Numbered from the stretch's first letter, positions 1 through 64,000 are shown. The stretch is 64,000 bases of DNA from Longimicrobiales bacterium (GCA_965116645.1 OZ220702.1:481929-545928), one strand, 5' to 3'. The notes: generated from the sequence alone by a model not told the origin. A program made the numbers and translations.

Positions 1-1
1 G

Positions 2-277
2 GCGATGGCGCTGGCCGCGCACGATATCCGCGTCAACGCGATCGGGCCGGGGACGATCCGGACCAGGATGGCCAGGGTGACGATGAACGACGAGAGGGCG
101 CGCCGCACGATCATGTCGCGCACGCCGCTGGGCCGCCCCGGCGACCCTTCCGAGGTGGCGACGGTCGCGGTCTTTCTGGCCTCGGACTACGCGTCCTATC
201 TGACCGGCGAAACGATCTTTCCCGACGGGGGGCGGCTGTCGCTGAACTACACCGTTCCCTTGCGGGAAGATGACTGA
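2..277 (+). CDS. short-chain dehydrogenase/reductase (SDR), C-terminal part; 5' end lies outside the window
   Basis: Translation IRVNAIGPGTIRT...GRPGDPSEVATVAVFLASDYASYLTGETIFPDGG is the conserved C-terminal SDR/FabG-like segment. The frame is open to the left edge. Confidence 0.8.
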   Translation, partial: AMALAAHDIRVNAIGPGTIRTRMARVTMNDERARRTIMSRTPLGRPGDPSEVATVAVFLASDYASYLTGETIFPDGGRLSLNYTVPLREDD

Positions 278-3200
278 CGGGGCCCGCCTCGCCGTCGACA
301 TCGGCGGCACCTTCACCGATGTGGCCCTGGAGGCCGGCGGCCGCCTCGTCACCACCAAGGTCCTCACCACCCACGCGGCTCCCGAGCGGGGCGTTCTTCA
401 GGGCGTGCGCAAGGTCCTCGACATCGGCGCGGTCCCGCCCTCCTCGGTGCGGCTGGTCATCCACGGCACGACGCTGGCCACCAACGCGATCATCGAGCGC
501 AAGGGGGCGAGGACCGCGCTGATCGTGACCAGGGGGCATCGCGACGCCCTGGAGATGGCCCAGGAGAACCGCTTCGAGCAGTACGATGTCGGTGTCGACC
601 GGCCGCCGCCGCTGGTTCCGCGCCACCTGCGACTTCCGGTAACCGAGCGGGTCGACCGTCGCGGCCGCGTCCTCATCCCGCTCGACGAGGGCTCCGTTCG
701 GGCCGTCCTTCCGGTTCTCGACGAGCACGGCGCCGAGTCCGTCGCGATCGGGCTGATTCACGGCTACGCCAACCCAGCCCACGAACGCCGCATCGCCGCA
801 ATCCTGGCCGCCGAGCGGCCCGGTCTGTCGATCACGCTGGCGTCGGACGTCTGCCCGGAGATCCGCGAGTACGAGCGCCTGTCCACCGCCTGCGCCAACG
901 CGTACGTGCGGCCGCGGATGGCGCGCTACCTGAACGGTCTGGCGGCATCGTTGCGCGACGCGGAGCTGGACTGCCCCTTCCTGCTGATGACCTCCGGCGG
1001 GGGCCTGACCACCCTCGAAACCGCCGTCGCCGCCCCGATCCGGCTGGTGGAATCCGGCCCGGCCGGCGGCGCCATCCTGGCCAGCCACCTTGCCCGGGAT
1101 CTCCGGCTGGGCGACGTGCTCTCCTTCGATATGGGGGGCACCACCGCCAAGCTCTGCGTGATCGACGGCGGCGAGCCGCTCCACTCGCGCACCTTCGAGG
1201 TGGCGCGCAGCTACCGCTTCAAGCAGGGCAGCGGGCTGCCCGTGCGGATCCCCGTGATCGAGATGGTGGAGATCGGGGCCGGGGGCGGGTCGGTCGCGGG
1301 GGTGGACGAACTCGGCCGCATCCATGTGGGGCCCGAGAGCGCGGGGTCGGAGCCGGGTCCGGCGGCGTATGGGCGGGGCGGGGAAGAGCCGACCGTCACC
1401 GACGCGGACGTGGTGCTGGGGCGCATTGATACGGAGCTGTTCGCGGGGGGGGCGATCGGGCTGGACCGGGGCCGGGCCGAGGCGGCGATCGCGCGCCGTG
1501 TGGGGGACAGGCTGGGGATGGAGTTGGAGGTGGCCGCGCTGGGGGTCAGCGAGATGGTGGACGAGAACATGTCCAACGCCGCGCGCACCCACGCGATCGA
1601 GTGGGGGAAGGGTCTGCTGGGGCGCACCGTGGTTGCGTTTGGGGGATCGGCGCCGATTCACGCGGCTCGCGTCGCCGACAAGCTGGAGCTGGACCGCTTC
1701 CTCGTGCCGGGACACGCGGGGGTGGGCTCGGCGGTGGGGTTCCTGCTGGCGCCGATCTCGTATGAGGTCGTGCGGAGCCGCTACATGCGTCTCTCCGGCT
1801 TCGATCCGGAGCTGGTGCGCGAGGTGCTCGCCGGGATGAGGGGGGAGGCGGCAGCGGTGGTGGGGAGCGGGGCTCCGGGCGCCGCGACGAGCGAGCGGGC
1901 GCATGCGTACATGCGCTACGTGGGACAGGGGCACGAGATCGGGGTGGAGCTGCCGCGGGAGGTGGTGGAGGGTGGAGCAGGGGGGTTGGGGGGCGACTTG
2001 AAGGTGGACGGGGAAGAAGACTCGAAGGCCGTTGCGGCGCTCAAGGCGGCTTTCGACCGGGCGTACGAAGCTGTTTACGGGCGCACGATTCCGGGGCTGG
2101 ACATCGAGGTGCTGAGCTGGACGCTGGTGGTGTCGGCGCCTGCGGGTGGCCGGCCGCCGGGAGCCGGCGCTTCCCGCGTGCCGCCGCGCTCCACCGGGGA
2201 GTTCGGGGTCCCGGCCGAAGCAGCCGGTGTCGCAGCCGACGCGTCCGCGGCCCCGGCCGGGAGTCCCGGCGTTTCAGCTGCAACTCCCGGCCCTTCTCCG
2301 GGGAATCCCGACGTTTCAGCTGAAACGTCCAGCCCCTCCCAGCCTGAGTCCCACCCCAAACCCTCCACCTTCTCAAGACTCTTTGCAGGTACCGCGCAAG
2401 GCCACGTGAAAGCCGCCGTTTACCATCGCCCCGATCTGCCTGAAACCGCCGCCATCCCCGGCCCCGCCCTCATCGCCGAGGAGCAAACCACCACCGTCGT
2501 CCCGGAAGGCTGGGAAGCCCTCGTCCTCCCCGGCGGTCACCTCCTCGTCGAACGCCGTGTCCGCCGGGCCGCCCGCACCGGCGTCTCCGCCCTGGAGGAC
2601 CAGATCATGTGGAGCCGGCTGCTGTCGGTAGTCGAGGAACAGGCCAGGACTCTCGTCCGTACCGCCTTCTCGACCCCGGTCCGGGAAGCGGGCGACCTCT
2701 CCGCCGGCGTCTTCGATCTCAAGGGCCGCATGCTGGCCCAGGCGGTCACGGGGACACCCGGGCACGTCAACGCGATGGCCGCCTCGGTGGGGTGTTTCCT
2801 GCGCGACCACCCCGTTCACACCCTGCGCGAGGGCGACGTCCTCGTCACCAACGACCCCTGGGAGGGCACCGGCCACCTCAACGACTTCACGGTCGTCACC
2901 CCGGCCTTCCTGCACGGCGACCTGGTCGCGCTCTTCGCGGCCACCAGCCACATCGCCGACGTGGGCGGCCGCGGCTTCGGCGCCGACGCCAACCAGGTCT
3001 TCGAGGAGGGCATCCGCATCCCGATCGGCTACCTCATCCGCGCCGGCGAGGTCGACGAGACCCTGATGCGGATGGTCCGCGCGAACGTGCGCGAGCCCGA
3101 TGTCGCCCAGGGCGACCTGTACTCCCTCGCGGCCTGCAACGAGACCGGGTGCGAGCGCCTCGTCGCCATGATGACCGAATTCGGCCTCGATTCGCTTGAC

Positions 3201-4247
3201 GACCTCGCCGAGATGATCGTCACCGCCTCGCGGCGCGCCATGCTCGACCGCATTCGCGCCCTGCGCCCCGGCACCTACCGCCACCGCATGACCATCGACG
3301 GCTACGACAAGGACCTCGAACTGGTCTGCGCGCTGACCGTCACGCCCGACGGCATCCGCATCGACTGGGAGGGCACCTCGCCGATGTCTCCGTACGGCAT
3401 CAACGTGCCGGAGACCTACACGCGCGCCTACGCGTCCTTCGGCGTCCGCTGCGTGGTCGGCTCGGAAGTCCCCAACAACGCGGGCTCCCTGAGCGCGATC
3501 ACCGTCACTGCTCCGCACGGTTGCCTTCTCAACGCGCCGCCGCCGGCCGCGGTTTCGGCGCGCCACTCGATCGGCCAGATGCTGCCGGATGTGGTGCTCG
3601 GCGCGCTCGGCCAGGCCATGCCCCCCGGCTCCGTCCCTGCCGAGGGCGCGTCCTGCCTCTGGAACCCGGTGATCATGGGAGGCCCGGGGCTGGCCGGTTC
3701 CTACGGGTATGGCGACGCGGAGCCCTTTGTGGTCAACCCGTTCCACACCGGCGGCACCGGGGCCCGGCCGGGCAAGGACGGCCTCTCCGCGACCGCGTTC
3801 CCGTCGGGCGTGCGCTCGACGCCGATCGAGATCACCGAGACGGTCGCGCCGCTCATCTTCTGGCGAAAGGAGTACATCCCGGACTCGGGCGGGCCGGGCG
3901 AGCACCGGGGCGGTCTGGGTCAGGTGATGGAGGTTGCGCACGCTGAAGGGGCGGCCTTCGCCGTCTCCAAGATGTTCGAGCGGGTGCGCAACGCCGCGCG
4001 GGGCAGGGAGGGGGGTGGGGCGGGCGCTCCCGGGCGGGTCCACGTCCCGGGCGCGGGGGAGCTGCGCGTGAAGGGCCGCGAGGTGGTGCCGCCAGGACAC
4101 CGGATCGTGATGGCGACGCCGGGGGGCGGGGGGCTGGGGGACCCGCGCCGCCGGGCCCGCGAGAAGGTGCGCGAGGATGTGCTCGACGGGTATGTTACCG
4201 CGGAAGCCGCAGCACGGGAGTATGGCATGGAGGAGGAAGATTCGTGA
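270..4247 (+). CDS. fused hydantoinase/oxoprolinase A+B (HyuA-HyuB, 5-oxoprolinase-like) with a low-complexity insertion
   Basis: N-terminus LAVDIGGTFTDVAL (HyuA) and, in the same 1325-aa frame, DQIMWSRLLSVVEEQARTLVRTAFSTPVREAGDLSAGVFD (HyuB N-terminus). Start overlaps the SDR stop. Strong G/C third-position bias. Confidence 0.85.
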   Translation: MTDGARLAVDIGGTFTDVALEAGGRLVTTKVLTTHAAPERGVLQGVRKVLDIGAVPPSSVRLVIHGTTLATNAIIERKGARTALIVTRGHRDALEMAQENRFEQYDVGVDRPPPLVPRHLRLPVTERVDRRGRVLIPLDEGSVRAVLPVLDEHGAESVAIGLIHGYANPAHERRIAAILAAERPGLSITLASDVCPEIREYERLSTACANAYVRPRMARYLNGLAASLRDAELDCPFLLMTSGGGLTTLETAVAAPIRLVESGPAGGAILASHLARDLRLGDVLSFDMGGTTAKLCVIDGGEPLHSRTFEVARSYRFKQGSGLPVRIPVIEMVEIGAGGGSVAGVDELGRIHVGPESAGSEPGPAAYGRGGEEPTVTDADVVLGRIDTELFAGGAIGLDRGRAEAAIARRVGDRLGMELEVAALGVSEMVDENMSNAARTHAIEWGKGLLGRTVVAFGGSAPIHAARVADKLELDRFLVPGHAGVGSAVGFLLAPISYEVVRSRYMRLSGFDPELVREVLAGMRGEAAAVVGSGAPGAATSERAHAYMRYVGQGHEIGVELPREVVEGGAGGLGGDLKVDGEEDSKAVAALKAAFDRAYEAVYGRTIPGLDIEVLSWTLVVSAPAGGRPPGAGASRVPPRSTGEFGVPAEAAGVAADASAAPAGSPGVSAATPGPSPGNPDVSAETSSPSQPESHPKPSTFSRLFAGTAQGHVKAAVYHRPDLPETAAIPGPALIAEEQTTTVVPEGWEALVLPGGHLLVERRVRRAARTGVSALEDQIMWSRLLSVVEEQARTLVRTAFSTPVREAGDLSAGVFDLKGRMLAQAVTGTPGHVNAMAASVGCFLRDHPVHTLREGDVLVTNDPWEGTGHLNDFTVVTPAFLHGDLVALFAATSHIADVGGRGFGADANQVFEEGIRIPIGYLIRAGEVDETLMRMVRANVREPDVAQGDLYSLAACNETGCERLVAMMTEFGLDSLDDLAEMIVTASRRAMLDRIRALRPGTYRHRMTIDGYDKDLELVCALTVTPDGIRIDWEGTSPMSPYGINVPETYTRAYASFGVRCVVGSEVPNNAGSLSAITVTAPHGCLLNAPPPAAVSARHSIGQMLPDVVLGALGQAMPPGSVPAEGASCLWNPVIMGGPGLAGSYGYGDAEPFVVNPFHTGGTGARPGKDGLSATAFPSGVRSTPIEITETVAPLIFWRKEYIPDSGGPGEHRGGLGQVMEVAHAEGAAFAVSKMFERVRNAARGREGGGAGAPGRVHVPGAGELRVKGREVVPPGHRIVMATPGGGGLGDPRRRAREKVREDVLDGYVTAEAAAREYGMEEEDS
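2257..2329. repeat. two adjacent palindromic units centred on CAGCTG inside the hyuA-like coding region
   Basis: CCGGGAGT-N18-ACTCCCGG (2257-2290) encloses GTTTCAGCTGCAAC. A perfect 20-bp palindrome GACGTTTCAGCTGAAACGTC lies at 2310-2329. Both share CCCG(G/A)CGTTTCAGCTG. Confidence 0.7.
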
Positions 4248-5143
4248 AGAGATGGTGGACACTCATCGCACCGGCCGCCCTGGTGCTCGCCGCGACGGCG
4301 GCCTGCAGGGAAGAGCCGCAGGCGACCGACCCGGTCAACGACCCCGTCCGCACTATCGGCGGCGACCGACCCGCAACGCTGACGCTTCCCAACGGCTACG
4401 ACGGCAGCACGCCCATCCCGCTGGTGATCGTCCTGCACGGCTACACCGGCAACGCGGGGTGGACCAACCGCTACTTCGGGATCTCGCAGCGAATCGAACC
4501 GGACCAGATCGCCGTCATTCTGCCCAATGGCACCCGCAACGAAAACGACGAGCCGTTCTGGAACGCCACCGACTACTGCTGCGACCAGGACGGCAGCGGT
4601 GTTGACGATGTCGGATACTTGAACGGACTTGTCGCTGACGCGGGCGAACACATGACGGTCGACGGCGTCTACCTGATCGGCCTGTCCAACGGCGGATTCA
4701 TGTCCTACCGAATGGCTTGCGAGTCGATGCCGGGCCTCCGTGCGATCGCGCCCGTCGCCGGCGCCACCTTCTCCGACCCCGCGAGGTGCGAAGGCGCCCG
4801 GCCGGTTTCGGTCCTCCACATCCACGGCACCGCGGACCGCGTCATCCGCTACGCCGGAGGCGGTGGGCGTCGCGGCGCGAGCTATCCCGGCGCGGAAGAG
4901 AGCGTCCACCGGTGGGCCGGCCGGGCCGGATGCGACATGGAGGCGGCCGAAACCATGCCCTCCATGGATCTGGTCGAGGTGCTGCCCGACGAGGAGACGG
5001 ACGTGACACGGTACCACGCCGGGTGCGAGGACGGGCTGAGAGTGGAACTCTGGACCATCGAGAACGGGCAGCACGTTCCAGGATTCGATCCGGACGACTT
5101 TGGCGCGCGGGTGGTGGCGTGGTTCCTGACCGCGGGCGGGTAG
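4244..5143 (+). CDS. secreted lipoprotein, alpha/beta-hydrolase esterase (PHB-depolymerase/LpqC-like family)
   Basis: Lipobox LAATAAC, then VIVLHGYTGNAGW, GLSNGGFMSYRMACE (nucleophile elbow G-x-S-x-G) and HIHGTADRVIRY. GTG start overlaps the upstream TGA. Confidence 0.7.
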   Translation: MKRWWTLIAPAALVLAATAACREEPQATDPVNDPVRTIGGDRPATLTLPNGYDGSTPIPLVIVLHGYTGNAGWTNRYFGISQRIEPDQIAVILPNGTRNENDEPFWNATDYCCDQDGSGVDDVGYLNGLVADAGEHMTVDGVYLIGLSNGGFMSYRMACESMPGLRAIAPVAGATFSDPARCEGARPVSVLHIHGTADRVIRYAGGGGRRGASYPGAEESVHRWAGRAGCDMEAAETMPSMDLVEVLPDEETDVTRYHAGCEDGLRVELWTIENGQHVPGFDPDDFGARVVAWFLTAGG

Positions 5144-5188
5144 CCCACCGGCCTTGAAAGCCCGCCGACCCTCGACCCAGATTCCACC

Positions 5189-5599
5189 ATGGCCATCAAC
5201 CTGACCGAAGACGCCGTCCACGCACTGAATCGGGCTGCCGCCGCAGCCGCGCGCGAGGACAAGGAGGCAATTGCCCCTGGGCATATCCTCGCGGGGACCA
5301 TCTCCCAGCGCGACCCGGGACTCATCGAAGCCCTGGACGAACTCGCCCTCGTCCTGGACGCCCTGCCCGAACATCTGCGCGACGCTCCCGAGGTGTACGG
5401 CGGGCACCTGCCCTTCACGCCGGACGCCCACGAGGTTCTGGCGGCCGCGATCGAATCGGCCGGGCCCGGGAAGCCGACCGCCAGCGCACACCTTCTGGTC
5501 GGCGTCGCGAAGGCGGGCGACGACAAGTCACGCCGCGTGCTGGAAGGCTGGGGGATGAGGAAGGACGCCCTCGCGGCTGCCCTGGCGACCGATGAATGA
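5189..5599 (+). CDS. Clp N-terminal (Clp R) domain-containing protein
   Basis: Two repeats of the Clp_N-type helical motif: INLTEDAVHALNRAAAAAAREDKEAIAPGHILAG and FTPDAHEVLAAAIESAGPGKPTASAHLLVGV. Confidence 0.65.
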   Translation: MAINLTEDAVHALNRAAAAAAREDKEAIAPGHILAGTISQRDPGLIEALDELALVLDALPEHLRDAPEVYGGHLPFTPDAHEVLAAAIESAGPGKPTASAHLLVGVAKAGDDKSRRVLEGWGMRKDALAAALATDE

Positions 5600-5684
5600 A
5601 CCTTCTCCCGTCGGTCGGCGATGGAGCCGTGCCGGATTGCTCCGCCCCAAGAAGCCATATGTAAACAAAACATTACAGAATGTC

Positions 5685-6647
5685 ATGTTTAGTTTACTTT
5701 CCGCAACGTTTGCCCTCTCCTGCACCGCGGATTCGGCCCCCGGCGAGCCTGCTGCCGACGACCCCTTCGCGGCCACCCCCGCCGATGGACCGGCCCCCGA
5801 GATCGGCCCGGCCCCGGACGACTACCGCCCCACTGCCGCGGGTGCCCCCTCGACCGACATCTGGATCGGCCGCCTCGAGCGCGACGAAGACGGCACCCTC
5901 ATCGTCACCGGTCTCGCCAACGCCACCGACCGCGACGGCTACGACAACCAGCCCTCCTTCGGGCCGGCGGGCGCGGCCCTCTACTACACCTCGGCGGTGG
6001 ACTCCACCCAGACGGAGATCTTCCGGTACCGCCTTGAGGACGGCACCGCGCAGCAGATCACCCGCACCCCCGGCGCCAGCGAGTTCTCCCCCACCGTGAT
6101 CCCCGGCCAGGACGCCCTCTCCGCCATCCACGAGGAGCGCGGCGCGCAGTACCTCTGGCGTTACGGCACCGACGGGACCGACCGGGGCGCCATCTTCGCG
6201 ACCGTCGAGCCGGTAGGCTATCACGCGTGGGCCGACGAGCGCACCGCGGCGATGTTCGTGCTCGGCGATCCGCCCACCCTGCAGGTCGGCGATGCGCTCT
6301 CCGGCGAGGTGCGCACGGTGGCCGAGAACCCTGGCCGCTCCATCCACCGCATCCCCGGCACGGCCGCCATCTCCTTCGTGCGCAAGGTCACGGAGGACGA
6401 GTGGTGGATCGAAGGGCTCGACCCGGCCACAGGCGAGACCGAGCGCATCGTGCGCACGCTGCCCGGCCGTGAGGACTACGCCTGGACACCCGGCGGCGAG
6501 ATCCTCATGGGAGACGGTGCCGCGCTCTACGCCTGGGCGGCGGCGGATGGATGGACCGAGGTGGCGGGGACCGGGCCGTCCGGCGACATTTCCCGAATCG
6601 CCGTCAGCCCCGACGGCAACGCAATCGCAATTGTGAGGTCCCGATGA
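5685..6647 (+). CDS. beta-propeller (TolB/PD40-like) lipoprotein
   Basis: MFSLLSATFALSC lipobox at the internal ATG 5685 (the ORF is open from 5592). Repeated propeller-blade-like segments (DGYDNQPSFGP...LYYTS, ISRIAVSPDGNAIAIV). Confidence 0.6.
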   Translation: MFSLLSATFALSCTADSAPGEPAADDPFAATPADGPAPEIGPAPDDYRPTAAGAPSTDIWIGRLERDEDGTLIVTGLANATDRDGYDNQPSFGPAGAALYYTSAVDSTQTEIFRYRLEDGTAQQITRTPGASEFSPTVIPGQDALSAIHEERGAQYLWRYGTDGTDRGAIFATVEPVGYHAWADERTAAMFVLGDPPTLQVGDALSGEVRTVAENPGRSIHRIPGTAAISFVRKVTEDEWWIEGLDPATGETERIVRTLPGREDYAWTPGGEILMGDGAALYAWAAADGWTEVAGTGPSGDISRIAVSPDGNAIAIVRSR

Positions 6648-6832
6648 GCGACCGACGCCGCGAATTCCGCATCCTCGCGATCTACTGCGTTGCCGGCGCA
6701 GTGGCCCTCGGCGCCCTGGCCCTGACCGGGCTCATCGTACCGGCCACACCCTGGGTCACGGTCGGTGCCGCCCTCATCGGCGCATGGGTGGGCCTTGCCA
6801 TCTACCGCCTGAGGTCCGATTCCTTGATATAG
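6644..6832 (+). CDS. small two-helix membrane protein
   Basis: ATG 6644 overlaps the upstream stop (ATGA). The 62-aa product has two hydrophobic helices (ILAIYCVAGAVALGALALTGLIV / VTVGAALIGAWVGLAIY). Confidence 0.5.
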   Translation: MSDRRREFRILAIYCVAGAVALGALALTGLIVPATPWVTVGAALIGAWVGLAIYRLRSDSLI

Positions 6833-6993
6833 GGGCACCCGCGGACCGTTTTCGGCTGGGCCGGCTACCAACGGTAGTGCGACCGCCGGGCTCTTCCGCA
6901 CTCAGGGCTGCGCGGGACGAAACATCAGTCCCACGGCGACCGTACCACACTTGAACGGTCCACGGCGAATCAACAGAAACGGGGAAGTCCATC

Positions 6994-7473
6994 ATGATAG
7001 GCGAATTCTTCAGCTGGTACTTCGGGGCGCTCGTCGACTTCTGGGGCACGGCCCTGCGGCTCGGGCTTCCCCAGATCCTTCTTCTCATCCTGATCCTCAT
7101 ATGCCTGCGGCGACCGCGCTGTCGCAAGTGCGGCGACAAGTCCGACGACAAGCGCTGCTGCTGGACATGGGGCGGATCACGCGGCCGGTGGGCCGGCAGG
7201 CCCGGCAGGTGGGGCAGATGGGGCTGGTACTGCTGCTGCCGGAGGGAGTGCGGTTGCGCCTGCGGCAAGTGCTGCTGCAATGGCGGGCGCGCTTGTGACA
7301 TGGGCGCGGAAGACGATGTCGAGGCCGAGGCACGGGCCGACATCGAAGTCGAGGCCGAAGTCGTGAAAGAGGCCGAGGTCGTGGCAGAGGCGGAAGTCGT
7401 GGAGGCCGAAGTCGTGGAAGAGGCCGAGGTCGCCGAAGAGGCTGAAGTCGAAGCCGAGGCTGACGACTCCTGA
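6994..7473 (+). CDS. small membrane-anchored Cys/Trp/Arg-rich protein with poly-acidic (EAEVV)n tail
   Basis: GGGGAAG lies 7 nt upstream of the ATG. Nearly all codons end in G/C. N-terminal TM helix (LPQILLLILILICL), then CRKCGDK..CCWTWGGSRGRWAGRPGRWGRWGWYCCCRRECGCACGKCCCNGGRAC, then a Glu/Ala/Val repeat tail. The stop lies 1 nt before the next gene. Confidence 0.6.
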   Translation: MIGEFFSWYFGALVDFWGTALRLGLPQILLLILILICLRRPRCRKCGDKSDDKRCCWTWGGSRGRWAGRPGRWGRWGWYCCCRRECGCACGKCCCNGGRACDMGAEDDVEAEARADIEVEAEVVKEAEVVAEAEVVEAEVVEEAEVAEEAEVEAEADDS

Positions 7474-7474
7474 C

Positions 7475-9757
7475 TTGAAGCTCCGCCGGGGTTCTGCGGT
7501 CCCTGAAACAGGCCGCCGCTGCATTCGGGCGGCGATCCGCGGACCGATTCTCATCGCCCTGACGGGCCTTGCCGCCGGGATGCCCGCCAGGGCGCACAGC
7601 CAGACCGGCCCCGGCCAGACCATCCGCGCCGTCCGCACCGACCGTCCCCCGACCATTGACGCGATCCTCGACGAGCCCTTCTGGAGCGAAATCGAGCCAA
7701 TCACCGACTTCCGCCAGCGCGTTCCCGTCGACGGCGCGCCCGCTTCGGAACGCACCGAACTCCGCGTCGCATTCGACGACAATCACCTCTATTTCGCGAT
7801 CGTCCTCCACGACTCGGACCCGAAGGGCATCCGGCGCAGCATTCTGCACCGCGAGGGCCGCATCGACCAGGACGACAACATCCGCATCGGGCTGGACACC
7901 TACAACGACAAGCGCAATGCGTACATCTTCGAGATCAATCCCTTCGGCACCCAGGGCGACGCGCTGATCACCGACGAGTCCATGACGCTGTCGGACTGGA
8001 ACTGGGAGGGGGTCTACGAGAGCGAGGGCCGCGTCACGGAGGACGGATGGGTCGTCGAGGCGGCGATCCCGTTCACCACCATCCGCTTTGCCGACACCGA
8101 TGCGCCCGAGATGGGGATCCTCATGGAGCGCACCATCCGGCGAAAGAACGAAATGGTGTACTTCCCCCACATCGGACAGGAGTTCCGGCAAGGCCTCACC
8201 CAGGTCTCCCAGTACGCCACCCTGACCGGCCTCGAGGGGCTGCGGCGCGGACGCTACATGGAGGCCAAACCCTTCGCGATCGCGGGGCGGTCGGCCGCAG
8301 GCCGGCGCGGCGACCTCGACCCCGAGACCGAGACCCTCAGCGAGATCGGCCTCGACTTCAAATATTCGATCACCTCTAACCTGACCCTCGATGCGACCGT
8401 CAATCCCGACTTCGCCCAGGTGGAGGCGGACAACGTCCAGATCAACCTGACGCGTTTCAGCCTCTTCTTCCCCGAAAAGCGGGAGTTCTTCCTTGAACGT
8501 GCCGGGCTGTTCGACTTCGGCGACGCCGAGGAGACGGTCGTCTTCTTCAGCCGCCGGATCGGAATCGGCAACGACATTGCGGGCGGCGCACGGCTGACCG
8601 GGCAGGCGGGGCCGCTCTCGATCGGGGCGCTGAGCCTGTGGACCGAGGACGCACAGGGGGACAGGGAATACTACGCGGCCCCGGGCGGCCTGAACTCGGT
8701 CCTGCGGCTGCGTGCCGACCCGCTGCCGAGGACCACCGTGGGAGGGATCATCACGTCGATGGACGCGGACGGCGGGTTCAACCGGGTTCTGGGCGGTGAC
8801 TTCCAGGTGCGTTTCGGCGGGTCAAGTTCCGTGCGGGGATGGCTTGCGCGCTCGTGGGAAGGCGGGGTGGACGTCAGTGCGCAGCGGGAGGCCGCGAGCG
8901 CCAACGCCGATGTCGACTCGGGCTCACCCATCGCCGGCGCCCTCCAGACCGACCTGCGGAGCAGCCTTCTGGCGGCCGGAGCCGGATACCGGCGGATCCC
9001 CATCGGGTTCGATCCCGCGCTGGGCTTCGTGCTTCGCAATGACATGCAACGCTTCACGGGCTCGGTCGGGGCACACCCGCGTTTCGAACAGAGCACGTGG
9101 GCGAGGCAGCTCGTCACCACGCTGCGGGGCGACTACATCGCCGGGATGGACGGCACCAGGCAGAGCACCGCGCTGGCTTTCAGCAACCTGCTCAGCTTCC
9201 AGACCGGCGACCGCGCCTCGATTGCGGTCGTGCGCCGGGGCGAGTGGCTGGCCTGGCCCACGCACATCCAGGGACGCAGGCTGGCGGCCGGCGAGTACGA
9301 CTTCACCGGCACCGAAGTCCGCTTCAACACCAATGACAGCCGCGAGTTCTCGGCGCGCGGAGGCATCGTGGCGGGCCAGTTCTGGGGTGGCACGCGGACG
9401 CAGCTGTCGGGCGGGCTAATGTGGAAAACCGGCCCCCACCTTACGGTCAGTGGCGACTACAGCTGGAACGACGTCAGCCTGCCCGCCGACGACGGCGACT
9501 TCACCACCCGGCTCCTCGGCGTGTCCATCCTGGGCGCGGTCAGCCGCGCGCTCTTCGCCAACGCCCTCATCCAGTACGACGATGTCTCGAACGTCGTCCA
9601 GGCCAACGTGCGCATCGACTGGATCCACACGCCCGGCAGCGACCTCTTCGTCGTGTTCGACACGGGCTACCTGACGGGCGATCTGCTGGATCCGCGGACC
9701 GAGCGGTGGCAGCGAAGGACGGGCGTGGTGAAGCTGACGTATCTGAAGGCGTTCTGA
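7475..9757 (+). CDS. outer-membrane-associated carbohydrate-binding (CBM9-like) / DUF5916-type protein
   Basis: Signal peptide (ILIALTGLAAGMPARA). N-terminal IRAVRTDRPPTIDAILDEPFWSEIEPITDFRQ...LRVAFDDNHLYFAIVLHD is typical of CBM9-like/DUF5916 proteins. The long beta-rich remainder ends in an OMP-like LTYLKAF. TTG start is uncertain. Confidence 0.7.
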   Translation: MKLRRGSAVPETGRRCIRAAIRGPILIALTGLAAGMPARAHSQTGPGQTIRAVRTDRPPTIDAILDEPFWSEIEPITDFRQRVPVDGAPASERTELRVAFDDNHLYFAIVLHDSDPKGIRRSILHREGRIDQDDNIRIGLDTYNDKRNAYIFEINPFGTQGDALITDESMTLSDWNWEGVYESEGRVTEDGWVVEAAIPFTTIRFADTDAPEMGILMERTIRRKNEMVYFPHIGQEFRQGLTQVSQYATLTGLEGLRRGRYMEAKPFAIAGRSAAGRRGDLDPETETLSEIGLDFKYSITSNLTLDATVNPDFAQVEADNVQINLTRFSLFFPEKREFFLERAGLFDFGDAEETVVFFSRRIGIGNDIAGGARLTGQAGPLSIGALSLWTEDAQGDREYYAAPGGLNSVLRLRADPLPRTTVGGIITSMDADGGFNRVLGGDFQVRFGGSSSVRGWLARSWEGGVDVSAQREAASANADVDSGSPIAGALQTDLRSSLLAAGAGYRRIPIGFDPALGFVLRNDMQRFTGSVGAHPRFEQSTWARQLVTTLRGDYIAGMDGTRQSTALAFSNLLSFQTGDRASIAVVRRGEWLAWPTHIQGRRLAAGEYDFTGTEVRFNTNDSREFSARGGIVAGQFWGGTRTQLSGGLMWKTGPHLTVSGDYSWNDVSLPADDGDFTTRLLGVSILGAVSRALFANALIQYDDVSNVVQANVRIDWIHTPGSDLFVVFDTGYLTGDLLDPRTERWQRRTGVVKLTYLKAF

Positions 9758-9840
9758 AGCGGGGCGGCGGGTCGCTGCCGCCGGGCACGGCGTTAGATTT
9801 CGATCCGACGACTGGCCACCCTCCCGGCCTCCCGAGGACC

Positions 9841-10068
9841 ATGCGCCACCGCCACCTCAATCACAGCCGCCTGACACTGGCCGCGATCGACGACATCATC
9901 GCGCGCGGACAGTGGCGCCACTGGGCCGACCTCCGGCACTCGGCCCGCCGGGACCCGGCCGTCCTGGAGAGGATCGAACGAGTGTGCGCCGGGCAGGTCC
10001 ACGATCCCCTGGCCCAGCGCCATCACTTCTGGATGCGGTATGCGAGAGAAGCCCGGAAGCCTTCCTGA
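9841..10068 (+). CDS. small hypothetical protein; may be the upstream part of a frameshifted AbiE-like gene
   Basis: ATG ORF of 75 aa (LTLAAIDDIIARGQWRHWADLRHSARRDPAVLERIERVC). It overlaps the next ORF by 29 nt in another frame. Confidence 0.3.
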   Translation: MRHRHLNHSRLTLAAIDDIIARGQWRHWADLRHSARRDPAVLERIERVCAGQVHDPLAQRHHFWMRYAREARKPS

Positions 10069-10636
10069 GTGGGAGCGACTGTTGTCGTCGGCGGCGCGCC
10101 TGCAGCAGATCGTGCCGGGCGCTGAGGTTCCTTCGCAATTGGAATCCGTGGCGGGCTGGAAGACCGCGCGTTTGGCGCGGCCCGTTCAGATCCTCGGCAG
10201 CCTGGACGGAATCGAGACCGGAGTACGGCAACTGATCCGCTCGGAGCCGCTTGAGACGACTACGCTCGATGTGGGGGGAGGGGGCCTGACAATCCCTACC
10301 GAAGCGGAGATTCTGCGGATCAAGGGTGTCCTGATTCTGCGACGGAATGCCACGAGGGACTACCTTGACTTCGTCGCCCTGGCGACTCACTTGGGTACCG
10401 ACGCGACCGGCGAGGCACTGCGCTCCTTCGACCGGCTCTATCCCCAGGAGAGCGGCGAGTCCGCGCTCCAGCAACTCCAGGCCCAGTTGTCCAATCCGCT
10501 TCCCTACGATCTCGACGAACTGGATCTTGCCGAGTACCGGGACCTGGCACCCCAGTGGCAGGACTGGGACAGTGTGAAGGCTGCTTGTAGCAGGGTGTCC
10601 GTCGCGATCTTCGATCACGTTTGCGAGGCGGAATAG
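10040..10636 (+). CDS. nucleotidyltransferase (AbiEii/AbiGii-toxin-like) family remnant
   Basis: GWKTARLARPVQILGSLDGIETGVRQLIRSEPLET...TEAEILRIKGVLILRRNATRDYLDFVALATHLG resembles, from memory, the C-terminal two thirds of AbiEii-type proteins. The N-terminal catalytic GG..DxD region appears to be missing. Confidence 0.35.
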   Translation: MREKPGSLPEWERLLSSAARLQQIVPGAEVPSQLESVAGWKTARLARPVQILGSLDGIETGVRQLIRSEPLETTTLDVGGGGLTIPTEAEILRIKGVLILRRNATRDYLDFVALATHLGTDATGEALRSFDRLYPQESGESALQQLQAQLSNPLPYDLDELDLAEYRDLAPQWQDWDSVKAACSRVSVAIFDHVCEAE

Positions 10637-10711
10637 CGTCGGGGTAGCTGTTGCATGCGGTCGGCAACCGTCAGTGGCGGGGGTGGTGCCCTCGACGCTG
10701 GGACGTAGCTG

Positions 10712-11008
10712 ATGAACGGCGAACTCAGCCCCAACGCCCAGGCGATTCTGCTTCTGACGGCGCCGCTTCTGGTGGGAAGGTCCCCGACTTCCGTCAGGCC
10801 TCTGCCCCTTGGTGCCTACAACAAACTGGCGCTCGCGCTGGCCGACGAGTGGGGCGCCGAAGCATGGCCGGACCCGGGCACTCCGGATGCGTTGCGGCAA
10901 TTCGTGTCGAGCGGAGAAGGCCGGTCCAGGTTGGCGGAGGAGCCGGATGACTGCGAGCTTGGACCCACCATCGGCCCGCGACTCCCGTCCCCACCGCCCC
11001 CTTCTTGA
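10712..11008 (+). pseudogene. possible N-terminal fragment of a DprA/Smf-like gene
   Basis: LSPNAQAILLLTAPLLVG...RPLPLGAYNKLALALAD resembles the N-terminal extension of DprA-like proteins, but the ORF ends after 98 aa in Pro-rich sequence with no Rossmann domain. Confidence 0.25.
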
Positions 11009-11063
11009 CAGCGACCCGCCCGCTCCCGCATTTTGTTCGGCGACCGAACAAAGTCTGACCGGG
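11005..11063 (+). promoter_or_regulatory. promoter-operator module 1: TTGACA-N18-CA + 23-bp palindrome TTTTGTTCGG-CGA-CCGAACAAAG
   Basis: The -35-like TTGACA lies at 11005-11010 and the palindrome at 11031-11053, 33 nt upstream of ATG 11087. The module is near-identical to the one at 37485-37543 on the minus strand. Confidence 0.7.
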
Positions 11064-11086
11064 ACGCCTCGGGAGGGGACACGAGC

Positions 11087-14000
11087 ATGAGTTCAATGCG
11101 GGCTGACACCGCACGCGTGGCCACCGTGGGCCTGACCGGGCCCCGCGCCCGCGCGACGCTCCGCCACCGGCCGCGCGCGCCGATTCTGCCCCTCCTCGCC
11201 CTGCTGTCCCTCACCCCCCCCACCCCCGCCGCCGCCCAGGCCACCCCCCCCGCGCTGCCCGTCATCGAGCTCGTCACGGACGCCACCGGCACGCGCCTCC
11301 GGGTCGACGGCACCGACATGATGGTGCAGGGCGTCAACTGGGACTACTTCCCGCGCGGCACGACCTACAACTACAACTTCTGGACCGAGCCCGACCACGT
11401 GATTGAGGCGGCGCTCGACCGCGAGATGTCGCTCCTCAAGGCGATGGGCGGCAACGCGATCCGCACCTACGTGGGGATCACGCCGCGGTGGGTGCGGCAC
11501 ATCTACGAGCGCTACGGGATCTACACGATCCTGAACCACGCGCTGGGCCGCTACGGCGTGACGGCCGACGGCGTCTACCAGGCCAACACGGACTACTCGG
11601 ACCCCCGCGCCCGCGCCGTGCTCATGGCCGAGGTAGAGGAGCTGGTGAGCGAGTTCAGGGACACGCCCGGCGTCCTCATGTGGCTTCTCGGCAACGAGAA
11701 CAACTACGGGCTGGTGTGGAGTTCGGCGGAGACCGAGGATCTGCCCGAGGAGGAGGCCAACACGGTCCGCGCGCGCCACATGTATTCGCTCTTCGGCGAG
11801 GTGGCGCGGCGCATCAAGGAGATCGACCCCACCCGCCCCGTCGCGATGGCCAACGGCGACCTCCAGTACCTCGACATCATCGCCGAGGAGGTGCCCGACC
11901 TGGACATCTTCGGCACCAACGTCTACCGGGGCGTCTCGTTCGGGGATCTCTTCCAGGAGGTCCGCGACGTGCTGAACCGCCCCGTGATGTTCACCGAGTT
12001 CGGCGCCGACGCCTGGAACGCGAAGAACATGCACGAGGACCAGGTCGTGCAGGCCCGGTACCTCATGGGCCAGTGGCGGGAGATCTACGAGCAGTCGGCG
12101 GGGAAGGGCCTGGTCGGCAACTCGATCGGGGGCGCCACCTTCCAGTGGACCGACGGCTGGTGGAAGTTCGGCCAGGAGGACCGGCTCGACATCCAGGACA
12201 CGAACGCGTCGTGGGCGAACGGCGGCTACGTCGAGGACTTCGTCGAGGGCGACAACAACATGAACGAGGAGTGGTGGGGGATCGTCGCCAAGGGCCCCAC
12301 CGACCCCAACAACCTCTACGAGCTCTACCCGCGCGCCGCCTACTACGCGCTCCAGGCTGCCTACGCCCTCGACCCGTACGCGCCGGGGACCGACCTCGCC
12401 GCAATCCGGGAGCACTTCGCCCGCATCGAGCCGGCCGACATGGGACTGCGGGCGCAGGGCGACCGGGCCGCGCTCCTCGCCACGGCGCTCGACCGCGTGC
12501 GCGTGAGCGGCATTCGCATCGAGCTGGAGACCTTCAACACCGGCGGCTCCCTGATCAGCACGCCCGAAGATCCGCCCGAGACGAATCCCACCTACCCGAG
12601 CTTCCGCGGCTTCGACCAGATGCAGTCCTTCTACGCCGACCTGACGGCGCAGCCGACCGCAAACATGCTCGCGACCGTGTCGTTCAACATGCTCGGCGAC
12701 GTTCCCACGAACCCGATCGACGAGATCTTCTACGAGAACCGGGGCCGTCCGCGCGACGTGCGCGGCCAGGGCGGGAACGTGACGCTGCAGGACATCGAGC
12801 GGCTCAAGGTCTACAGCGCCAGCGTGTCGTGGGACGACCGGTGGTTCCAGCTCGAGGGCTTCTACCGGTCCGGCCATTACCACTGGGGATACGAAGGCGA
12901 CTTCTTCGGACTCTACCAGGAGGCCAACTACGGGCCCAACATCGACACCTACAACGGGCTCGCGCCTGTCGGGATGGAGATCACCGGGAAGCGGTCGCTG
13001 AACGGGCTCAAGGTCGCGATCGGTCCCGAACTGTGGTGGGGAGCGAACCCCGCGGTGCTCGTCAAGCAGCAGGCCAGCCTCGGCCCCGTCCAGGGCACCG
13101 TCATCTACCAGGAGGATCTGGCCGAGGCGGGGCAGGCGTCGAGTTCGTTCGCCATTCCGCTGCCGCCCACCCGCAAGGCGACGGTGCACCTGACCGGCGT
13201 TCGCGGCGGACTGACCTGGGAGGTCGGCGGGATCATGTCGGGAAGCACGAAGGCCGGCCAGATGTTCCAGCTGGTCGACGGGGAGCCGGGTGCCCACGGC
13301 GTACTGCAGGACGAGATCCGGACCTCGGACGCGTTCGGCGCGAAGGCCAAGGTCAGCCTCACCAGGGGACGCCTCAACTGGTACCTGCAGGGCGCGGCGA
13401 TGGGCCTCGTGGCCGACGGCGGTCCCACACAGACGCAGACCTTCACCGGCTGGACGCTGAAGGACACCGGCAGCGGCAACCAGCGCAACCTGATCACCGG
13501 CCTCACCTGGCTGGCGGGCGACTGGCAGATCGCCCCCAACGTGCTCTGGCGCAAGCCCCTGGTGGGTCCGGTCCCGGCCAGCATCCCCGCCCCGGGACGT
13601 CCCCGGAACATTCTGGACGACCCCTTCGCGGTGCGCGGCAACCGCGAGACCCGCGCGGCCGAGCTCCTCGTCACCTACGACCCCACGCCCGCCACCTGGA
13701 TGTACAACTGGGACAGCGACCGGCGCGAGGACGCGGTGCTGGCCGCCTCGGTGGGGTTCGTGTACTTCAGCTTTCCCACCACCCAGGACGCCGGGATCGG
13801 GATCTTCGCCGACGGCCGCTCCACCTTCGCGTTTCCCGGCGCGCCGCCCGCGCGCAACCTCTGGGAGGTCAAGGCGCGGATCGTGTCGAAGCGGCGGGCG
13901 GGGCCCGGACTGATCGCGAACATCTTCGCGGGGACCGGCGAGCCCAACGGGGACGACGACCGCGTGGTCAGCCGCGCCGGCATCGACCTCCGCGTCATCC

Positions 14001-14317
14001 ACGGCTCGGTCAAGTTCCACGGCATCGCGAGCCAAAACGACTGGGGGCCCTACGACTACCACCGCGACTTCAACCTCACCTTCCCGCTGCAGCTGATGGG
14101 CGACATCTCGTATTCGCTCGGGCCGCCGGACTGGTTCGACCTGCCACAGACCCGCGTCGGGGTGCGCGCGACCATGCGGACGCTGAACGAGTACTCGCCG
14201 CGCTACTGTCCGGCACGGACGCCCGACGATTTCGGGAGGATGGAGTGCAACCCGGGCATCGGCGGGGACCCGGGGCGCGAGTGGGAGATCCGGACGTACC
14301 TGCACATCGGGATGTAG
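11087..14317 (+). CDS. secreted clan GH-A (beta/alpha)8 glycoside hydrolase (GH2-type TIM barrel-like) with ~650-aa C-terminal beta-rich region
   Basis: GGGAGGGGA SD precedes ATG 11087. Signal peptide (ILPLLALLSLTPPTPAAAQ). Catalytic-type motifs LLGNENNYG (acid/base NE) and MFTEFGADAW (nucleophile E). The C-terminal part has porin-like alternating strands. Confidence 0.75.
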   Translation: MSSMRADTARVATVGLTGPRARATLRHRPRAPILPLLALLSLTPPTPAAAQATPPALPVIELVTDATGTRLRVDGTDMMVQGVNWDYFPRGTTYNYNFWTEPDHVIEAALDREMSLLKAMGGNAIRTYVGITPRWVRHIYERYGIYTILNHALGRYGVTADGVYQANTDYSDPRARAVLMAEVEELVSEFRDTPGVLMWLLGNENNYGLVWSSAETEDLPEEEANTVRARHMYSLFGEVARRIKEIDPTRPVAMANGDLQYLDIIAEEVPDLDIFGTNVYRGVSFGDLFQEVRDVLNRPVMFTEFGADAWNAKNMHEDQVVQARYLMGQWREIYEQSAGKGLVGNSIGGATFQWTDGWWKFGQEDRLDIQDTNASWANGGYVEDFVEGDNNMNEEWWGIVAKGPTDPNNLYELYPRAAYYALQAAYALDPYAPGTDLAAIREHFARIEPADMGLRAQGDRAALLATALDRVRVSGIRIELETFNTGGSLISTPEDPPETNPTYPSFRGFDQMQSFYADLTAQPTANMLATVSFNMLGDVPTNPIDEIFYENRGRPRDVRGQGGNVTLQDIERLKVYSASVSWDDRWFQLEGFYRSGHYHWGYEGDFFGLYQEANYGPNIDTYNGLAPVGMEITGKRSLNGLKVAIGPELWWGANPAVLVKQQASLGPVQGTVIYQEDLAEAGQASSSFAIPLPPTRKATVHLTGVRGGLTWEVGGIMSGSTKAGQMFQLVDGEPGAHGVLQDEIRTSDAFGAKAKVSLTRGRLNWYLQGAAMGLVADGGPTQTQTFTGWTLKDTGSGNQRNLITGLTWLAGDWQIAPNVLWRKPLVGPVPASIPAPGRPRNILDDPFAVRGNRETRAAELLVTYDPTPATWMYNWDSDRREDAVLAASVGFVYFSFPTTQDAGIGIFADGRSTFAFPGAPPARNLWEVKARIVSKRRAGPGLIANIFAGTGEPNGDDDRVVSRAGIDLRVIHGSVKFHGIASQNDWGPYDYHRDFNLTFPLQLMGDISYSLGPPDWFDLPQTRVGVRATMRTLNEYSPRYCPARTPDDFGRMECNPGIGGDPGREWEIRTYLHIGM

Positions 14318-14322
14318 GGGCG

Positions 14323-16146
14323 GTGGCCCCTCTCGTCGGCGCGGCCACCGAGCGGCGCGTGCGCGAACTCCTCGCCCGCATGACGCTCGACCAGAAGATC
14401 GGGCAGATGACGCAGCCGGAGCGGCTCCACGTCACGCCCGCCCAGGTGAAGCGGTACCACATCGGCTCGGTGCTGAGCGGCGGCGGTTCCTGCCCCGGCG
14501 ACAACCGTCCGGCCGACTGGGTCGCGATGAACGACGCGTACTGGGAGGCGTCGATGGAGGAGGACGCGGGCCACCTGGCGATCCCGGTCCTCTACGGGGT
14601 CGACGCGATCCACGGGAATGCGAACGTGCATGGCGCGACCGTCTTCCCGCACAACATCGGGCTGGGGGCCGCGCGCGATCCCGGGCTGGTCGAGCGGATC
14701 GGGCGCGTGACCGCGCGGGAGGTGCGGGCGGCGGGGGTGGACTGGACCTTTGCGCCGACGCTGGCCGTGGCGCAGGATCCGCGCTGGGGGCGGACGTACG
14801 AGAGCTACTCGGAGGATCCGGGGATCGTGGCCGAGTATGCGGGGCGGATTGTGGGGGGGTTGCAGGAGGGGGACATCGTCGCCTGCGCCAAGCACTGGGT
14901 GGGGGACGGGGGGACGCGCGCCGGCGTGGACCAGGGCGACACGGTGGTGGACGAGGCGGAGTTGCGGAGGGCGCATATCGCGCCGTACGCGCCGGCGCTT
15001 GAGGCCGGGGTGCTGACGGTGATGGTGTCGCTGAGCAGCTGGAACGGGAAGCAGTGTCACGCGCACCGGTACCTGATCCGTGACGTGCTGAAGCGGGAGA
15101 TGGGGTTCGGCGGCTTCGTGCTGTCGGACTGGAACGGCGTCGATCCGCTGGCCGACGACTACGGTGAGGCGGCGGCAGCCGCGGTGAACGCCGGCATCGA
15201 CATGGTGATGGTGCCGGAGAGGTGGCGGGATTTCATCGCCGGGCTGAAGCGTCAGGTGGAGCGTGGGGTCGTGCCGATTGGGCGGATCGACGACGCGGTC
15301 GCAAGGATTCTGCGCGTGAAGGTGGCGAGTGGGCTGTTCGAGCGGGGGCGGCCGGCAGCGCGGCGGGGGTCGAACGGGGTGGGGTTCGGGTCGCGCGAGC
15401 ACCGCGAGGTGGCGAGGGAGGCGGTGCGGAAGTCGCTGGTGCTGCTCAAGAACGAGGGAGGGGTACTGCCGCTCGACAAGGGCGCGCGGATCCTGGTGAC
15501 GGGCCCGGCCGCGCACGACCGCGGGAGGCAGTGCGGAGGCTTCACCGTCGAGTGGCAGGGGGTGACGGGCAATGAGGCGATCGTGGGGGGGACCTCGATC
15601 TGGGAAGGGATCCGTGCCGTCGCGCCGGGGGCGGTGTTGGGGGGTGGGGGGGAGGGGGACGCAGGCGATGGAGCGCAGGCCGAAGCGCCGGACGACGCGG
15701 CGCGCCGTTTCGACGTGGCGATCATCGTCATCGGCGAGCGCCCCTACGCCGAAGGGATGGGGGACATCCGAGAGCCGGGCCCGGTCCGGCCGGGGACGAA
15801 CCACCTGCCCGCAGGCCCGGGCGTGCTTCGGCCGTATGGAGACACGCTGGAACTTGCCGCGCTGCACCCGGAGTCCCTGCGGACCGTGCGGGCGCTGGCG
15901 GAGCAGGGTATCCCGGTGGTGACGGTGCTGGTATCCGGGCGGCCGATGATGGTGAGCGCGGAGCTGGCCGCATCGTCGGCCTTCGTGGCCGCGTGGCTGC
16001 CGGGCTCGGAGGGCGCGGGCGTGGCCGACGTGCTCTTCGGGGACCACGACTTCGTGGGGCGGTTGCCGATGGGGTGGCCGGGTGGGGGGGACGACGTGCT
16101 CTTCCCAAGGGGATACGGAATGCGGCTACTCGGAAGCGGGGTCTGA
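14323..16146 (+). CDS. bglX: GH3 beta-glucosidase / exo-beta-1,3-glucanase (BglX-like), no signal peptide
   Basis: RVRELLARMTLDQKIGQMTQPE, GVDAIHGNANVHGATVFPHNIGLGAARD, DWTFAPTLAVAQDPRWGRTYESYSEDP, FVLSDWNGV and KHWVGDGGT are GH3 hallmarks. Only the last part of the 1552-aa ORF is real. GTG 14323 start is uncertain (ATG 14380 is the alternative). Confidence 0.85.
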   Translation: MAPLVGAATERRVRELLARMTLDQKIGQMTQPERLHVTPAQVKRYHIGSVLSGGGSCPGDNRPADWVAMNDAYWEASMEEDAGHLAIPVLYGVDAIHGNANVHGATVFPHNIGLGAARDPGLVERIGRVTAREVRAAGVDWTFAPTLAVAQDPRWGRTYESYSEDPGIVAEYAGRIVGGLQEGDIVACAKHWVGDGGTRAGVDQGDTVVDEAELRRAHIAPYAPALEAGVLTVMVSLSSWNGKQCHAHRYLIRDVLKREMGFGGFVLSDWNGVDPLADDYGEAAAAAVNAGIDMVMVPERWRDFIAGLKRQVERGVVPIGRIDDAVARILRVKVASGLFERGRPAARRGSNGVGFGSREHREVAREAVRKSLVLLKNEGGVLPLDKGARILVTGPAAHDRGRQCGGFTVEWQGVTGNEAIVGGTSIWEGIRAVAPGAVLGGGGEGDAGDGAQAEAPDDAARRFDVAIIVIGERPYAEGMGDIREPGPVRPGTNHLPAGPGVLRPYGDTLELAALHPESLRTVRALAEQGIPVVTVLVSGRPMMVSAELAASSAFVAAWLPGSEGAGVADVLFGDHDFVGRLPMGWPGGGDDVLFPRGYGMRLLGSGV

Positions 16147-16557
16147 AGCGGCTGCTTCCGAGTCGCTTCCGAGCAGCTCGCACCCGATGCGGTCAATGCG
16201 GGTGAAGCGGCGGTCCTGCGTGAGAACGACACTGGATGTTCGCACGGCACAGGCCGCGATCCAGACGTCATTCGTCGGCAACGGCGTGCCGGCGCTTCGC
16301 AGTTCAGCCACGATCCGCCCGTAGGCGCGCGCGACTCCGTCGTCCACGGGGATGATCTCCACCACCGGGTGGACAAGAAACTCCCTCAGTCCTTCCAGAT
16401 CCGCAGGGCGGTTCCGGGTCAGGGCATAGCCCGTGTACAGTTCTCCCAGGGCGATGACGGGAAAGCCGATCCAGCTCGCCCCGTCAATCGCGGCAACGGT
16501 CTCCGCGTCATCCCGCAGGAAACGGATGTACGCCGATGTGTCGAGGCAGTAGCGCAT
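16126..16557 (-). CDS. vapC: PIN-domain toxin VapC
   Basis: MRYCLDTSAYIRFL...PTNDVWIAACAVRTSSVVLTQDRRF gives the PIN acidic residues in the expected context. The start overlaps the antitoxin stop. Confidence 0.8.
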   Translation of the reverse strand: MRYCLDTSAYIRFLRDDAETVAAIDGASWIGFPVIALGELYTGYALTRNRPADLEGLREFLVHPVVEIIPVDDGVARAYGRIVAELRSAGTPLPTNDVWIAACAVRTSSVVLTQDRRFTRIDRIGCELLGSDSEAAASDPASE

Positions 16558-16802
16558 CACTTCCACATCTCGGGATCGATCTCGCCGAACGGCGCCAGCG
16601 CCTCCTCCAGCTCGCGCACCTGTTCGTCGCTCCATCCCCCGGCCAGGCGGGCAAGCCCGTTGGAGCGGGGTGCCCCGACTCCGAGGCCCTGTTTGAGAAG
16701 GTCGATCGCGGTGCGATTGAGCGACTGTCCCCGCCTGCGCTTCTCCCGGTCGAGGGCCGCCGCGAGATCGGATGGGATGTTACGGAGTGTGATTGCTTTC
16801 AT
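16557..16802 (-). CDS. vapB: VapB-type antitoxin (ribbon-helix-helix-like)
   Basis: MKAITLRNIPSDLAAALDREKRRRGQSLNRTAIDLLKQGLG is a typical RHH antitoxin N-terminus. It lies directly upstream of, and overlaps, vapC. Confidence 0.75.
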   Translation of the reverse strand: MKAITLRNIPSDLAAALDREKRRRGQSLNRTAIDLLKQGLGVGAPRSNGLARLAGGWSDEQVRELEEALAPFGEIDPEMWK

Positions 16803-16951
16803 CAGACGACTCCATATAATAGCATTCATACGATGTCATACTATGACAGCATTCGATGGATGGGACAAGAGGGTAGAATCGGAGCGGTCCTCCGTGTCGG
16901 ACGGATCGTAAATCGAAACTATGCAAATCTTTTATGCCGTATTAGGTTTGC

Positions 16952-18130
16952 ATGGTTATGACCCAGCCTCCGATGATTCCCCGCGAAGCTCGAGCCCGAA
17001 TTGAGCACCTGTTGTCGCGCGCGCCCGCCGTCGTGCTAACGGGCCCGCGCCAGGTCGGCAAGACGACCGTCGCATTGGAGCTGGCCCGGCAGCGAGGCTC
17101 CGCCTACCTGGATCTGGAGCGGCCGCGTGATCGTGCGAAGCTGTCGGATGTCGAACAATACTGTGAGCGCAATGCCGACCGGCTGGTCGTCTTCGACGAG
17201 ATCCACCGGGTGCCGGGTCTGTTCGAGCCGCTGAGGGGCATTATCGACCGGCGGCGCCGGGAGGGTCGGCGGCTCGGCCACTTTCTATTCCTCGGGTCCG
17301 CTTCAATGGAGCTTCTGCGGCAGTCGGGCGAGACTCTGGCCGGACGCGTGGCGTTCTGTGAAATGCAGCCGCTCACCGTTCGCGAGACGGCAGGTCGGGA
17401 TTCCGGCGATCTCTGGCACCGGGGCGGCTTCCCGGAGAGCCTCCTGGCGGCCGACGATGCGAACAGCTTCGAATGGCGGTTCGATTTCATCAGGACGTAC
17501 CTCGAACGGGACATGCCGGCGCTGGGTCCCCGCATTCCCGGCGAAACGCTTCGACGCTTCTGGACGATGCTTGCCCATAGTCAGGGGCAGTCCTTCAACG
17601 CGTCGCGGTTGGCCGGATCCCTCGGGCTGACCGGGGCGACCGTCGGGCGCTATCTTGACCTGATGGTGGACCTGCTGCTGGTGCGCCGCCTCGTCTCCTG
17701 GCGGAGCAACGTGGGTCGGCGCCTGGTCAAGGCACCGAAGACCTACCTGCGGGACAGCGGAGTCTGCCACGCCCTCCTCGGAATCGGCACCTTCGACACG
17801 CTGCTCGGCCATCCCGTCGCCGGAGGCAGCTGGGAGGGGTTCGTGATCGAGAACATCATGAGCGGCCTCCCGGCGCACGTGGCATGTGGGTACTACCGTA
17901 CCGCGGGTGGAGCGGAAATCGACCTGATTCTCGAAATGGGCGGCGGCGAGACCTGGGCGGTCGAGATCAAGCGAAGCACAGCCCCCAGCGTCTCGCGAGG
18001 CTTCCGCAGCGCCTGCCAGGACCTTCAGCCGACCCGACAGCTCGTCGTCCACGGTGGCGACGAGAGCTACGCGCTGCGCGGCGGCGTCGAAGCGGTCAGC
18101 CTGGAGGACATGTGCGGGGAGGTCCGTTAG
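16952..18130 (+). CDS. AAA-family ATPase with DUF4143-type C-terminal domain
   Basis: Walker A GPRQVGKTT and Walker B LVVFDEIH. The C-terminal half (TYLRDSGVCHALLGI, YYRTAGGAEIDLILE) is typical of COG1373/DUF4143 proteins. Confidence 0.8.
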   Translation: MVMTQPPMIPREARARIEHLLSRAPAVVLTGPRQVGKTTVALELARQRGSAYLDLERPRDRAKLSDVEQYCERNADRLVVFDEIHRVPGLFEPLRGIIDRRRREGRRLGHFLFLGSASMELLRQSGETLAGRVAFCEMQPLTVRETAGRDSGDLWHRGGFPESLLAADDANSFEWRFDFIRTYLERDMPALGPRIPGETLRRFWTMLAHSQGQSFNASRLAGSLGLTGATVGRYLDLMVDLLLVRRLVSWRSNVGRRLVKAPKTYLRDSGVCHALLGIGTFDTLLGHPVAGGSWEGFVIENIMSGLPAHVACGYYRTAGGAEIDLILEMGGGETWAVEIKRSTAPSVSRGFRSACQDLQPTRQLVVHGGDESYALRGGVEAVSLEDMCGEVR

Positions 18131-18183
18131 CTCACGACCGAGGGCGTCCGGCGTCGGGAGTCGGTTCGGCCCGGGGAGCTTGC

Positions 18184-18245
18184 GGGGATTCTCCCCCCAG
18201 CGCGTGGCGTAATCCCCCCCTCACAAATTGCCGGGTTTTCCCTCT
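18184..18245 (+). repeat. conserved ~62-bp intergenic element, copy 1
   Basis: GGGGATTCTCCCCCCAGC...CCCCCTCACAAATTGCCGGGTTTTCCCTC aligns block-for-block with 20616-20678. Confidence 0.6.
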
Positions 18246-18327
18246 ATGAAAGGCTGACATGGGTTGCCGACATTGAACCTGCCGGTCCGGAACGCGCCGG
18301 TCCGGCCCCAAACGGAAGGAGGCTGGA

Positions 18328-18642
18328 ATGATTGTGGCAATCCGAGTCCGGCAGTTGCCATCGGACGGTGCGTACGAATCCGTGCGGCTCGTCGAGGTGG
18401 TGACCATCAACGAGCTCTTAGCGGAACTCGCCGCCACGGCGCGGCACTACGCGAGGGTCCGGCACGAACCCCACCGAGCGACAGCGTGGACATCCTGCGG
18501 CAGGGTGCTGGCAACAGTGAGCATGAGCCCGGACGCGGTTCCGTTCGACGAGCGAAGACCTGTACGCGAGTCCGCCCGGCTGGGACGGCTTGGCGCGACG
18601 GCCGCCCGAACGAGTTGGCAAGGGATGGCACAGGATGCCTGA
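18328..18642 (+). CDS. hypothetical protein
   Basis: Strong SD GGAAGGAGG 6 nt upstream of the ATG. 104 aa. G/C third-position bias. I recognised no motif. Confidence 0.45.
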   Translation: MIVAIRVRQLPSDGAYESVRLVEVVTINELLAELAATARHYARVRHEPHRATAWTSCGRVLATVSMSPDAVPFDERRPVRESARLGRLGATAARTSWQGMAQDA

Positions 18643-18814
18643 GCGGAAACAGGCCACCGGCGCGCGAGCAGGGATCGGGCCGGTCGTGTTCGGGGTTGGC
18701 CTGGGGTTGGTGCTCACCACCCTATGGGGCCTGCGCTATCGCCGAACGCAGCGTTTCGCTGCAACCTCCCGTCGCGCGGAACTGCTGGCGGCCACATCCC
18801 GGCCGCAACGCTGA
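18635..18814 (+). CDS. small single-pass membrane protein
   Basis: The ATG overlaps the preceding stop (ATGCCTGA). The 59-aa product has one TM helix (IGPVVFGVGLGLVLTTLWGL). Confidence 0.4.
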   Translation: MPERKQATGARAGIGPVVFGVGLGLVLTTLWGLRYRRTQRFAATSRRAELLAATSRPQR

Positions 18815-18890
18815 AGCCAGCGGGAGTTGACTTTTGTCCGACCGGGCGCTTCTCGTAGGTGCGTGATGTCAATTCGTTCCAGCGAAATGG

Positions 18891-19943
18891 ATGGAGGTGC
18901 CGTTGCTCAGCGACAGGGACTACCGAGCCGTGTTCGAGGCATCGCCGGACGCGATGTTGATCGTGGATTCCGGCGGCGTGATCCGGGATCTCAACCCGCA
19001 GGCTCTTTCGATGTTCGGATGGAGCCGCGAAGAGATGGAAGGCTCGGGAGTGGATCGGCTGGTTCCCGCCGCCAGCCGGAGCCGGCACAAGCGTCACCGT
19101 CGGCGCTACGCGGAGGCACCACGTGCGCGGCCGATGGGGCAGGGACTCGAGCTGCAGGCCGTGCGCAAGGACGGCACGACGTTCCCGGTGGAGATCAGCC
19201 TGAGCCCCGGCAAACTGGCTTCGGGGCTGGAACACGTGATCTGCACGATCCGGGACATCACGAGCTGGAAGCGGATGCGGTGGCTGTCCAGAATGAAGCT
19301 GAAGGCGGCCGAGAACGAGCGAAAGCACCTTTCCCGCGAACTGCACGACGAGTTTCTCCAGTTCCTCGTGGCGTTCAAGCTCAGGGGGAAGCTCCTGGTG
19401 GACGAGACGGACCGGAAGGAAAGGGAACGCGCGTGGGCGGTGATCGCCGACGAGATCCTGGGCGCGATCCAGGGGGTGAAGCAGATGATTCGGGGACTGG
19501 GGTCTCCGAAACTCGAACGGCAGGGTCTTGTTTCCGCGCTCGCCACCCTGTTTCGTGATACCCGTAAGGTTCATGGGGTCAAGATCCGCGCCAGCGTAAA
19601 CCTCGACTGGGTGGCCGACGAGCTGGATCCGGTCGCCGTCCTGGCCCTGTACCGGATCGTACAGGCGGCCGTAACCAATGCAGCGACGCACGCAGGGGTG
19701 AGCGAGGCTGACGTGACTGTCAGATCGGAGGACGGGTTGATCGCAGCGGAGATCCGCGACCAGGGATGCGGGTTCGAGTTGACCGATCCCGTAGTGGCCC
19801 GGGACGATGGCCACGCCGGGCTCGCCGGAATGCGTGAGAGGGCGGAGTTGGCCGGGGGAAGCCTGACCGTACGGACCTCGCCGGGCAAGGGAACCACAGT
19901 GCGGGCCACAGTGCCCATGGTGAGCCCGGGGCGGGAAACATGA
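18891..19943 (+). CDS. cytoplasmic PAS-domain sensor histidine kinase (HisKA_3/NarL-partner type)
   Basis: PAS segment (FEASPDAMLIVDSGGVIRDLNPQALSMFGWSREEMEG), H-box SRELHDEFLQ, and ATPase N/G boxes (IVQAAVTNAATHA, DQGCGF, GLAGMRERAELAGGSL). Confidence 0.85.
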   Translation: MEVPLLSDRDYRAVFEASPDAMLIVDSGGVIRDLNPQALSMFGWSREEMEGSGVDRLVPAASRSRHKRHRRRYAEAPRARPMGQGLELQAVRKDGTTFPVEISLSPGKLASGLEHVICTIRDITSWKRMRWLSRMKLKAAENERKHLSRELHDEFLQFLVAFKLRGKLLVDETDRKERERAWAVIADEILGAIQGVKQMIRGLGSPKLERQGLVSALATLFRDTRKVHGVKIRASVNLDWVADELDPVAVLALYRIVQAAVTNAATHAGVSEADVTVRSEDGLIAAEIRDQGCGFELTDPVVARDDGHAGLAGMRERAELAGGSLTVRTSPGKGTTVRATVPMVSPGRET

Positions 19944-20596
19944 TGAGGATCCTGCTGGTCGACGACCACAAGGTGGTGCGAGCCGGTCTGAGGGCGTTGC
20001 TCGAATCCACCGGACGAGTGGACATCGTGGGCGAGGCGTCGTCCGGTGCGGAGGCGGTGGAGAGGGCCCGGACCCTGGAGCCGGATATCGTCATCATGGA
20101 CCTGGCGATGCCCGGGATGGACGGCATTCAGGCCACTCGGCGGATTGCCGCCCTCGAGCTCGAGACGAGGATCCTGGTGCTCACGATCCACGACGAGGAC
20201 GAGTTCCTCGTTCCGGCCCTTGATGCCGGCGCAGCGGGCTTTCTGAACAAGTCGGTCGCCGACACCGATCTCATGGGCGCCATCGAGGCGATCGCGCGCG
20301 GCCACTCCTATCTGCCCCGGCGCGCGGCTGCGCTGCTGGCACGATTGCGAGCGCGTGGCGACCGCCCGGGCGGCAAACCGGGGCTTGAGGTGCTGTCGGA
20401 GCGCGAGCGTACTGCGATCGAGTTGTACGCCAAGGGGTTCTCGGCCCGGGAGGCGGGCGAGAGCATGTTTCTCAGTCCGAAGACCGTGGAGGGCTACCTC
20501 GCGCGCGCTAGGACGAAGCTGGGACTGTCAAGCCGTCGCGACATCGTGCGCTTCGCCCTCGAGGCCGGACTCCTGCGGGCTGAAGACGAGGAGTAA
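19940..20596 (+). CDS. NarL/LuxR-family response regulator
   Basis: REC domain (ILLVDDHKVVRAGL...IVIMDLAMPGMDG) plus a LuxR HTH (LSERERTAIELYAKGFSAREAGESMFLSPKTVEGYLARARTKLG). The ATGA overlaps the kinase stop. Confidence 0.9.
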   Translation: MMRILLVDDHKVVRAGLRALLESTGRVDIVGEASSGAEAVERARTLEPDIVIMDLAMPGMDGIQATRRIAALELETRILVLTIHDEDEFLVPALDAGAAGFLNKSVADTDLMGAIEAIARGHSYLPRRAAALLARLRARGDRPGGKPGLEVLSERERTAIELYAKGFSAREAGESMFLSPKTVEGYLARARTKLGLSSRRDIVRFALEAGLLRAEDEE

Positions 20597-20615
20597 GGGG
20601 GCGGTTGCTGGCTGA

Positions 20616-20678
20616 CGGGAATCTCCCCTCAGCAGGACCGCAGGCAAACCCCCGCAAAATTCCAGGGTTTTCCCCCTC
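20616..20678 (+). repeat. conserved ~62-bp intergenic element, copy 2
   Basis: CGGGAATCTCCCCTCAGC...CCCCCGCAAAATTCCAGGGTTTTCCCCCTC has the same two blocks and the same spacing as 18184-18245. Confidence 0.6.
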
Positions 20679-20785
20679 AGATCGCACCCGGCGACACGCG
20701 TCCTATTAGGTAGCGGGCACAGAAGCGGCTGGCCCGTCTGGCGACGCTGATTCCGCAAAGAGCCAACCGAACGGAGGCACCCCTG

Positions 20786-20944
20786 ATGAAGACGGCACTC
20801 ACACGACTCACCACCGCGGGCGTGATCGCGCTCGTTCTCCTGGCCTCGGCCTGCATCGACCCGCTGCCGACCGATCCCGGCGGCAGCAAGGCCCCCACTC
20901 CCACCCTTCCCGGCGACCCGCCGGACGAGACGGTCAAGAGGTAG
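20786..20944 (+). CDS. small lipoprotein (52 aa; below the ORF-track cutoff)
   Basis: GGAGG lies 8 nt upstream of ATG 20786. My translation is MKTALTRLTTAGVIALVLLASACIDPLPTDPGGSKAPTPTLPGDPPDETVKR, with lipobox LLASAC. Confidence 0.5.
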   Translation: MKTALTRLTTAGVIALVLLASACIDPLPTDPGGSKAPTPTLPGDPPDETVKR

Positions 20945-21071
20945 CGCCCGGTCGAATGCGCGGCCTCTCTCCGCAAGCCCCCTCCCGGGCCGAGTTGCCC
21001 GGGGGGGGCTTTGGGGCGAGTATGGATTCGCACTCAATGCGCCGGTCGATCAAACAGAGGAGCATCTGGGA

Positions 21072-21761
21072 ATGACCTCGGATGGGCTCATGTTCCGTGG
21101 AATCGCGCTTGCGATGTTGGCGATAGCGGGTTGTTCCGATGTCATCGATCCCGACGAAACGCCGCCACTCTGCGGTGACCCTCGGCCGATCTGGGCGATC
21201 AGCCAGCATTCGATGACATACCTCTCGTGCTTCGATCACCAGTACGCTTGGGACGCCCCCGGTGCCCGCCACCGCGGGCACAGTTCTGATACGTCGGTCG
21301 TTACCGTGACCAACAAGATCCCGGATACCGGATCGGCACCGTACGAAGACAACATACTCGTCCTCACCGGTCACACACCGGGCACTGCCGTGATCACCAT
21401 CGAAGCTACTGCTGGTGGTGGGATAAAGCGGCACATCCATCCTGTTACGGTGCGCCTGGCGCTGGACACTGAAATCACCCGATGCGATGCCGAGCCAATC
21501 CCCGGGGTCGACGGAGCGACGCAGCTGGCGATGGATGCGTGGGGGAAATCGAATGCCAATCTGAAGAACCTCAACGTGACGGGCGTGGCTGGCCGAGACA
21601 CGGTGATGCACGTCTTCATGGAGCTCATGGGGGCCTTTACCCGCGCGGAATGGTCCGTCAAGGCGGTAGGCGGGCCGATGCCGCAGGAACCCGTGCAGTG
21701 CAGTCTCGCCTTTGAGTTCGAGACCCACGGGCATGGCGTTCCGCAGATTGAAGGGAATTAG
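21072..21761 (+). CDS. lipoprotein with Ig-like (Big_2-like) segment
   Basis: Lipobox LAIAGC. SSDTSVVTVTNKIPDTGS...LTGHTPGTAVITIEATAGG resembles a Big_2 strand pattern. The region is visibly less GC-rich than its surroundings. Confidence 0.5.
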   Translation: MTSDGLMFRGIALAMLAIAGCSDVIDPDETPPLCGDPRPIWAISQHSMTYLSCFDHQYAWDAPGARHRGHSSDTSVVTVTNKIPDTGSAPYEDNILVLTGHTPGTAVITIEATAGGGIKRHIHPVTVRLALDTEITRCDAEPIPGVDGATQLAMDAWGKSNANLKNLNVTGVAGRDTVMHVFMELMGAFTRAEWSVKAVGGPMPQEPVQCSLAFEFETHGHGVPQIEGN

Positions 21762-22071
21762 CACTCGGCCTGGGTTGGGAGGGGTGGTATGGCGCGAATC
21801 GTACGAGTCACCTGCGCCACCACCGCGCTCCCCGTCCGCATCCGGTCGCGACCCATATCACCCATATTGATTGGTATGGGCGACCCATAGTCTCTCGCCT
21901 GCCGCCCCCCACGCACTTCGGCGTCAACGCGTCGCGCCGCCGGGCCGGACTTCCTTGGCGGACTCCAGTCTCGTCGCGGCGTGTGTGGCTGCGTCCGTCC
22001 GCCCCCCTCGACCTCGATGGCGAAGAGACAGGTCCGCTCAAGCGTTCCGACGTGCCGGGAGCTCTTCTCCG

Positions 22072-22500
22072 TCAGCCGCCCCCAGAACCCTCCACCCGCC
22101 GCAGCAACTCCTCCGCCGTGGCACACTCGATGACCGCCGCCTCTGCGCTCGCGAGCCGCCCGGCATCTGCGGGCTTACCGAACAGACCGGCCAGCCGGTC
22201 CCCAGCCTCCGCGCCGAATCTCCTGCGGGTCTGACGGACGAGCAGCGCGGCCCGCCCCTCGCGATTGCGCCGGCTCCCGAACTCCTCAAGGCTCCGCTCG
22301 TACTCCGTCATCACCTGTGCCATCGTCGTCGCCATTCCGCTCTGTTCCTCTGTGATCCGCCCTTCCGAAACTAGCCATGCCCCGATACAGTCCGCCAGCA
22401 GCCTGTCCAGCCTGTCGCCCGTGTCCCCCGCGATCTTCCGCAGCCTGCCCAGCTCCGTCAGCGTGCCCTTCATCGAGTTGTCCCGGTGGAGGCCCGTCAT
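22072..22500 (-). CDS. DUF4351-domain protein (C-terminal fragment of an Rpn/PD-(D/E)XK transposase-like family)
   Basis: REGRAALLVRQTRRRFGAEAGDRLAGLF...AAVIECATAEELL matches the DUF4351 pattern. The N-terminal nuclease domain is absent (142 aa only). Confidence 0.5.
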   Translation of the reverse strand: MTGLHRDNSMKGTLTELGRLRKIAGDTGDRLDRLLADCIGAWLVSEGRITEEQSGMATTMAQVMTEYERSLEEFGSRRNREGRAALLVRQTRRRFGAEAGDRLAGLFGKPADAGRLASAEAAVIECATAEELLRRVEGSGGG

Positions 22501-22541
22501 TGCTCCAGGTCGGTCGGGTCCCGGTATGCCCTTGGCGGAAG

Positions 22542-22868
22542 CTACTTGAATAGCTCCGCGTGAGTTCCGGCACGTACGAAGTTGATCGAACCGCCGGGTT
22601 TCGGTGAATCATCGACCTGGTAGATCAGAAGGAAGTCCCCGCCGACATGGCATTCCCGGTGATTCGCCCACGCGCCCTTCAGCGCGTGGTCCCTCCGTTC
22701 GGGACCGAGCGGAGCCTCGTTGGCGATGAGGTGGAGCATGATCGCCTTGAGCCGATTCATGTCGTATCGACCCGAACGCGAAAGGCGTTCCCAGTCCTTG
22801 AGGAAGCCCCGAGTGAAGTCCACGCGCCGCGGCGGGCGTGCCCTCTTACTGGTCGCGGGCTTCTTCAA
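22542..22868 (-). CDS. yafQ: YafQ-family (RelE/ParE superfamily) mRNA interferase toxin
   Basis: FTRGFLKDWERLSRSGRYDMNRLKAIMLHLIANEAPLGPERRDHALKGAWANHRECHVGGDFLLIY is the YafQ signature. Confidence 0.8.
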   Translation of the reverse strand: MKKPATSKRARPPRRVDFTRGFLKDWERLSRSGRYDMNRLKAIMLHLIANEAPLGPERRDHALKGAWANHRECHVGGDFLLIYQVDDSPKPGGSINFVRAGTHAELFK

Positions 22869-23127
22869 GCTCCGCGAACATCTCGTCAGCGTTGGCGAAT
22901 CGGGCCGTCCCCCGTCTCATCATCTCCTCCGACTCGGCCATCGCCTGTCGGGTCCGGGCGTTCGGCACCTTGAGTTCCAGGGGGAAAGCCTGATCGACCG
23001 CGATTCGGTGGAAGAACAGCCGCACAGCCTCCGAGGCCGTCAACCCCATCGCCGCGAGCGCCGCCATCGCCTTCCGCTTCATCTCCGTGTCCATGCGGAC
23101 GTGGAGCATCGAACTGTGTGTCTTCAT
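22846..23127 (-). CDS. dinJ: DinJ/RelB-family antitoxin
   Basis: SMLHVRMDTEMKRKAMAALAAMGLTASEAVRLFFHRIAVDQAFPLELKVPN is the DinJ RHH signature. It lies immediately upstream of yafQ. Start taken at the internal ATG 23127. Confidence 0.8.
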   Translation of the reverse strand: MKTHSSMLHVRMDTEMKRKAMAALAAMGLTASEAVRLFFHRIAVDQAFPLELKVPNARTRQAMAESEEMMRRGTARFANADEMFAELEEARDQ

Positions 23128-23164
23128 CGGAAGACCTCCTGTGTCGCAATTGCGATATAAGGTG

Positions 23165-24481
23165 TCATTCCGGCCTGCCACGGTCAACCCGGACGCAGGA
23201 GTCGCAGGCGCGCCCGAAACGGACTTTCTCGTTCGCCTTCCTGCAATGGCCGCAACCGTGCCGGCCGAAGAACCACAGGGCCGGGTCCAGGGCCGCGCAT
23301 GTGCCCTCGATTCCGGCCGGTCCTGCGATATCCGCCTCCGATACGCCATTCGTCCAGGTCTCCTGGATGATGGGCTTGGCCTTCGCGAGCGTGCGCCCCC
23401 GCGTCGCGGTCACGCCCAGATTCTCGGTAGCCCTGCGCACATGAACATCGACCGCGACCGGAATGATTTCGATGCGATCAATCACCGCCCGACCCGGATT
23501 GGCCATCATCCGGACCCACATCGGTCCGATCTTCGGGCCGCGCAGCATCGGAAAGCGGGCGCGCCCGTTGTCGTCGGGGGACTTGAGATCGCTGAGCAGC
23601 TCCCGGGCTTCGCCGCTGCCGTGGTCGATCACGCGGCTCACGGGAGACTTGTGGCCGGAGGACAGGCTCCTTGCGATCCGGTGCCACGCATCCGAGTCGG
23701 GACCGTGCCTCTGGCTGACACGCGCGGCGTTCAACACCCCGGCCAGCGCGCCGACCTCAAGCCCCGCCACATGATGCGGATCGAAGCTCTCGGGTGATCT
23801 CTCGAAGAGGCGTCCCCCCGCGTTCCAGAGCTGGGTGGCGTTCCGCGCCCGGTCCATCGCGGCAATGAAGGTGAGGAAGAGGCGGACGGCGCGGTCGGAA
23901 GCCCTAGGGGAGCGGGCTTGCTTTGTGGTGCGAACGCTGTGCGAGAGGGTCGAATCGTTTTCGGCGTCGAGCACCGCTCGGGAGCTCCGCAGCTGACGTA
24001 CGACCGCGACCTCCGGCATGTAGTCGTGCCAGGGTTGGCCCGGAGCCATGTTGCGCGAGGCCAGGTCGAGGCTACCTCCGTAGAAGTCGTCCGCGATCAG
24101 CTTCGCGAGTCTGGCGGCATGGGAGCGAGCGGGGGAGCGGGGTTGATCCGCCTTTCCGTGGACGTGCAACCTCTCCCGATACCAGGCCTGCTGGCTTCCG
24201 ATTCCCGCGATGCCGGCGAGTGGCCGGTGAACCGCGGCCCCGGCATCGCGCAACCCTTCTTCCAGCCCATGGTCGATGTAGGTCGCGCCGGCGTGGATCT
24301 CGATCAGCCTGCCACGCATCGACGGCACCCGACGCTTCAATTGAGCAAGTACGCGGGCCGACCAGGCGCGCCGGGCCCTGGTCTGGAGATCCGTCAGCGC
24401 GAGTTCGTAGGGATCGATGCGCTGGTCGGGGTAGTAGGGCCGTCCCGCCCAACAGGACGATGGCTGCGAACCAGTTGACAA
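23165..24481 (-). CDS. DUF6884-like region fused to an HhH-GPD-like domain with a C-terminal Cys cluster; start unresolved
   Basis: YYPDQRIDPYELALTDL...RGRLIEIHAGATYIDHGLEEGL recalls DUF6884. FPMLRGPKIGPMWVRMM plus CAALDPALWFFGRHGCGHC...C..C recalls EndoIII-like glycosylases. There is no ATG/GTG between the upstream stop and TTG 24481. This is part of the artefactual 873-aa ORF. Confidence 0.35.
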   Translation of the reverse strand: MSTGSQPSSCWAGRPYYPDQRIDPYELALTDLQTRARRAWSARVLAQLKRRVPSMRGRLIEIHAGATYIDHGLEEGLRDAGAAVHRPLAGIAGIGSQQAWYRERLHVHGKADQPRSPARSHAARLAKLIADDFYGGSLDLASRNMAPGQPWHDYMPEVAVVRQLRSSRAVLDAENDSTLSHSVRTTKQARSPRASDRAVRLFLTFIAAMDRARNATQLWNAGGRLFERSPESFDPHHVAGLEVGALAGVLNAARVSQRHGPDSDAWHRIARSLSSGHKSPVSRVIDHGSGEARELLSDLKSPDDNGRARFPMLRGPKIGPMWVRMMANPGRAVIDRIEIIPVAVDVHVRRATENLGVTATRGRTLAKAKPIIQETWTNGVSEADIAGPAGIEGTCAALDPALWFFGRHGCGHCRKANEKVRFGRACDSCVRVDRGRPE

Positions 24482-24522
24482 GCGTACCGCACTGACGCCG
24501 CCGCCGAAGCCCCCACCCCCCC

Positions 24523-25176
24523 TCAACCCATTCCGTCCAGCACCTCCAGCAATCCCTCGGGCTCCGGCCGTGCCGTATAGTCCACGTCGACCCCCCCCCA
24601 CGCCACGGTCCCGTCCTGCCCGACCACGTACGTCGCCGGAATGGGCAGTTCCCACGTCGTATCGCCATTGAACCGGGCGAGGTCGATCCGCAGGTGATCC
24701 CGATAGATGTCCTGCAGCGCATCGGGCATCCGGAAGACCAGCCCGTACGAGCGTGCGACCCCGTTGCCGCTGTCCATGAGGACGTCGAACCCGATCCCGT
24801 CTTCCCGCGCCCACGCAGCCGCGAAGTCGTGCAGCTGAGGCGACAGGGTCAGCACGGTTGCGCCGCGCGCCGTGAAATCGGGCAGAAGTGACTGGAGAGC
24901 AGCCTGCTCCGCGCGGCAGTAGGGTCACCAGCGGCCGCGAAAGAAGCTGACAACCACAGGGCCTCGCCGCAGGGCCCGCGCGAGCCGGATCGTGTCGTGA
25001 CTCAGATTGGGCCGGGCGAAGAAGGGGGCCCCGTCGCCGGCCTGCACAACGCCGTCGAGGATTCCCGACGCCTTCAGGTCGGCGGTTCCGCGTACGAGTG
25101 TTCTTGTGATGGCAGGGTCGCGCCTGGCTGCTCCGGCTTCCCTGATCCGCTTCAGAGTCTGTGCGAGTGTGGGCAT
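24523..25176 (-). CDS. peroxiredoxin-like (AhpC/TSA, PRX_like2-type) thiol oxidoreductase with in-frame TGA at the first redox position (candidate selenocysteine; alternatively a nonsense pseudogene)
   Basis: ORFs 24925..25404 and 24523..24855 are in the same frame, separated only by TGA 24925-24927. The joined reading is VVVSFFRGRW-[TGA]-PYCRAEQAALQSLLPDFTARGATVLTLSPQ, so the TGA replaces the first Cys of WCPYC. Confidence 0.6.
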
Positions 25177-25323
25177 GGTGAGCGTGCGGAAAACGGGTGA
25201 TCTGAGTCGGTTGCAAGGGGGATACGTTCCCGGACGATGAGAGACGACGCAACCCCACCTTGACAGTGGGTCCGCCCATATCAGGTTGGATGTGTAGCGG
25301 ATCGCCAACCATGGAGGTGCCGA

Positions 25324-25521
25324 ATGAAGTACCGCGTGGCGCTTGAGGAGTCTGACGAGGGCTATTGCGTCTGGGTCCCTGGTCTGCCGGGGTGCGTGTC
25401 GCAAGGGGATACGGAGGAGGAAGCTCTGGAGAACATCGCGGCCGCGCTCCGGGAATACCTGGAGGTGGCGGTGGAGAACGCTGCGGGCACCGTGCTTCGA
25501 GAAATCGAGGTCGCCGTATAG
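25324..25521 (+). CDS. hicB: HicB-family antitoxin (UPF0150), no adjacent HicA
   Basis: MKYRVALEESDEGYCVWVPGLPGCVSQGDTEEEALENIAAALREYLE is the canonical HicB/UPF0150 fold signature. Confidence 0.8.
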   Translation: MKYRVALEESDEGYCVWVPGLPGCVSQGDTEEEALENIAAALREYLEVAVENAAGTVLREIEVAV

Positions 25522-25547
25522 GCTGTGCCGAGGATAGCTGTGGTCCC

Positions 25548-25799
25548 ATGCGAGAAATCACTGCCAAGGAAGCCAAGAACCGGTTCGGCCAGCTCCTCCG
25601 GTCCGCCCAGCAGGGACCCGTGCGCGTCACCCGGAACGGGACGCCGGTGGGCGTGATGCTGTCGGTGGAGCAGTTCGAACGCCTGCGCGGAACCGCGTGG
25701 GACCGGTTGGCCGCGGCGATGGACGCCATGAGCCGGGAGGCAGCCGCCAAAGGCCTGACGCCTGCGGCGTTGGAGTCCCTGTTCACCGAAGAGAGCTGA
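25548..25799 (+). CDS. Phd/YefM-family antitoxin
   Basis: MREITAKEAKNRFGQLLRSAQQGPVRVTRNGTPVGVMLSVEQFERL is the Phd/YefM N-terminal signature. Confidence 0.8.
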   Translation: MREITAKEAKNRFGQLLRSAQQGPVRVTRNGTPVGVMLSVEQFERLRGTAWDRLAAAMDAMSREAAAKGLTPAALESLFTEES

Positions 25800-25800
25800 C

Positions 25801-25884
25801 AGGGTCGTACTTGGCACCAGCGTTCTGATCGACGCCTTGCCTCATCCAGAGGGAACCGCTCCGCTCAAACGGATCGCACAGTAA
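25801..25884 (+). pseudogene. remnant of a PIN (VapC-type) toxin gene
   Basis: The frame reads RVVLGTSVLIDALPHPEGTAPLKRIAQ*. This is the PIN N-terminal strand with the catalytic Asp replaced (LDTS to LGTS), no start codon, and a stop after 27 codons. Confidence 0.55.
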
Positions 25885-26010
25885 TGTAGGCTTTACCAAA
25901 TGTAAAGAGAAGGCGACATCATCAGAAGGCGACATCATCGAGCCTGGATCCTCTCTCTGGCACCCTTGAACGCAGACACGCTCTGCCTCGGGGGAATCCG
26001 CTCGGCCCGG

Positions 26011-26475
26011 TCACCCGGGGCCAGGATTGATCGCGGAGTCGATCCGCTTGGCTTTCCACTTGCGTGTCTGCCCAGGCTGAACCACCGCCTCGAATAGCGC
26101 TTCGATTCCCTCCTCGGGTTCATCCATCCGATCCATCGCCTTGGGAGGGTCGATTCGGACCCCGGTCGTGAGGATCTCGGAGACAGCCTTCCAGAAACGG
26201 TCCGTTGTCGGTTCCGCAGGCTCCGGCTCGTAGGGAACCTTCCGTGCCTTGGCCCAACGCCGGATCTGATCTCTCACAATGCGCATGAGCCTCCGGCTCG
26301 TGGGATCGACACCACGCACCTCTTCATCCTGTGCCAGCCACCGCCATCCGTACCACGGGTTGCTCGTCTGCCATGCGACGACACCCACGGGGACGGTGCG
26401 GTCGCTATGGTCGTCCAGACTGACCCGGATCACGCAATACCCTTGGCCAATCTGCCAATCCGATCGTGAGTACAT
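26011..26475 (-). CDS. hypothetical protein, DUF3037-like
   Basis: GYCVIRVSLDDHSDRTVPVGVVAW... resembles the DUF3037 N-terminus. Start taken at ATG 26475, because the upstream in-frame codons are the duplicated higB remnant. Confidence 0.4.
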   Translation of the reverse strand: MYSRSDWQIGQGYCVIRVSLDDHSDRTVPVGVVAWQTSNPWYGWRWLAQDEEVRGVDPTSRRLMRIVRDQIRRWAKARKVPYEPEPAEPTTDRFWKAVSEILTTGVRIDPPKAMDRMDEPEEGIEALFEAVVQPGQTRKWKAKRIDSAINPGPG

Positions 26476-26545
26476 GCTGCGAAAGGTGACGAGCCTCGCG
26501 GGACGACGCCATGGTGGGACGGAGCACGGACTTGGCACGCTGACG

Positions 26546-26653
26546 TAGTCCACGTCGACGCCGTCGCCGTCCACGTTGTGTGGCGAACGGTGCCTGAAAC
26601 GCAGAAGCCCCGAGGACGAAGACCGCCTCGGGGCTCCTACCTCAGCGTCTTGC
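26546..26653. repeat. 108-bp direct repeat, copy A (higB 3' remnant + hairpin + duplicated transporter 3' end)
   Basis: My manual alignment with 27904-28011 gives 9 mismatches in 108 positions. The right-hand ~50 bp differ at a single loop position. Confidence 0.85.
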
Positions 26654-26756
26654 TGCGCCCGAAGGCGTGTGCAGTAGAGGACGACCTGAGGAATTACACT
26701 TGAACTATCGTCCTTTCCTATCCGAAACGCAACTCTCAGTCTCTCGCGGAGCCGCT

Positions 26757-27470
26757 ATGCTGTCCATCGGAAGCCTTCGAAGCGCTCTTTCGGCGGAGCG
26801 GCTAGGCGCCTACGCCCTGCCCACCGACACCGACGAGGTCGACAGCGTGGCTAGGTACCTGTGGAATCTGGCGCTGTGCAGCGCTCTCCAACCGGCCCTT
26901 CACACCCTTGAGGTCACCGTCCGGAACCACCTCTTCAAGACCTCGAGAAGGATCGTAGATGAGACCACGCTGAGTTTCGACAAGGTTCCATGTTGGCTCG
27001 ATGCTCGACCCTCGCTCCTCGTTGATCGCGAGCGACAGAACGTCGAGCAGGCGAAAGCCACGCTCAAGATGCGGGGAAGTCCGATGACTGAGGGACGGCT
27101 GGTCTCGGTCTTGGGCTTTGGTTTCTGGGTGAGTCTGTGTAAGAGGCCATATGAGCAGGGCCGCACCAGCGGACCGCGCCTCTGGCCTGATATGGCGAGA
27201 AGGGGATTCCCGCATCTACCCAAGGCCAAGCGCACACGCAGCCAGCTATTCCACTCCTTGGATCGGCTCCGAGACCTCCGTAACCGCATTTCTCACCATG
27301 AGGCCGTGTGGGACCGGAAGCTCAACCGAAGCCATCAGGAGATCCTCGAGACCGTAGCCTGGATCAACCTGGACCTGGCGGCGACGCTGAGGGCACACTC
27401 GCCGCTGCCAGCGGTACTCTACAAGGGAGTGACCGGCTTCCGCGCTCAAGCCGAGGCCATTATCAAGTGA
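26757..27470 (+). CDS. Abi_2-family (AbiD/AbiF-like) abortive-infection protein
   Basis: LSAERLGAYAL...ARYLWNLALCSALQPALHTLEVTVRNHLF...LGFGFWVSL...LRDLRNRISHHEAVW is the Abi_2 (PF07751-type) pattern. ATG 26757 is preferred over the upstream GTG 26667. Confidence 0.75.
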   Translation: MLSIGSLRSALSAERLGAYALPTDTDEVDSVARYLWNLALCSALQPALHTLEVTVRNHLFKTSRRIVDETTLSFDKVPCWLDARPSLLVDRERQNVEQAKATLKMRGSPMTEGRLVSVLGFGFWVSLCKRPYEQGRTSGPRLWPDMARRGFPHLPKAKRTRSQLFHSLDRLRDLRNRISHHEAVWDRKLNRSHQEILETVAWINLDLAATLRAHSPLPAVLYKGVTGFRAQAEAIIK

Positions 27471-27584
27471 TGTCGGCGCTGAACACGTGAATCCATCGAA
27501 CGACGACGCCCTGGACATAGCCCTTGCCAAACTGCGGTCCGGCGGTCTCGCGATCCCTCACGCGAATCTTCGGCCGAACCCCCC

Positions 27585-27872
27585 TCACCCCCTCGCGAAC
27601 CGCTCAACTGCGATTCCCGCGGCCCGAGTGCGTGCCTGCCAGAGATCGTAAGCCATCTGCATCCCCAGCCACGTCTCGGGGGTCGAGCCGAAGGCCTTCG
27701 ACAGCCGGATCGCCATCTCCACCGAGACCCCCGCGCGCCCGTTCAGCAATTCCGAAAGCGCCTGACGCGCGACGCCCAATCCCTCGGCAGCCCGAGTCAC
27801 CGTAAGACCCAGCGGTTCCAGGCATTGCCGCCGAACGATGCCGCCCGGGTGCGGTGGATCGTGCATGGCCAT
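27585..27872 (-). CDS. higA: HigA-family (XRE HTH) antitoxin
   Basis: HPGGIVRRQCLEPLGLTVTRAAEGLGVARQALSELLNGRAGVSVEMAIRLSKAFGSTPETWLGMQMAYDLW is the canonical HigA/VapI sequence. AGGAGAG SD lies upstream. Confidence 0.85.
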   Translation of the reverse strand: MAMHDPPHPGGIVRRQCLEPLGLTVTRAAEGLGVARQALSELLNGRAGVSVEMAIRLSKAFGSTPETWLGMQMAYDLWQARTRAAGIAVERFARG

Positions 27873-27887
27873 GGCTGGTCCTCTCCT

Positions 27888-27959
27888 TCAGTGATAGTCC
27901 AGATAGTCCACGTCGACGGCATCGCCGTCCAGGTCGTGTGGGAAACGGTTCCTGAAACT
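27888..27959 (-). pseudogene. higB: 3' remnant of a HigB (killer protein) toxin gene
   Basis: The frame ends SFRNRFPHDLDGDAVDVDYLDYH*, the characteristic HigB C-terminus (..GDA.D....DYH), directly upstream of higA. Everything further upstream is replaced by the transporter terminator. Confidence 0.6.
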
Positions 27960-28011
27960 CAGAAGCCCCGAGGACGAAGAACGCCTCGGGGCTCCTACCT
28001 CAGCGTCTTGC
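27904..28011. repeat. 108-bp direct repeat, copy B
   Basis: Partner of 26546-26653. It contains the real stop and last codons of the symporter gene, the terminator hairpin and the higB remnant. Confidence 0.85.
27964..27993 (-). terminator. hairpin terminator of the glycan operon
   Basis: On the minus strand AGCCCCGAGG-N10-CCTCGGGGCT (10-bp GC-rich stem) starts 2 nt after the symporter stop and is followed by TCTGAGTTTC. Confidence 0.55.
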
Positions 28012-30265
28012 CCCGACCCCGCCGCCGCTCCAGCTCCGCCCTCACCTTGCCCGCGCTCTCCTCCGTGATCGGGTACCGGTACACGGCGTAGATCGCGATC
28101 CCCGACGCGATCAGCGGCACGAAGGCGTCGTAGAAGCGCAGCCAGAAGATCGTCCCTTCGGGCTGATTCGCGCCCAGGGAGGCGTCGAGTCCGGTCGAGT
28201 AGAGCAGGAAGCCGCCGAGCACGATCGCGCCGCTCTGGCCGAGTTTCACCATCCACCAGAACACCGATCCGAACATGCCTTCGCGCCGCTCACCGGTGGT
28301 TATCTCGTCCAGGTCCACCACATCGGCGATCATCGAGCCCATCAGGGTAAAGAGGCCGCCGAGCCCGAAGGCCAGGAACGGGGCCGGCAGCAGCGCCAGC
28401 AGGGGCTGGTCGGGCGTGTAACAGAACCACTTGAGCGCGTATCCGAGCATCGAGATGCCCGTCGACACGAAAAACGCGTTCTTCTTGCCGATTCTGGTGC
28501 CGAGCCAGGTGACGAGCGCGATCACCAGGAACCCCGTGACGGTGCCGAGCGTGCCGACCACGCCCGCGAGCGCCGCCCCCTCCGGGACGTTGCCGCCTGT
28601 GATGTAAAAGGCGAACACCCAGAACTGGAATTGGGAGATCATGATGAAGCTGTTGAACATCAGGAAGGTTGCGATGCAGAGCATCAGGAAGGGGCCGGTC
28701 CTGAGCGTCTGCCACAGGCCGCGCAGAAACTCCAGGGCGCTCTGCTCAATGCCGTGGGCTATCGTACGCTCATCCGTGCCTCGCGACCCGGAAGCCCCAC
28801 CTTCCGTACGCCCATCCGCACGTCGTCTCCCGGGGCCACGCCCGCCCGCGCGTTGATCCGCGCCGCCTGCCCGGGAGCCTCGGCGGTCCCGGCCCGCTTC
28901 GGCCGCGGCGCTTCCCCCGATCACGCGCTCCCGCAGAAAAATCGCCGGCAGCACGCCCAGCACGATCGTCGCCACGCAGATCGCGAGTGCGACGAAACGG
29001 GCGCCGTCCATCTGGTTCCGGAACCACACCGGGTTGGTCGCGATGACCAGGAACCAGGGCCCGATGACGAACACTGTGTTGGACACGAAGTTCTGCACGC
29101 CCATCAGGCGGGTGCGCTCGTTGTAGTCGGGGGTGAGTTCGTAGCCGAGCGCCACCCACGGCGTCGCGAAGATCGTGTAGGCCAGGAAGAACACCAGCGA
29201 CCCGATGAGGAAGTACCAGAAGTAGGCCCGCTGGCTCCAGCCCTCTCCCGTTTCGTCCGGAGTCCAGATGTCGATGTGGAGGTGCGTCATCGCACTGGCG
29301 TCGACCGGGTTGCTGCCGAAGTCGATTGTCGCGACGCGAAGGTTGGTGTAGTGCTTGACTTCGTCTCCGCCGGCCCGGGCATCGGCTACTTCGGCAACGT
29401 CCGGCCCGGCGGACCACGATCCGACCGGCACATCGTCGTAAGCGGCGCTGAAGAGGGAGATCACGTCCTCGGGCGGGACCCCGGGGGCCGGTGCTCCGGT
29501 GACAGGGACGGTGGCGCCCTCGATGTCCTGGGCGGGAGGCACCGCCGTCTGGAGACCGGCTGCGGCCGGGCCGACGCCCTCGACGCCCTGGTTGGGAGAT
29601 GCCGACGCCGGGAGTGCGCCCACCGCCGCGCCGCCCAGGCGGTAGAAATACACGTTGTCGACATAGACCTCGGTCAGGTCGCCCGAGATCACCATCTGCG
29701 CCAGGTGTTCGCGCGTGGCGAGCCCGTCGAAGTCGCTCAGCGGCACGTCCACGCTCACCCATGCGCCCGTCACCAGCGTGGGGGGCAGGACGGCGACCTC
29801 GTCCTCGACATCGTCGACCACCTCCACCGTGAAGATCTCCCTCAGCGCATCGCCTGCGGCCCGCAGCCAGCCCACGGGTTCGTCCGTCTCGCCGCTGTAG
29901 ACCCCGTCGGCGCCGTGGTCGACCAGCTTGAGCCGCAGCTGTGTCGGCGCCGGCATCTGCCACAGCAGCAGGAAGATGACCCCCGCCGAAATCGCGCCCG
30001 CGAAGAGGAACGGGCGCCGCCGCCCCCAGCGCGACTTCGTCTTGTCCGACACGAAGCCGACGAGCGGATCGGTGAGTGCGTCGAAGAAGCGCGGCAGGCC
30101 GCCGAGCAGGCCGACGGCCCGGAAGTCGACGCCGAGCGCCAGGGTCAGTACGGCCATCATGTTGCCGATGCCCTGGCCCAGCAGATTGTTCGTGAACCCG
30201 CCGATCCCGTAGATAATCTTGTGTGGGAACGATACCCGGTCTTCGGGAGCGGTCCGCTTGCTCAC
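27995..30265 (-). CDS. GPH-family (MelB/YicJ-like) glycoside:cation symporter with a ~240-aa CBM-like insertion in loop 3-4 and an Arg/Gly-rich central loop
   Basis: YGIGGFTNNLL, FDALTDPLVGFVSDKTKSRWGRRRPF (the GPH loop 2-3 motif), ALGYELTPDYNERTRL, and multiple hydrophobic helices. GTG start lies 4 nt after the GH16 stop. Confidence 0.85.
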   Translation of the reverse strand: MSKRTAPEDRVSFPHKIIYGIGGFTNNLLGQGIGNMMAVLTLALGVDFRAVGLLGGLPRFFDALTDPLVGFVSDKTKSRWGRRRPFLFAGAISAGVIFLLLWQMPAPTQLRLKLVDHGADGVYSGETDEPVGWLRAAGDALREIFTVEVVDDVEDEVAVLPPTLVTGAWVSVDVPLSDFDGLATREHLAQMVISGDLTEVYVDNVYFYRLGGAAVGALPASASPNQGVEGVGPAAAGLQTAVPPAQDIEGATVPVTGAPAPGVPPEDVISLFSAAYDDVPVGSWSAGPDVAEVADARAGGDEVKHYTNLRVATIDFGSNPVDASAMTHLHIDIWTPDETGEGWSQRAYFWYFLIGSLVFFLAYTIFATPWVALGYELTPDYNERTRLMGVQNFVSNTVFVIGPWFLVIATNPVWFRNQMDGARFVALAICVATIVLGVLPAIFLRERVIGGSAAAEAGRDRRGSRAGGADQRAGGRGPGRRRADGRTEGGASGSRGTDERTIAHGIEQSALEFLRGLWQTLRTGPFLMLCIATFLMFNSFIMISQFQFWVFAFYITGGNVPEGAALAGVVGTLGTVTGFLVIALVTWLGTRIGKKNAFFVSTGISMLGYALKWFCYTPDQPLLALLPAPFLAFGLGGLFTLMGSMIADVVDLDEITTGERREGMFGSVFWWMVKLGQSGAIVLGGFLLYSTGLDASLGANQPEGTIFWLRFYDAFVPLIASGIAIYAVYRYPITEESAGKVRAELERRRGRGKTLR
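29237..29950 (-). other. inserted domain: circularly permuted copy of the lipoprotein glycan-binding-like repeat
   Basis: aa ~106-343 read LRLKLVDHGADG...TGAWVSVDVPLSDFDGLATREHLAQMVISGDLTEVYVDNVYFYR, then a P/A/G linker, then EDVISLFSAAYDDVPVGSW...KHYTNLRVATIDFGSNPVDASAMTHLHIDIWTPDE. Confidence 0.8.
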
Positions 30266-30269
30266 CGGG

Positions 30270-31151
30270 TCACTCGGCGCGGTAGACGCGCACCCAGTCG
30301 ACGAGCATGGTCTGTGGGAAGGTCGTGGACGCGTTCGGTGGTCCGACGAAGGTGCCGCCCACGGCGACGTTCAGGAGCAGGAAGAAGGGGTGGTCAAAGA
30401 CCCACCGGCCGGGCGGATCGTCCCGGTCCACGGCGTGGTAGCGCTCTCCGTCCATGAACCAGACGATGCGCTCCTCCGTCCATTCGATCGCGAACTCGTG
30501 GAATCCGGTGTCGAAACGGGCACCGGTGAGCGCGTAGCGTGCGCCGATTCCGCCGCCACCGGAATACCTGGGCCCGTGAACGGTTCCGTGTACGATCGTC
30601 GGCTCCTGGCCGCGGTACTCCATGATGTCGATCTCTCCGCAATCCGGCCAACCCACGGTGCCGAAGTCGCTGCCGAGCATCCAGAAGGCGGGCCAGATGC
30701 CCTGCCCGCTGGGCAGCCGGATGCGCGCTTCGAAGCGGCCATACGCCTGCTCGAAAAGCCCCTCGGTCTTGATGCGACCCGACGTGTAGGCGCTCCCCTG
30801 GTAGGATTCGCGGCGAGCTGTGATCGCCAGGTTGCCGTTGCCGTCGAGTGACACGTTTTCGGGACGGTCGGTGTCGTACTCCAGCTGCCTGTTGCCCCAG
30901 TCGGTGCCGATGTCGAAGGTCCAGTTGGCGGGATTGGGAAGCTGTCCGGCCGGGCCGTCGAATTCGTCGCTCCAGACCAATGTCCAGTCGGGCTCGGGCT
31001 CGGCGCCGAAGCTGTCGCATGCCAGGGACAGGAGGATCAGCGGAAGCATCCCGGGGACGAGCTCTCGCGAGCACCGAGCCCTTCGAATGCCGCGGCGCCC
31101 CTGTCCACGGGCAGTCAGGGCGAGGATAAGCCGGCGGCACACGCCGGTCAT
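30270..31151 (-). CDS. GH16 endo-beta-1,3-glucanase (laminarinase), lipoprotein
   Basis: WSDEFDG, GRFEARIRLPSGQGIWPAFWMLG and the catalytic GEIDIMEYRG (E-x-D-x-x-E) motif. Lipobox LLSLAC. ATGA overlap with the ROK stop (alternative start at 31049). Confidence 0.9.
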   Translation of the reverse strand: MTGVCRRLILALTARGQGRRGIRRARCSRELVPGMLPLILLSLACDSFGAEPEPDWTLVWSDEFDGPAGQLPNPANWTFDIGTDWGNRQLEYDTDRPENVSLDGNGNLAITARRESYQGSAYTSGRIKTEGLFEQAYGRFEARIRLPSGQGIWPAFWMLGSDFGTVGWPDCGEIDIMEYRGQEPTIVHGTVHGPRYSGGGGIGARYALTGARFDTGFHEFAIEWTEERIVWFMDGERYHAVDRDDPPGRWVFDHPFFLLLNVAVGGTFVGPPNASTTFPQTMLVDWVRVYRAE

Positions 31152-32365
31152 GCCGCAATCACACCGGGAAACAGCCGGGGATTGGCCAGGGCAGCGACCA
31201 GGACGTGCGTGGCGGCGCCCAGAGCTACCGCGCGCTCGCCCAGGTCGCTGGTGCGGATGTCAGAAGCGGCTGCGGAGGCCACGAGCGTGCGGGTGGCGAC
31301 GGCTTCGCGCAGCGGGTTGACCAGCCGGTCGCCCGCCCGTGCCAGGCTCCCTCCAAGGATCACCGATCCGGGGTTCAGGAGGTTCAGCACCCCGGCGACC
31401 ACGATTCCCAGACGTACCGCGGCCTCGTTGACGACCTCCAGCGCGAGCGGGTCGTCGGCGAGGGCGGCGTCCTCGATCGCGCGGATTTCGGGCTCGGTTC
31501 CGGCCAGGGCGCTGTCGGGGAAGCGGCTCATGAGGCTCCTGGCCCGGTCGACGAGCTGGCGCGTGCCCACGAAGGTCGCCAGGCAGCCGCGGTTCCCGCA
31601 CACGCACTTGGGCCCGCTCGGATCGATCGCCACGTGACCGATTTCGCCCGCGACCCCCGTGGCCCCACGGTAGATCTCCCCGCCGATCATGATCCCCGCC
31701 CCCACCCCGGTGGCGACCTTCAGGTACACGAAATCGTCGATTCCCACCGCCTCCCCCCACCACCGCTCCGCCACCGCCCCCAGATTGGCGTCGTTGTCCA
31801 CGAAGACGGGTATCCCGAATACGCTGTTGAGACGGTCCAGCACGCCGTGCCCACGCCATGCGGGGAGAACCCGTTCCAGCACCCGGTCCGGCGACCCGGG
31901 ATCGACCGGGCTGGGCACGGCCACGCCGATTCCCATGAGCCGCGACCGGTCCCCGTTCCACTCGGCCAGACAAACCTCGCCCAGTCCGGTGATCAGCGCC
32001 TCGGCGCCCTTGGGATCACTGCGCACGGGGTGGGCGCGTTCCCGCCAGGCCAGCGTCCGCCCCCGCAGGTCCGTGAGGATCACCGAAATGTGCGTGGCTC
32101 CCACGTCCACCCCCAGGATCACGCCCGCATCGTCCTGGAACCCCACCAGAATGGGACGCCGGCCTCCACGGCTCTCGCCGGCGCCCACCTCCGCCACCAG
32201 CCCAGTGCCGAGGAGCCGCCCCACCACCTCCGAGATGGTGGAGCGGGACCTCCCGGTGTTGCGCGCGATCTCGGCGCGCGAAACCTCCCGTCGGCGCCAG
32301 ACGAGGTTGAGGACCGTCCTGGCCAAGTCGTCGTCCGGCGGCGCAACCGCCTCGCGCGGCATCAT
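31148..32365 (-). CDS. ROK-family transcriptional repressor (wHTH + sugar-kinase-like domain)
   Basis: wHTH VSRAEIARNTGRSRSTISEVVGRLLGTGLV. ROK core GVDVGATHISV, and the Zn motif GHVAIDPSGPKCVCGNRGCLA. ATG 32365 overlaps the upstream stop (ATGA). Confidence 0.9.
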   Translation of the reverse strand: MMPREAVAPPDDDLARTVLNLVWRRREVSRAEIARNTGRSRSTISEVVGRLLGTGLVAEVGAGESRGGRRPILVGFQDDAGVILGVDVGATHISVILTDLRGRTLAWRERAHPVRSDPKGAEALITGLGEVCLAEWNGDRSRLMGIGVAVPSPVDPGSPDRVLERVLPAWRGHGVLDRLNSVFGIPVFVDNDANLGAVAERWWGEAVGIDDFVYLKVATGVGAGIMIGGEIYRGATGVAGEIGHVAIDPSGPKCVCGNRGCLATFVGTRQLVDRARSLMSRFPDSALAGTEPEIRAIEDAALADDPLALEVVNEAAVRLGIVVAGVLNLLNPGSVILGGSLARAGDRLVNPLREAVATRTLVASAAASDIRTSDLGERAVALGAATHVLVAALANPRLFPGVIAA

Positions 32366-35300
32366 TTGCGCAGGTAAACGTTGTCGACGAACACGGTATT
32401 GGGGTCGCCCGAGAGGATCAGTTGCGCGAGATGTCCCCGCGCCGTGAGTGCCGTGAAGTCCGATAGCGGGATATCGTAGCTTAGCCACTGGCCGGTCGCG
32501 AGCGCCGGGTCCGAACTTGCGGTCAGCGAGATCTCATGTTCGGTGTCGTCGCCTCCGCCGAACGCGCCATCGGCACCGAAGTCGACCAGCTTGACCTTGA
32601 AGGCGGCGGGGGCGGCAGTGGGGTCGGGGGTCCAGATGTCGATGCGGAAATGGGTCATCCCGGTGGCGTCGACGGTATTCGAGGTGAACTCGATACCCGC
32701 GAAGACGAGGTTCGTGTACTTCCTGGTGGCGTTTCCGGCGATCTGCACATCCTCGACATCGGCCTGGTCCCACGAGGCGGACCAGGTGTCGACCGTCACG
32801 TCGGTGTAGGCGTCGCTGAAGAAGGAGATTACGCTGTCCGCGTGGTGCGACGGGGTGGGCGCCGCCTCGGAAGGCTCGCTCGGAGACACCGCATAGAAGT
32901 AGACATTGTCCAGGAACACCGTGTTCGGGTCGCCGGAGATGATCAGCTGGGCGAGGTGTTCGCGGGCAGCCAGGTTGGTCATGTCGGCGAACGCCAGGTC
33001 GTAGCTGACCCACTGGCCGGTGGCCAGCGCGGGATCGGAGGCGGCGGTAAGCGTGACCTCGTGCTCCGTGTCGTCGCCTCCGGCGAACGCGCCGTCGGCC
33101 CCGAAATCGACCAGCTTGACCTTGAACGCCGCGTTCACCGTCTCGTCGGGCGTCCAGATGTCCATGTGGAAGTGGGTCATCCCGGCGGCGTCGATGGGCG
33201 CGGACGTGAACTCGATGCCCGCGAAGACGAGATTCGTGTACTTCTTCACGGTGTCAGCCTCGATCACCACGTCCTCGACGTCGGCCTGGTCCCACGACGC
33301 GGACCAGGTGTCCACCGCGGCGTCGGTGTACGGGCCGCTGAAGAGCGAGATCACGGCGTCCGCCGCGTGCGTCGGGGTCGGAGCGGGCGCGCTCGGTGCT
33401 GCCGGCGCCGCCCCCTTCCGGAAGTACACGTTGTCGACGTAGAGCGTATTCGGGTCGCCTGAAATGATCAGCTGCGCCAGGTGTTCCGTTTCGGCGAGGC
33501 CCGTGAAGTCCGCGAGCGCCAGGTCCAGTTGCACCCATTGCTCCGACACCAGGCCGTCGGCGGCCGTTATGGTGACTTCGTGCTCGGTGTCGTCGCCGCC
33601 CCCGTCCCAGACGCCGTTTGCGCCGAAGTCCACCAGCTTGACCTTGAACGCCGCGTTCACCGTCTCGTCCGGCGTCCAGATGTCCATGCGGAAGTGCGTC
33701 ATGTCGGCTGCGTTGACGGTCGCCGAGGTGAATTCGATCCCGGCGAACACCAGGCCGGTGTACTTCTTGGTGGCGTTGCCCGCGACCTCCACGTCCTCGA
33801 CGGTCGCCACATCCCAGTCCGCCGACCAGGTGTCCACCGTCACGTCGTCGTATGCGTCGCTGTAGAGCGAAATCACGTCGTCGGCCGCGTCGCCGGGCGC
33901 CGGGGCCGCCTCGGTCGGCACGGGCTCCGGAGGCGGCGCCTCGCCGCGCCGGAAGTAGACGTTGTCCACGTAGACCGTGTTCGGGTCGCCCGAGATGATC
34001 AGCTGCGCCAGGTGTTCCCTCGCCGCGAGCCCGGGGAAGTCCGTGAAGGGCAGGTCCAGCTGCACCCACTCTTCCGTCGAGAGCCCGTCGTCCGTGTTGA
34101 GGACAACCTCGTGCTCACTGTCGTCGCCGCCCCCGAACGTGCCGTCCGCGCCGAAGTCCACGAGCTTCACTCTGAACGCTGCGGCCGCCGTCTCGTCCGG
34201 CGTCCAGATGTCCATCCGGAAGTGGGTCGCGTGCGTCGCGTCCACGGTCTGCGAGGTGAACTCGACGCCTGCAAAGGTCAGGTTCGTGTATCTCTTTGCC
34301 GCGTTCCCCGCGATCTCCACGTCCGCGACGTCGGCCTGATCCCAATCGGCGGACCAGGTGTCCACCGTCACGTCTTCGTAGGCGTCGCTGAAGAGCGAGG
34401 TGACGTCCTCGGCCGCGTGGGTCGGCGCCGGCGGCCCCGAGGTGGGCGCGGCCTGCAGCATGACCGTGACCGCCGCGCCCGCGCTCGCGCTTCCCGATGT
34501 CGCGGTGACCGTCGTCGCCCCGTCCGCGACCGCGGTGACCAGCCCGTTCGCATCCACCGTCGCAACCGCCTCGTCCGCCGAGGCCCAGCTCACCGTCGCC
34601 CCGTCGATCACGTTCCCGTTCGCGTCGGCCACCTCAGCCGCGAGCTGCGCCGTCTCGCCGGCTACGATGAGGTGCACCGAGTCGGGCGCGACCGTGACAG
34701 CCGCGGCTTCCTGCTCGACCGTGACGGTTCCGGTTCCGCTCAGGCTGCCCGACGTCGCGGTGATCGTCGCCGTGCCGTTGGCGACCGCGGTGACGAGCCC
34801 GTCGGCGTCGACCGTGGCCACCGCCTCGTCCCCGGAGGACCAGCTCACCGAGGCGCCGGAGATCGCGTTCCCGTTCGCATCCTGCACCTCGGCCGTGAAC
34901 TGGGCCGTCTCTCCGACGGCAGAGAGAGTCACCGACCCGGGTGTGACCGACACCGCCGTCGCAGCCTGCGCCACGCTGACGGACGCCGTACCGCTCGCTG
35001 TGCCCGAGGTCGCCGTAATCGTCGCCGTGCCGTTGCCCGCCGCGGTGACGAGCCCCGTTGTGTTCACCGACGCGACCGCGTTGTCGCTCGAGCTCCAGGA
35101 TACCGACGCACCGGCCATCACCTCCCCGTTCTGGTCGCGGACCGTGGCGCCGAGCAAGACGGTCTCGCCCAGCGATGAAAGCGAAGCCGTGGCGGGGGCA
35201 ATCGTGACCGTCGTGGCCACGGGCGGCTCGACGGGATCGTCGCCGCAGGCCAGCATTCCGCACACAAGGAGCGCGGCGAGCGCGCCGACCCTGCCCCGTG

Positions 35301-35373
35301 GGTATGAGAGGCGGCGGGGGGAAGATCCGGGCGAGAGCCGGCCCGGGACTGAGCGGTGGCTGAGCGACGTCAT
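32362..35373 (-). CDS. cell-envelope lipoprotein: 3 x Big_2 Ig-like domains + 4 x ~165-aa CBM-like repeats (putative glycan-binding protein)
   Basis: Lipobox GMLAC. Three units of the type VTIAPATASLSSLGETVLLGATVRDQNGEV...VSWSSSDNAVASV...GNGTATITAT. Four units of the type DVISLFSDAYxDVTVDTWSAxWDQADVEDV..KKYTNLVFAGIEFTS..MTHFRMDIWTPDET..FKVKLVDFGADG..EHLAQLIISGDPNTVYVDNVYF. Confidence 0.85.
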   Translation of the reverse strand: MTSLSHRSVPGRLSPGSSPRRLSYPRGRVGALAALLVCGMLACGDDPVEPPVATTVTIAPATASLSSLGETVLLGATVRDQNGEVMAGASVSWSSSDNAVASVNTTGLVTAAGNGTATITATSGTASGTASVSVAQAATAVSVTPGSVTLSAVGETAQFTAEVQDANGNAISGASVSWSSGDEAVATVDADGLVTAVANGTATITATSGSLSGTGTVTVEQEAAAVTVAPDSVHLIVAGETAQLAAEVADANGNVIDGATVSWASADEAVATVDANGLVTAVADGATTVTATSGSASAGAAVTVMLQAAPTSGPPAPTHAAEDVTSLFSDAYEDVTVDTWSADWDQADVADVEIAGNAAKRYTNLTFAGVEFTSQTVDATHATHFRMDIWTPDETAAAAFRVKLVDFGADGTFGGGDDSEHEVVLNTDDGLSTEEWVQLDLPFTDFPGLAAREHLAQLIISGDPNTVYVDNVYFRRGEAPPPEPVPTEAAPAPGDAADDVISLYSDAYDDVTVDTWSADWDVATVEDVEVAGNATKKYTGLVFAGIEFTSATVNAADMTHFRMDIWTPDETVNAAFKVKLVDFGANGVWDGGGDDTEHEVTITAADGLVSEQWVQLDLALADFTGLAETEHLAQLIISGDPNTLYVDNVYFRKGAAPAAPSAPAPTPTHAADAVISLFSGPYTDAAVDTWSASWDQADVEDVVIEADTVKKYTNLVFAGIEFTSAPIDAAGMTHFHMDIWTPDETVNAAFKVKLVDFGADGAFAGGDDTEHEVTLTAASDPALATGQWVSYDLAFADMTNLAAREHLAQLIISGDPNTVFLDNVYFYAVSPSEPSEAAPTPSHHADSVISFFSDAYTDVTVDTWSASWDQADVEDVQIAGNATRKYTNLVFAGIEFTSNTVDATGMTHFRIDIWTPDPTAAPAAFKVKLVDFGADGAFGGGDDTEHEISLTASSDPALATGQWLSYDIPLSDFTALTARGHLAQLILSGDPNTVFVDNVYLRK
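32365..34422 (-). repeat. four tandem ~500-bp coding repeats (CBM-like domain units)
   Basis: The protein-level repeats are clearly visible. Each unit is separated by a Pro/Ala-rich linker. Confidence 0.85.
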
Positions 35374-37421
35374 GGGTTGTCTCCGATTGGATTGCTACTG
35401 TTGAATTGCGCGGGCGACATTTGTGCAGGCCCTGCTGCTGGCCGCCGGAAATAGATGTTGTCGACGTAAACGGTGTTCAGATCCCCCGAGATGATCAGCT
35501 GGGCGAGGTGTTCCCTCCCCGTGAGGTTGGCGAAATCCGCGAGCGGGAGATTCAACGACACCCACGCTCCGGTCGCCAGCCCTCCGGCGGCCGTGATCGT
35601 GACCTCGTGTTCGCTGTCGTCCCCCCCGCCGAACCCTCCATCCGCACCGAAGTCCACCAGCTTCACCTTGAAGCCCGCGGCCGCAGTCTCGTCCGGAGTC
35701 CAGATGTCCATCCGGAAGTGCGTCATGCCTCTGACGTTCAGGGTCTGCGAAGTGAACTCGATTCCCGCAAACGACAGGTTCGTGTACTTCTTCGCTCCGT
35801 TCCCCCCGATTGCCACGTCCTCCACGTCGGCCTGGTCCCACTCCGCCGACCAGGTGTCGACCGTCGCGTCGTCATAAGCGTCGCTGAAGAGCGAGATCAC
35901 GTTCGCCGCCGGGTCCTGCGGGGTAGGCGCGGGGTCCGGTGGACCGGTCGGATCGACGGGGGTCTCGCCCCGAAAGAAGTAGATGTTGTCCAGGTAGACG
36001 GTCCGGCTCGACCCCGAGATGATCAGCTGGGCGAGATGGCCGCGGCCCGCCAGCCCGCTGAAGGCCGAGAGCGGAATGTCCAGGACGTTCCACGTTCCGG
36101 GCGCGATCGGCGTCGGCGACACCGGAGTGAATGTGACTTCGTGTTCGCTGTCGTCCCCCCCGCCGAAGACGCCATTCGCGCCGAAGTCCACAAGCTTGAT
36201 GCGGAAGGTCGTCGCGTCGTTGGTCCAGAGGTCGACGTGGAGGTGCGTCATGGAAGTGGCGTCGATCAGCGACGAGGTGAACTCGACGCCCGCAAAGGAC
36301 AGATTGGTGTACTTCTTGACCGGATTCCCGGCGACCACCACGTCGTCCACGTCGGCCTGGTCCCACTCGGCCGACCAGGTGTCGACGTTCACGTCCTCGT
36401 AGGCGTTGCTGAAGAGGGAGATGACATCTTCGGCTGGCACCATCGGCACCGGGGGCGCGTCTTCGGGCGGCGTCTCGACGTTGACGGTGAGCGCTCCCGC
36501 GGCGGGGGTCGGTCCCAGCGTCGCCGTTATCGTGGCGGTGCCGGGGCGGACCAGCGTGATGGTGCCATCGGCTTCCACCGACGCGACGCCCGGGTCCGAA
36601 GAGGTGAAGGTGAAGTACGCGGATGCGGCGCCCACGGTCACGTCGGCCCCGTTGACGTCGAAGGTCACGCGCGTGCCGCCGACCGCCAGGGTGCCGCCCA
36701 CCTCGCTGCTGACCGTCCGTGTGTCGATCACCGGCTGCGGATTGATGATCGTGCCGAGGCGCTCGAACTGCACGTCGTCGAAGTAGAGCTCGTAGCCGAC
36801 CGGATACTCGGAAGCGTCCGCGACGAGGAAGAGGCCCGGCTCTTCGGTCAGCAGGGAGGGCAGCGGCAGGGGGACCGCGTACTTCGTCCAGCGAGTCGAG
36901 AGCGACAGGTTGTCGAGCGTGGCCGGGAAGCGGGAGGTGCCGGTGTTGTCGTCCCCGAAACCAACCCGGTCCAGCGTCGCGGCCGTGCTCGCGCGGGCCC
37001 AGAAGGTCAGGGCGTCAAACCCCGAGAGGTCGCGCGGCACGGTCGAGAAGAAGGCGCCTCCGGCGTAGCCGCCCGTCGGGTCGTTTGGTGCCGGAACGGT
37101 GAACTTCAACGCCGCGGTCCCGCGGTACACCAGGTCGCGCTCGATATCGAGGGCGTCGACCTTGGATCCCCCGAAGGCCCCGTAGTGGAGCCCCGGCGCG
37201 AAGTCGTCGTAGAAGACTCCCGGGTCGGGCGGGAAGGCCGCCGGGTCGAGTTCGGTCAGATCGCGTTCGCAGGCGGTGGCGAAGGCGAGCGGGAGGAGGG
37301 CGACGCTCCAGGCTCGGGAGCCGGGTCCCGATGGCCGGATCGGGCGTTCCCGCAGCCGGAATGGACCGCGCCGCGACCGGGGTCCGCTACCCGATGGCCG
37401 GCGCGCGGTGCTCGCAGTCAT
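35370..37421 (-). CDS. cell-envelope lipoprotein: N-terminal beta-sandwich-like domain + Big_2 + 2 x CBM-like repeats
   Basis: Lipobox AFATAC and SD AGAGG before the ATG. Big_2-like FTFTSSDPGVASVEADGTITLVRPGTATITAT. Two copies of the same repeat as in the downstream gene (EDVISLFSNAYEDVNVDTWSAEWDQADV... and ANVISLFSDAYDDATVDTWSAEWDQADV...). Confidence 0.85.
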   Translation of the reverse strand: MTASTARRPSGSGPRSRRGPFRLRERPIRPSGPGSRAWSVALLPLAFATACERDLTELDPAAFPPDPGVFYDDFAPGLHYGAFGGSKVDALDIERDLVYRGTAALKFTVPAPNDPTGGYAGGAFFSTVPRDLSGFDALTFWARASTAATLDRVGFGDDNTGTSRFPATLDNLSLSTRWTKYAVPLPLPSLLTEEPGLFLVADASEYPVGYELYFDDVQFERLGTIINPQPVIDTRTVSSEVGGTLAVGGTRVTFDVNGADVTVGAASAYFTFTSSDPGVASVEADGTITLVRPGTATITATLGPTPAAGALTVNVETPPEDAPPVPMVPAEDVISLFSNAYEDVNVDTWSAEWDQADVDDVVVAGNPVKKYTNLSFAGVEFTSSLIDATSMTHLHVDLWTNDATTFRIKLVDFGANGVFGGGDDSEHEVTFTPVSPTPIAPGTWNVLDIPLSAFSGLAGRGHLAQLIISGSSRTVYLDNIYFFRGETPVDPTGPPDPAPTPQDPAANVISLFSDAYDDATVDTWSAEWDQADVEDVAIGGNGAKKYTNLSFAGIEFTSQTLNVRGMTHFRMDIWTPDETAAAGFKVKLVDFGADGGFGGGDDSEHEVTITAAGGLATGAWVSLNLPLADFANLTGREHLAQLIISGDLNTVYVDNIYFRRPAAGPAQMSPAQFNSSNPIGDNP

Positions 37422-37484
37422 CCTCTACCTTCCCGCGTTGAATCCTGGGCGCGAACGTGCGGTTGTCGCGGCACGCCGAATCCG

Positions 37485-37543
37485 CCCCGTCAGACTTTGT
37501 TCGGTCGCCGAACAAAGTGCGGAGACAGGTCGCGCGGTGTCAA
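37485..37543 (-). promoter_or_regulatory. promoter-operator module 2: TTGACA-N18-CA + palindrome CTTTGTTCGG-CGA-CCGAACAAAG
   Basis: Read on the minus strand: TTGACA (37543-37538), an 18-nt spacer, CA, the palindrome (37517-37495), then TCTGACGGGG. This has the same architecture and nearly the same sequence as 11005-11063. It lies ~75 nt upstream of ATG 37421. Confidence 0.7.
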
Positions 37544-37681
37544 GGAGGGGGACGGCGGGATGCCGGCCACCCTGCGCGCCGTGGCGTGGACCGGCTCCAG
37601 TGGGGCAGCCCGGATAGCGCCGATCCGGGCATGGCGGTACTGTTGGAACCCCGCCCGGATCTCCCCACAACGCTGAGCGTC

Positions 37682-37918
37682 ATGAGCAAACCTGATTCAG
37701 CCCGGTTGCGCCACCCCGTCGGAGTCTCGGTAGGCGAGGGAGCCAACTATGTCGTCTGCAACGACGGTGCAGTATTCCAGCTGCGGCTCCGGGGGTGGTG
37801 GAAAGAGGTGGCGCCGATCCCGGGCTCGCAGCGGGCTCTTGAGGTTCAGCACCGGCCTCCGAAACTGCTCGATCCGCAGGAGGGAAGCACGTTGCCGCGG
37901 GCTGCGTCGGACCCGTAG
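37682..37918 (+). CDS. hypothetical small protein
   Basis: 78-aa ATG ORF divergent from the glycan operon, with moderate G/C third-position bias. I recognised no motif. Confidence 0.2.
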   Translation: MSKPDSARLRHPVGVSVGEGANYVVCNDGAVFQLRLRGWWKEVAPIPGSQRALEVQHRPPKLLDPQEGSTLPRAASDP

Positions 37919-37964
37919 CATCGCGCGTCGCCGCCCCTGGCCGTCACGCTGAGCCACGGCTGCA

Positions 37965-39509
37965 TCACGGCTCGCCGGCCAGACTCGTCGCCCACTCCGG
38001 CACCACCGAAGGATCGATGTCGAAGACCGTCAGCCCCACGGTGAACACGATGGTCGCGATCACCAGCACGCCTATGAGGTTCAGCAGGATCCCCGTGCGG
38101 GCCATCTCGCCCACGGTGATGCGGTCGCTGCCGAAGACGATCGCGTTGGGCGGCGTGGCGACCGGCATCATGAAGGCGCAGGAGGCGGACAGCGTCGCCG
38201 GGATCATCAGCACGAGGGGATGGGTGCCCGTCACGACCGCCACCGACGCAAGGATCGGCAGGATCATCTCGGTGGTGGCGGTGTTGCTCGTGAACTCGGT
38301 GAGGAAGGTGAGCGCCACGCAGACGATCAGGATCAGCAGGAAGACCGGCAGGTTGCCGAGGACCTCGAACTGGTTGCCGATGAGCTGGGCGAGCCCGGTG
38401 TCCTGAAAGCCGGCCGCCAGCGCGAAGCCGCCGCCGAAGAGCAGCACGATGTTCCACGGCAGGCGGGGGATGACGTCCGGTCCCATGACGCGGGTTGCGC
38501 CGCTCTCGCGGTTCCGCGCCGGGATGAAGAAGAGGATGGACGCGAGGGTGATGGCGATCGTGCCGTCGTCGATCATCCCCGGATCGGGGAGGATGCGGGA
38601 CCAGCCCGGGATGGTGAGGAAGCCGAGCTCCAGGTCGACCCGGAAGACCCACAGCAGCGCGGTCGTGACGAAGACCCCCATCACCGCGCGCTCCTCGAAG
38701 GCGATCCTGCCGAGACGGCCGCGCTCGACCTTCACGACCTCCTGGTCGACGTTGACGCTGTCGGGCACCCGGTGGAAGACCTTCGTGATCATCAGCCAGG
38801 CCGCGACCAGCATGATCAACCCCACCGGAAAGGCCATCACGATCCAGTGCCCGAAGGCGATCGGCGGCGCCTCGGGGAAGAGGATCTGGAAGATCCGCAC
38901 GAAGGAGAGGTTGGGCGGCGTGCCCACAAGGGTGGTGAGCCCGCCCACGGTGGCGCCGTACGCGATCCCGAGCATGAGTCCCACCGAGAGGTGGCGCGCC
39001 TCGTCGCGGCCGAACTCGCCCTCGATCTGCAGGATGATCGCGAGCCCGATCGGGACCATCATCACCGCGGTGGCCGTGTTCGAGATCCACATCGAGAGGA
39101 AGGCGGCCGCGATCATGAACCCCAGCACGATGCGCGCGGGCCCGCCCCCCACCGCGTGGATGATGTTGAGCGCGATGCGCCGGTGAAGGTTCCACTTCTC
39201 CATCGTGAGCGCGATCATGAACCCGCCGAGGAAGAGCACGATGGTGCTGTTGAAGTAGATCGGCGCGGTATCGTGCCCGGACATTATGCCCAGGAGCGGG
39301 TAGAGGACGAGGGGGAGCAGCGCCGTGGCGAAGAGGGGGATCGCGTCGGTGACCCACCAGATCGCCATCAGCAGCGCGACCGCGGCCAGGCGGCTGGCGG
39401 GCACGTTCTCCGGGTCGACCGGGAAGATGAGCAGCAGGACGAAAGCGGACAGGCCGAGCCACAGACCGATGGCCCGTCCCTTTGGAGAAGTGTGTTTTTC
39501 GACGGCCAT
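37965..39509 (-). CDS. DASS/SLC13-family divalent anion:Na+ symporter
   Basis: AVALLMAIWWVTDAIPLFATALLPLVLYPLLGI and the repeated SNTATT-type hairpin motifs (WISNTATAVMMVPI, FTSNTATTEMILPI) are typical of DASS transporters. Confidence 0.85.
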   Translation of the reverse strand: MAVEKHTSPKGRAIGLWLGLSAFVLLLIFPVDPENVPASRLAAVALLMAIWWVTDAIPLFATALLPLVLYPLLGIMSGHDTAPIYFNSTIVLFLGGFMIALTMEKWNLHRRIALNIIHAVGGGPARIVLGFMIAAAFLSMWISNTATAVMMVPIGLAIILQIEGEFGRDEARHLSVGLMLGIAYGATVGGLTTLVGTPPNLSFVRIFQILFPEAPPIAFGHWIVMAFPVGLIMLVAAWLMITKVFHRVPDSVNVDQEVVKVERGRLGRIAFEERAVMGVFVTTALLWVFRVDLELGFLTIPGWSRILPDPGMIDDGTIAITLASILFFIPARNRESGATRVMGPDVIPRLPWNIVLLFGGGFALAAGFQDTGLAQLIGNQFEVLGNLPVFLLILIVCVALTFLTEFTSNTATTEMILPILASVAVVTGTHPLVLMIPATLSASCAFMMPVATPPNAIVFGSDRITVGEMARTGILLNLIGVLVIATIVFTVGLTVFDIDPSVVPEWATSLAGEP

Positions 39510-39512
39510 GGA

Positions 39513-40238
39513 CTAGTTGTCTTCGCCTGGATTGGGCTCTTCCTCGATCCACGCGGAAATGATGCCCGCGAGCGAACCGATCAGGCCCAGTGAGAGGATT
39601 ACGAGCCACAGCGACATGAACCGCCCCGCTGTGGTAACCGTGTAGTGCTCACCGAACCCCGCCATCTCCGCCCCGAATAGCGTCGACACCGCCCACCAAA
39701 GGGCGTCTTCGGCGGTCAGTATGTTGGCGTCCGGCGCCCCGCTTTCGACCCCCAGCACAACGAAGCTGGTCGTGAGCACGGAGATGACGATTAGCGCGAA
39801 TACGGTGGCGGCCACGGAGCGCGACCGGTCCACGTTGAAATAGGTGGCCATCCCGTGCATTCCGCGGGTGGTCGAGCGGATCACCCGCACCATCATGAGC
39901 AGCCGAAGGGCGCGAAGCGGCCGGAGAACGCCCACGGCGGGGATGGCTGCCGCCAGATCGGCCCAGCCCCAGCGCAGCCATCCGGAAACCGAGGGCGCCC
40001 GGTAGATATCCCAGGCCGCCTTCACCCAGAAGAGCCCGCAGACCACCAGATCCACCAGCTCGGCGAGGTGGGCGGCCTCGGGCGTCAGGGAACCCGTCTC
40101 GCGCAGCCCGAAGAGGATGACCGTGCCGACGGCGAGTAGGGCATACAGGCCCTCGACGATGATCTGGGGGCCGGACGGCGCGCCTCGCTCGGCGGGAGTG
40201 CTCATCGGTGGGGCAAGGTGCTGTCCCCACTCCGACAC
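39513..40238 (-). CDS. voltage-gated-like ion transport protein (6-TM architecture) with an atypical pore sequence
   Basis: S4-like LRPLRALRLLMMVRVIR. Pore region WWAVSTLFGAEMAGFGEHY, followed by an S6-like helix. No TVGYG or NaChBac-type filter. Confidence 0.55.
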   Translation of the reverse strand: MSEWGQHLAPPMSTPAERGAPSGPQIIVEGLYALLAVGTVILFGLRETGSLTPEAAHLAELVDLVVCGLFWVKAAWDIYRAPSVSGWLRWGWADLAAAIPAVGVLRPLRALRLLMMVRVIRSTTRGMHGMATYFNVDRSRSVAATVFALIVISVLTTSFVVLGVESGAPDANILTAEDALWWAVSTLFGAEMAGFGEHYTVTTAGRFMSLWLVILSLGLIGSLAGIISAWIEEEPNPGEDN

Positions 40239-41398
40239 TGCTCAAGGAATCTGGCGACCGAAATGATGGGCTTTCCGTAGGCCCGCGCCTTCTTCGCCTT
40301 GCCGGATGCGCTGGAGACATCGGCAGCCACGAGCATGTCACATTCCTTCTTAGTGACGTTGCTGACGGGTTCACAATCGTTCGCTCGTGCAATCTGCCAG
40401 AGGTCGGCACGCTTCCACATGCGACCCTCTGCTACGGCCTCACCAGTAAAGCAGATACGCATCCCGGGAGCCAGATCGGCCCGCCTTACCGGCGTTGGCT
40501 CGGGTATCCTGGCATCGACCTGGAGTTGGTCGGCGATTCTCCTGAGGATGTTGTGCTCAGCCCTGCTGACGAAGCCGTCCCTTTCGGCTGCGCCAACCAT
40601 GCATTCCAGGTACGCGTGGTGGGCCTCCCGCTGCCGTTTTGGCGAGAGCCCCCATTCCCTCGCGAGATCGTTCATCGCTGTCCATTCGGTTCGATCGATG
40701 ACTCCGTCGTCGAGGACCCAGTCCAGGGCGTCGAGGTACTGGGCCATCGCCTCGTCTCCGTGGGGATAGGTCGATCTGCAAACCACCCGATGCATGGGAC
40801 TCGTTCCGGCATCCGCCAGCCCTCGGCGATGGGTGCGCGCATTTGCTGTCGGGTCCAGGGCATCGACCTGGACGGGCCGCGTGTCTCGTCTCAGCTCCGC
40901 TATTCGCAGTCTTCGCGCCAGTTCGGCTGTGGCTCGGGCGTCGGCCAGTGCCCGATGAGCATTGGTCAGGCGGATTCCCTCGCGTTCACAGGCCACTCCC
41001 AACTTCGCGCCTGTTGCACTGAGAGTGCACCAGCCGTGGCCGAAATCGATGGGCACTCCATACCGCTCGAACTCGTAACGCAGCATCCGGGTATCGAACG
41101 GAAGGTTGTGCGCGACCAATACGGTTCCCCGCAGGCGTTGGGCTACCGGTGGGAGAAGTTCTTCGAACACCGGAGCAAGTTCCACCATTCCAGCGGTGAC
41201 TCCGTGAACACCGGTGGGGCCGACATCCCTTTCCGGGTTGACCAGCGTGTCGAATTCGTCCTGTGTTTCCCAGGTCTCGGGGTCGAGGGTGATGATCGCG
41301 ATCTCGACCACCCGGTCTGACGCACCGAAGCCGGTCGTCTCGACATCGACGACGACCGGCTTCGGGCTTTTCGCAAGGATGTTGTGCAGTTCCGGCAT
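40202..41398 (-). CDS. DEDDh 3'-5' exonuclease (DnaQ-like) - TerB-like linker - BRCT domain protein
   Basis: Exo I VVVDVETTGF, Exo II LVAHNLPFDTRML, Exo III HRALADARATAEL. C-terminal ICFTGE...ADLWQIARANDCEPVSNVTKKECDMLVAAD...GKAKKARAYGKPIISVARFLE is BRCT-like. Start at ATG 41398. The 5' extension in the ORF track is Arg/Gly junk. Confidence 0.75.
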   Translation of the reverse strand: MPELHNILAKSPKPVVVDVETTGFGASDRVVEIAIITLDPETWETQDEFDTLVNPERDVGPTGVHGVTAGMVELAPVFEELLPPVAQRLRGTVLVAHNLPFDTRMLRYEFERYGVPIDFGHGWCTLSATGAKLGVACEREGIRLTNAHRALADARATAELARRLRIAELRRDTRPVQVDALDPTANARTHRRGLADAGTSPMHRVVCRSTYPHGDEAMAQYLDALDWVLDDGVIDRTEWTAMNDLAREWGLSPKRQREAHHAYLECMVGAAERDGFVSRAEHNILRRIADQLQVDARIPEPTPVRRADLAPGMRICFTGEAVAEGRMWKRADLWQIARANDCEPVSNVTKKECDMLVAADVSSASGKAKKARAYGKPIISVARFLEQCRSGDSTLPHR

Positions 41399-41436
41399 TC
41401 TCCGTTCTTCAGGGGCCGCGCCTGGTGGGTGGGCGG

Positions 41437-42822
41437 CTACCGGTTCGATCCCTCCCGGTTTTCGTTCTCGTTCTGCTCGGCCGCCCTCGCCTCGCGCTCC
41501 GCGACCGCCGCCGCGTACTGCTCGTCGGTCAGGTACGTGACGTCGACCCACGCGTGCGCCATCTCGTCGACGGTGCGGTCACCCCAGCCGACCCACTGCG
41601 TGTGGTCGGGGTTGTTGGGGTTTTCGGGGGTGTTGTCGTGCCACGCGGTGAAGACGAGCGTGGTGCCCGCTGGAAGCAGCGGTGCCGCGTGGTCCGCGTA
41701 GATGTAGTTGACGTGCCAGTTCCACTGGAAATTCGTGACCTGGCTGAGCAGCTCCTTGCGGCCGTCCGGGTAGATGGCCGACATCGACATCGCCTTGCCC
41801 CGCATGTGCATGTGCGGCTGGAAGTTCTCCAGGCGCGCCGGCCACCTCAGCGTGTAGGTGTCCTGGGTGACCGCGACCCTGCCCGGCGGGATGTCGAGCC
41901 CGTCGCCGGTGGCGTTGAACATGCGCAGCCGGGTGCGGTTCTGGGGGACGTAGCCCTTGGGGTAAAGCCAGATCCCCAGCTCCACGTAGCTGTCCTTGAC
42001 CTCCCTGCCGATCGCGTGGTAGTGCACTTCCCACCGGACCCGCGACCCCGGCAGCATGAGCTTGCCGGCACCGTCGGGGAAGATCTCGCCGACCTTCCCG
42101 ACCGCCCACTCCATGAAGAGACCCGCCCCGCCCATCGCACGGCTGCTGGTGGCGAGCGAAGCGGTTTCCGCGGTCATCTCGTCGGGATCCTCCTGCTGGA
42201 TGAGGAACGCGAGCGCGTGGTGTACGATCTTGGGCCCGTCCGGCCACGACGGCCGAATCTCGATCGCCTTCACCCAGCGCTCCTCGGTGAGCCCGGTCGG
42301 GACCGTGGGCGTGAACCACTTGTCCTGGGTCTTCGCGGCCAGCGTGTAGGGCTCGGAGGGGACGACCAGGTCGGGCGGCCGGCCGAAGGTCTCCTCGAAC
42401 TGCCATGCCGACGGGTCGGGGAACACGGCGGGCGGCGGCATGTCGGCCTCGTCTCCAAGGGGCATGTCGCTGTCCAGCCAGGCAACCAGCGTCTCGAGCT
42501 CCTCGTCCGTCAGGGCCATGTCGTTCTTGAACTCCTGGATGCCGACCGACCGGTCGATGTGCCAGGGCGGCATCAGGCGGGCCGTGACCTTCTCCCGGAT
42601 CCGGGACGCGTAGCGCTTCACCGCCTCGTAGGTCATCAGCGACATCGGCGCGATCGACCCGGGCTGGTGGCACACCTGACAGTTCCCCTGGATGATGGGC
42701 GCGATATCGCGGGCGTAGGTTGGCTGGTCCTGGGCGCCGGCCGGCGCGGGCCAGGCGACGATGGCGCAGGTGATCGCGAGGCAGACGATGGCCGTCCCGC
42801 GGGCGATTCTCTCTCTGCGCAT
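41437..42822 (-). CDS. secreted heme-c (CxxCH) domain protein fused to a PHM/DBH-like copper monooxygenase-type domain
   Basis: Signal peptide. YARDIAPIIQGNCQVCHQPGSIAPMSL (cytochrome c motif). His clusters IVHHALAFL, EVHYHAIG and QPHMHMRGKAMS recall the CuH/CuM sites of Cu2_monooxygenase folds. Confidence 0.55.
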   Translation of the reverse strand: MRRERIARGTAIVCLAITCAIVAWPAPAGAQDQPTYARDIAPIIQGNCQVCHQPGSIAPMSLMTYEAVKRYASRIREKVTARLMPPWHIDRSVGIQEFKNDMALTDEELETLVAWLDSDMPLGDEADMPPPAVFPDPSAWQFEETFGRPPDLVVPSEPYTLAAKTQDKWFTPTVPTGLTEERWVKAIEIRPSWPDGPKIVHHALAFLIQQEDPDEMTAETASLATSSRAMGGAGLFMEWAVGKVGEIFPDGAGKLMLPGSRVRWEVHYHAIGREVKDSYVELGIWLYPKGYVPQNRTRLRMFNATGDGLDIPPGRVAVTQDTYTLRWPARLENFQPHMHMRGKAMSMSAIYPDGRKELLSQVTNFQWNWHVNYIYADHAAPLLPAGTTLVFTAWHDNTPENPNNPDHTQWVGWGDRTVDEMAHAWVDVTYLTDEQYAAAVAEREARAAEQNENENREGSNR

Positions 42823-42838
42823 GTTTTCCTCCTGGTCG

Positions 42839-43678
42839 TCAGTTGGTGACGGTTACTCGCAAGAATGCATTGGTCCAGCAGCACTGGGCGTGTCCGGCTC
42901 CGGAGACTCCCGATGCGTCGTTGGCGCGAACGCGCAGCACGTACTGCCCCGGCTCCGCGAAGGTGGCGGTGGTCATCATCATTCCGCCGGCGATCGGGAC
43001 CTCACCCGAGGCTTCGGTGAAGGTGACCTCGCCCGGGCCCTGGTGCTTGAACCACCTCAGGGCGACCTGCGGACCCTCCTCGTTCCGTGTGAATGCCCCG
43101 CGACCATCGTCGCGCGCCCACACCGCAAGGGCAACGGGTGCCCCCGCCATGGCCTTGATCGGCTCTCCCCATATGCCGCCCGGCCCGGCCCCCTCCGCCC
43201 CGCCCTCCGAGAAGGCGAGCACCGGCGGCGTGTTGCCGGACCCCGCCTCGCCCTCGAGCGCGTCGATCTGCCAGTCAATGTGGAGCGTTCCCGGGATCGC
43301 GTACTCCTCGCCCCGGAAGTCGATCGTCCACACGACGGCCTCGTCCCCGAAGTCCGCCGGGACCACCACCGTGAACACGCCCCAGTGGCGGCGCGGGTGG
43401 AAGCGGGTGGGCTGGCCGCCGTCCAAGCTGGCGGGCGAGATGTGGTTGCCGACCCCGACGGGGATCTCGACGATCTCTTCGAAGTTCCGGTTGTAGTAGC
43501 CGAAGGAGAGGCTGAAGGTGCCGTCGGCGTTCTCGTACCAGCCCTCGTAGGCCGGAGTGACGGTCAGGCCGGAGGCGGTGCGGATGCCGAGGGGGACCTG
43601 GGCGGCGGACGGATCCGGCAGCGCCAGGCCGGTGAGGAGTGCGGCCGCTGAGCAGGTGAGCAAGCGGGTGGTGGACAT
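42839..43678 (-). CDS. secreted hypothetical protein (beta-rich), co-transcribed with the cytochrome/monooxygenase-like gene
   Basis: Signal peptide LLTGLALPDPSAAQ. 279 aa. Strong coding bias. No motif assignable by eye. Confidence 0.5.
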   Translation of the reverse strand: MSTTRLLTCSAAALLTGLALPDPSAAQVPLGIRTASGLTVTPAYEGWYENADGTFSLSFGYYNRNFEEIVEIPVGVGNHISPASLDGGQPTRFHPRRHWGVFTVVVPADFGDEAVVWTIDFRGEEYAIPGTLHIDWQIDALEGEAGSGNTPPVLAFSEGGAEGAGPGGIWGEPIKAMAGAPVALAVWARDDGRGAFTRNEEGPQVALRWFKHQGPGEVTFTEASGEVPIAGGMMMTTATFAEPGQYVLRVRANDASGVSGAGHAQCCWTNAFLRVTVTN

Positions 43679-43738
43679 TGCATACCCGTGTCAAGGGGGC
43701 GAGCTTCGTTCCTGACGATCATATTACGGGGTGGGGTG

Positions 43739-43767
43739 TATTCATGCAAAGCGGGAAGGGGTGTCAA
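43739..43767 (-). promoter_or_regulatory. sigma70-like promoter candidate for the 43678 operon
   Basis: On the minus strand: TTGACA (43767-43762), a 17-nt spacer, then TGAATA (43744-43739), ~60 nt upstream of the start codon. Confidence 0.35.
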
Positions 43768-43848
43768 GAGTCATTCCTCTCGCGGCTCACTTGCGGTGCC
43801 GACCCGGCCCACCAGTCGCCCGCCACGGCCACCTGCAATGGGCTCCGC

Positions 43849-44637
43849 CTACCCCTCCCGGCGGGACCGCCGTTCGGGGAATGGCTTTCGGGCCCCGCTG
43901 AGCAGGTCGCGGGCCTCCTGGCGGATCCAGCCGACCTGCGACTGCGACGCTGCCAGGGCCTCCAATGCACCGGGTTCATGCGCCAGCGCCTCCGCAGCCT
44001 TCAACAGATCGGGCTCGCGCAAGACCACAGCGACGTGAAGGGCTCCGAAGATGGCGAGTGTCTCCTGGGGTCCGCTCGTCAGCCGCCGAAGCGCCGCCTC
44101 GCCGATCTTCTCGGTCTGCCCGGCGTCCAGATTCCCCTCCTCGATCAACCAGCGAAGGACCGTGAACCCGCTACGCACACCCGCTTGGTCTGTCTGCGGG
44201 TCGTCGACGGCCGCCAGCACTGGAGGGAGAACCACCACGCCGATGTCGGCCAGTGCATTCGCGGCCGAAGAGCTGTAGCGCATGGTTTCGACCAGAAACG
44301 GCACCGACGCCGGGTCGCGAAGCTGCGCAACAGCGTATATGTAGGCGGAGATGTGCTCGTCCAGCGGGCGGCCGCGCTCGCCCCGCAACTCCGCCCAGGC
44401 TTCCCGCAGCATCGCCGAGCGCAGGGCCGGACCGGCTTGCGGACCCAGTTCGGTTGCCAGCATCACTGCAAGGTTGCGCTCCGACGTCAGATCACCGGTC
44501 GAAAGCGCGCGCACGGCCTCGGCTTCGGTCATCCGCGCCGACACGGAGTCCTTCTGGGCAGCGACCGCGTTCGGGACAACCAGGACAGCGAATGCAGCCG
44601 CCAGAACGAATCGTCCCATGGTGGTACAGTATGACAT
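43849..44637 (-). CDS. secreted HEAT/ARM-like repeat protein
   Basis: Start at ATG 44637, with signal peptide FVLAAAFAVLVVPNAVAAQ. Helical repeats with LRDPASVPFLVETM and ALADIGVVVLPPVLAAVDDP are HEAT-like. Confidence 0.5.
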   Translation of the reverse strand: MSYCTTMGRFVLAAAFAVLVVPNAVAAQKDSVSARMTEAEAVRALSTGDLTSERNLAVMLATELGPQAGPALRSAMLREAWAELRGERGRPLDEHISAYIYAVAQLRDPASVPFLVETMRYSSSAANALADIGVVVLPPVLAAVDDPQTDQAGVRSGFTVLRWLIEEGNLDAGQTEKIGEAALRRLTSGPQETLAIFGALHVAVVLREPDLLKAAEALAHEPGALEALAASQSQVGWIRQEARDLLSGARKPFPERRSRREG

Positions 44638-44639
44638 GA

Positions 44640-45278
44640 TCACCTCCAGTCGATGTGAATCCTCGTCGTGTAGCACCAGCCGCATTCGTCTCCGCTCCCG
44701 TAGCCGGAAATGCCTTCGTCCGCGCCCGTTTCGCGCGCGATCTCGCTGAACTGCTCCCACATATCCCTGTCGAAACCGTCCGCGTCGAAGTCGCCGGCCA
44801 ATCCCAGCACATGCTGACTGAACGTGTTGCTGCCTCCGTACTCTTCGAGGACATCCAGGTGTCCCTCGGGGCATCGCCATGTCGCGTTGAGGTAGACTGC
44901 AACGTTGTGCCGGGCCTGCATTTGCGCGAACACGAAGTCGCGACCGGTCGTGTATGCCGGGTCCAGGTAGCCGCTCTCATGACCGTGCACACCCGTGTCG
45001 CTCAGGTTGATGCCGTCGGTCGTAGTGAACTTGTGACACGGCCAGTCGGGGTAGTCGGACGATTCCTCGTATTCGGCTGCGATCGCGATTTGGTCGGCGG
45101 TGCAACTGCCTCCGCCGACCTCTTCGCAAAAGAGCAGAGTTTCGTGATAGTAGAGGATTCGACCCGTTCGAGTGTCCCGAACGATTACCACCCAATACCA
45201 GCAAATCGTGGTGCCATCTGCGACCTCACCATCGCCATCGGCACCGCTGGCATTTGCCGGCATCTTTGAGATCGGCAT
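44640..45278 (-). CDS. peptidase M15-like (D-Ala-D-Ala carboxypeptidase/endolysin-type zinc hydrolase) protein; N-terminus uncertain
   Basis: SQHVLGLAGDFD and TRIHIDW resemble the H-x6-D...H zinc site of the M15 family. A lipoprotein signal (LIGALFIGAC) sits upstream in a different frame (45185..45517). Confidence 0.4.
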   Translation of the reverse strand: MPISKMPANASGADGDGEVADGTTICWYWVVIVRDTRTGRILYYHETLLFCEEVGGGSCTADQIAIAAEYEESSDYPDWPCHKFTTTDGINLSDTGVHGHESGYLDPAYTTGRDFVFAQMQARHNVAVYLNATWRCPEGHLDVLEEYGGSNTFSQHVLGLAGDFDADGFDRDMWEQFSEIARETGADEGISGYGSGDECGWCYTTRIHIDWR

Positions 45279-45762
45279 GGGGTGGCTACATCGACTCGAC
45301 AGAGCCAACCGGATCGGCCATCTCGCAGCCCCCGTTCGCAACTGGCGCCGGCGGCCGCGACTGCCAAAGCACTTGCCAGCCACGTCTCAAGGTCCTCGGC
45401 ATTGGGCTCGGAGACCGGCTGAAGAGGGGTGGAGTCGCAGGCGCCAATGAAAAGTGCGCCGATCAGACAGACGGGTGTAAATCGGGGCAGCTCCCGGAAA
45501 GCCAACTTGACTGACATCCGCGCCTCCTCTGCGACAAGATCACGACCACTTCCGGTACACGCTACATCACGGTTGTGGTCGAGGCAAGTCGCAGCGTTGT
45601 CACGGACGGCGGGTCATCGCACTACACCCACGGTGTCGGGGTCGGTGACCAAGTTGCCCCGAGTCCAGCCTGAATGCCGAGTCCAGACCGTGACGCGTCC
45701 GGATCTTCCCACCCGTCGTTCGCTACACCCCTTGGATTCTGGTTTTGCCGCACAGCTCCCCC

Positions 45763-47223
45763 CTACCGCACCAGATGCAGCTCCGTCTGCCGTCTCAGCA
45801 TCCAGCGGATCTCCCCGTCCAGAGTCACCTCGGCCTCCTCCTCCTGGGCCATCCGCACCGGCTGGCCGTCCCACTCGGGCACGGGTGTGGTGACCTGAAG
45901 CTCCGTCGAGAACCACATGCCGGGGATGACCGGGGGATCGCCGCGTCCCGGGACGCCCGTCTGGTAGTCCCAGAGGCCGATGAGCGGGCCGGCGCCGTGG
46001 CCGTGGTCGCCGATCGGATGGGTGTACATCGTCCCGTTTAGCCCCTCGGCATGCATCCGTTCCAGCACGATGGCGAGGATCTCGTTGCCGGTGCGGCCGA
46101 CCTTCGTCTCCTCCAGCAGGATGTCCTGCAGGCGGTTCGAGTTGGCGAGCGCATTGCGCAGCCCCTCGGGCGCGTCCATCTCGCCCTCGCGCAGAACGTA
46201 CGCCATGTGCTGGGTGTCGGTCGTGAGGCCCAGCGCGACGAGCCCGAAATCGCAGTGGAGCACGTCGCCGCGCTCGATGACCGGAGCGACCGAATCCCGC
46301 ATCTCCACGCCCCGCCGCTGCGCCGACACCGACGGCTGGAACCACGAACCCAACCCCAGGTCGTGGACCCGTTGGCGCATCCACCACACCACGTCGGCGG
46401 TGGTGGTCTGCCCCGGCACGATCACGACATCCGAGAAAGCGGTCGCGATGATCTCGTGGACGATCGTCTGCATCTTGCGGTAGACGGGGGTCATCGCGGG
46501 GACGCGCATGGCCAGGTATTCGATCGCCAGCAGCGGCTCCCGCACGATGCGTCCGGTCAGTTCGGGGCCGAGAGCTTCCCGCATCTGCTCCCATTCGCCC
46601 GCGCTGAGGCCGTCGGCGAAGTTGTGGTCGTGCGAGATGTTCACCGCGATGCGCTCGGGGTTGCGCTCGCGCACCATGTCCGCGAAGAGATCCCACTGGT
46701 CCTTGCCCCATAGCTCCGCCGCGCGGCCGTCCGGCGCGGTCACGGTGGCGCGCACGGCTTCGTAGACGCCCCCTTGCGAGGAGCCGCCCAGCGCGAGCCG
46801 CTCCACCCCCGCTTCCGGGCCGCGATCGTGGAAGATGTAGATCGTGCGGCGCCGCGCGGCGAAGGTGGTGGGCGACACCAGCGCGCGGAAGACGGGGTCC
46901 TCGTTGTATTCGCGCATCGTGACGACCCACATGTCCACACCGTGCTTGCGCATCAGCATGGGGAGGTTCGTCTCGAGCCGCTCCTGCAGCCACGCCTGCT
47001 GTGTGCGGGCCTGCTCGCGCAGGGTGCCGAAGGGGCGCGCGGGGTCGTAGTCGCGCGCCTGGGCGTGGAGAGTGGGGGAGGGGAGGGTGGCCGTGGTCAG
47101 GGCGAGGATGGCGGCCGCGAGGACGGTGCGGAAGGGGCCGCGACGCCGTGCCGTGCCGGGGACCGCGCGGCGACAGAGCCGGTCCGCGCGGGGCGCAAGC
47201 TGTGTGAGGGCCATAGTCGTCAT
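45763..47223 (-). CDS. secreted M24-family metallopeptidase (Xaa-Pro aminopeptidase-like)
   Basis: Signal peptide. The pita-bread fold region DVLHCDFGLVALGLTTDTQHMAYV...YTHPIGDHGHGAGPLIG...TELQV supplies the M24 metal ligands (D, D, H, E, E). Confidence 0.75.
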   Translation of the reverse strand: MTTMALTQLAPRADRLCRRAVPGTARRRGPFRTVLAAAILALTTATLPSPTLHAQARDYDPARPFGTLREQARTQQAWLQERLETNLPMLMRKHGVDMWVVTMREYNEDPVFRALVSPTTFAARRRTIYIFHDRGPEAGVERLALGGSSQGGVYEAVRATVTAPDGRAAELWGKDQWDLFADMVRERNPERIAVNISHDHNFADGLSAGEWEQMREALGPELTGRIVREPLLAIEYLAMRVPAMTPVYRKMQTIVHEIIATAFSDVVIVPGQTTTADVVWWMRQRVHDLGLGSWFQPSVSAQRRGVEMRDSVAPVIERGDVLHCDFGLVALGLTTDTQHMAYVLREGEMDAPEGLRNALANSNRLQDILLEETKVGRTGNEILAIVLERMHAEGLNGTMYTHPIGDHGHGAGPLIGLWDYQTGVPGRGDPPVIPGMWFSTELQVTTPVPEWDGQPVRMAQEEEAEVTLDGEIRWMLRRQTELHLVR

Positions 47224-47780
47224 GAGGCTTTGCCGGGCTGTGTGGTGGTCGATGCCGGGCCGGTGGCCGCCAATCGCAGCAGATCCAGGATCTCGGCGAC
47301 GATCGCGTTGCCCCTGTCACGCGCGTAGAAGCGGCGAGTCTGCGCATAGCGCGGCCCGGGTTCCATCTTCATCCCCTCCGTCATCACCCACTCCTGGAGT
47401 TCGCTGGGCCTCGGGCCCCACCAGCCGCGCTCCCGGAAGTCGTCGTCGTAGACGATCACGATGGGAATCGACCGGCTGCGTCCGTTGGTGAGGTGGGCAT
47501 CCATGATGTCCAGGTTCTCGTCCCTGACCAGTACGCGCAGGTCGACGTTGGGCAGCTCGTCCACCAGGCGCGAGACAACTGGCAGGATGTTGACGGCGTC
47601 CCCACACCAGTCCTCGCTCAACGCGAGCAGATGCCAGGTCCCTGTGATTGTGGGGCCCTCAGTCACTGCCCCGGCAGGCAGTCGCACCCGCTGGTATACG
47701 CCGCGCCAGAGTTCTTCGTTCTTCCGGACGGTTTCGAGGTAGTCGGGGAAGGTGAGGGCGGATTCGAATCGGTCTCGCAT
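47220..47780 (-). CDS. thioredoxin-fold family protein
   Basis: WHLLALSEDWCGDAVNILPVVSRL is the WCGD variant of the thioredoxin motif. Start at ATG 47780. The stop overlaps the M24 start (ATGA). Confidence 0.6.
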   Translation of the reverse strand: MRDRFESALTFPDYLETVRKNEELWRGVYQRVRLPAGAVTEGPTITGTWHLLALSEDWCGDAVNILPVVSRLVDELPNVDLRVLVRDENLDIMDAHLTNGRSRSIPIVIVYDDDFRERGWWGPRPSELQEWVMTEGMKMEPGPRYAQTRRFYARDRGNAIVAEILDLLRLAATGPASTTTQPGKAS

Positions 47781-47842
47781 ATGGGGCGGGGGTCTCGTCG
47801 GGGGTGAAACAGTGATAACTGAAGTGATAACAAGCGCTCGGG

Positions 47843-48760
47843 TCACTGCGCGGAGTCGACGCGCGGCGTCCGCTTGGGCCGGGGCTTGATCCCGGTCCGC
47901 AGCAACCCCTCCTGCGCCGCCGATGCCACCAGCTTCCCGTCGCGGGTATGGAAACTTCCCCTCCCGAACCCGCGGGCGCCATGGGCGACCGGACTCTGGA
48001 TGCGGTAGAGGAGCCACTCGTCGGCGCGGAAGGGACGATGGAACCACAGCGAATGGTCCAGCGAGGCGGCCATCAGGTCCTTGTCCCGCACGGTGCGGCC
48101 GTGCGGCTGCAGCGCCGTCGACAGAATCCCGTAGTCGGAAGCGTACGCGATGGCCGCCTGGTGGTGGACGGGATTGTCGCCCAGCGCTTCGGTGGCCCTG
48201 AGCCAGATGTGGCGGACGGCGGGACGCCGGGTGCGGTCGAAGGGGACGTAGGGCTCCACCGGCCGGAATTCGAGGGGACGGTCCTGGGTCAGGATCGACC
48301 GCAGCTCCTCGGGGATCCTGTCCGACTGGTCCCGCAGGATTTCGAGTTCCGACGGCAGACCTTCCGGGGGCGCCACCGCGGGCATGCCGGACTGGTGCGA
48401 CAGCCCCGGCTCGGTCCGGTGGAATGACGCGGACAGGGTGAAGATCGCGCGGCCGTGCTGAATCGCGGTCACGCGGCGCGTGGTGAAGCTCCTCCCGTCC
48501 CGCGTGCGGTCGACGAAGTAGACCACCGGGATGCTCAGGTCCCCTTCCAGGATGAAGTAGCCGTGCAGCGAGTGCGCCTCCCGGTCTTCCTCAGGGATCG
48601 TTCGGCGCGCCGCCACCAGCGCCTGGGCCAGCACCTGCCCGCCGAAGATCCGCCCCGAGCCGATGTCGCGGTTTTCGCCGCGGTAGATGTTCCGCTCGAT
48701 CGGTTCGAGGTCGAGCAGCGCGATGAGGGATTCGGTCGGGTCGGGCATGGGGGGGATCAT
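47843..48760 (-). CDS. tesB: acyl-CoA thioesterase II
   Basis: LLDLEPIERNIYRGENRDIGSGRIFGGQVLAQALVAA... and LDHSLWFHRPFRADEWLLY form the TesB double hot-dog signature. Confidence 0.85.
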   Translation of the reverse strand: MIPPMPDPTESLIALLDLEPIERNIYRGENRDIGSGRIFGGQVLAQALVAARRTIPEEDREAHSLHGYFILEGDLSIPVVYFVDRTRDGRSFTTRRVTAIQHGRAIFTLSASFHRTEPGLSHQSGMPAVAPPEGLPSELEILRDQSDRIPEELRSILTQDRPLEFRPVEPYVPFDRTRRPAVRHIWLRATEALGDNPVHHQAAIAYASDYGILSTALQPHGRTVRDKDLMAASLDHSLWFHRPFRADEWLLYRIQSPVAHGARGFGRGSFHTRDGKLVASAAQEGLLRTGIKPRPKRTPRVDSAQ

Positions 48761-48980
48761 TCAGTGGACGGAATAGCCGCTCAGTCAAAGCTAACGAGGC
48801 CGGGTTACCTTTCGAACACCGGCAGCGCGCCGGTAGCTTGCCGACAGGCTGAATCCGGTCTGCGGGAGCACCACCGACTCGAAAAAGGGGAGATCGGGTG
48901 CCATTTGCCTTTACCGTCCCGCCGACCGGTACGTAGTTCACGTCCATGGACCTTAGTGAGGTAGCACGGCGGTTCGACCC

Positions 48981-50597
48981 ATGACCGATCCACCACGAAC
49001 AAGAAGCGGGATCCGATTGATCGCCCGGCCGATCCTTGTGACCGCGGTCGTGGCGGTAACGCCCGGTGACCTCCCTTCATCGGGAGCGCGTGCCAACATT
49101 GACGTCGTCGAACTCACCGCCGTCCAGGTCCACGAGGATCTCCTCGCGTCCAGGTACACCGTCACGGAGCTCACCCAGGCCTTCCTGGACCGGATCGCGC
49201 GGTACGAGGACCACTACAACGCGTTCATCTCCATGAATCCGGAGGTGCTGCAGATTGCGGCAGCACTCGATGCAGAACTCGCCACCACGGGTCCGCGTGG
49301 CCCGCTCCACGGTGTTCCGGTCGTCATCAAGGACAACCTCGACTACGGGGGATTGGTGACGACGGCCGGTTTCGACGGCTTCAGCGCCGCGACGGGTGGC
49401 GTGGACATGGTCCCCGGGGACGATGCGGTGGCGGTGGAGCGGCTCAGGGGGGCGGGCGCGATCATCCTCGGCAAGACCAACATGCCGGACTTCGCCGGGC
49501 ACGGCACCCGCACCCGCAGCAGCGTTGCCGGGGAGACGCTCAACCCGTACGCGGTGGACCGGGTGCCTGGAGGGTCCAGCGGGGGGACCGCGACCGCTGT
49601 GAACGCGAGCTTCGCCGTCCTGGGACTCGGCACCGAGACCGGCGGGTCGATCCAGAACCCGGCGGCCGCACAGGCGCTGGTCGGGGTCAAGCCCACATTC
49701 GGCCTCGTTCCCCTCGAAGGGGTGGTCCCCATGGACGCGACCTACCGCGACGTCGTCGGCCCGCTCGCCCGCACCGTGCGCGACGCGGCGCTGACCCTGG
49801 ACGTGATCGCGGGCCCGAGCCCGGAGGACTTCGCCTCCTACGCAGGGGCGGAGCACATCCCTGAACAGGGTTTTGCGGCGGGCCTCACCACCACCGCGCT
49901 GGCGGGGAAGCGCTTCGGGCTCGTCGGCCCGGGTTGGCGCGATTCCTTTCTTCCGCTGGCACCGAAAACTGCGGCGCTCTACGAGGATGCGGTGCGCGTG
50001 CTGGAGGCGGAGGGCGCGGAGGTCGTCGAGGATCCGTTCGCGGGAAGCGGCTGGGTCGAACTCTACTGGGAGAGCCCCCGGCCTCCGTCGGGCAGCCACG
50101 ACATGGCGGTGTACCTGCAGGGCCTTGGCCCGTCGGCTGCCTTCAGGAGCGTCGAGGAGTGGGAGGCGCTGGCAGGGCGGGACTTTCGGGGTGGCCGCCA
50201 GAGGCCTCCGGTCGCGCCGACAGCGACCGAGGAGGGCGACGCCTTCCAGGCCTGGCGCAAGCAGATGCGGGAACTCTTCCGTGCCGTGGTGGAGGAGCAC
50301 CAGCTCGACGGGCTCTTCTTTCCGCAGGCGGGCGAACCCATCCGTCCCCTGGTCGAGGATCCGGAGCGCCCCGAGTACCGTCCCAACAACCACGCCGAGC
50401 TGCCAAGCAACATCATCAACGACATCGGCCTGCCGACCGTTACGGTTCCGTTCGCCTACTACGATGACGGGACGCCCTTCGTGCTGGCCTTCATCGGCGA
50501 CCTCTGGAGCGACGCGGAGCTTCTGTCCTACGCTTTCGACCTGGAGCAGGCGACTCTGGCGCGAGTCGCGCCGGTGCTGACGGAGGGGCCGGGATAG
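48981..50597 (+). CDS. amidase (amidase-signature family)
   Basis: LHGVPVVIKDNLDYGGLVTTAG and the signature GGSSGGTATAV with the downstream GTETGGSIQNPAA. Confidence 0.85.
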   Translation: MTDPPRTRSGIRLIARPILVTAVVAVTPGDLPSSGARANIDVVELTAVQVHEDLLASRYTVTELTQAFLDRIARYEDHYNAFISMNPEVLQIAAALDAELATTGPRGPLHGVPVVIKDNLDYGGLVTTAGFDGFSAATGGVDMVPGDDAVAVERLRGAGAIILGKTNMPDFAGHGTRTRSSVAGETLNPYAVDRVPGGSSGGTATAVNASFAVLGLGTETGGSIQNPAAAQALVGVKPTFGLVPLEGVVPMDATYRDVVGPLARTVRDAALTLDVIAGPSPEDFASYAGAEHIPEQGFAAGLTTTALAGKRFGLVGPGWRDSFLPLAPKTAALYEDAVRVLEAEGAEVVEDPFAGSGWVELYWESPRPPSGSHDMAVYLQGLGPSAAFRSVEEWEALAGRDFRGGRQRPPVAPTATEEGDAFQAWRKQMRELFRAVVEEHQLDGLFFPQAGEPIRPLVEDPERPEYRPNNHAELPSNIINDIGLPTVTVPFAYYDDGTPFVLAFIGDLWSDAELLSYAFDLEQATLARVAPVLTEGPG

Positions 50598-50899
50598 GGG
50601 CCGATCCGGGGGCAGTTTCGGATGAGTGCCATCGGGAGTCGGAAATGGTCGTTGCCAAGGCTATTGAAGGCTGGCCGACTGGCGGGATCGCACCAGGGTT
50701 CACTAGATTCCGTAATTGCCTGCGCCCAACCAGACATTCCACTGCCCCCCGCAAGGGCACACTGTTATGGCACGTGCCTTTGCTTCGAGGCGCGATCGGA
50801 AAGGACAATCGGGATCTTGTCCGGTTGCACGGACGAATTCGGGGACGACAGTGGAGGACAGCACAGGATGAGACAGGGCAAGATGGAACTGGGGGAAAG

Positions 50900-51475
50900 A
50901 TGAGCGGCGAACTGATTGCAATGCTCGGCATTGGTGTGGCGCTCGCCAGCCTCCAGCTCAGGGTGAGTAGCGTGCTTCGGGGCGAAATCGCCGCGTTGCG
51001 TACGCGTCTGAGTACAGATCTGGGCGCGCTGGAGGGCAAGCTTCGGGGCGAGATGACCGCACTGCGGGGTGACATGGGGAAGCTGCACTCGGTTACCCAG
51101 GCGGACATGCGGGCTCTGCGCGGGGAGTTGCGACAGGATGTCGGGTCGCTTCGCGCCCAGATGCGCGACGATCTGGGAGGGTTTCGCGCGGAGATGCGCG
51201 GCGATCTGGGAGGGTTTCGCGCCCAGATGCGCGACGATCTGGGAGGGTTTCGCGCGGAGATGCGCGGCGATCTGGGAGGGCTTCGCGACGATCTGGGGTC
51301 GCTTCGCGCGGAGATGCGCGACGATCTGGGAGGGTTTCGCGCGGAGATGCGCGACGATCTGGGGTCGCTTCGCGCGGAGATGCGCGATGGGTTCGCGCGC
51401 TTGGACGTGCGCATTCGATTCCTGGAGGAAAAGGCGTTCCTGGACCCCCGCCCGAAGACGGCTTCAGCAGGGTAG
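50900..51475 (+). CDS. membrane-anchored protein made of 11-residue amphipathic repeats (LGGFRAEMRDD)n
   Basis: GGGGGAAAG SD before ATG 50900. N-terminal TM helix (LIAMLGIGVALASL), then ~13 consecutive 11-mers, the central ones nearly identical. Confidence 0.6.
   Translation: MSGELIAMLGIGVALASLQLRVSSVLRGEIAALRTRLSTDLGALEGKLRGEMTALRGDMGKLHSVTQADMRALRGELRQDVGSLRAQMRDDLGGFRAEMRGDLGGFRAQMRDDLGGFRAEMRGDLGGLRDDLGSLRAEMRDDLGGFRAEMRDDLGSLRAEMRDGFARLDVRIRFLEEKAFLDPRPKTASAG
51137..51388 (+). repeat. tandem 33-bp coding repeats
   Basis: Units of the type GATCTGGGAGGGTTTCGCGCGGAGATGCGCGGC are repeated head-to-tail (starts at 51137, 51170, 51203, 51236, ...), with one shortened unit. Confidence 0.8.
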
Positions 51476-51487
51476 CACCGGCTTTTC

Positions 51488-51529
51488 CGTCAGCTGCTAC
51501 CGCCCGCAGCTTGCGTTGGGTAGCTGACG
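51488..51529 (+). terminator. hairpin downstream of the repeat-protein gene
   Basis: CGTCAGCT(G)CTACC-loop-GGTAGCTGACG gives a ~13-bp stem with one bulge, 13 nt after the stop. There is no clear U-tract. Confidence 0.3.
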
Positions 51530-51642
51530 ATTCCAGTCTCACCGGGTCGGAATCACGGAGCCGTGCCGACATCCGTCCGAGCGATGGCGGGGCGGCCTCA
51601 GGACCCCTTTGCGCCGGAGTCTCATCCGGGTAAGGCACCGAA

Positions 51643-54237
51643 ATGTTCCCTGCACGCACCTCATCGCGATCCGCTCCAAGAACAACCTGCTTCATCCTCG
51701 CAATCGCCCTTTCCTTCGCCGCCGCAACCGCTCCGTCTCGCGTCGCGGCCCAGGAGGCGCTGCCCTCCATCGCCGCCAGCACCGAGGGTGCCACCGCCAT
51801 GGAGGGGTTCTTCAACCTCTACTGGGACGACGGCGAGGGCGCTCTGTACTGGGAACTCGACCTGTCGATGGGGGAATTCCTCTACCAGATCTCGATGGGT
51901 TCGGGGCTCGGGTCCAATCCGGTGGGCATCGATCGCGGGCAGCTGCGCGGAACGCATGTCCTGGAGCCCGTGCAGGTGGGGCCGCGCGTCCTCCTGATGG
52001 AGCCCAACTACATGTTCCAGGCACGCAGTGACAATGCCACCGAGGTCCAGGCGGTGCGCGACGCCTTCGCGCCCTCCGTGTACTGGGGCTTCGATATCGT
52101 TGCCCGGACGGGGGACCGGGTGCTGGTCGATGCCACTCCCTTCTTCATCCGTGACGCGCGGAACGTGATCGGGCAGATCGCGCAGCGCGGCGAGGGGAAC
52201 TTCCAGCTCAGCGCGTCCCGTTCCGCCATCCACATGCCCGCGACCCGGTCGTTCCCGGAGAACACGGAAGTCGAAGCGCTGCTGACCTTCACCAGCAACG
52301 ATCCGGGTGGTCTCGTCCAGGGCGTCGCGGTCAATCCCCAGGCGGTGACGCTACGCCAGCACCATTCGTTCATCAAGCTGCCGGACGACGGCTACCGCCC
52401 GCGTCTCGCGGACCCCCGCATCGGAGTCAACGGCCCGACCATCTTCGACTATGCCACCCCCATCGACGAAGACCTCCGCGTCCGCCTTGCCGCCCGCCAC
52501 CGTCTGCAGAAGCGCGATCCCGGTCCGGCCCCGTCCGAGCCGGTCGAGCCGATCGTCTACTACGTCGATCCGGGGACGCCCGAGCCCATCCGGAGCGCAC
52601 TGATCGAGGGCGCCGCATGGTGGGAAGAGGCCTTCGAAGCGGCGGGATTCATCGACGCCTACCGCGTGGAGGTGCTGCCCGAGGGAGTCGATCCGCAGGA
52701 CATCCGCTACAACATGATCCACTGGACCCACCGGCGGACGCGGGGCTACTCCTACGGCAACACCGTGATCGACCCGCGCACCGGCGAGATCATCCGCGGC
52801 GTGGTCAACCTGGGGAGCCTGCGGCTGCGGCAGGACTACCTGCTGGGCAAGGGGATGGTTGCGCCGTTCGCGGGAACCGTGGGAGGCGGTGCGGAGGGCG
52901 ACGTGCCCTTCGGCGGCGGGGCTTCCGCCTTCGCGCACTCGATGTACTGTGAACTCGCCTTCGCGCCCGGGTTCGAGTACCTCGCCGAAGTCGCGCAAAG
53001 CGCGGATGCGGTCGAGATGGCGCTTGCCCGGGTCCGCCAGCTCTCCGCTCACGAAGTCGGCCATACGATCGGCTTCCCCCACAACTACCTCGCCAGCACC
53101 TACGGCCGTGAGAGCGTGATGGACTATCCGGCGCCGTACGTCGAGATCGATGAGAATGGCCAACTCGACCTTTCGAACGCGTACGTACAGAGGATCGGAG
53201 AGTACGACAAGCTCTCGGTGAACTGGCTCTACCGCGAATTCCCCACGGGCACCGACGAGACGGCCGCCCTCGAGGAGATCGTCCGGCAGGGCATGCGCGA
53301 CGGCCTCATCTTCATGGCCCACACCAACAACAACTTCATCGGCGCGGGACACCCCTACGCGAGCGTGTGGGACAACGGAGCCAACCTGGTGGACCACCTC
53401 AAGCACGAGATCCGCGTCCGAAATATCGGACTCCAGGGCTTCGGCGAGGACATGATCCGCACCGGCAGACCGCTCTCCGACCTGGAATACGTGCTCCTGC
53501 CGCTCTACATGCATCACCGCTTCCAGTTGCGTTCGGCCGCGCAGAGCCTCGGCGGGGCCGACTACCGCTATACCGTCAAGGGGGATGGTCAGACCCCGGT
53601 GGAGATCGTCCCGGATGAGGAGCAGAGGGACGCGCTCGAGACGATCCTGTCGGCGCTTACGGTGGACTTCCTGGCGCTGCCGGAGGAGGTGGCGCTCATG
53701 ATCCCGCCACCCGCCTTCCGGCATGACGAAGGCGAGGTCTTCGCGGGTCACACCGAGCTGCTCTTCGACCCGCTCGGCGCGGCCGAGGCCGCCGCGGACT
53801 TCACGGTGGGCGAGGTCCTGCATCCGCAGCGGATGGCGCGGTTGGTCGTGTACGGCAGCATGGGCGACTATCCCGGTCTGGAGGAGGTGGTGGACCGCCT
53901 GTTGGAGGCGACATGGGGCGCTGCCGAGGAGTCCGGCGAGTACCGCGCAAGGGTGCAGCACGCCATCCAGCGGGCGGTGGTGGACCGCATGATGCAGCAG
54001 GCCGGCAGCGCGGGCACCATGACGGAGGTGCGCGCGATCCTGTCGGACAGACTCAATGATCTTGCGGGCCGGCTCGAGGCCATGGTGAATCCCGCGCCGC
54101 ACCAGTGGCTGGTCGCAGCCGACATAAGGCGGTGGCAGGCCAGGATCGAAAACACCACGCCGGGGCCCTTGCTCCGACTACCCGCCGGGGATCCGATTGG
54201 CGGGCAGTCCGGCAGAGGAGGGGGACGCTGCGATTAG
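51643..54237 (+). CDS. secreted zinc metalloprotease (DUF5117/DUF4953-type)
   Basis: Signal peptide ending VAAQ. HExxH site SAHEVGHTIGFPHNY. The overall layout is typical of the large zinc-dependent metalloprotease family that carries DUF5117 N-terminal domains. Confidence 0.8.
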   Translation: MFPARTSSRSAPRTTCFILAIALSFAAATAPSRVAAQEALPSIAASTEGATAMEGFFNLYWDDGEGALYWELDLSMGEFLYQISMGSGLGSNPVGIDRGQLRGTHVLEPVQVGPRVLLMEPNYMFQARSDNATEVQAVRDAFAPSVYWGFDIVARTGDRVLVDATPFFIRDARNVIGQIAQRGEGNFQLSASRSAIHMPATRSFPENTEVEALLTFTSNDPGGLVQGVAVNPQAVTLRQHHSFIKLPDDGYRPRLADPRIGVNGPTIFDYATPIDEDLRVRLAARHRLQKRDPGPAPSEPVEPIVYYVDPGTPEPIRSALIEGAAWWEEAFEAAGFIDAYRVEVLPEGVDPQDIRYNMIHWTHRRTRGYSYGNTVIDPRTGEIIRGVVNLGSLRLRQDYLLGKGMVAPFAGTVGGGAEGDVPFGGGASAFAHSMYCELAFAPGFEYLAEVAQSADAVEMALARVRQLSAHEVGHTIGFPHNYLASTYGRESVMDYPAPYVEIDENGQLDLSNAYVQRIGEYDKLSVNWLYREFPTGTDETAALEEIVRQGMRDGLIFMAHTNNNFIGAGHPYASVWDNGANLVDHLKHEIRVRNIGLQGFGEDMIRTGRPLSDLEYVLLPLYMHHRFQLRSAAQSLGGADYRYTVKGDGQTPVEIVPDEEQRDALETILSALTVDFLALPEEVALMIPPPAFRHDEGEVFAGHTELLFDPLGAAEAAADFTVGEVLHPQRMARLVVYGSMGDYPGLEEVVDRLLEATWGAAEESGEYRARVQHAIQRAVVDRMMQQAGSAGTMTEVRAILSDRLNDLAGRLEAMVNPAPHQWLVAADIRRWQARIENTTPGPLLRLPAGDPIGGQSGRGGGRCD

Positions 54238-54378
54238 ACTGGACCAGCATCAGCACGGCAGCGGCCACCTCCATTCCCGTGCAGAAGTCGTGGTGCGGCG
54301 CCTGGAGACGGGCGAGACAGGTACGCTGTCGTCCGTGGACGTGTTCGTCGAGCACGCCAGCGGGTGGAAGATGTTGAA

Positions 54379-55149
54379 CTACGACGAACTCTGACGTGAG
54401 CGCAGCGGCTGGGCGTCCGCACTCTCCTGAAACCGGTAGCCGAATCCCCTCACGGTCTCGATCCATGTGCCTGCGGCTCCCATCTTGCTGCGCAGCCGCC
54501 GCACGTGCATATCCACCGTTCGCGTGCGTAGACGGTTGGCCATGGAGGACTCTATCTGCCACGCTTCGGTGAGCAGCTGCCAACGGGTCTGGGTGCGGCC
54601 CCGCCGTTCCATAAGTGTGCACAGGAGCCGGAACTCCGTGGGCGTGAGGTTGATTTCCTCGCCGTCGAGGGTAACGAGATGGGCAGCCACATCGACCCTG
54701 AGCGGACCCGCGCGAAGGATCCGTCCGCCACCCGCGACCGGCTTGAGTTCGCCTTGGGCTCGCCTGAGGATTGCATCGACGCGAAGCACCAGTTCCCGGG
54801 GGCTGAACGGCTTCGTCAGATAGTCGTCGGCACCGAGTTCCAACCCGGCGATCCGGTCCTGCTGCTCGCGCCTGGCAGTCAGCACCAGCACGGGCAGGGC
54901 CAGCGTTGCGGGGTCGGAGCGAACCGCCTGGAGCACCTCATCCCCGGATACCTCGGGCAGCATCCGGTCGAGGACCAGGAGATCCGGCCTTTCCCGGTGG
55001 AGCGCATCCAGCGCCGCGGTGCCGTTGGCAACGGTTTCCACCCGGTACCCCTCGCGAGTGAGCTGGTAGGCGACCAGGGCGGCGATCTCGTCCTCGTCCT
55101 CGACGACGAGGATCCGCGCGGCCCGCTTCGGCTTGTCGCTGTCCATCAC
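54379..55149 (-). CDS. OmpR/PhoB-family response regulator
   Basis: REC domain ILVVEDEDEIAALV...LLVLDRMLPEVSG. Winged-helix output domain LTPTEFRLLCTLMERRGRTQTRWQL...VDMHVRRLRSKM...IETVRGFGYRF. Confidence 0.9.
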   Translation of the reverse strand: MMDSDKPKRAARILVVEDEDEIAALVAYQLTREGYRVETVANGTAALDALHRERPDLLVLDRMLPEVSGDEVLQAVRSDPATLALPVLVLTARREQQDRIAGLELGADDYLTKPFSPRELVLRVDAILRRAQGELKPVAGGGRILRAGPLRVDVAAHLVTLDGEEINLTPTEFRLLCTLMERRGRTQTRWQLLTEAWQIESSMANRLRTRTVDMHVRRLRSKMGAAGTWIETVRGFGYRFQESADAQPLRSRQSSS

Positions 55150-56375
55150 TCTGACCCCTCCCTGGCCGCCGCAAGGCGGCGGTAATGTCCCATGAGTTCA
55201 TCAAAGATACGTGTCCAGCTTCTGGCTTCCGCGGCCTGCCTCGCATCGCGCCCCATCCTGCGTCGCAACTCCGGAGACGCCGCGAGCTTGCGCACCCGGT
55301 CCACAAACCGATCGTCATCCGCTACGAAGCCGGTCACACCGTCGTCCACCAGCTCCTGCGGCCCACCCCGGTTCGTCACGACCACGGGCAGCCCGGATGC
55401 CATGGCCTCCATGACGACCTGGCCGAAGGTGTCGTGTTTGCTCGGAAAGACGAAGAAGTCGCACCGGCGGTAGGCCGCCGCGAGCTCTTCGCCCGCCAGT
55501 TTGCCGGTGAACTCCGCGCGAACGCCAAGATCGGCCTCCAGTCCCTCGCGGTGCGGACCATCCCCGACCACCAGGAGCCGCGCCTCCGGAACGGCGTCGA
55601 GGATCTCGACGAAGCGGTCGAGGTCCTTGTCACCGCGGTGAAGTCTTCCGGAATAGAGGATCAGGGGTCCGGTGTTCGCGGCGCCAACGTCCCGATCCCC
55701 GGCATCCCCGGCTCCGGACGATTCGTCGTCGGCCGGTCGGAACAGCTCCGTATCCACGCCTCGCCCCAGAATCGAGAGCGGCGCGTCCAGCCGGGGTCCG
55801 ATGGCTTCGAGCGTTCGGCGAGTGGGCGCCAGAACGGCCTCGATCCCGTTGCGCCTGGAGTAGAACCGGCGCATGATCCACCACCCGACCGCCTCCGTCG
55901 CGGAGACCGTAGGCGCCTTCACCGCCTCCAGCGAACCGAGCACCTCGGCCGCCCGCTTGCCGGCGTACTCAGCGATGCTGGTGGTATACATCGCCACCAC
56001 CGGAATGCCCAGGCGCCGGGCTACCCACACGCCCTGCATCCCCATGGTGCCCGGCGCGATCACGTTGATGACATCGTAGCAGCGAGCCGCGGCCGCGCGC
56101 AGGATCCGTTGGTCGGGCACGATGTGGCGCAGGTCCTGCGGGATGGTTGGATCGACCCGGACCGGCACGCGGGGCCGCCAGCCGAAGAGGTGGACCGAGC
56201 CGTCCTCGTCGATCCGGTCGTCGTCGGCGTAGCTGTGCAGATCCATCTGCACGCCGCGCTGCTTGCAGTACCGGATGTTGTAGGAGAGGAAGTTGCTTAC
56301 GCCGCTGAAATGGCTGTTGCCGGAGCCGGGGCGTCCGACTTCGGAAAAGACACCGACTCGTATCGCGTCAGGCAA
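55146..56375 (-). CDS. GT4-family glycosyltransferase
   Basis: C-terminal GT-B motif CDFFVFPSKHDTFGQVVMEAMASGLPVVVTNRGGPQELV (E-x7-E type). Confidence 0.85.
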   Translation of the reverse strand: MPDAIRVGVFSEVGRPGSGNSHFSGVSNFLSYNIRYCKQRGVQMDLHSYADDDRIDEDGSVHLFGWRPRVPVRVDPTIPQDLRHIVPDQRILRAAAARCYDVINVIAPGTMGMQGVWVARRLGIPVVAMYTTSIAEYAGKRAAEVLGSLEAVKAPTVSATEAVGWWIMRRFYSRRNGIEAVLAPTRRTLEAIGPRLDAPLSILGRGVDTELFRPADDESSGAGDAGDRDVGAANTGPLILYSGRLHRGDKDLDRFVEILDAVPEARLLVVGDGPHREGLEADLGVRAEFTGKLAGEELAAAYRRCDFFVFPSKHDTFGQVVMEAMASGLPVVVTNRGGPQELVDDGVTGFVADDDRFVDRVRKLAASPELRRRMGRDARQAAEARSWTRIFDELMGHYRRLAAAREGSE

Positions 56376-56931
56376 ACCAGGCGAAGTGACCGACGGCCCA
56401 GGTGATCGTCGCCAGGCCCCATCCGGAGACTACATCGCCAGGGTAGTGGATGCCCAGATAGCACCTGGAAACTCCGATGGCCACAGCCACACCGAGGACC
56501 AGTGCGGCGACACCCGCGGAGAGCACCCCGGCGAGGGGGAGGGCGACGGCCAGCGCGGCCGTGGCATGCCCGGATGGGAACGAGAACCGGTCCGGTGCCT
56601 GAACGATCGACCGGACTCCCACCGGAAGACGGGGACGGGGACGGATGGCCAGGCGCTTGATGATCTGCACCATGCCGTGGGAAAGGGTCAGGACCACGAG
56701 CGCCTCCAACCCGGCGCTTGCCAGGCCCGGCAAGGCTCCGGAGGCCAGGACGAGCGCTACGGCAACGACTACAGGCGGCTCCGCCAGCACGGTCACGGCG
56801 CGCATCATCCGGTCCATCCAGGGACGTCTACGCGACAGGAGAGCCAGGAAGAGCCGCTGATCGACTCCGCCCAGCCGAACGTTCCAGCTAGCCACTACGG
56901 TTTCCCCCTGTATGGTCCAAACGGGTGACAA
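56368..56931 (-). CDS. PAP2-family phosphatase (membrane)
   Basis: PAP2 motifs KRLAIRPRP, SFPSGHA and SRCYLGIHYPGDV. Confidence 0.85.
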   Translation of the reverse strand: MSPVWTIQGETVVASWNVRLGGVDQRLFLALLSRRRPWMDRMMRAVTVLAEPPVVVAVALVLASGALPGLASAGLEALVVLTLSHGMVQIIKRLAIRPRPRLPVGVRSIVQAPDRFSFPSGHATAALAVALPLAGVLSAGVAALVLGVAVAIGVSRCYLGIHYPGDVVSGWGLATITWAVGHFAWFA

Positions 56932-56997
56932 TGCTAGTAATATGGCGGACCCTTGGCAACGTTGGCGCGTCGGCGACGTAACCGGCCTGCAACCGAA

Positions 56998-57789
56998 TCA
57001 CCCCTGGGCGTCGCTCTGTTGGCCGGATGCGCCATCGAAGTAGCGGAAGAGCGGTCTGCGGACCTCGCCCCGCAGAATCCGGTGGAGTTCGATGCCGACC
57101 CAGCGCGCGGATCCGCGTAGGAAACCATCGCTCCGAAAGCGCCGAGTCGAGATCACCACACGGGGCCTACGCACGAACGCGTACCTTCCCACGCGGCTGA
57201 TGCGACGGGCATAATCCTGGTCTTCCGCGACGATCACCGACTCGTCGAAGCCGCCCACGGCCTCGTGTATTTCCCGGCGGACGAGGATGAATCCGCCGAT
57301 CGAATGTGGCCACCGCAATCGGGTACTCAACCAGAAGTATCCGGCTGTGATCCAGTGCATCAGCCGCACCCGCCATCCGGCGGAGTCCGGGACGAACCAG
57401 CAACTGAGCGCGTCGATCCCTCCCGCCTCGGCAATCCCGACGGCCTGCTCCAGCGCGGCGGGCGGCACAACCACATCGGCGTCGAGGAAGAGGAGCCATC
57501 TGCCTCGGGCCTCGCGCGCGCCACTGTTTCGCCCAACCCCGGGGAGTCCGCCCCGGACCACCCGGCACTCCCGCGCGAGCGCGATTTCGGCGGTCCGGTC
57601 GGTGGAGCCGCCATCGGCAACGATCACCTGCTCGGGGGACAGCGTCTGGGCCGCGAGCGAATCCACTGCGCCCGGCAAGTGGTCTTCCTCGTTGAGCGTC
57701 GGGATCACTACACACACGGATCCCGAGTCGGCGCGGCCGGCAGACCGCATCCCGTACCGCCTACGTCGACGGCTCATCAGGCTGCCCAT
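56998..57789 (-). CDS. GT2-family glycosyltransferase
   Basis: VCVVIPTLNEEDHLPGAVDSLAAQT...VIVADGGSTDRT...LLFLDADV (DxD). The start is uncertain (ATGs at 57789, 57777 and 57750). Confidence 0.8.
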   Translation of the reverse strand: MGSLMSRRRRRYGMRSAGRADSGSVCVVIPTLNEEDHLPGAVDSLAAQTLSPEQVIVADGGSTDRTAEIALARECRVVRGGLPGVGRNSGAREARGRWLLFLDADVVVPPAALEQAVGIAEAGGIDALSCWFVPDSAGWRVRLMHWITAGYFWLSTRLRWPHSIGGFILVRREIHEAVGGFDESVIVAEDQDYARRISRVGRYAFVRRPRVVISTRRFRSDGFLRGSARWVGIELHRILRGEVRRPLFRYFDGASGQQSDAQG

Positions 57790-58115
57790 CCCAACATCTG
57801 CAGGACATCCTCGTCGTTTCGTGGTCCCGGCACGCCGACTCGTCCCGACCGGTGTCCAGATTGTAGTTGCCCAGTCCGCCCACACCCGTTCCGAGATGAC
57901 GATCAGCCAATTCGGGCAGTCTCGCAAGACCGTACCCGGTATGCTCCACAAGCCATGGGTCGGGACCGGATGAACCGGCCCGGAAAGGCGTCCACGCTCT
58001 CCCTGCAAAGGGGACGGTCGAGTGGCCTGCCGTTGACCCCGGCGGTTTTTCGGGTCAGCTTTCTCACAGCATCAACGGGAGTATATCTGCGCAGTCAGGA
58101 CCATTCGAACTTTGG

Positions 58116-58159
58116 ACGACGGGCCCCGAACCCATGACGGGGAGCCCGTCGTTTTGTTT
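58116..58159 (+). promoter_or_regulatory. terminator-like hairpin + U-tract inside the csp leader (possible attenuator/thermosensor element)
   Basis: ACGACGGGCCCCG...CGGGGAGCCCGTCGT followed by TTTGTTT, ~95 nt upstream of the csp start. No plus-strand gene lies upstream for which it could act as a terminator. Confidence 0.4.
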
Positions 58160-58254
58160 CCGCGGACGTTTGGACCGACTCCAATCCGGCCGGCCCGGGC
58201 CGCGAAGCAACCGACTGCCGGAGGGCTTCCCCACACATCAGGAGAAGAGAAAGC

Positions 58255-58476
58255 GTGCGTACACAGGGAACCGTCAAGTGGTTCAATGACCAGAAGGGAT
58301 TCGGCTTCATCTCCAGGGCCGACAACGGCAAGGACTGCTTCGTCCACTTTTCCGCCATTCAGGGTGAGGGCTTCAGGACCCTGACCGAGGGAGAGCAGGT
58401 GGAGTTCGAAGTGGTGGACGGAGCCAAGGGACCGGCGGCGGAGAACGTCGTTCGGCTCGGCGCGGCAGAGGTCTGA
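58255..58476 (+). CDS. csp: cold-shock protein (CspA family)
   Basis: [15 protein letters not shown] (RNP1) and DCFVHFSAI (RNP2). GGAGAAGAGAAAG lies upstream of the GTG start. Confidence 0.95.
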
Positions 58477-58543
58477 CCCCGCGTCGAACCCGGGGTTGGC
58501 CCGCCGGCCAGGTCGGCGCGCGGTCCACCCTCGAAGTGCACTG

Positions 58544-59191
58544 TCAGTCGCCGGGGTCGGCGATCACGCTCTGGCCGCCGGTGGCCTCGGCGATCGCGGA
58601 TTCCAGTTCCGTGCGCCGCTCCGCGGCCACAAGCACCCGAAGCCGGACCTCCGACTCGAAGGCCTGTTCTTCGATCTCGGCACCGATCGTCCGCAGGATG
58701 CGTTGTACCCGCGGTGCCATCTCGTACGAGACGTGCACCAGAATGGTAGTCTGTGCGATTCTGGTCACTGCCGGGCAAACCTGCGCGGCTTTCCGGGCCC
58801 CGCCTCCGTAGGCGCGCACGAGGCCGCCGGTCCCCAGCTTGACGCCGCCGTAGTAGCGGGCGCACACGACCACCACCTCTCCCAGCCCGGAATGGAGGAG
58901 TGCGTTCAGCATCGGCCTTCCGGCCGTTCCGCGGGGCTCGCCCGCATCGCTCATACCCACGTGGGCCGTCGAACCTGGCGGTCCGGCGTTGAACGCCCAG
59001 CAATAGTGGGTGGCGCCGGAGTACGTCTCCCGCACCTCCTTCACAAGGCGCGACGCGTCGGCGCGGCTTTCCGCCCGGCCCAGTACGGTGATGAAGCGGC
59101 TCCGCCGGATCACTTCCTGCACCTGTACGGTACTGGCGGGCACGGGATACGGCTGGTCCGCGCCCCGGGTCCGGCTCAAGCCGGTTGTCAC
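58544..59191 (-). CDS. yigZ: YigZ/IMPACT-family protein
   Basis: VIRRSRFITVLGRAES...ATHYCWAFNAG...MSDAGEPRGTAGRPMLNAL...VVVVCARYYGGVKLGTGGLVRAYG is the UPF0029/IMPACT signature. Confidence 0.85.
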   Translation of the reverse strand: MTTGLSRTRGADQPYPVPASTVQVQEVIRRSRFITVLGRAESRADASRLVKEVRETYSGATHYCWAFNAGPPGSTAHVGMSDAGEPRGTAGRPMLNALLHSGLGEVVVVCARYYGGVKLGTGGLVRAYGGGARKAAQVCPAVTRIAQTTILVHVSYEMAPRVQRILRTIGAEIEEQAFESEVRLRVLVAAERRTELESAIAEATGGQSVIADPGD

Positions 59192-59292
59192 GTGTCACTC
59201 ATGGCATGGGACTGTCGCAGTGCAGGCGCGGCGCCCGCGCCGGGACTTTCCATTTCGTGCCTGTCTCCTTACTCTAATACGCTCACGTTGCT

Positions 59293-59313
59293 GATTGAGA
59301 ATCGGTCTCAATC
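59293..59313. promoter_or_regulatory. Fur-family-type operator candidate upstream of feoAB
   Basis: Perfect 8-5-8 inverted repeat GATTGAGA-ATCGG-TCTCAATC, ~100 nt upstream of the feoA start. It is AT-richer than its surroundings. Confidence 0.45.
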
Positions 59314-59414
59314 TCAACAGTGCCACTCAGGCACCCGATAGACCAAAGAAGGGCGTTCGCGTGGACGACGGTCGGCGAAGCACTGAAGATACGGGATCGA
59401 CGCGTGCCGAGCGC

Positions 59415-59720
59415 ATGCTCGCCGATGTTCCCCTCGACGAGGAAGTGGTGCTGGTCCGCATGGATGTGGCCGGGGAGGACATCGAGGCGCTCCTGGAAAG
59501 GGGCATCGTGCCGGGGTGCAAGCTCTGTCCCGTGCGGCATGCGCCCGCTGGCGGGCCGACCGTCTATCGAGTCGACGGCGACCTGATCGCCCTCCGGAAG
59601 GACACCGCCTCGTGTCTCTGCGTGCGCAACGCTCTGGCAGCCCGCGGCTCAACGCTGGAAGGCCGCGAACGACCCGGCCGGAAGGCGCCGAAGCCCGCGG
59701 GGGTTGTGGACGCCACTTGA
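59415..59720 (+). CDS. feoA: FeoA-domain ferrous iron transport protein
   Basis: LADVPLDEEVVLVRMDVAGEDIEALLERGIVPGCKLCPVRHAPAGGPTVYRVDGDLIALRKDTASCLCV is the FeoA SH3-like domain pattern. Confidence 0.8.
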   Translation: MLADVPLDEEVVLVRMDVAGEDIEALLERGIVPGCKLCPVRHAPAGGPTVYRVDGDLIALRKDTASCLCVRNALAARGSTLEGRERPGRKAPKPAGVVDAT

Positions 59721-61603
59721 CCGGTACAGATCCGCTTGTGGCACTGGTGGGCCCGCCCAACGCGGGCAAGTCCACCCTCTTCAATACCCTGACCGGGATG
59801 AAGCAGCGGGTCGCCAACTACCCCGGGGTGACCGTCGAGCGCAGGTCCGGCGTAGTCGACGAGCCCGTTGGATCGGTGGAAGTGATCGATCTTCCCGGGG
59901 TGCACGGGCTGTCGCCGCGCAGCCTGGACCAGATGGTGACCCGCGATGTGCTGATGGGCAACCTGGAAGACGGCCGGCAACCGGACGCGATGATTCTGGT
60001 GCTGGACGCCACCCGCCTGCGGTCTCATCTGATGCTGGCGGATCCCGTACTCGGACTGGGGATCCCGGCCCTGATCGTGCTGACGATGGCCGACGAGCTC
60101 GACAGGCGCGACGGCGCGGTGGACCCTGGGGCGCTCGCCGCCGAACTGGGCGTCGAGGTGGCGCTGGTCAACGCGCGCGATCCGTCGACGCTCGTGACCG
60201 TCCGGCGATTCCTCAGCGCGTTGCATACCGGGGGCGAAGAAGTGCGCGCCTGTCCCGCGATCGCGGTGGCGGACGCCGCTGCCGCCGAGCACCACCCGGG
60301 CCGCCCCCTCCCGGTGGTCGACCTCTTCGCCGAGCGGCGCAAGCGGGCGCGTGCGCTGGGCCGTTCGGCCGACTTCCGCGATCCCCGCCCGTCCCGCTTC
60401 ACACAGCGGCTCGACGCGGTGGTGCTGCACAGGTTTTGGGGGCCGCTTCTCTTCGTGGTCGTCGTGGCGCTCGTCTTCGAAGCCATCTTCTCGTGGGCGA
60501 TCCCGCTGATGGACGCCACCGAAACGGCGATCGGGGCGTCGGGGGCGTTCGTCGCCGCGCTACTCCCCGACAGCTGGTTCCGCGCGCTGCTCATCGACGG
60601 GGTGTGGGCGGGGGTGGGATCGGTACTCGTCTTCCTCCCCCAGATCCTCATCCTGTTCTTCTTCATCGCAATGCTGGAGGATTCGGGCTACATGGCGCGC
60701 GCGGCGGTGATCGCCGACCGGGTGATGCACCGGGTCGGGCTGCAGGGGCGGTCGTTCCTGCCGCTCCTGTCGGCCTACGCATGTGCGGTGCCCGCGGTGA
60801 TGGCAGCCCGCACGGTGGAGGACGAGCGCGACCGCATCGCCACGATCTTCGTGGCCCCGTTCATGACCTGCTCGGCGCGGCTTCCCGTCTACGCGCTCCT
60901 CATCGCCGCCTTCATCCCCGCGGGCGCCCTGATCGGTCCGCTGGGCCGGCGCGCGGCAGTACTGATCGGCCTCTACGCGCTCGGACTCGTGGCGGCGCTG
61001 GTCACGGCGGCCATCCTCAAGGGCACGCTGCTGGGCGGCCGCTCCGCGCCCTTCGTGATGGAACTGCCCCCGTATCGCCTGCCCAGCTGGCGCTCGATCA
61101 CAAACCGCCTCCTCGACCGCACGAAGATCTTCCTGCGCCGCGCGGGCAAGATCATTCTGATGGTGACGGTGGTGCTCTGGGTGCTCACCCAGGTGCCGAG
61201 GGCCGCGGGAGGCGGAGCACCCGAGATCGGAACCAGCGCATTGGGGCAGATCGGGCAGGTGATCGAGCCCGTGATCGAGCCGCTGGACTTCGACTGGCGC
61301 ATCGGCATCGGGCTGGTGACCTCACTGGCGGCCAGGGAGGTGATCGTCGGTACCCTGGGCACCATCTACGGTGTCGAGAACGAAGGCGGGGCCGACTTCG
61401 AGCTGCAGGCGGCGTTGCAGCAGGACCTCGACCTGGGTTCCGCGGTGGCCCTCCTGATCTTCTTCGTCTTCGCGCTGCAGTGCATGTCCACGGTGGCGGT
61501 GATGCGCCGCGAGACGGGAGGCTGGCGTTGGCCGGCGATTCAGTTTGCGTACATGCTCGCCCTGGCCTACGCGGGAGCCTGGCTGGCAAACGCCCTTCTG
61601 TGA
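59717..61603 (+). CDS. feoB: ferrous iron transporter FeoB
   Basis: G-domain ALVGPPNAGKSTLFNTLTG, VIDLPGV, and a membrane domain with Gate motifs. TTG 59717 overlaps the feoA stop (TTGA). The upstream part of the 695-aa ORF is not coding. Confidence 0.9.
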   Translation: MTGTDPLVALVGPPNAGKSTLFNTLTGMKQRVANYPGVTVERRSGVVDEPVGSVEVIDLPGVHGLSPRSLDQMVTRDVLMGNLEDGRQPDAMILVLDATRLRSHLMLADPVLGLGIPALIVLTMADELDRRDGAVDPGALAAELGVEVALVNARDPSTLVTVRRFLSALHTGGEEVRACPAIAVADAAAAEHHPGRPLPVVDLFAERRKRARALGRSADFRDPRPSRFTQRLDAVVLHRFWGPLLFVVVVALVFEAIFSWAIPLMDATETAIGASGAFVAALLPDSWFRALLIDGVWAGVGSVLVFLPQILILFFFIAMLEDSGYMARAAVIADRVMHRVGLQGRSFLPLLSAYACAVPAVMAARTVEDERDRIATIFVAPFMTCSARLPVYALLIAAFIPAGALIGPLGRRAAVLIGLYALGLVAALVTAAILKGTLLGGRSAPFVMELPPYRLPSWRSITNRLLDRTKIFLRRAGKIILMVTVVLWVLTQVPRAAGGGAPEIGTSALGQIGQVIEPVIEPLDFDWRIGIGLVTSLAAREVIVGTLGTIYGVENEGGADFELQAALQQDLDLGSAVALLIFFVFALQCMSTVAVMRRETGGWRWPAIQFAYMLALAYAGAWLANALL

Positions 61604-61667
61604 CGGCTGCGGTCGGCGGTGCTTCGCCGCCTTCACTGCGGCGACGTGGGACTTATTTCACGGGCTG

Positions 61668-61889
61668 CTAGCCCTTGAAGCGCCGCACCCTGCCCGTAAC
61701 CTCGACGTCCACCGGGAATCCCCCCGCCCGGCGCGGCAGCCGGGACAGCAGACCCGGGTCGTCCCTCTCCACGTAGATCTTGATGCATGGCCTGCCCCGA
61801 CGCATGCCGATGGCGGTGCCGGCCACACCCTTCATCCCGATGACCCTGCGGGTGACGCGGTCGAGCGCCTCTTCGATTGAGCCGCTCAC
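61668..61889 (-). CDS. stand-alone paralogue of the S1-protease pro-region
   Basis: GMKGVAGTAIGMRRGRPCIKIYVERDDPGLLSRLPRRAGGFPVDVEVTGRV aligns with AMPGVAGTAVGFGPAGLPVVKVYLDHEDVAGIPASLDGHRLVTEVTGPF of the upstream protease. Confidence 0.55.
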   Translation of the reverse strand: MSGSIEEALDRVTRRVIGMKGVAGTAIGMRRGRPCIKIYVERDDPGLLSRLPRRAGGFPVDVEVTGRVRRFKG

Positions 61890-61892
61890 GGG

Positions 61893-63023
61893 TCAGTTGC
61901 CATCGATCCTGATGTCGAAGTGGTCCAACACCAGGCCGATTGGATTGGCGATGGTGCTGTTGTTGCTGCCGGCGAAGAGGAGGCCGACCGGGCGCCGGCT
62001 GTCCGGACCGCTCCCCCCTGCGACGATGAGGGAACCGGAGTCTCCGGGAGCCGAAAACCCGTTGCCCGTGATGACGATCTGGCCGGAGAAGCGCGCCGTG
62101 TTGTCGCGGAAACCGACGTTGAGGGTCGCGTTCAGGCCGCTGATCTTGCCGTGCGTATGACCGGTGGTGCGTCCGTACTTCTGTACCTCCATCCCCAGCT
62201 TCGCGGCCAGAACTTCGCTCCGCGGGGTGCCGTAGCCGTTGGAGGGGGTGCTGTTGCCGAGATTGTCGGTCGTGGTGGCGGCGATGGCGGCGTCGATCTG
62301 GTTGGCGGGACAGACGGGGAAGGGGTTGCAGAAGCGGATGGGCTTGAAGTCGTGCAGCGTGCCTATCGCGTCGGTCGGGTTGACGCCACCGTCGACCGAG
62401 CCGGGCTGCAGGATGTGGTCGCCCAAGTTGGCCTGGTTGCGGTTCGCGTAGACGTGGTTGTTGCTGAGCGCGAAAACGTCGGAGCCGGAGATGACGCGGG
62501 CGCCGATGGTGCCGGCAGTGACGTCCACCTGGCCGGTGGAAACGCCGATCGGCACGGGGCGCGCGAAGGACCGTTTCGGGTCGGTGTCGTCGGCCGCTGC
62601 CTCTTCCGGATTCGCGGGCAAGGGACCCCGCGCCTCGAAGGGACCCGTGACCTCGGTAACGAGGCGGTGACCATCCAGGCTGGCGGGTATCCCGGCCACG
62701 TCCTCGTGGTCCAGATACACCTTCACCACCGGCAGACCGGCCGGGCCGAAGCCCACGGCAGTGCCGGCCACGCCGGGCATGGCCAGCAGTTCCGGGTTGT
62801 GACGCTCCTGCACCGAGATGGCGGCGGCGAGGTCCTGGTAGTCCAGCAGGGCCGGCAGTCCTGCGCCGGCAGGTGCCCCAGCCGGCCAGATCAGGTAGGC
62901 GTCCAGCGCCACCGCTGCCGCCAGCGTCGCGAGGCGCAAGGCACCGCGCCTGCACATGACCGTATGCCGTTCGGTTCGCGCCTTCTGCGGCTCCTTGCCG
63001 CCTCGTGTCCTGGACAGCTTCAT
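61893..63023 (-). CDS. secreted chymotrypsin-fold (S1, alpha-lytic/streptogrisin-like) serine protease with an N-terminal pro-region
   Basis: TAGTIGARV...ALSNNHV (His), QIDAAIA (Asp) and SAPGDSGSLIV (Ser). Signal/anchor ALRLATLAAAVAL. The start is uncertain (63023 or 62957). Confidence 0.75.
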   Translation of the reverse strand: MKLSRTRGGKEPQKARTERHTVMCRRGALRLATLAAAVALDAYLIWPAGAPAGAGLPALLDYQDLAAAISVQERHNPELLAMPGVAGTAVGFGPAGLPVVKVYLDHEDVAGIPASLDGHRLVTEVTGPFEARGPLPANPEEAAADDTDPKRSFARPVPIGVSTGQVDVTAGTIGARVISGSDVFALSNNHVYANRNQANLGDHILQPGSVDGGVNPTDAIGTLHDFKPIRFCNPFPVCPANQIDAAIAATTTDNLGNSTPSNGYGTPRSEVLAAKLGMEVQKYGRTTGHTHGKISGLNATLNVGFRDNTARFSGQIVITGNGFSAPGDSGSLIVAGGSGPDSRRPVGLLFAGSNNSTIANPIGLVLDHFDIRIDGN

Positions 63024-63106
63024 CCCGCTTCGCTCCTCGAACGCCGTACCCGCCTCACGCCACACGCGCGATCCTGACCGGTTCGCGCGGATCGATCATG
63101 CATACC

Positions 63107-64000
63107 TTACCGACGACGCGGCCACAAGGTTTCGTTGTCTGGCAAGAATTCGCCCTGATGCTCCCCGGCGGCCGGAGGAACACGCCGCAGCGTCGCCCGG
63201 CGGCCGTCCCACCGCACCGGCATCGGCACGTCGACATACCCTGCGATGTCCGGGTGGTCGCGCTTCCGGACCATACCGGTGGCGGCGGTCTGGGGATCCT
63301 CCAGCGCCGAAGCCACCGTGTGAATCGGGGCCGCGGGCACCCGGTGGCCGCTGAGAAGGTCCAGCAGGGCATCGACTGCGTGCTCGCGGGTCCGCTCCGC
63401 GATGCGTTCGGCCAGCCGTGCACTGTTCGCAACCCGCGACGCATTGTCCGCGTAGTCGGGAAGGCCGGAGAGGTTGAGCCTCAGAGCAGAGCACAGCCGG
63501 CGGAAGATGTCGTCGTTACCGGCGGCGATCATCACCGCCCCGTCGGTGCAGGGGAACGCCTGGTACGGCGCGATCATGCCGATCGAGGTGCCCATCGGTT
63601 GCGGCAGGACCCCGGTGGCGAGGTAGCCGGTCAGATGATAGGACATCCACGCAAGCGAGGTATCGAGAAGCGAGGTGGTCACATGACAGCCCTGTCCGGT
63701 TCGCTGCCGGTCCGTGAGGGCGGCCATCACGGCGATCGCCGTCCACATCCCCGTGCCGAGGTCCACGATGGACGTTCCCACACGGGCTGGATTGCCGCCG
63801 GGATCGCCGGTCACGGACATCAGCCCGGAGCGCGCCTGCATGAGCGGATCGTATCCGGGGTCGTCCCGCAACGGACCCTCGTTTCCGTAGGCCGTGACCG
63901 ACACGTAGATCACCGCTGGATTGCCCGCCTTCACACGCTCGTATCCGATGCCGAGCCGGTCGGCAGCACCGTGGCGCAACGCCTGGACCACAACATCGGC
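63107..64000 (-). CDS. CaiB/BaiF-family (class III) CoA-transferase; 5' end lies outside the window
   Basis: RLGIGYERVKAGNPAVIYVSVTAYGNEGPLRDDPGYDPLMQARSGLMSVTGDPGGNPARVGTSIVDLGTGM is the class III CoA-transferase core. The frame is open to the right edge. Confidence 0.8.
   Translation of the reverse strand, partial: ADVVVQALRHGAADRLGIGYERVKAGNPAVIYVSVTAYGNEGPLRDDPGYDPLMQARSGLMSVTGDPGGNPARVGTSIVDLGTGMWTAIAVMAALTDRQRTGQGCHVTTSLLDTSLAWMSYHLTGYLATGVLPQPMGTSIGMIAPYQAFPCTDGAVMIAAGNDDIFRRLCSALRLNLSGLPDYADNASRVANSARLAERIAERTREHAVDALLDLLSGHRVPAAPIHTVASALEDPQTAATGMVRKRDHPDIAGYVDVPMPVRWDGRRATLRRVPPAAGEHQGEFLPDNETLWPRRR

Follow-up and report, generated by a model that had tools for sequence, protein, structure and literature searches.

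A gene on the minus strand of a Longimicrobiales bacterium genome (27995..30265 (-) in the window, i.e. the whole stretch of 64,000 nucleotides that was analysed, GCA_965116645.1 OZ220702.1:481929-545928) encodes a GPH-type symporter whose loop between TM3 and TM4 has taken up a circularly permuted copy of a CBM-type repeat otherwise found in putative lipoproteins. Our overall reading, which we hold with slightly more belief than doubt, is that the transporter belongs to a laminarin operon and that the insert works as a tethered module capturing beta-1,3-gluco-oligosaccharides, this function being inferred.

Judged by its sequence and predicted structure, the 756-aa product is a 12-helix GPH/MFS_2 symporter, and cation-coupled glycoside transport itself is inferred. 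The Pfam model MFS_2 (PF13347) matches with an E-value of 1.2e-54 and 186 bits (cut-off 27), split over three stretches. The subfamily criterion of the TIGR00792 (gph) model is not met (145.7 bits, under the cut-off of 231.35), a shortfall we ascribe to the splitting of the match by the insert and a long central loop and do not take as the sign of a foreign family. The full-length AF2 model (pTM 0.81) has a 12-TM MFS fold superposable on MelB and MFSD2A, for which Foldseek gave target-normalised TM-scores (TMt) of 0.72-0.82 (MFSD2A 8d2t, TMt 0.82, E 2e-12; MelB 7l16 and 8t60, TMt 0.72-0.78). The N-terminus with TM1-TM3 (aa 1-105, 29951..30265 (-); helices 13-44, 48-75 and 84-101) contains both the basic loop 2-3 motif and the acidic cation-site-like motif DALTD of TM2 (equivalent to MelB D55/D59), FDALTDPLVG of the transporter aligning with WDAITDPLVG of MFSD2A; D62, D66 and the RWGRRRP motif show no variation across 113 transporter sequences. 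TM4-TM6 (aa 341-449, 28919..29245 (-); helices 345-377, 381-409 and 418-443) include the invariant block ALGYELTPDYNERTRL. They are followed by the cytoplasmic central loop 6-7 (aa 450-503, 28757..28918 (-)), a Gly/Arg-rich, K+R rich low-complexity expansion with pLDDT <50 and a conservation of 0.11, and by TM7-TM12 with the C-terminus (27995..28756 (-)), assigned from Pfam, the MFSD2A alignment and AF2.

The gene order of the operon is CBM-repeat lipoprotein, CBM-repeat lipoprotein, ROK regulator, GH16 laminarinase, transporter. The first putative lipoprotein, L2 (35370..37421 (-)), has a conserved N-terminal domain of ~275 aa, which is kept in most related loci having a repeat lipoprotein, one Ig-like domain and two CBM-like repeats (35967..36434 and 35439..35909 (-)). 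The second, L4 (32362..35373 (-)), has three Big_2 Ig-like domains (Pfam E 3e-33) and four CBM-like repeats (33943..34413, 33412..33885, 32890..33363 and 32365..32841 (-)); in both proteins the repeats are units of ~160 aa. The ROK-family regulator (31148..32488 (-), Pfam ROK E 1.1e-58), with an N-terminal winged helix and a true start probably downstream of 32488, is kept at the same position in related loci. The GH16 endo-beta-1,3-glucanase (30270..31151 (-), Pfam GH16 E 2.9e-25) matches the beta-1,3-glucanase 2hyk (5e-78) and the laminarinase 3azx (7e-72) in the PDB, carries the putative lipobox LSLAC with an Asp at +2 after the Cys, and ends with a stop codon 4 nt upstream of the transporter start. 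Homology of the GH16 enzyme and likeness of the lipoproteins to a known system support use of beta-1,3-glucan (laminarin) as the putative role of this operon. Other phyla also have this lipoprotein-ROK-GH16-GPH operon, there with insert-less orthologues of the transporter. A scan of the operon for promoters and terminators gave no more matches than shuffled sequence, and a tRNA scan gave none.

The ~235-aa segment (aa 106-340) splits a loop for which the insert-less orthologues have just 6-7 residues, and alignment reveals a clean insertion: LLWQLPR is joined directly to GQSExFYFW in insert-less proteins, whereas LLWQMPA and GEGWSQRAYFW flank the insert. Its boundaries are 29246..29950, as against an earlier 29237..29950 (aa 106-343). 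The first part (aa 106-212, 29630..29950 (-)) supplies beta6-beta10, the C-terminal half of the CBM-like repeat (HMM 76-101 and 96-158), with AF2 strands at 110-116, 153-159, 170-175, 188-195 and 199-208. Within its GADG...DDxEHE loop lies a transporter-specific extra segment (aa 127-149, 29819..29887 (-)) that is missing from the lipoprotein repeats; a helix is predicted there at 133-145 with low confidence (pLDDT about 47-56), and column conservation is 0.53. A Pro/Ala/Gly linker (aa 213-254, 29504..29629 (-); pLDDT <50 for aa 213-242, conservation 0.23) then joins the old C- and N-termini and is collinear in BLASTP with the inter-repeat linkers, which it matches. The second part (aa 255-340, 29246..29503 (-)) is the N-terminal half of the repeat, with the AP.PT..A.DVIS lead-in and beta1-beta5 (HMM 2-80; AF2 strands 268-272, 292-298, 301-307, 311-315 and 328-334, pLDDT 92-95). 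The tethers from the domain to TM3 and TM4 are about 5 and about 10 residues long.

On alignment and model evidence the insert is a true circular permutation of the lipoprotein repeat. When aa 101-345 were compared with the two upstream proteins, BLASTP returned single alignments that cross repeat boundaries (for example L4 396-571, 577-745 and 751-919, and L2 398-579) at 39-42% identity and E-values of 1e-42 to 2e-45, and the insert thus starts with the C-half of a repeat n, continues through the linker and ends with the N-half of repeat n+1. An HMM of the repeat family matched the transporter three times, HMM 76-101 at aa 104-129, HMM 96-158 at aa 148-209 (E 3.5e-22) and HMM 2-80 at aa 261-339 (E 1.1e-28). 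Profile positions are each covered once by the insert, in the order 76-158 then 2-80, with the breakpoint at ~78 (DIWTPDET before it, FKVKLVD after it), and the de-permuted insert matches the profile in its native order (2-101, then 96-158), broken only by the extra segment. The ten AF2 strands map one to one onto the repeat model in permuted order (pLDDT about 80-96). Both halves have high pLDDT within the full-length model, which supports a folded unit; in the absence of PAE or coordinates, packing and terminus distances are not derivable. The tandem-repeat donor type of the insert is still present in the same operon. The donor repeat itself could not be identified, the de-permuted inserts being 46-54% identical to own-clade, Ignavibacteriales and Bacteroidota repeats alike.

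Much of this had been proposed in a first-pass annotation made without database searches, which described a GPH/MelB-type symporter of 756 aa with a long insert between TM3 and TM4, the C-terminal half of a repeat preceding the N-terminal half, a breakpoint between DIWTPDET and FKVKLVD, old termini joined by an inter-repeat-type linker, and four and two copies of the repeat in the upstream lipoproteins. Translation, Pfam and Foldseek agree on the first point, the AF2 helices and the insert-less orthologues on the second (with the end refined to 29246), and the alignments, HMM order, permuted strands and repeat coordinates on the others. The same annotation held that permutation provides the geometry needed for insertion into a loop; this has not been shown, and related GPH loops hold apparently non-permuted domains.

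The repeat has, according to its structural model, a type-B CBM beta-sandwich (jelly-roll) fold of CBM30/CBM11 type, from which carbohydrate binding is only inferred. The AF2 model of L4 repeat 1 (pLDDT 95.8) matched CBM30 and CBM11 in Foldseek with a probability of 1.0, query-normalised TM-scores (TMq) of 0.62-0.67 and 11-16% identity; matches of probability 1.0 comprised CBM30, CBM11 (among them the beta-1,3-1,4-glucan complex 6r3m), CBM8, CBM22, CBM16, CBM28 and CBM29. There were 72 PDB structure matches at E<=1e-3, and the 50 of these that were listed are mostly CBMs or CBM-bearing proteins. The glycan-binding-like nature initially attributed to the repeat is upheld as regards the fold, without binding data. 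The window's own repeat copies have no Pfam or NCBIfam match, weak Pfam CBM_11 matches occur in 4 of 60 members of the repeat family (best 4e-5), and nothing meaningful came from searching the PDB by sequence or profile, whether the query was one repeat, P0158 or a profile of 60 sequences. Sequence therefore links the repeat to no solved CBM from which ligand-contact residues might be transferred. No experimentally characterised member of the repeat family could be linked by sequence. Some homologous domains occur in proteins named GH16 by their sources (P0210, P0219), and the linkage of repeat and GH16 is kept in many loci. This CBM-like family lacks annotation, is widespread (Gemmatimonadota, T9SS proteins of Bacteroidota, Cloacimonadota) and merits biochemical characterisation.

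The insert-bearing loop 3-4 is predicted to be periplasmic, as had been supposed from the usual topology, both from homology to MelB and MFSD2A and from the distribution of charge (positive-inside rule), with 9 K+R vs. 38 D+E in the insert as opposed to basic loops 2-3 and 6-7 and a basic C-terminus.

The insert is present at the same site in 120/120 of the closest database homologues, down to 54% identity, and in 34 genome loci, all from Longimicrobiales or unclassified Gemmatimonadota. The ORFs of these loci encode 684-739 aa vs. 479-507 aa for the insert-less orthologues. The insert-bearing transporters form one monophyletic clade, which shows that the insert has a single origin. With related repeats nearby, a repeat-driven assembly chimera in the window had to be considered, a concern already raised in the first-pass annotation, but it is refuted by these homologues and loci and by dozens of independent assemblies with the same architecture, including complete long-read chromosomes of 3-5 Mb; mis-assembly is also implausible because the insert is only about 40% identical (protein) to the neighbouring repeats. 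Donor-type sequence 2-7 kb away in the same operon likewise makes it plausible that illegitimate recombination with the neighbouring repeat genes left a tolerated passenger without function, but we strongly disfavour this explanation and allow it very little room. The insert is intact in 33 of the 34 loci (one copy is frameshifted) and in the 120 database proteins, and its fold-determining and exposed conserved residues are retained. Conservation is 0.76-0.91 in the folded insert, 0.83-0.89 in the TM core and 0.11-0.23 in the linkers. A dN/dS of 0.15-0.30 indicates purifying selection on the folded parts, whereas the linkers are free to diverge.

In related GPH transporters linked to GH16, loop 3-4 is occupied by inserts of other, unrelated kinds, namely a beta-propeller (WD40-like) and an unknown domain of 185 aa, the latter present once or twice in lineages including Cloacimonadota. 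Such independent insertions suggest that loop 3-4 is a functionally exploitable site. Profile-profile comparison of the 185-aa insert (P0249/P0250) with the repeat family did not establish a relation (probability 0.3), and a homologue search with this domain found only three partial MFS proteins.

The insert keeps 43 of the 56 conserved positions of the repeat family, exposed polar and aromatic ones included, and its conserved polar/aromatic face (K304, Y306, D315, H328, D332, W334, K113 and Y117) is likely a binding cleft, although there are no binding data. In the lipoprotein repeats the aromatic loop VDTWSAxWD does not vary, but it has relaxed in the inserts (W25 80%, W29 70%, D23 replaced by Q), and W29, the second Trp of the loop, has become Pro in the window's own subclade; binding properties may therefore differ, and glycan binding could be altered or lost. 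This relaxation and the transporter-specific segment aa 127-149 would also fit a protein-docking or scaffold module that recruits the GH16 enzyme and/or the CBM-repeat lipoproteins, or that oligomerises, so that hydrolysis takes place beside the transporter (channelling). Asp at +2 of lipoproteins is an inner-membrane retention signal in E. coli, and its occurrence after the putative lipobox Cys of the GH16 enzyme points in the same direction, as does the fact that other lineages have in this position a WD40-like beta-propeller, a fold typical of protein interaction. Nevertheless, glycans are also bound by beta-propellers, e.g. in the HTCS and BguR sensors, there is no evidence of a partner, and retention of most conserved positions of a glycan-binding-type family is not in its favour, which leaves docking an unlikely explanation, if one to be kept in mind.

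Tethers as short as those to TM3 and TM4 would pass on movement, and the domain is conserved yet slightly less constrained than the core. It is therefore conceivable that the insert is a regulatory or gating element, a periplasmic sensor coupling oligosaccharide supply to transporter conformation as an autoinhibitory lid or in a transceptor-like manner. We consider this improbable, as GPH transporters offer no precedent for it, the operon is already regulated by a cytoplasmic ROK regulator, and no specific sequence feature points to it.

For an insert that captures oligosaccharides we propose the following model. In an ancestor of the Longimicrobiales (Gemmatimonadota) clade, a stretch of tandem CBM repeats, starting in one repeat with its C-half and running through the inter-repeat linker into the N-half of the following one, would have been copied with a shift of register into the 6-7-residue TM3-TM4 loop, where the two halves would reassemble into one complete circularly permuted beta-sandwich that the short tethers keep directly on the periplasmic face of the transporter N-domain. 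One end of the conserved face may be turned toward the membrane, an inference drawn because the new termini sit in the beta5-beta6 connection; how the domain lies with respect to the pore is likewise inferred, without model coordinates or PAE. The domain might still bind beta-1,3-gluco-oligosaccharides released by GH16 and concentrate them at the mouth of the transport path or pass them on there, for which there are no binding or transport data, and would then give a secondary transporter a built-in, low-cost counterpart of a substrate-binding protein. Type-B CBM clefts usually favour chains longer than the di- and trisaccharides typical of GPH transporters, which speaks against capture. The more far-reaching proposal that the insert is a working, substrate-delivering receptor in an MFS/GPH carrier, that loop 3-4 is a recurrent socket for capture domains, and that a snapshot of permutation by duplication orients the cleft poreward, is tentative, and we lean a little against it.

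Secondary transporters are generally thought to be independent of binding proteins, and high-affinity capture is regarded as the hallmark of ABC, TRAP and TonB/SusCD systems. If the capture model holds, integration of a CBM-type domain into a GPH symporter would represent a third route for scavenging dilute oligosaccharides, and the domain would be the first CBM serving as the intrinsic binding domain of an ion-coupled carrier. Laminarin turnover is among the largest marine carbon fluxes, and the architecture may be relevant to the share of it carried out by Gemmatimonadota living in the sea or in association with sponges. Further, it offers a clean natural case of circular permutation arising from a tandem repeat array, and it defines MFS loop 3-4 as a tolerant insertion site usable for engineering transporters with tethered binding modules. 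No description of CBM- or domain-inserted bacterial MFS/GPH transporters was found in the open-access literature, in keeping with the initial impression that the architecture is undescribed (absence of evidence only), and a September 2026 review of bacterial glycoside transporters contains no mention of 'CBM', 'fused' or 'extracellular domain'.

Among known systems, the closest to the transporter are the GPH symporters (TC 2.A.2; MelB and the related MFSD2A), with which it shares the 12-TM MFS fold, the basic loop 2-3 motif, the TM2 D-x-x-T/N-D motif and Pfam MFS_2, with MFSD2A and MelB also its best matches in structure; in MelB, MFSD2A and the insert-less orthologues, however, loop 3-4 has only a few residues in place of a folded domain of ~235 aa. 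CBM11, which binds beta-1,3-1,4-glucans, and CBM30 are the best fold matches of the repeat, but identity is only 11-16%, the window repeats have no Pfam match and no PDB sequence match, and the transporter copy is circularly permuted. OpuA and GlnPQ are ABC importers with Venus-flytrap substrate-binding domains fused at the termini of primary transporters. The concept of a binding module covalently tethered to a translocator on the outer side of the membrane is the same, but here a CBM-type beta-sandwich, not a substrate-binding-protein fold, sits in a loop of a secondary transporter, and the resemblance is functional at most. In the model of permutation by duplication, a tandem duplication is followed by loss of the outer halves. 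The insert, collinear with the tandem array over a repeat boundary and linker, equals the intermediate predicted by this model, the difference being that the 'trimming' would have come about by an out-of-register copy into another gene and not by erosion of termini in place. Mammalian PepT1 and PepT2 (SLC15, MFS/POT) have an extracellular domain between TM9 and TM10 that is a proposed binder of trypsin (PMC4597091). They share with the window transporter a folded beta-sandwich-type domain within an extracytoplasmic loop of an MFS transporter but are eukaryotic, use another loop, have two Ig-like domains that are not permuted, and have trypsin rather than the substrate as proposed ligand. Finally, Cf-SGBP of Christiangramia forsetii is a lipoprotein with 2 Ig-like domains and 4 CBMxx that binds laminarin (Zuhlke et al., bioRxiv 10.1101/2023.09.07.556657). 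L4 resembles it, in plan only, in being a putative lipoprotein whose Ig-like domains are followed by four beta-sandwich repeats of CBM type in tandem and whose gene lies in a laminarin locus with GH16, whereas Cf-SGBP comes from another phylum (Bacteroidota) and its CBMs do not lie within a transporter.

Five closely packed genes occupy the minus strand from 27995 to 37421 and encode two putative lipoproteins, L2 (35370..37421, 683 aa) and L4 (32362..35373, 1003 aa, with three Big_2 Ig-like domains), a ROK-family regulator (31148..32488), a GH16 enzyme (30270..31151) and a transporter of 756 aa (27995..30265), whose Pfam MFS_2 match (E 1.2e-54) falls into three separate stretches. The genes overlap or stand 4 nt apart, which indicates that they are co-transcribed, and since the GH16 enzyme shows close homology to solved endo-beta-1,3-glucanases/laminarinases (2hyk, 5e-78; 3azx, 7e-72) the locus is, by sequence homology, a beta-1,3-glucan (laminarin-type) utilisation operon. 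The N-terminus of the GH16 enzyme (31020..31060, minus strand) has a putative lipobox, LLSLAC followed by DSF, with Asp at +2 after the Cys. In E. coli lipoproteins, Asp at +2 is an inner-membrane retention signal; if that rule holds here, the laminarinase would share the transporter's membrane. The N-terminal region of L2, about 275 aa (aa 50-325; 36450..37270, minus strand), matches no Pfam family except for a short Big_2 stretch, is kept beside the repeats in most related repeat-lipoprotein loci of several phyla and may be another glycan-binding domain.

The region 22500..27990, immediately downstream of the transporter, has a lower G+C content (0.63 at 26-28 kb), and none of its ORFs passed a high-GC3 filter. 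A DUF6884-matching stretch lies within ORF 23165..25786 (minus strand), an ORF at 26667..27470 (plus strand) has no match, and the region may be foreign or degenerate DNA. About 15-20 kb from the operon, the plus strand encodes a CBM9-like/DUF5916 protein (7475..9757) and a GH2-TIM-barrel-like protein of 1094 aa (11033..14317). A Pfam scan of ten larger window ORFs outside the operon revealed no TonB-dependent receptor or beta-glucosidase.

The first-pass annotation had proposed that the loop between TM3 and TM4 of the transporter (loop 3-4) holds a circularly permuted copy of the repeat found twice in L2 and four times in L4; in the analysis the insert spans aa 106-340 and the repeat ~160 aa. 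This structural interpretation is supported by a repeat profile HMM, BLASTP, AlphaFold2 models and an alignment of orthologues. In BLASTP, aa 101-345 gave single collinear alignments to L4 and L2 that cross repeat boundaries (e.g. L4 396-571 and L2 398-579; 39-42% identity, E 1e-42 to 2e-45). The HMM, built from 60 copies (the six in the window plus homologues from Gemmatimonadota, Bacteroidota and Cloacimonadota), matches the transporter in three pieces, with profile positions 76-101 at aa 104-129, 96-158 at aa 148-209 and 2-80 at aa 261-339, so that every position is used once, C-terminal half first and N-terminal half second; these matches also bear out the proposed breakpoint between DIWTPDET and FKVKLVD. 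The GADG...DDxEHE loop contains a transporter-specific extra segment (18-23 aa; aa 127-149) that is foreign to the parent repeat, and a Pro/Ala/Gly linker (aa 213-254) lies outside the parent domain as the counterpart of the inter-repeat linker. Compared with insert-less orthologues the insertion is clean: LLWQLPR directly followed by GQSExFYFW in the latter corresponds to LLWQMPA, about 235 aa of insert, and GEGWSQRAYFW. We consider the finding real: a GPH symporter into which a circularly permuted CBM-type domain is built.

Each of the 120 best-matching database homologues, which are 680-760 aa long, 54-100% identical and drawn from many independent assemblies, has the insert at the same position. 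A genome scan in which each species was represented by a single genome yielded 79 loci. Of these, 34, all labelled Longimicrobiales, Ca. Palauibacter or unclassified Gemmatimonadota, encode a 684-739-aa version, several of them on complete chromosomes of 3-5 Mb, and the remaining loci encode 479-507-aa versions without the insert. A repeat-driven assembly chimera, for which a check had been advised, is ruled out by this recurrence across the 120 homologues and 34 loci. An early frameshift in one insert-bearing transporter gene (L010, 9001-9300), on a 45-kb contig closely resembling another locus (L002), reflects either a pseudogene or a sequencing error.

A tree based on 471 shared core columns groups all insert-bearing proteins in a single clade that contains no protein without the insert, which points to a single acquisition. 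When 1.84 billion representative proteins were searched exhaustively, the whole insert-bearing family fell into one 50% cluster (P0114). Orthologues without the insert have 57-61% core identity to the window transporter and often show the same arrangement of genes (repeat lipoprotein(s), ROK, GH16, GPH), in other Gemmatimonadota as well as in MAGs labelled Ignavibacteriales, Delongbacteria and Anaeromyxobacter. The operon is thus ancient and widely distributed, and the insertion is an innovation that one lineage made within it. The repeat itself is widespread without Pfam annotation (homologues P0121-P0240): Bacteroidota and Cloacimonadota proteins that carry C-terminal T9SS sorting domains contain it, as do proteins named GH16 by their source.

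One L4 repeat, modelled by AlphaFold2 from a 60-sequence alignment, has ten beta-strands (pLDDT 95.8), and the PDB matches listed by Foldseek are mostly carbohydrate-binding modules, the best being CBM30 (1wmx, 2c24) and CBM11 (1v0a; 6r3m with mixed-linkage beta-glucan), followed by CBM8, CBM22, CBM16, CBM28 and CBM29 (probability 1.0, query-normalised TM-score 0.62-0.67, identity 11-16% for the CBM structures). Yet no Pfam family was found for the window copies, only weak CBM_11 matches in 4 of 60 relatives, and PDB sequence searches gave no meaningful match; on the predicted model, the repeat is thus a CBM-fold domain of an unannotated family.

The whole-transporter model (113 sequences, pTM 0.81) has an MFS core that superposes on MFSD2A and MelB (target-normalised TM-score 0.72-0.82), and the TM2 motif D-A-L-T-D matches D-A-I-T-D of MFSD2A. 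Within the insert, strands 110-116, 153-159, 170-175, 188-195 and 199-208 correspond to beta6-beta10 of the repeat and strands 268-272, 292-298, 301-307, 311-315 and 328-334 to beta1-beta5. The strand blocks have pLDDT values of about 80-96, and the linker (213-242) and the extra segment lie below 50-56. The two halves are predicted to pack into one domain, on the strength of these confidence values and the complete permutation rather than a measured superposition. In MelB and MFSD2A the N-terminus and loop 2-3 are cytoplasmic and loop 3-4 is outside. The transporter is basic at its N-terminus and in loop 2-3 (TKSRWGRR), and also in its central loop, with 16 K+R, and at its C-terminus, with 9; the loops alternating with these contain 0-1 K+R, and the insert carries 9 K+R vs. 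38 D+E. Homology and charge distribution agree in placing the insert on the periplasmic side, as the first-pass annotation had assumed.

Across 113 insert-bearing proteins, column conservation was 0.76-0.91 in the folded insert parts, 0.83-0.89 in the transmembrane core, 0.53 in the extra segment (aa 127-149), 0.23 in the linker and 0.11 in the cytoplasmic central loop. Pairwise Nei-Gojobori dN/dS between the window transporter and seven relatives was 0.15-0.30 for the folded insert, 0.05-0.28 for the core and mostly 0.3-0.6 for the alignable linker and central loop. A functionless passenger is ruled out by these values together with the retention of the domain across relatives. The window transporter is among the longest of its family (typically 685-700 aa) because of a longer linker and a Gly/Arg-rich low-complexity expansion of the central loop (aa 450-503; 28757..28918, minus strand), which is unconserved and predicted to be disordered.

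What the analysis shows is a CBM-fold domain, under selection and predicted to be folded, that tethers of about 5 and 10 residues hold to the symporter N-domain on its predicted periplasmic side, in a laminarinase operon. The insert is inferred to bind beta-1,3-gluco-oligosaccharides made by the GH16 enzyme, perhaps from glycan held by L2 and L4, and so to raise their local concentration at the carrier entrance; such a capture function is plausible but unproven. Hydrophobic residues alternate with conserved polar or aromatic ones in beta3-beta6, which suggests an exposed conserved face comprising K45, Y47, E56, H69, D73, W75, K88 and F92 in the repeat and the invariant or nearly invariant K304, Y306, D315, H328, D332, W334, K113 and Y117 in the transporter. 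Type-B CBM clefts usually show such a face, which is here predicted in the absence of binding data. The permutation puts the new termini into the connection between beta5 and beta6, and if the face is the cleft, one of its ends would point to the membrane, a hypothesis without coordinates behind it.

Of the 56 repeat-family positions with a conservation of at least 80%, 43 have the same residue in 80% or more of the inserts. The clearest departures are in the loop VDTWSAxWD, where Q replaces D23 and the two Trp residues persist in only part of the inserts (W25 in 80%, W29 in 70%); E56 to D and F92 to Y are further changes. W29, invariant in the lipoprotein repeats and kept by most other inserts, is Pro, Arg or Thr in the subclade of the window transporter, where this second Trp of the loop is replaced at about aa 284-290 (29400..29440, minus strand; GSWSAGPDVAEV). 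Ligand specificity or affinity may have shifted, although no binding data exist. The main alternative to capture, a docking or scaffold module, is compatible with the relaxation of this aromatic loop, with the transporter-specific extra segment and with a beta-propeller that occupies the same site in another lineage. A gating or sensing element is possible but has no specific support.

That beta-propeller came from the search of representative proteins, which also found related GPH transporters with different material in loop 3-4: about 370 aa of WD40-like beta-propeller repeats (LTWGxDGTARLW) in P0247 (842 aa), two copies of an unknown ~185-aa domain in P0249 (840 aa), one copy in P0250 (654 aa) and about 70 aa of low-complexity sequence in P0370. 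The genes for P0247 and P0250 each lie directly downstream of a GH16 gene, and a GH30 gene follows P0250; loci bearing other-insert transporters are L080 (3931-5895) and L081 (6245-8773). Profile-profile comparison detected no relation between the 185-aa domain and the CBM repeat, and its retrieved homologues are only partial MFS proteins, one from Ca. Syntrophosphaera. It thus appears that loop 3-4 of GH16-linked GPH transporters has served repeatedly as a socket for insertions, which weakens the notion that insertion requires circular permutation and strengthens the case for a periplasmic domain being useful there.

As to origin, the insert is collinear with the tandem array across a repeat junction, linker included, and retains the lead-in motif AP.PT..A.DVIS found before each lipoprotein repeat. 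The simplest explanation from sequence is that an out-of-register piece of the array was copied into the transporter gene; donor-type repeats lie 2-7 kb away in the same operon. The donor itself could not be identified, as de-permuted inserts are 46-54% identical to own-clade and other-phylum repeats alike. This origin is akin to the 'permutation by duplication' route, except that the tandem intermediate would have come from a neighbouring gene.

By profile, fold and motifs the transporter belongs to the GPH/MFS_2 family, and it falls below the TIGR00792 cut-off because its match is split. The repeat resembles type-B CBMs in fold, without binding data, and by sequence belongs to none of the families tested. 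In a search restricted to open-access literature, no inserted CBM was reported for any bacterial MFS/GPH transporter, the terms 'CBM', 'fused' and 'extracellular domain' are absent from a September 2026 review of bacterial glycoside transporters, and a paper on marine Gemmatimonadota reports GH16_3 laminarinases in the Longimicrobiales group without mentioning this transporter. L4 shares its plan, a lipoprotein with Ig-like domains and four CBMs, with Cf-SGBP of Christiangramia forsetii, which binds laminarin (bioRxiv 10.1101/2023.09.07.556657). Substrate-binding domains fused to ABC importers offer a functional analogy only, and among MFS proteins the closest precedent for a folded domain inserted outside the cytoplasm comes from mammalian PepT1/2, which have an Ig-like extracellular domain between TM9 and TM10 (PMC4597091).
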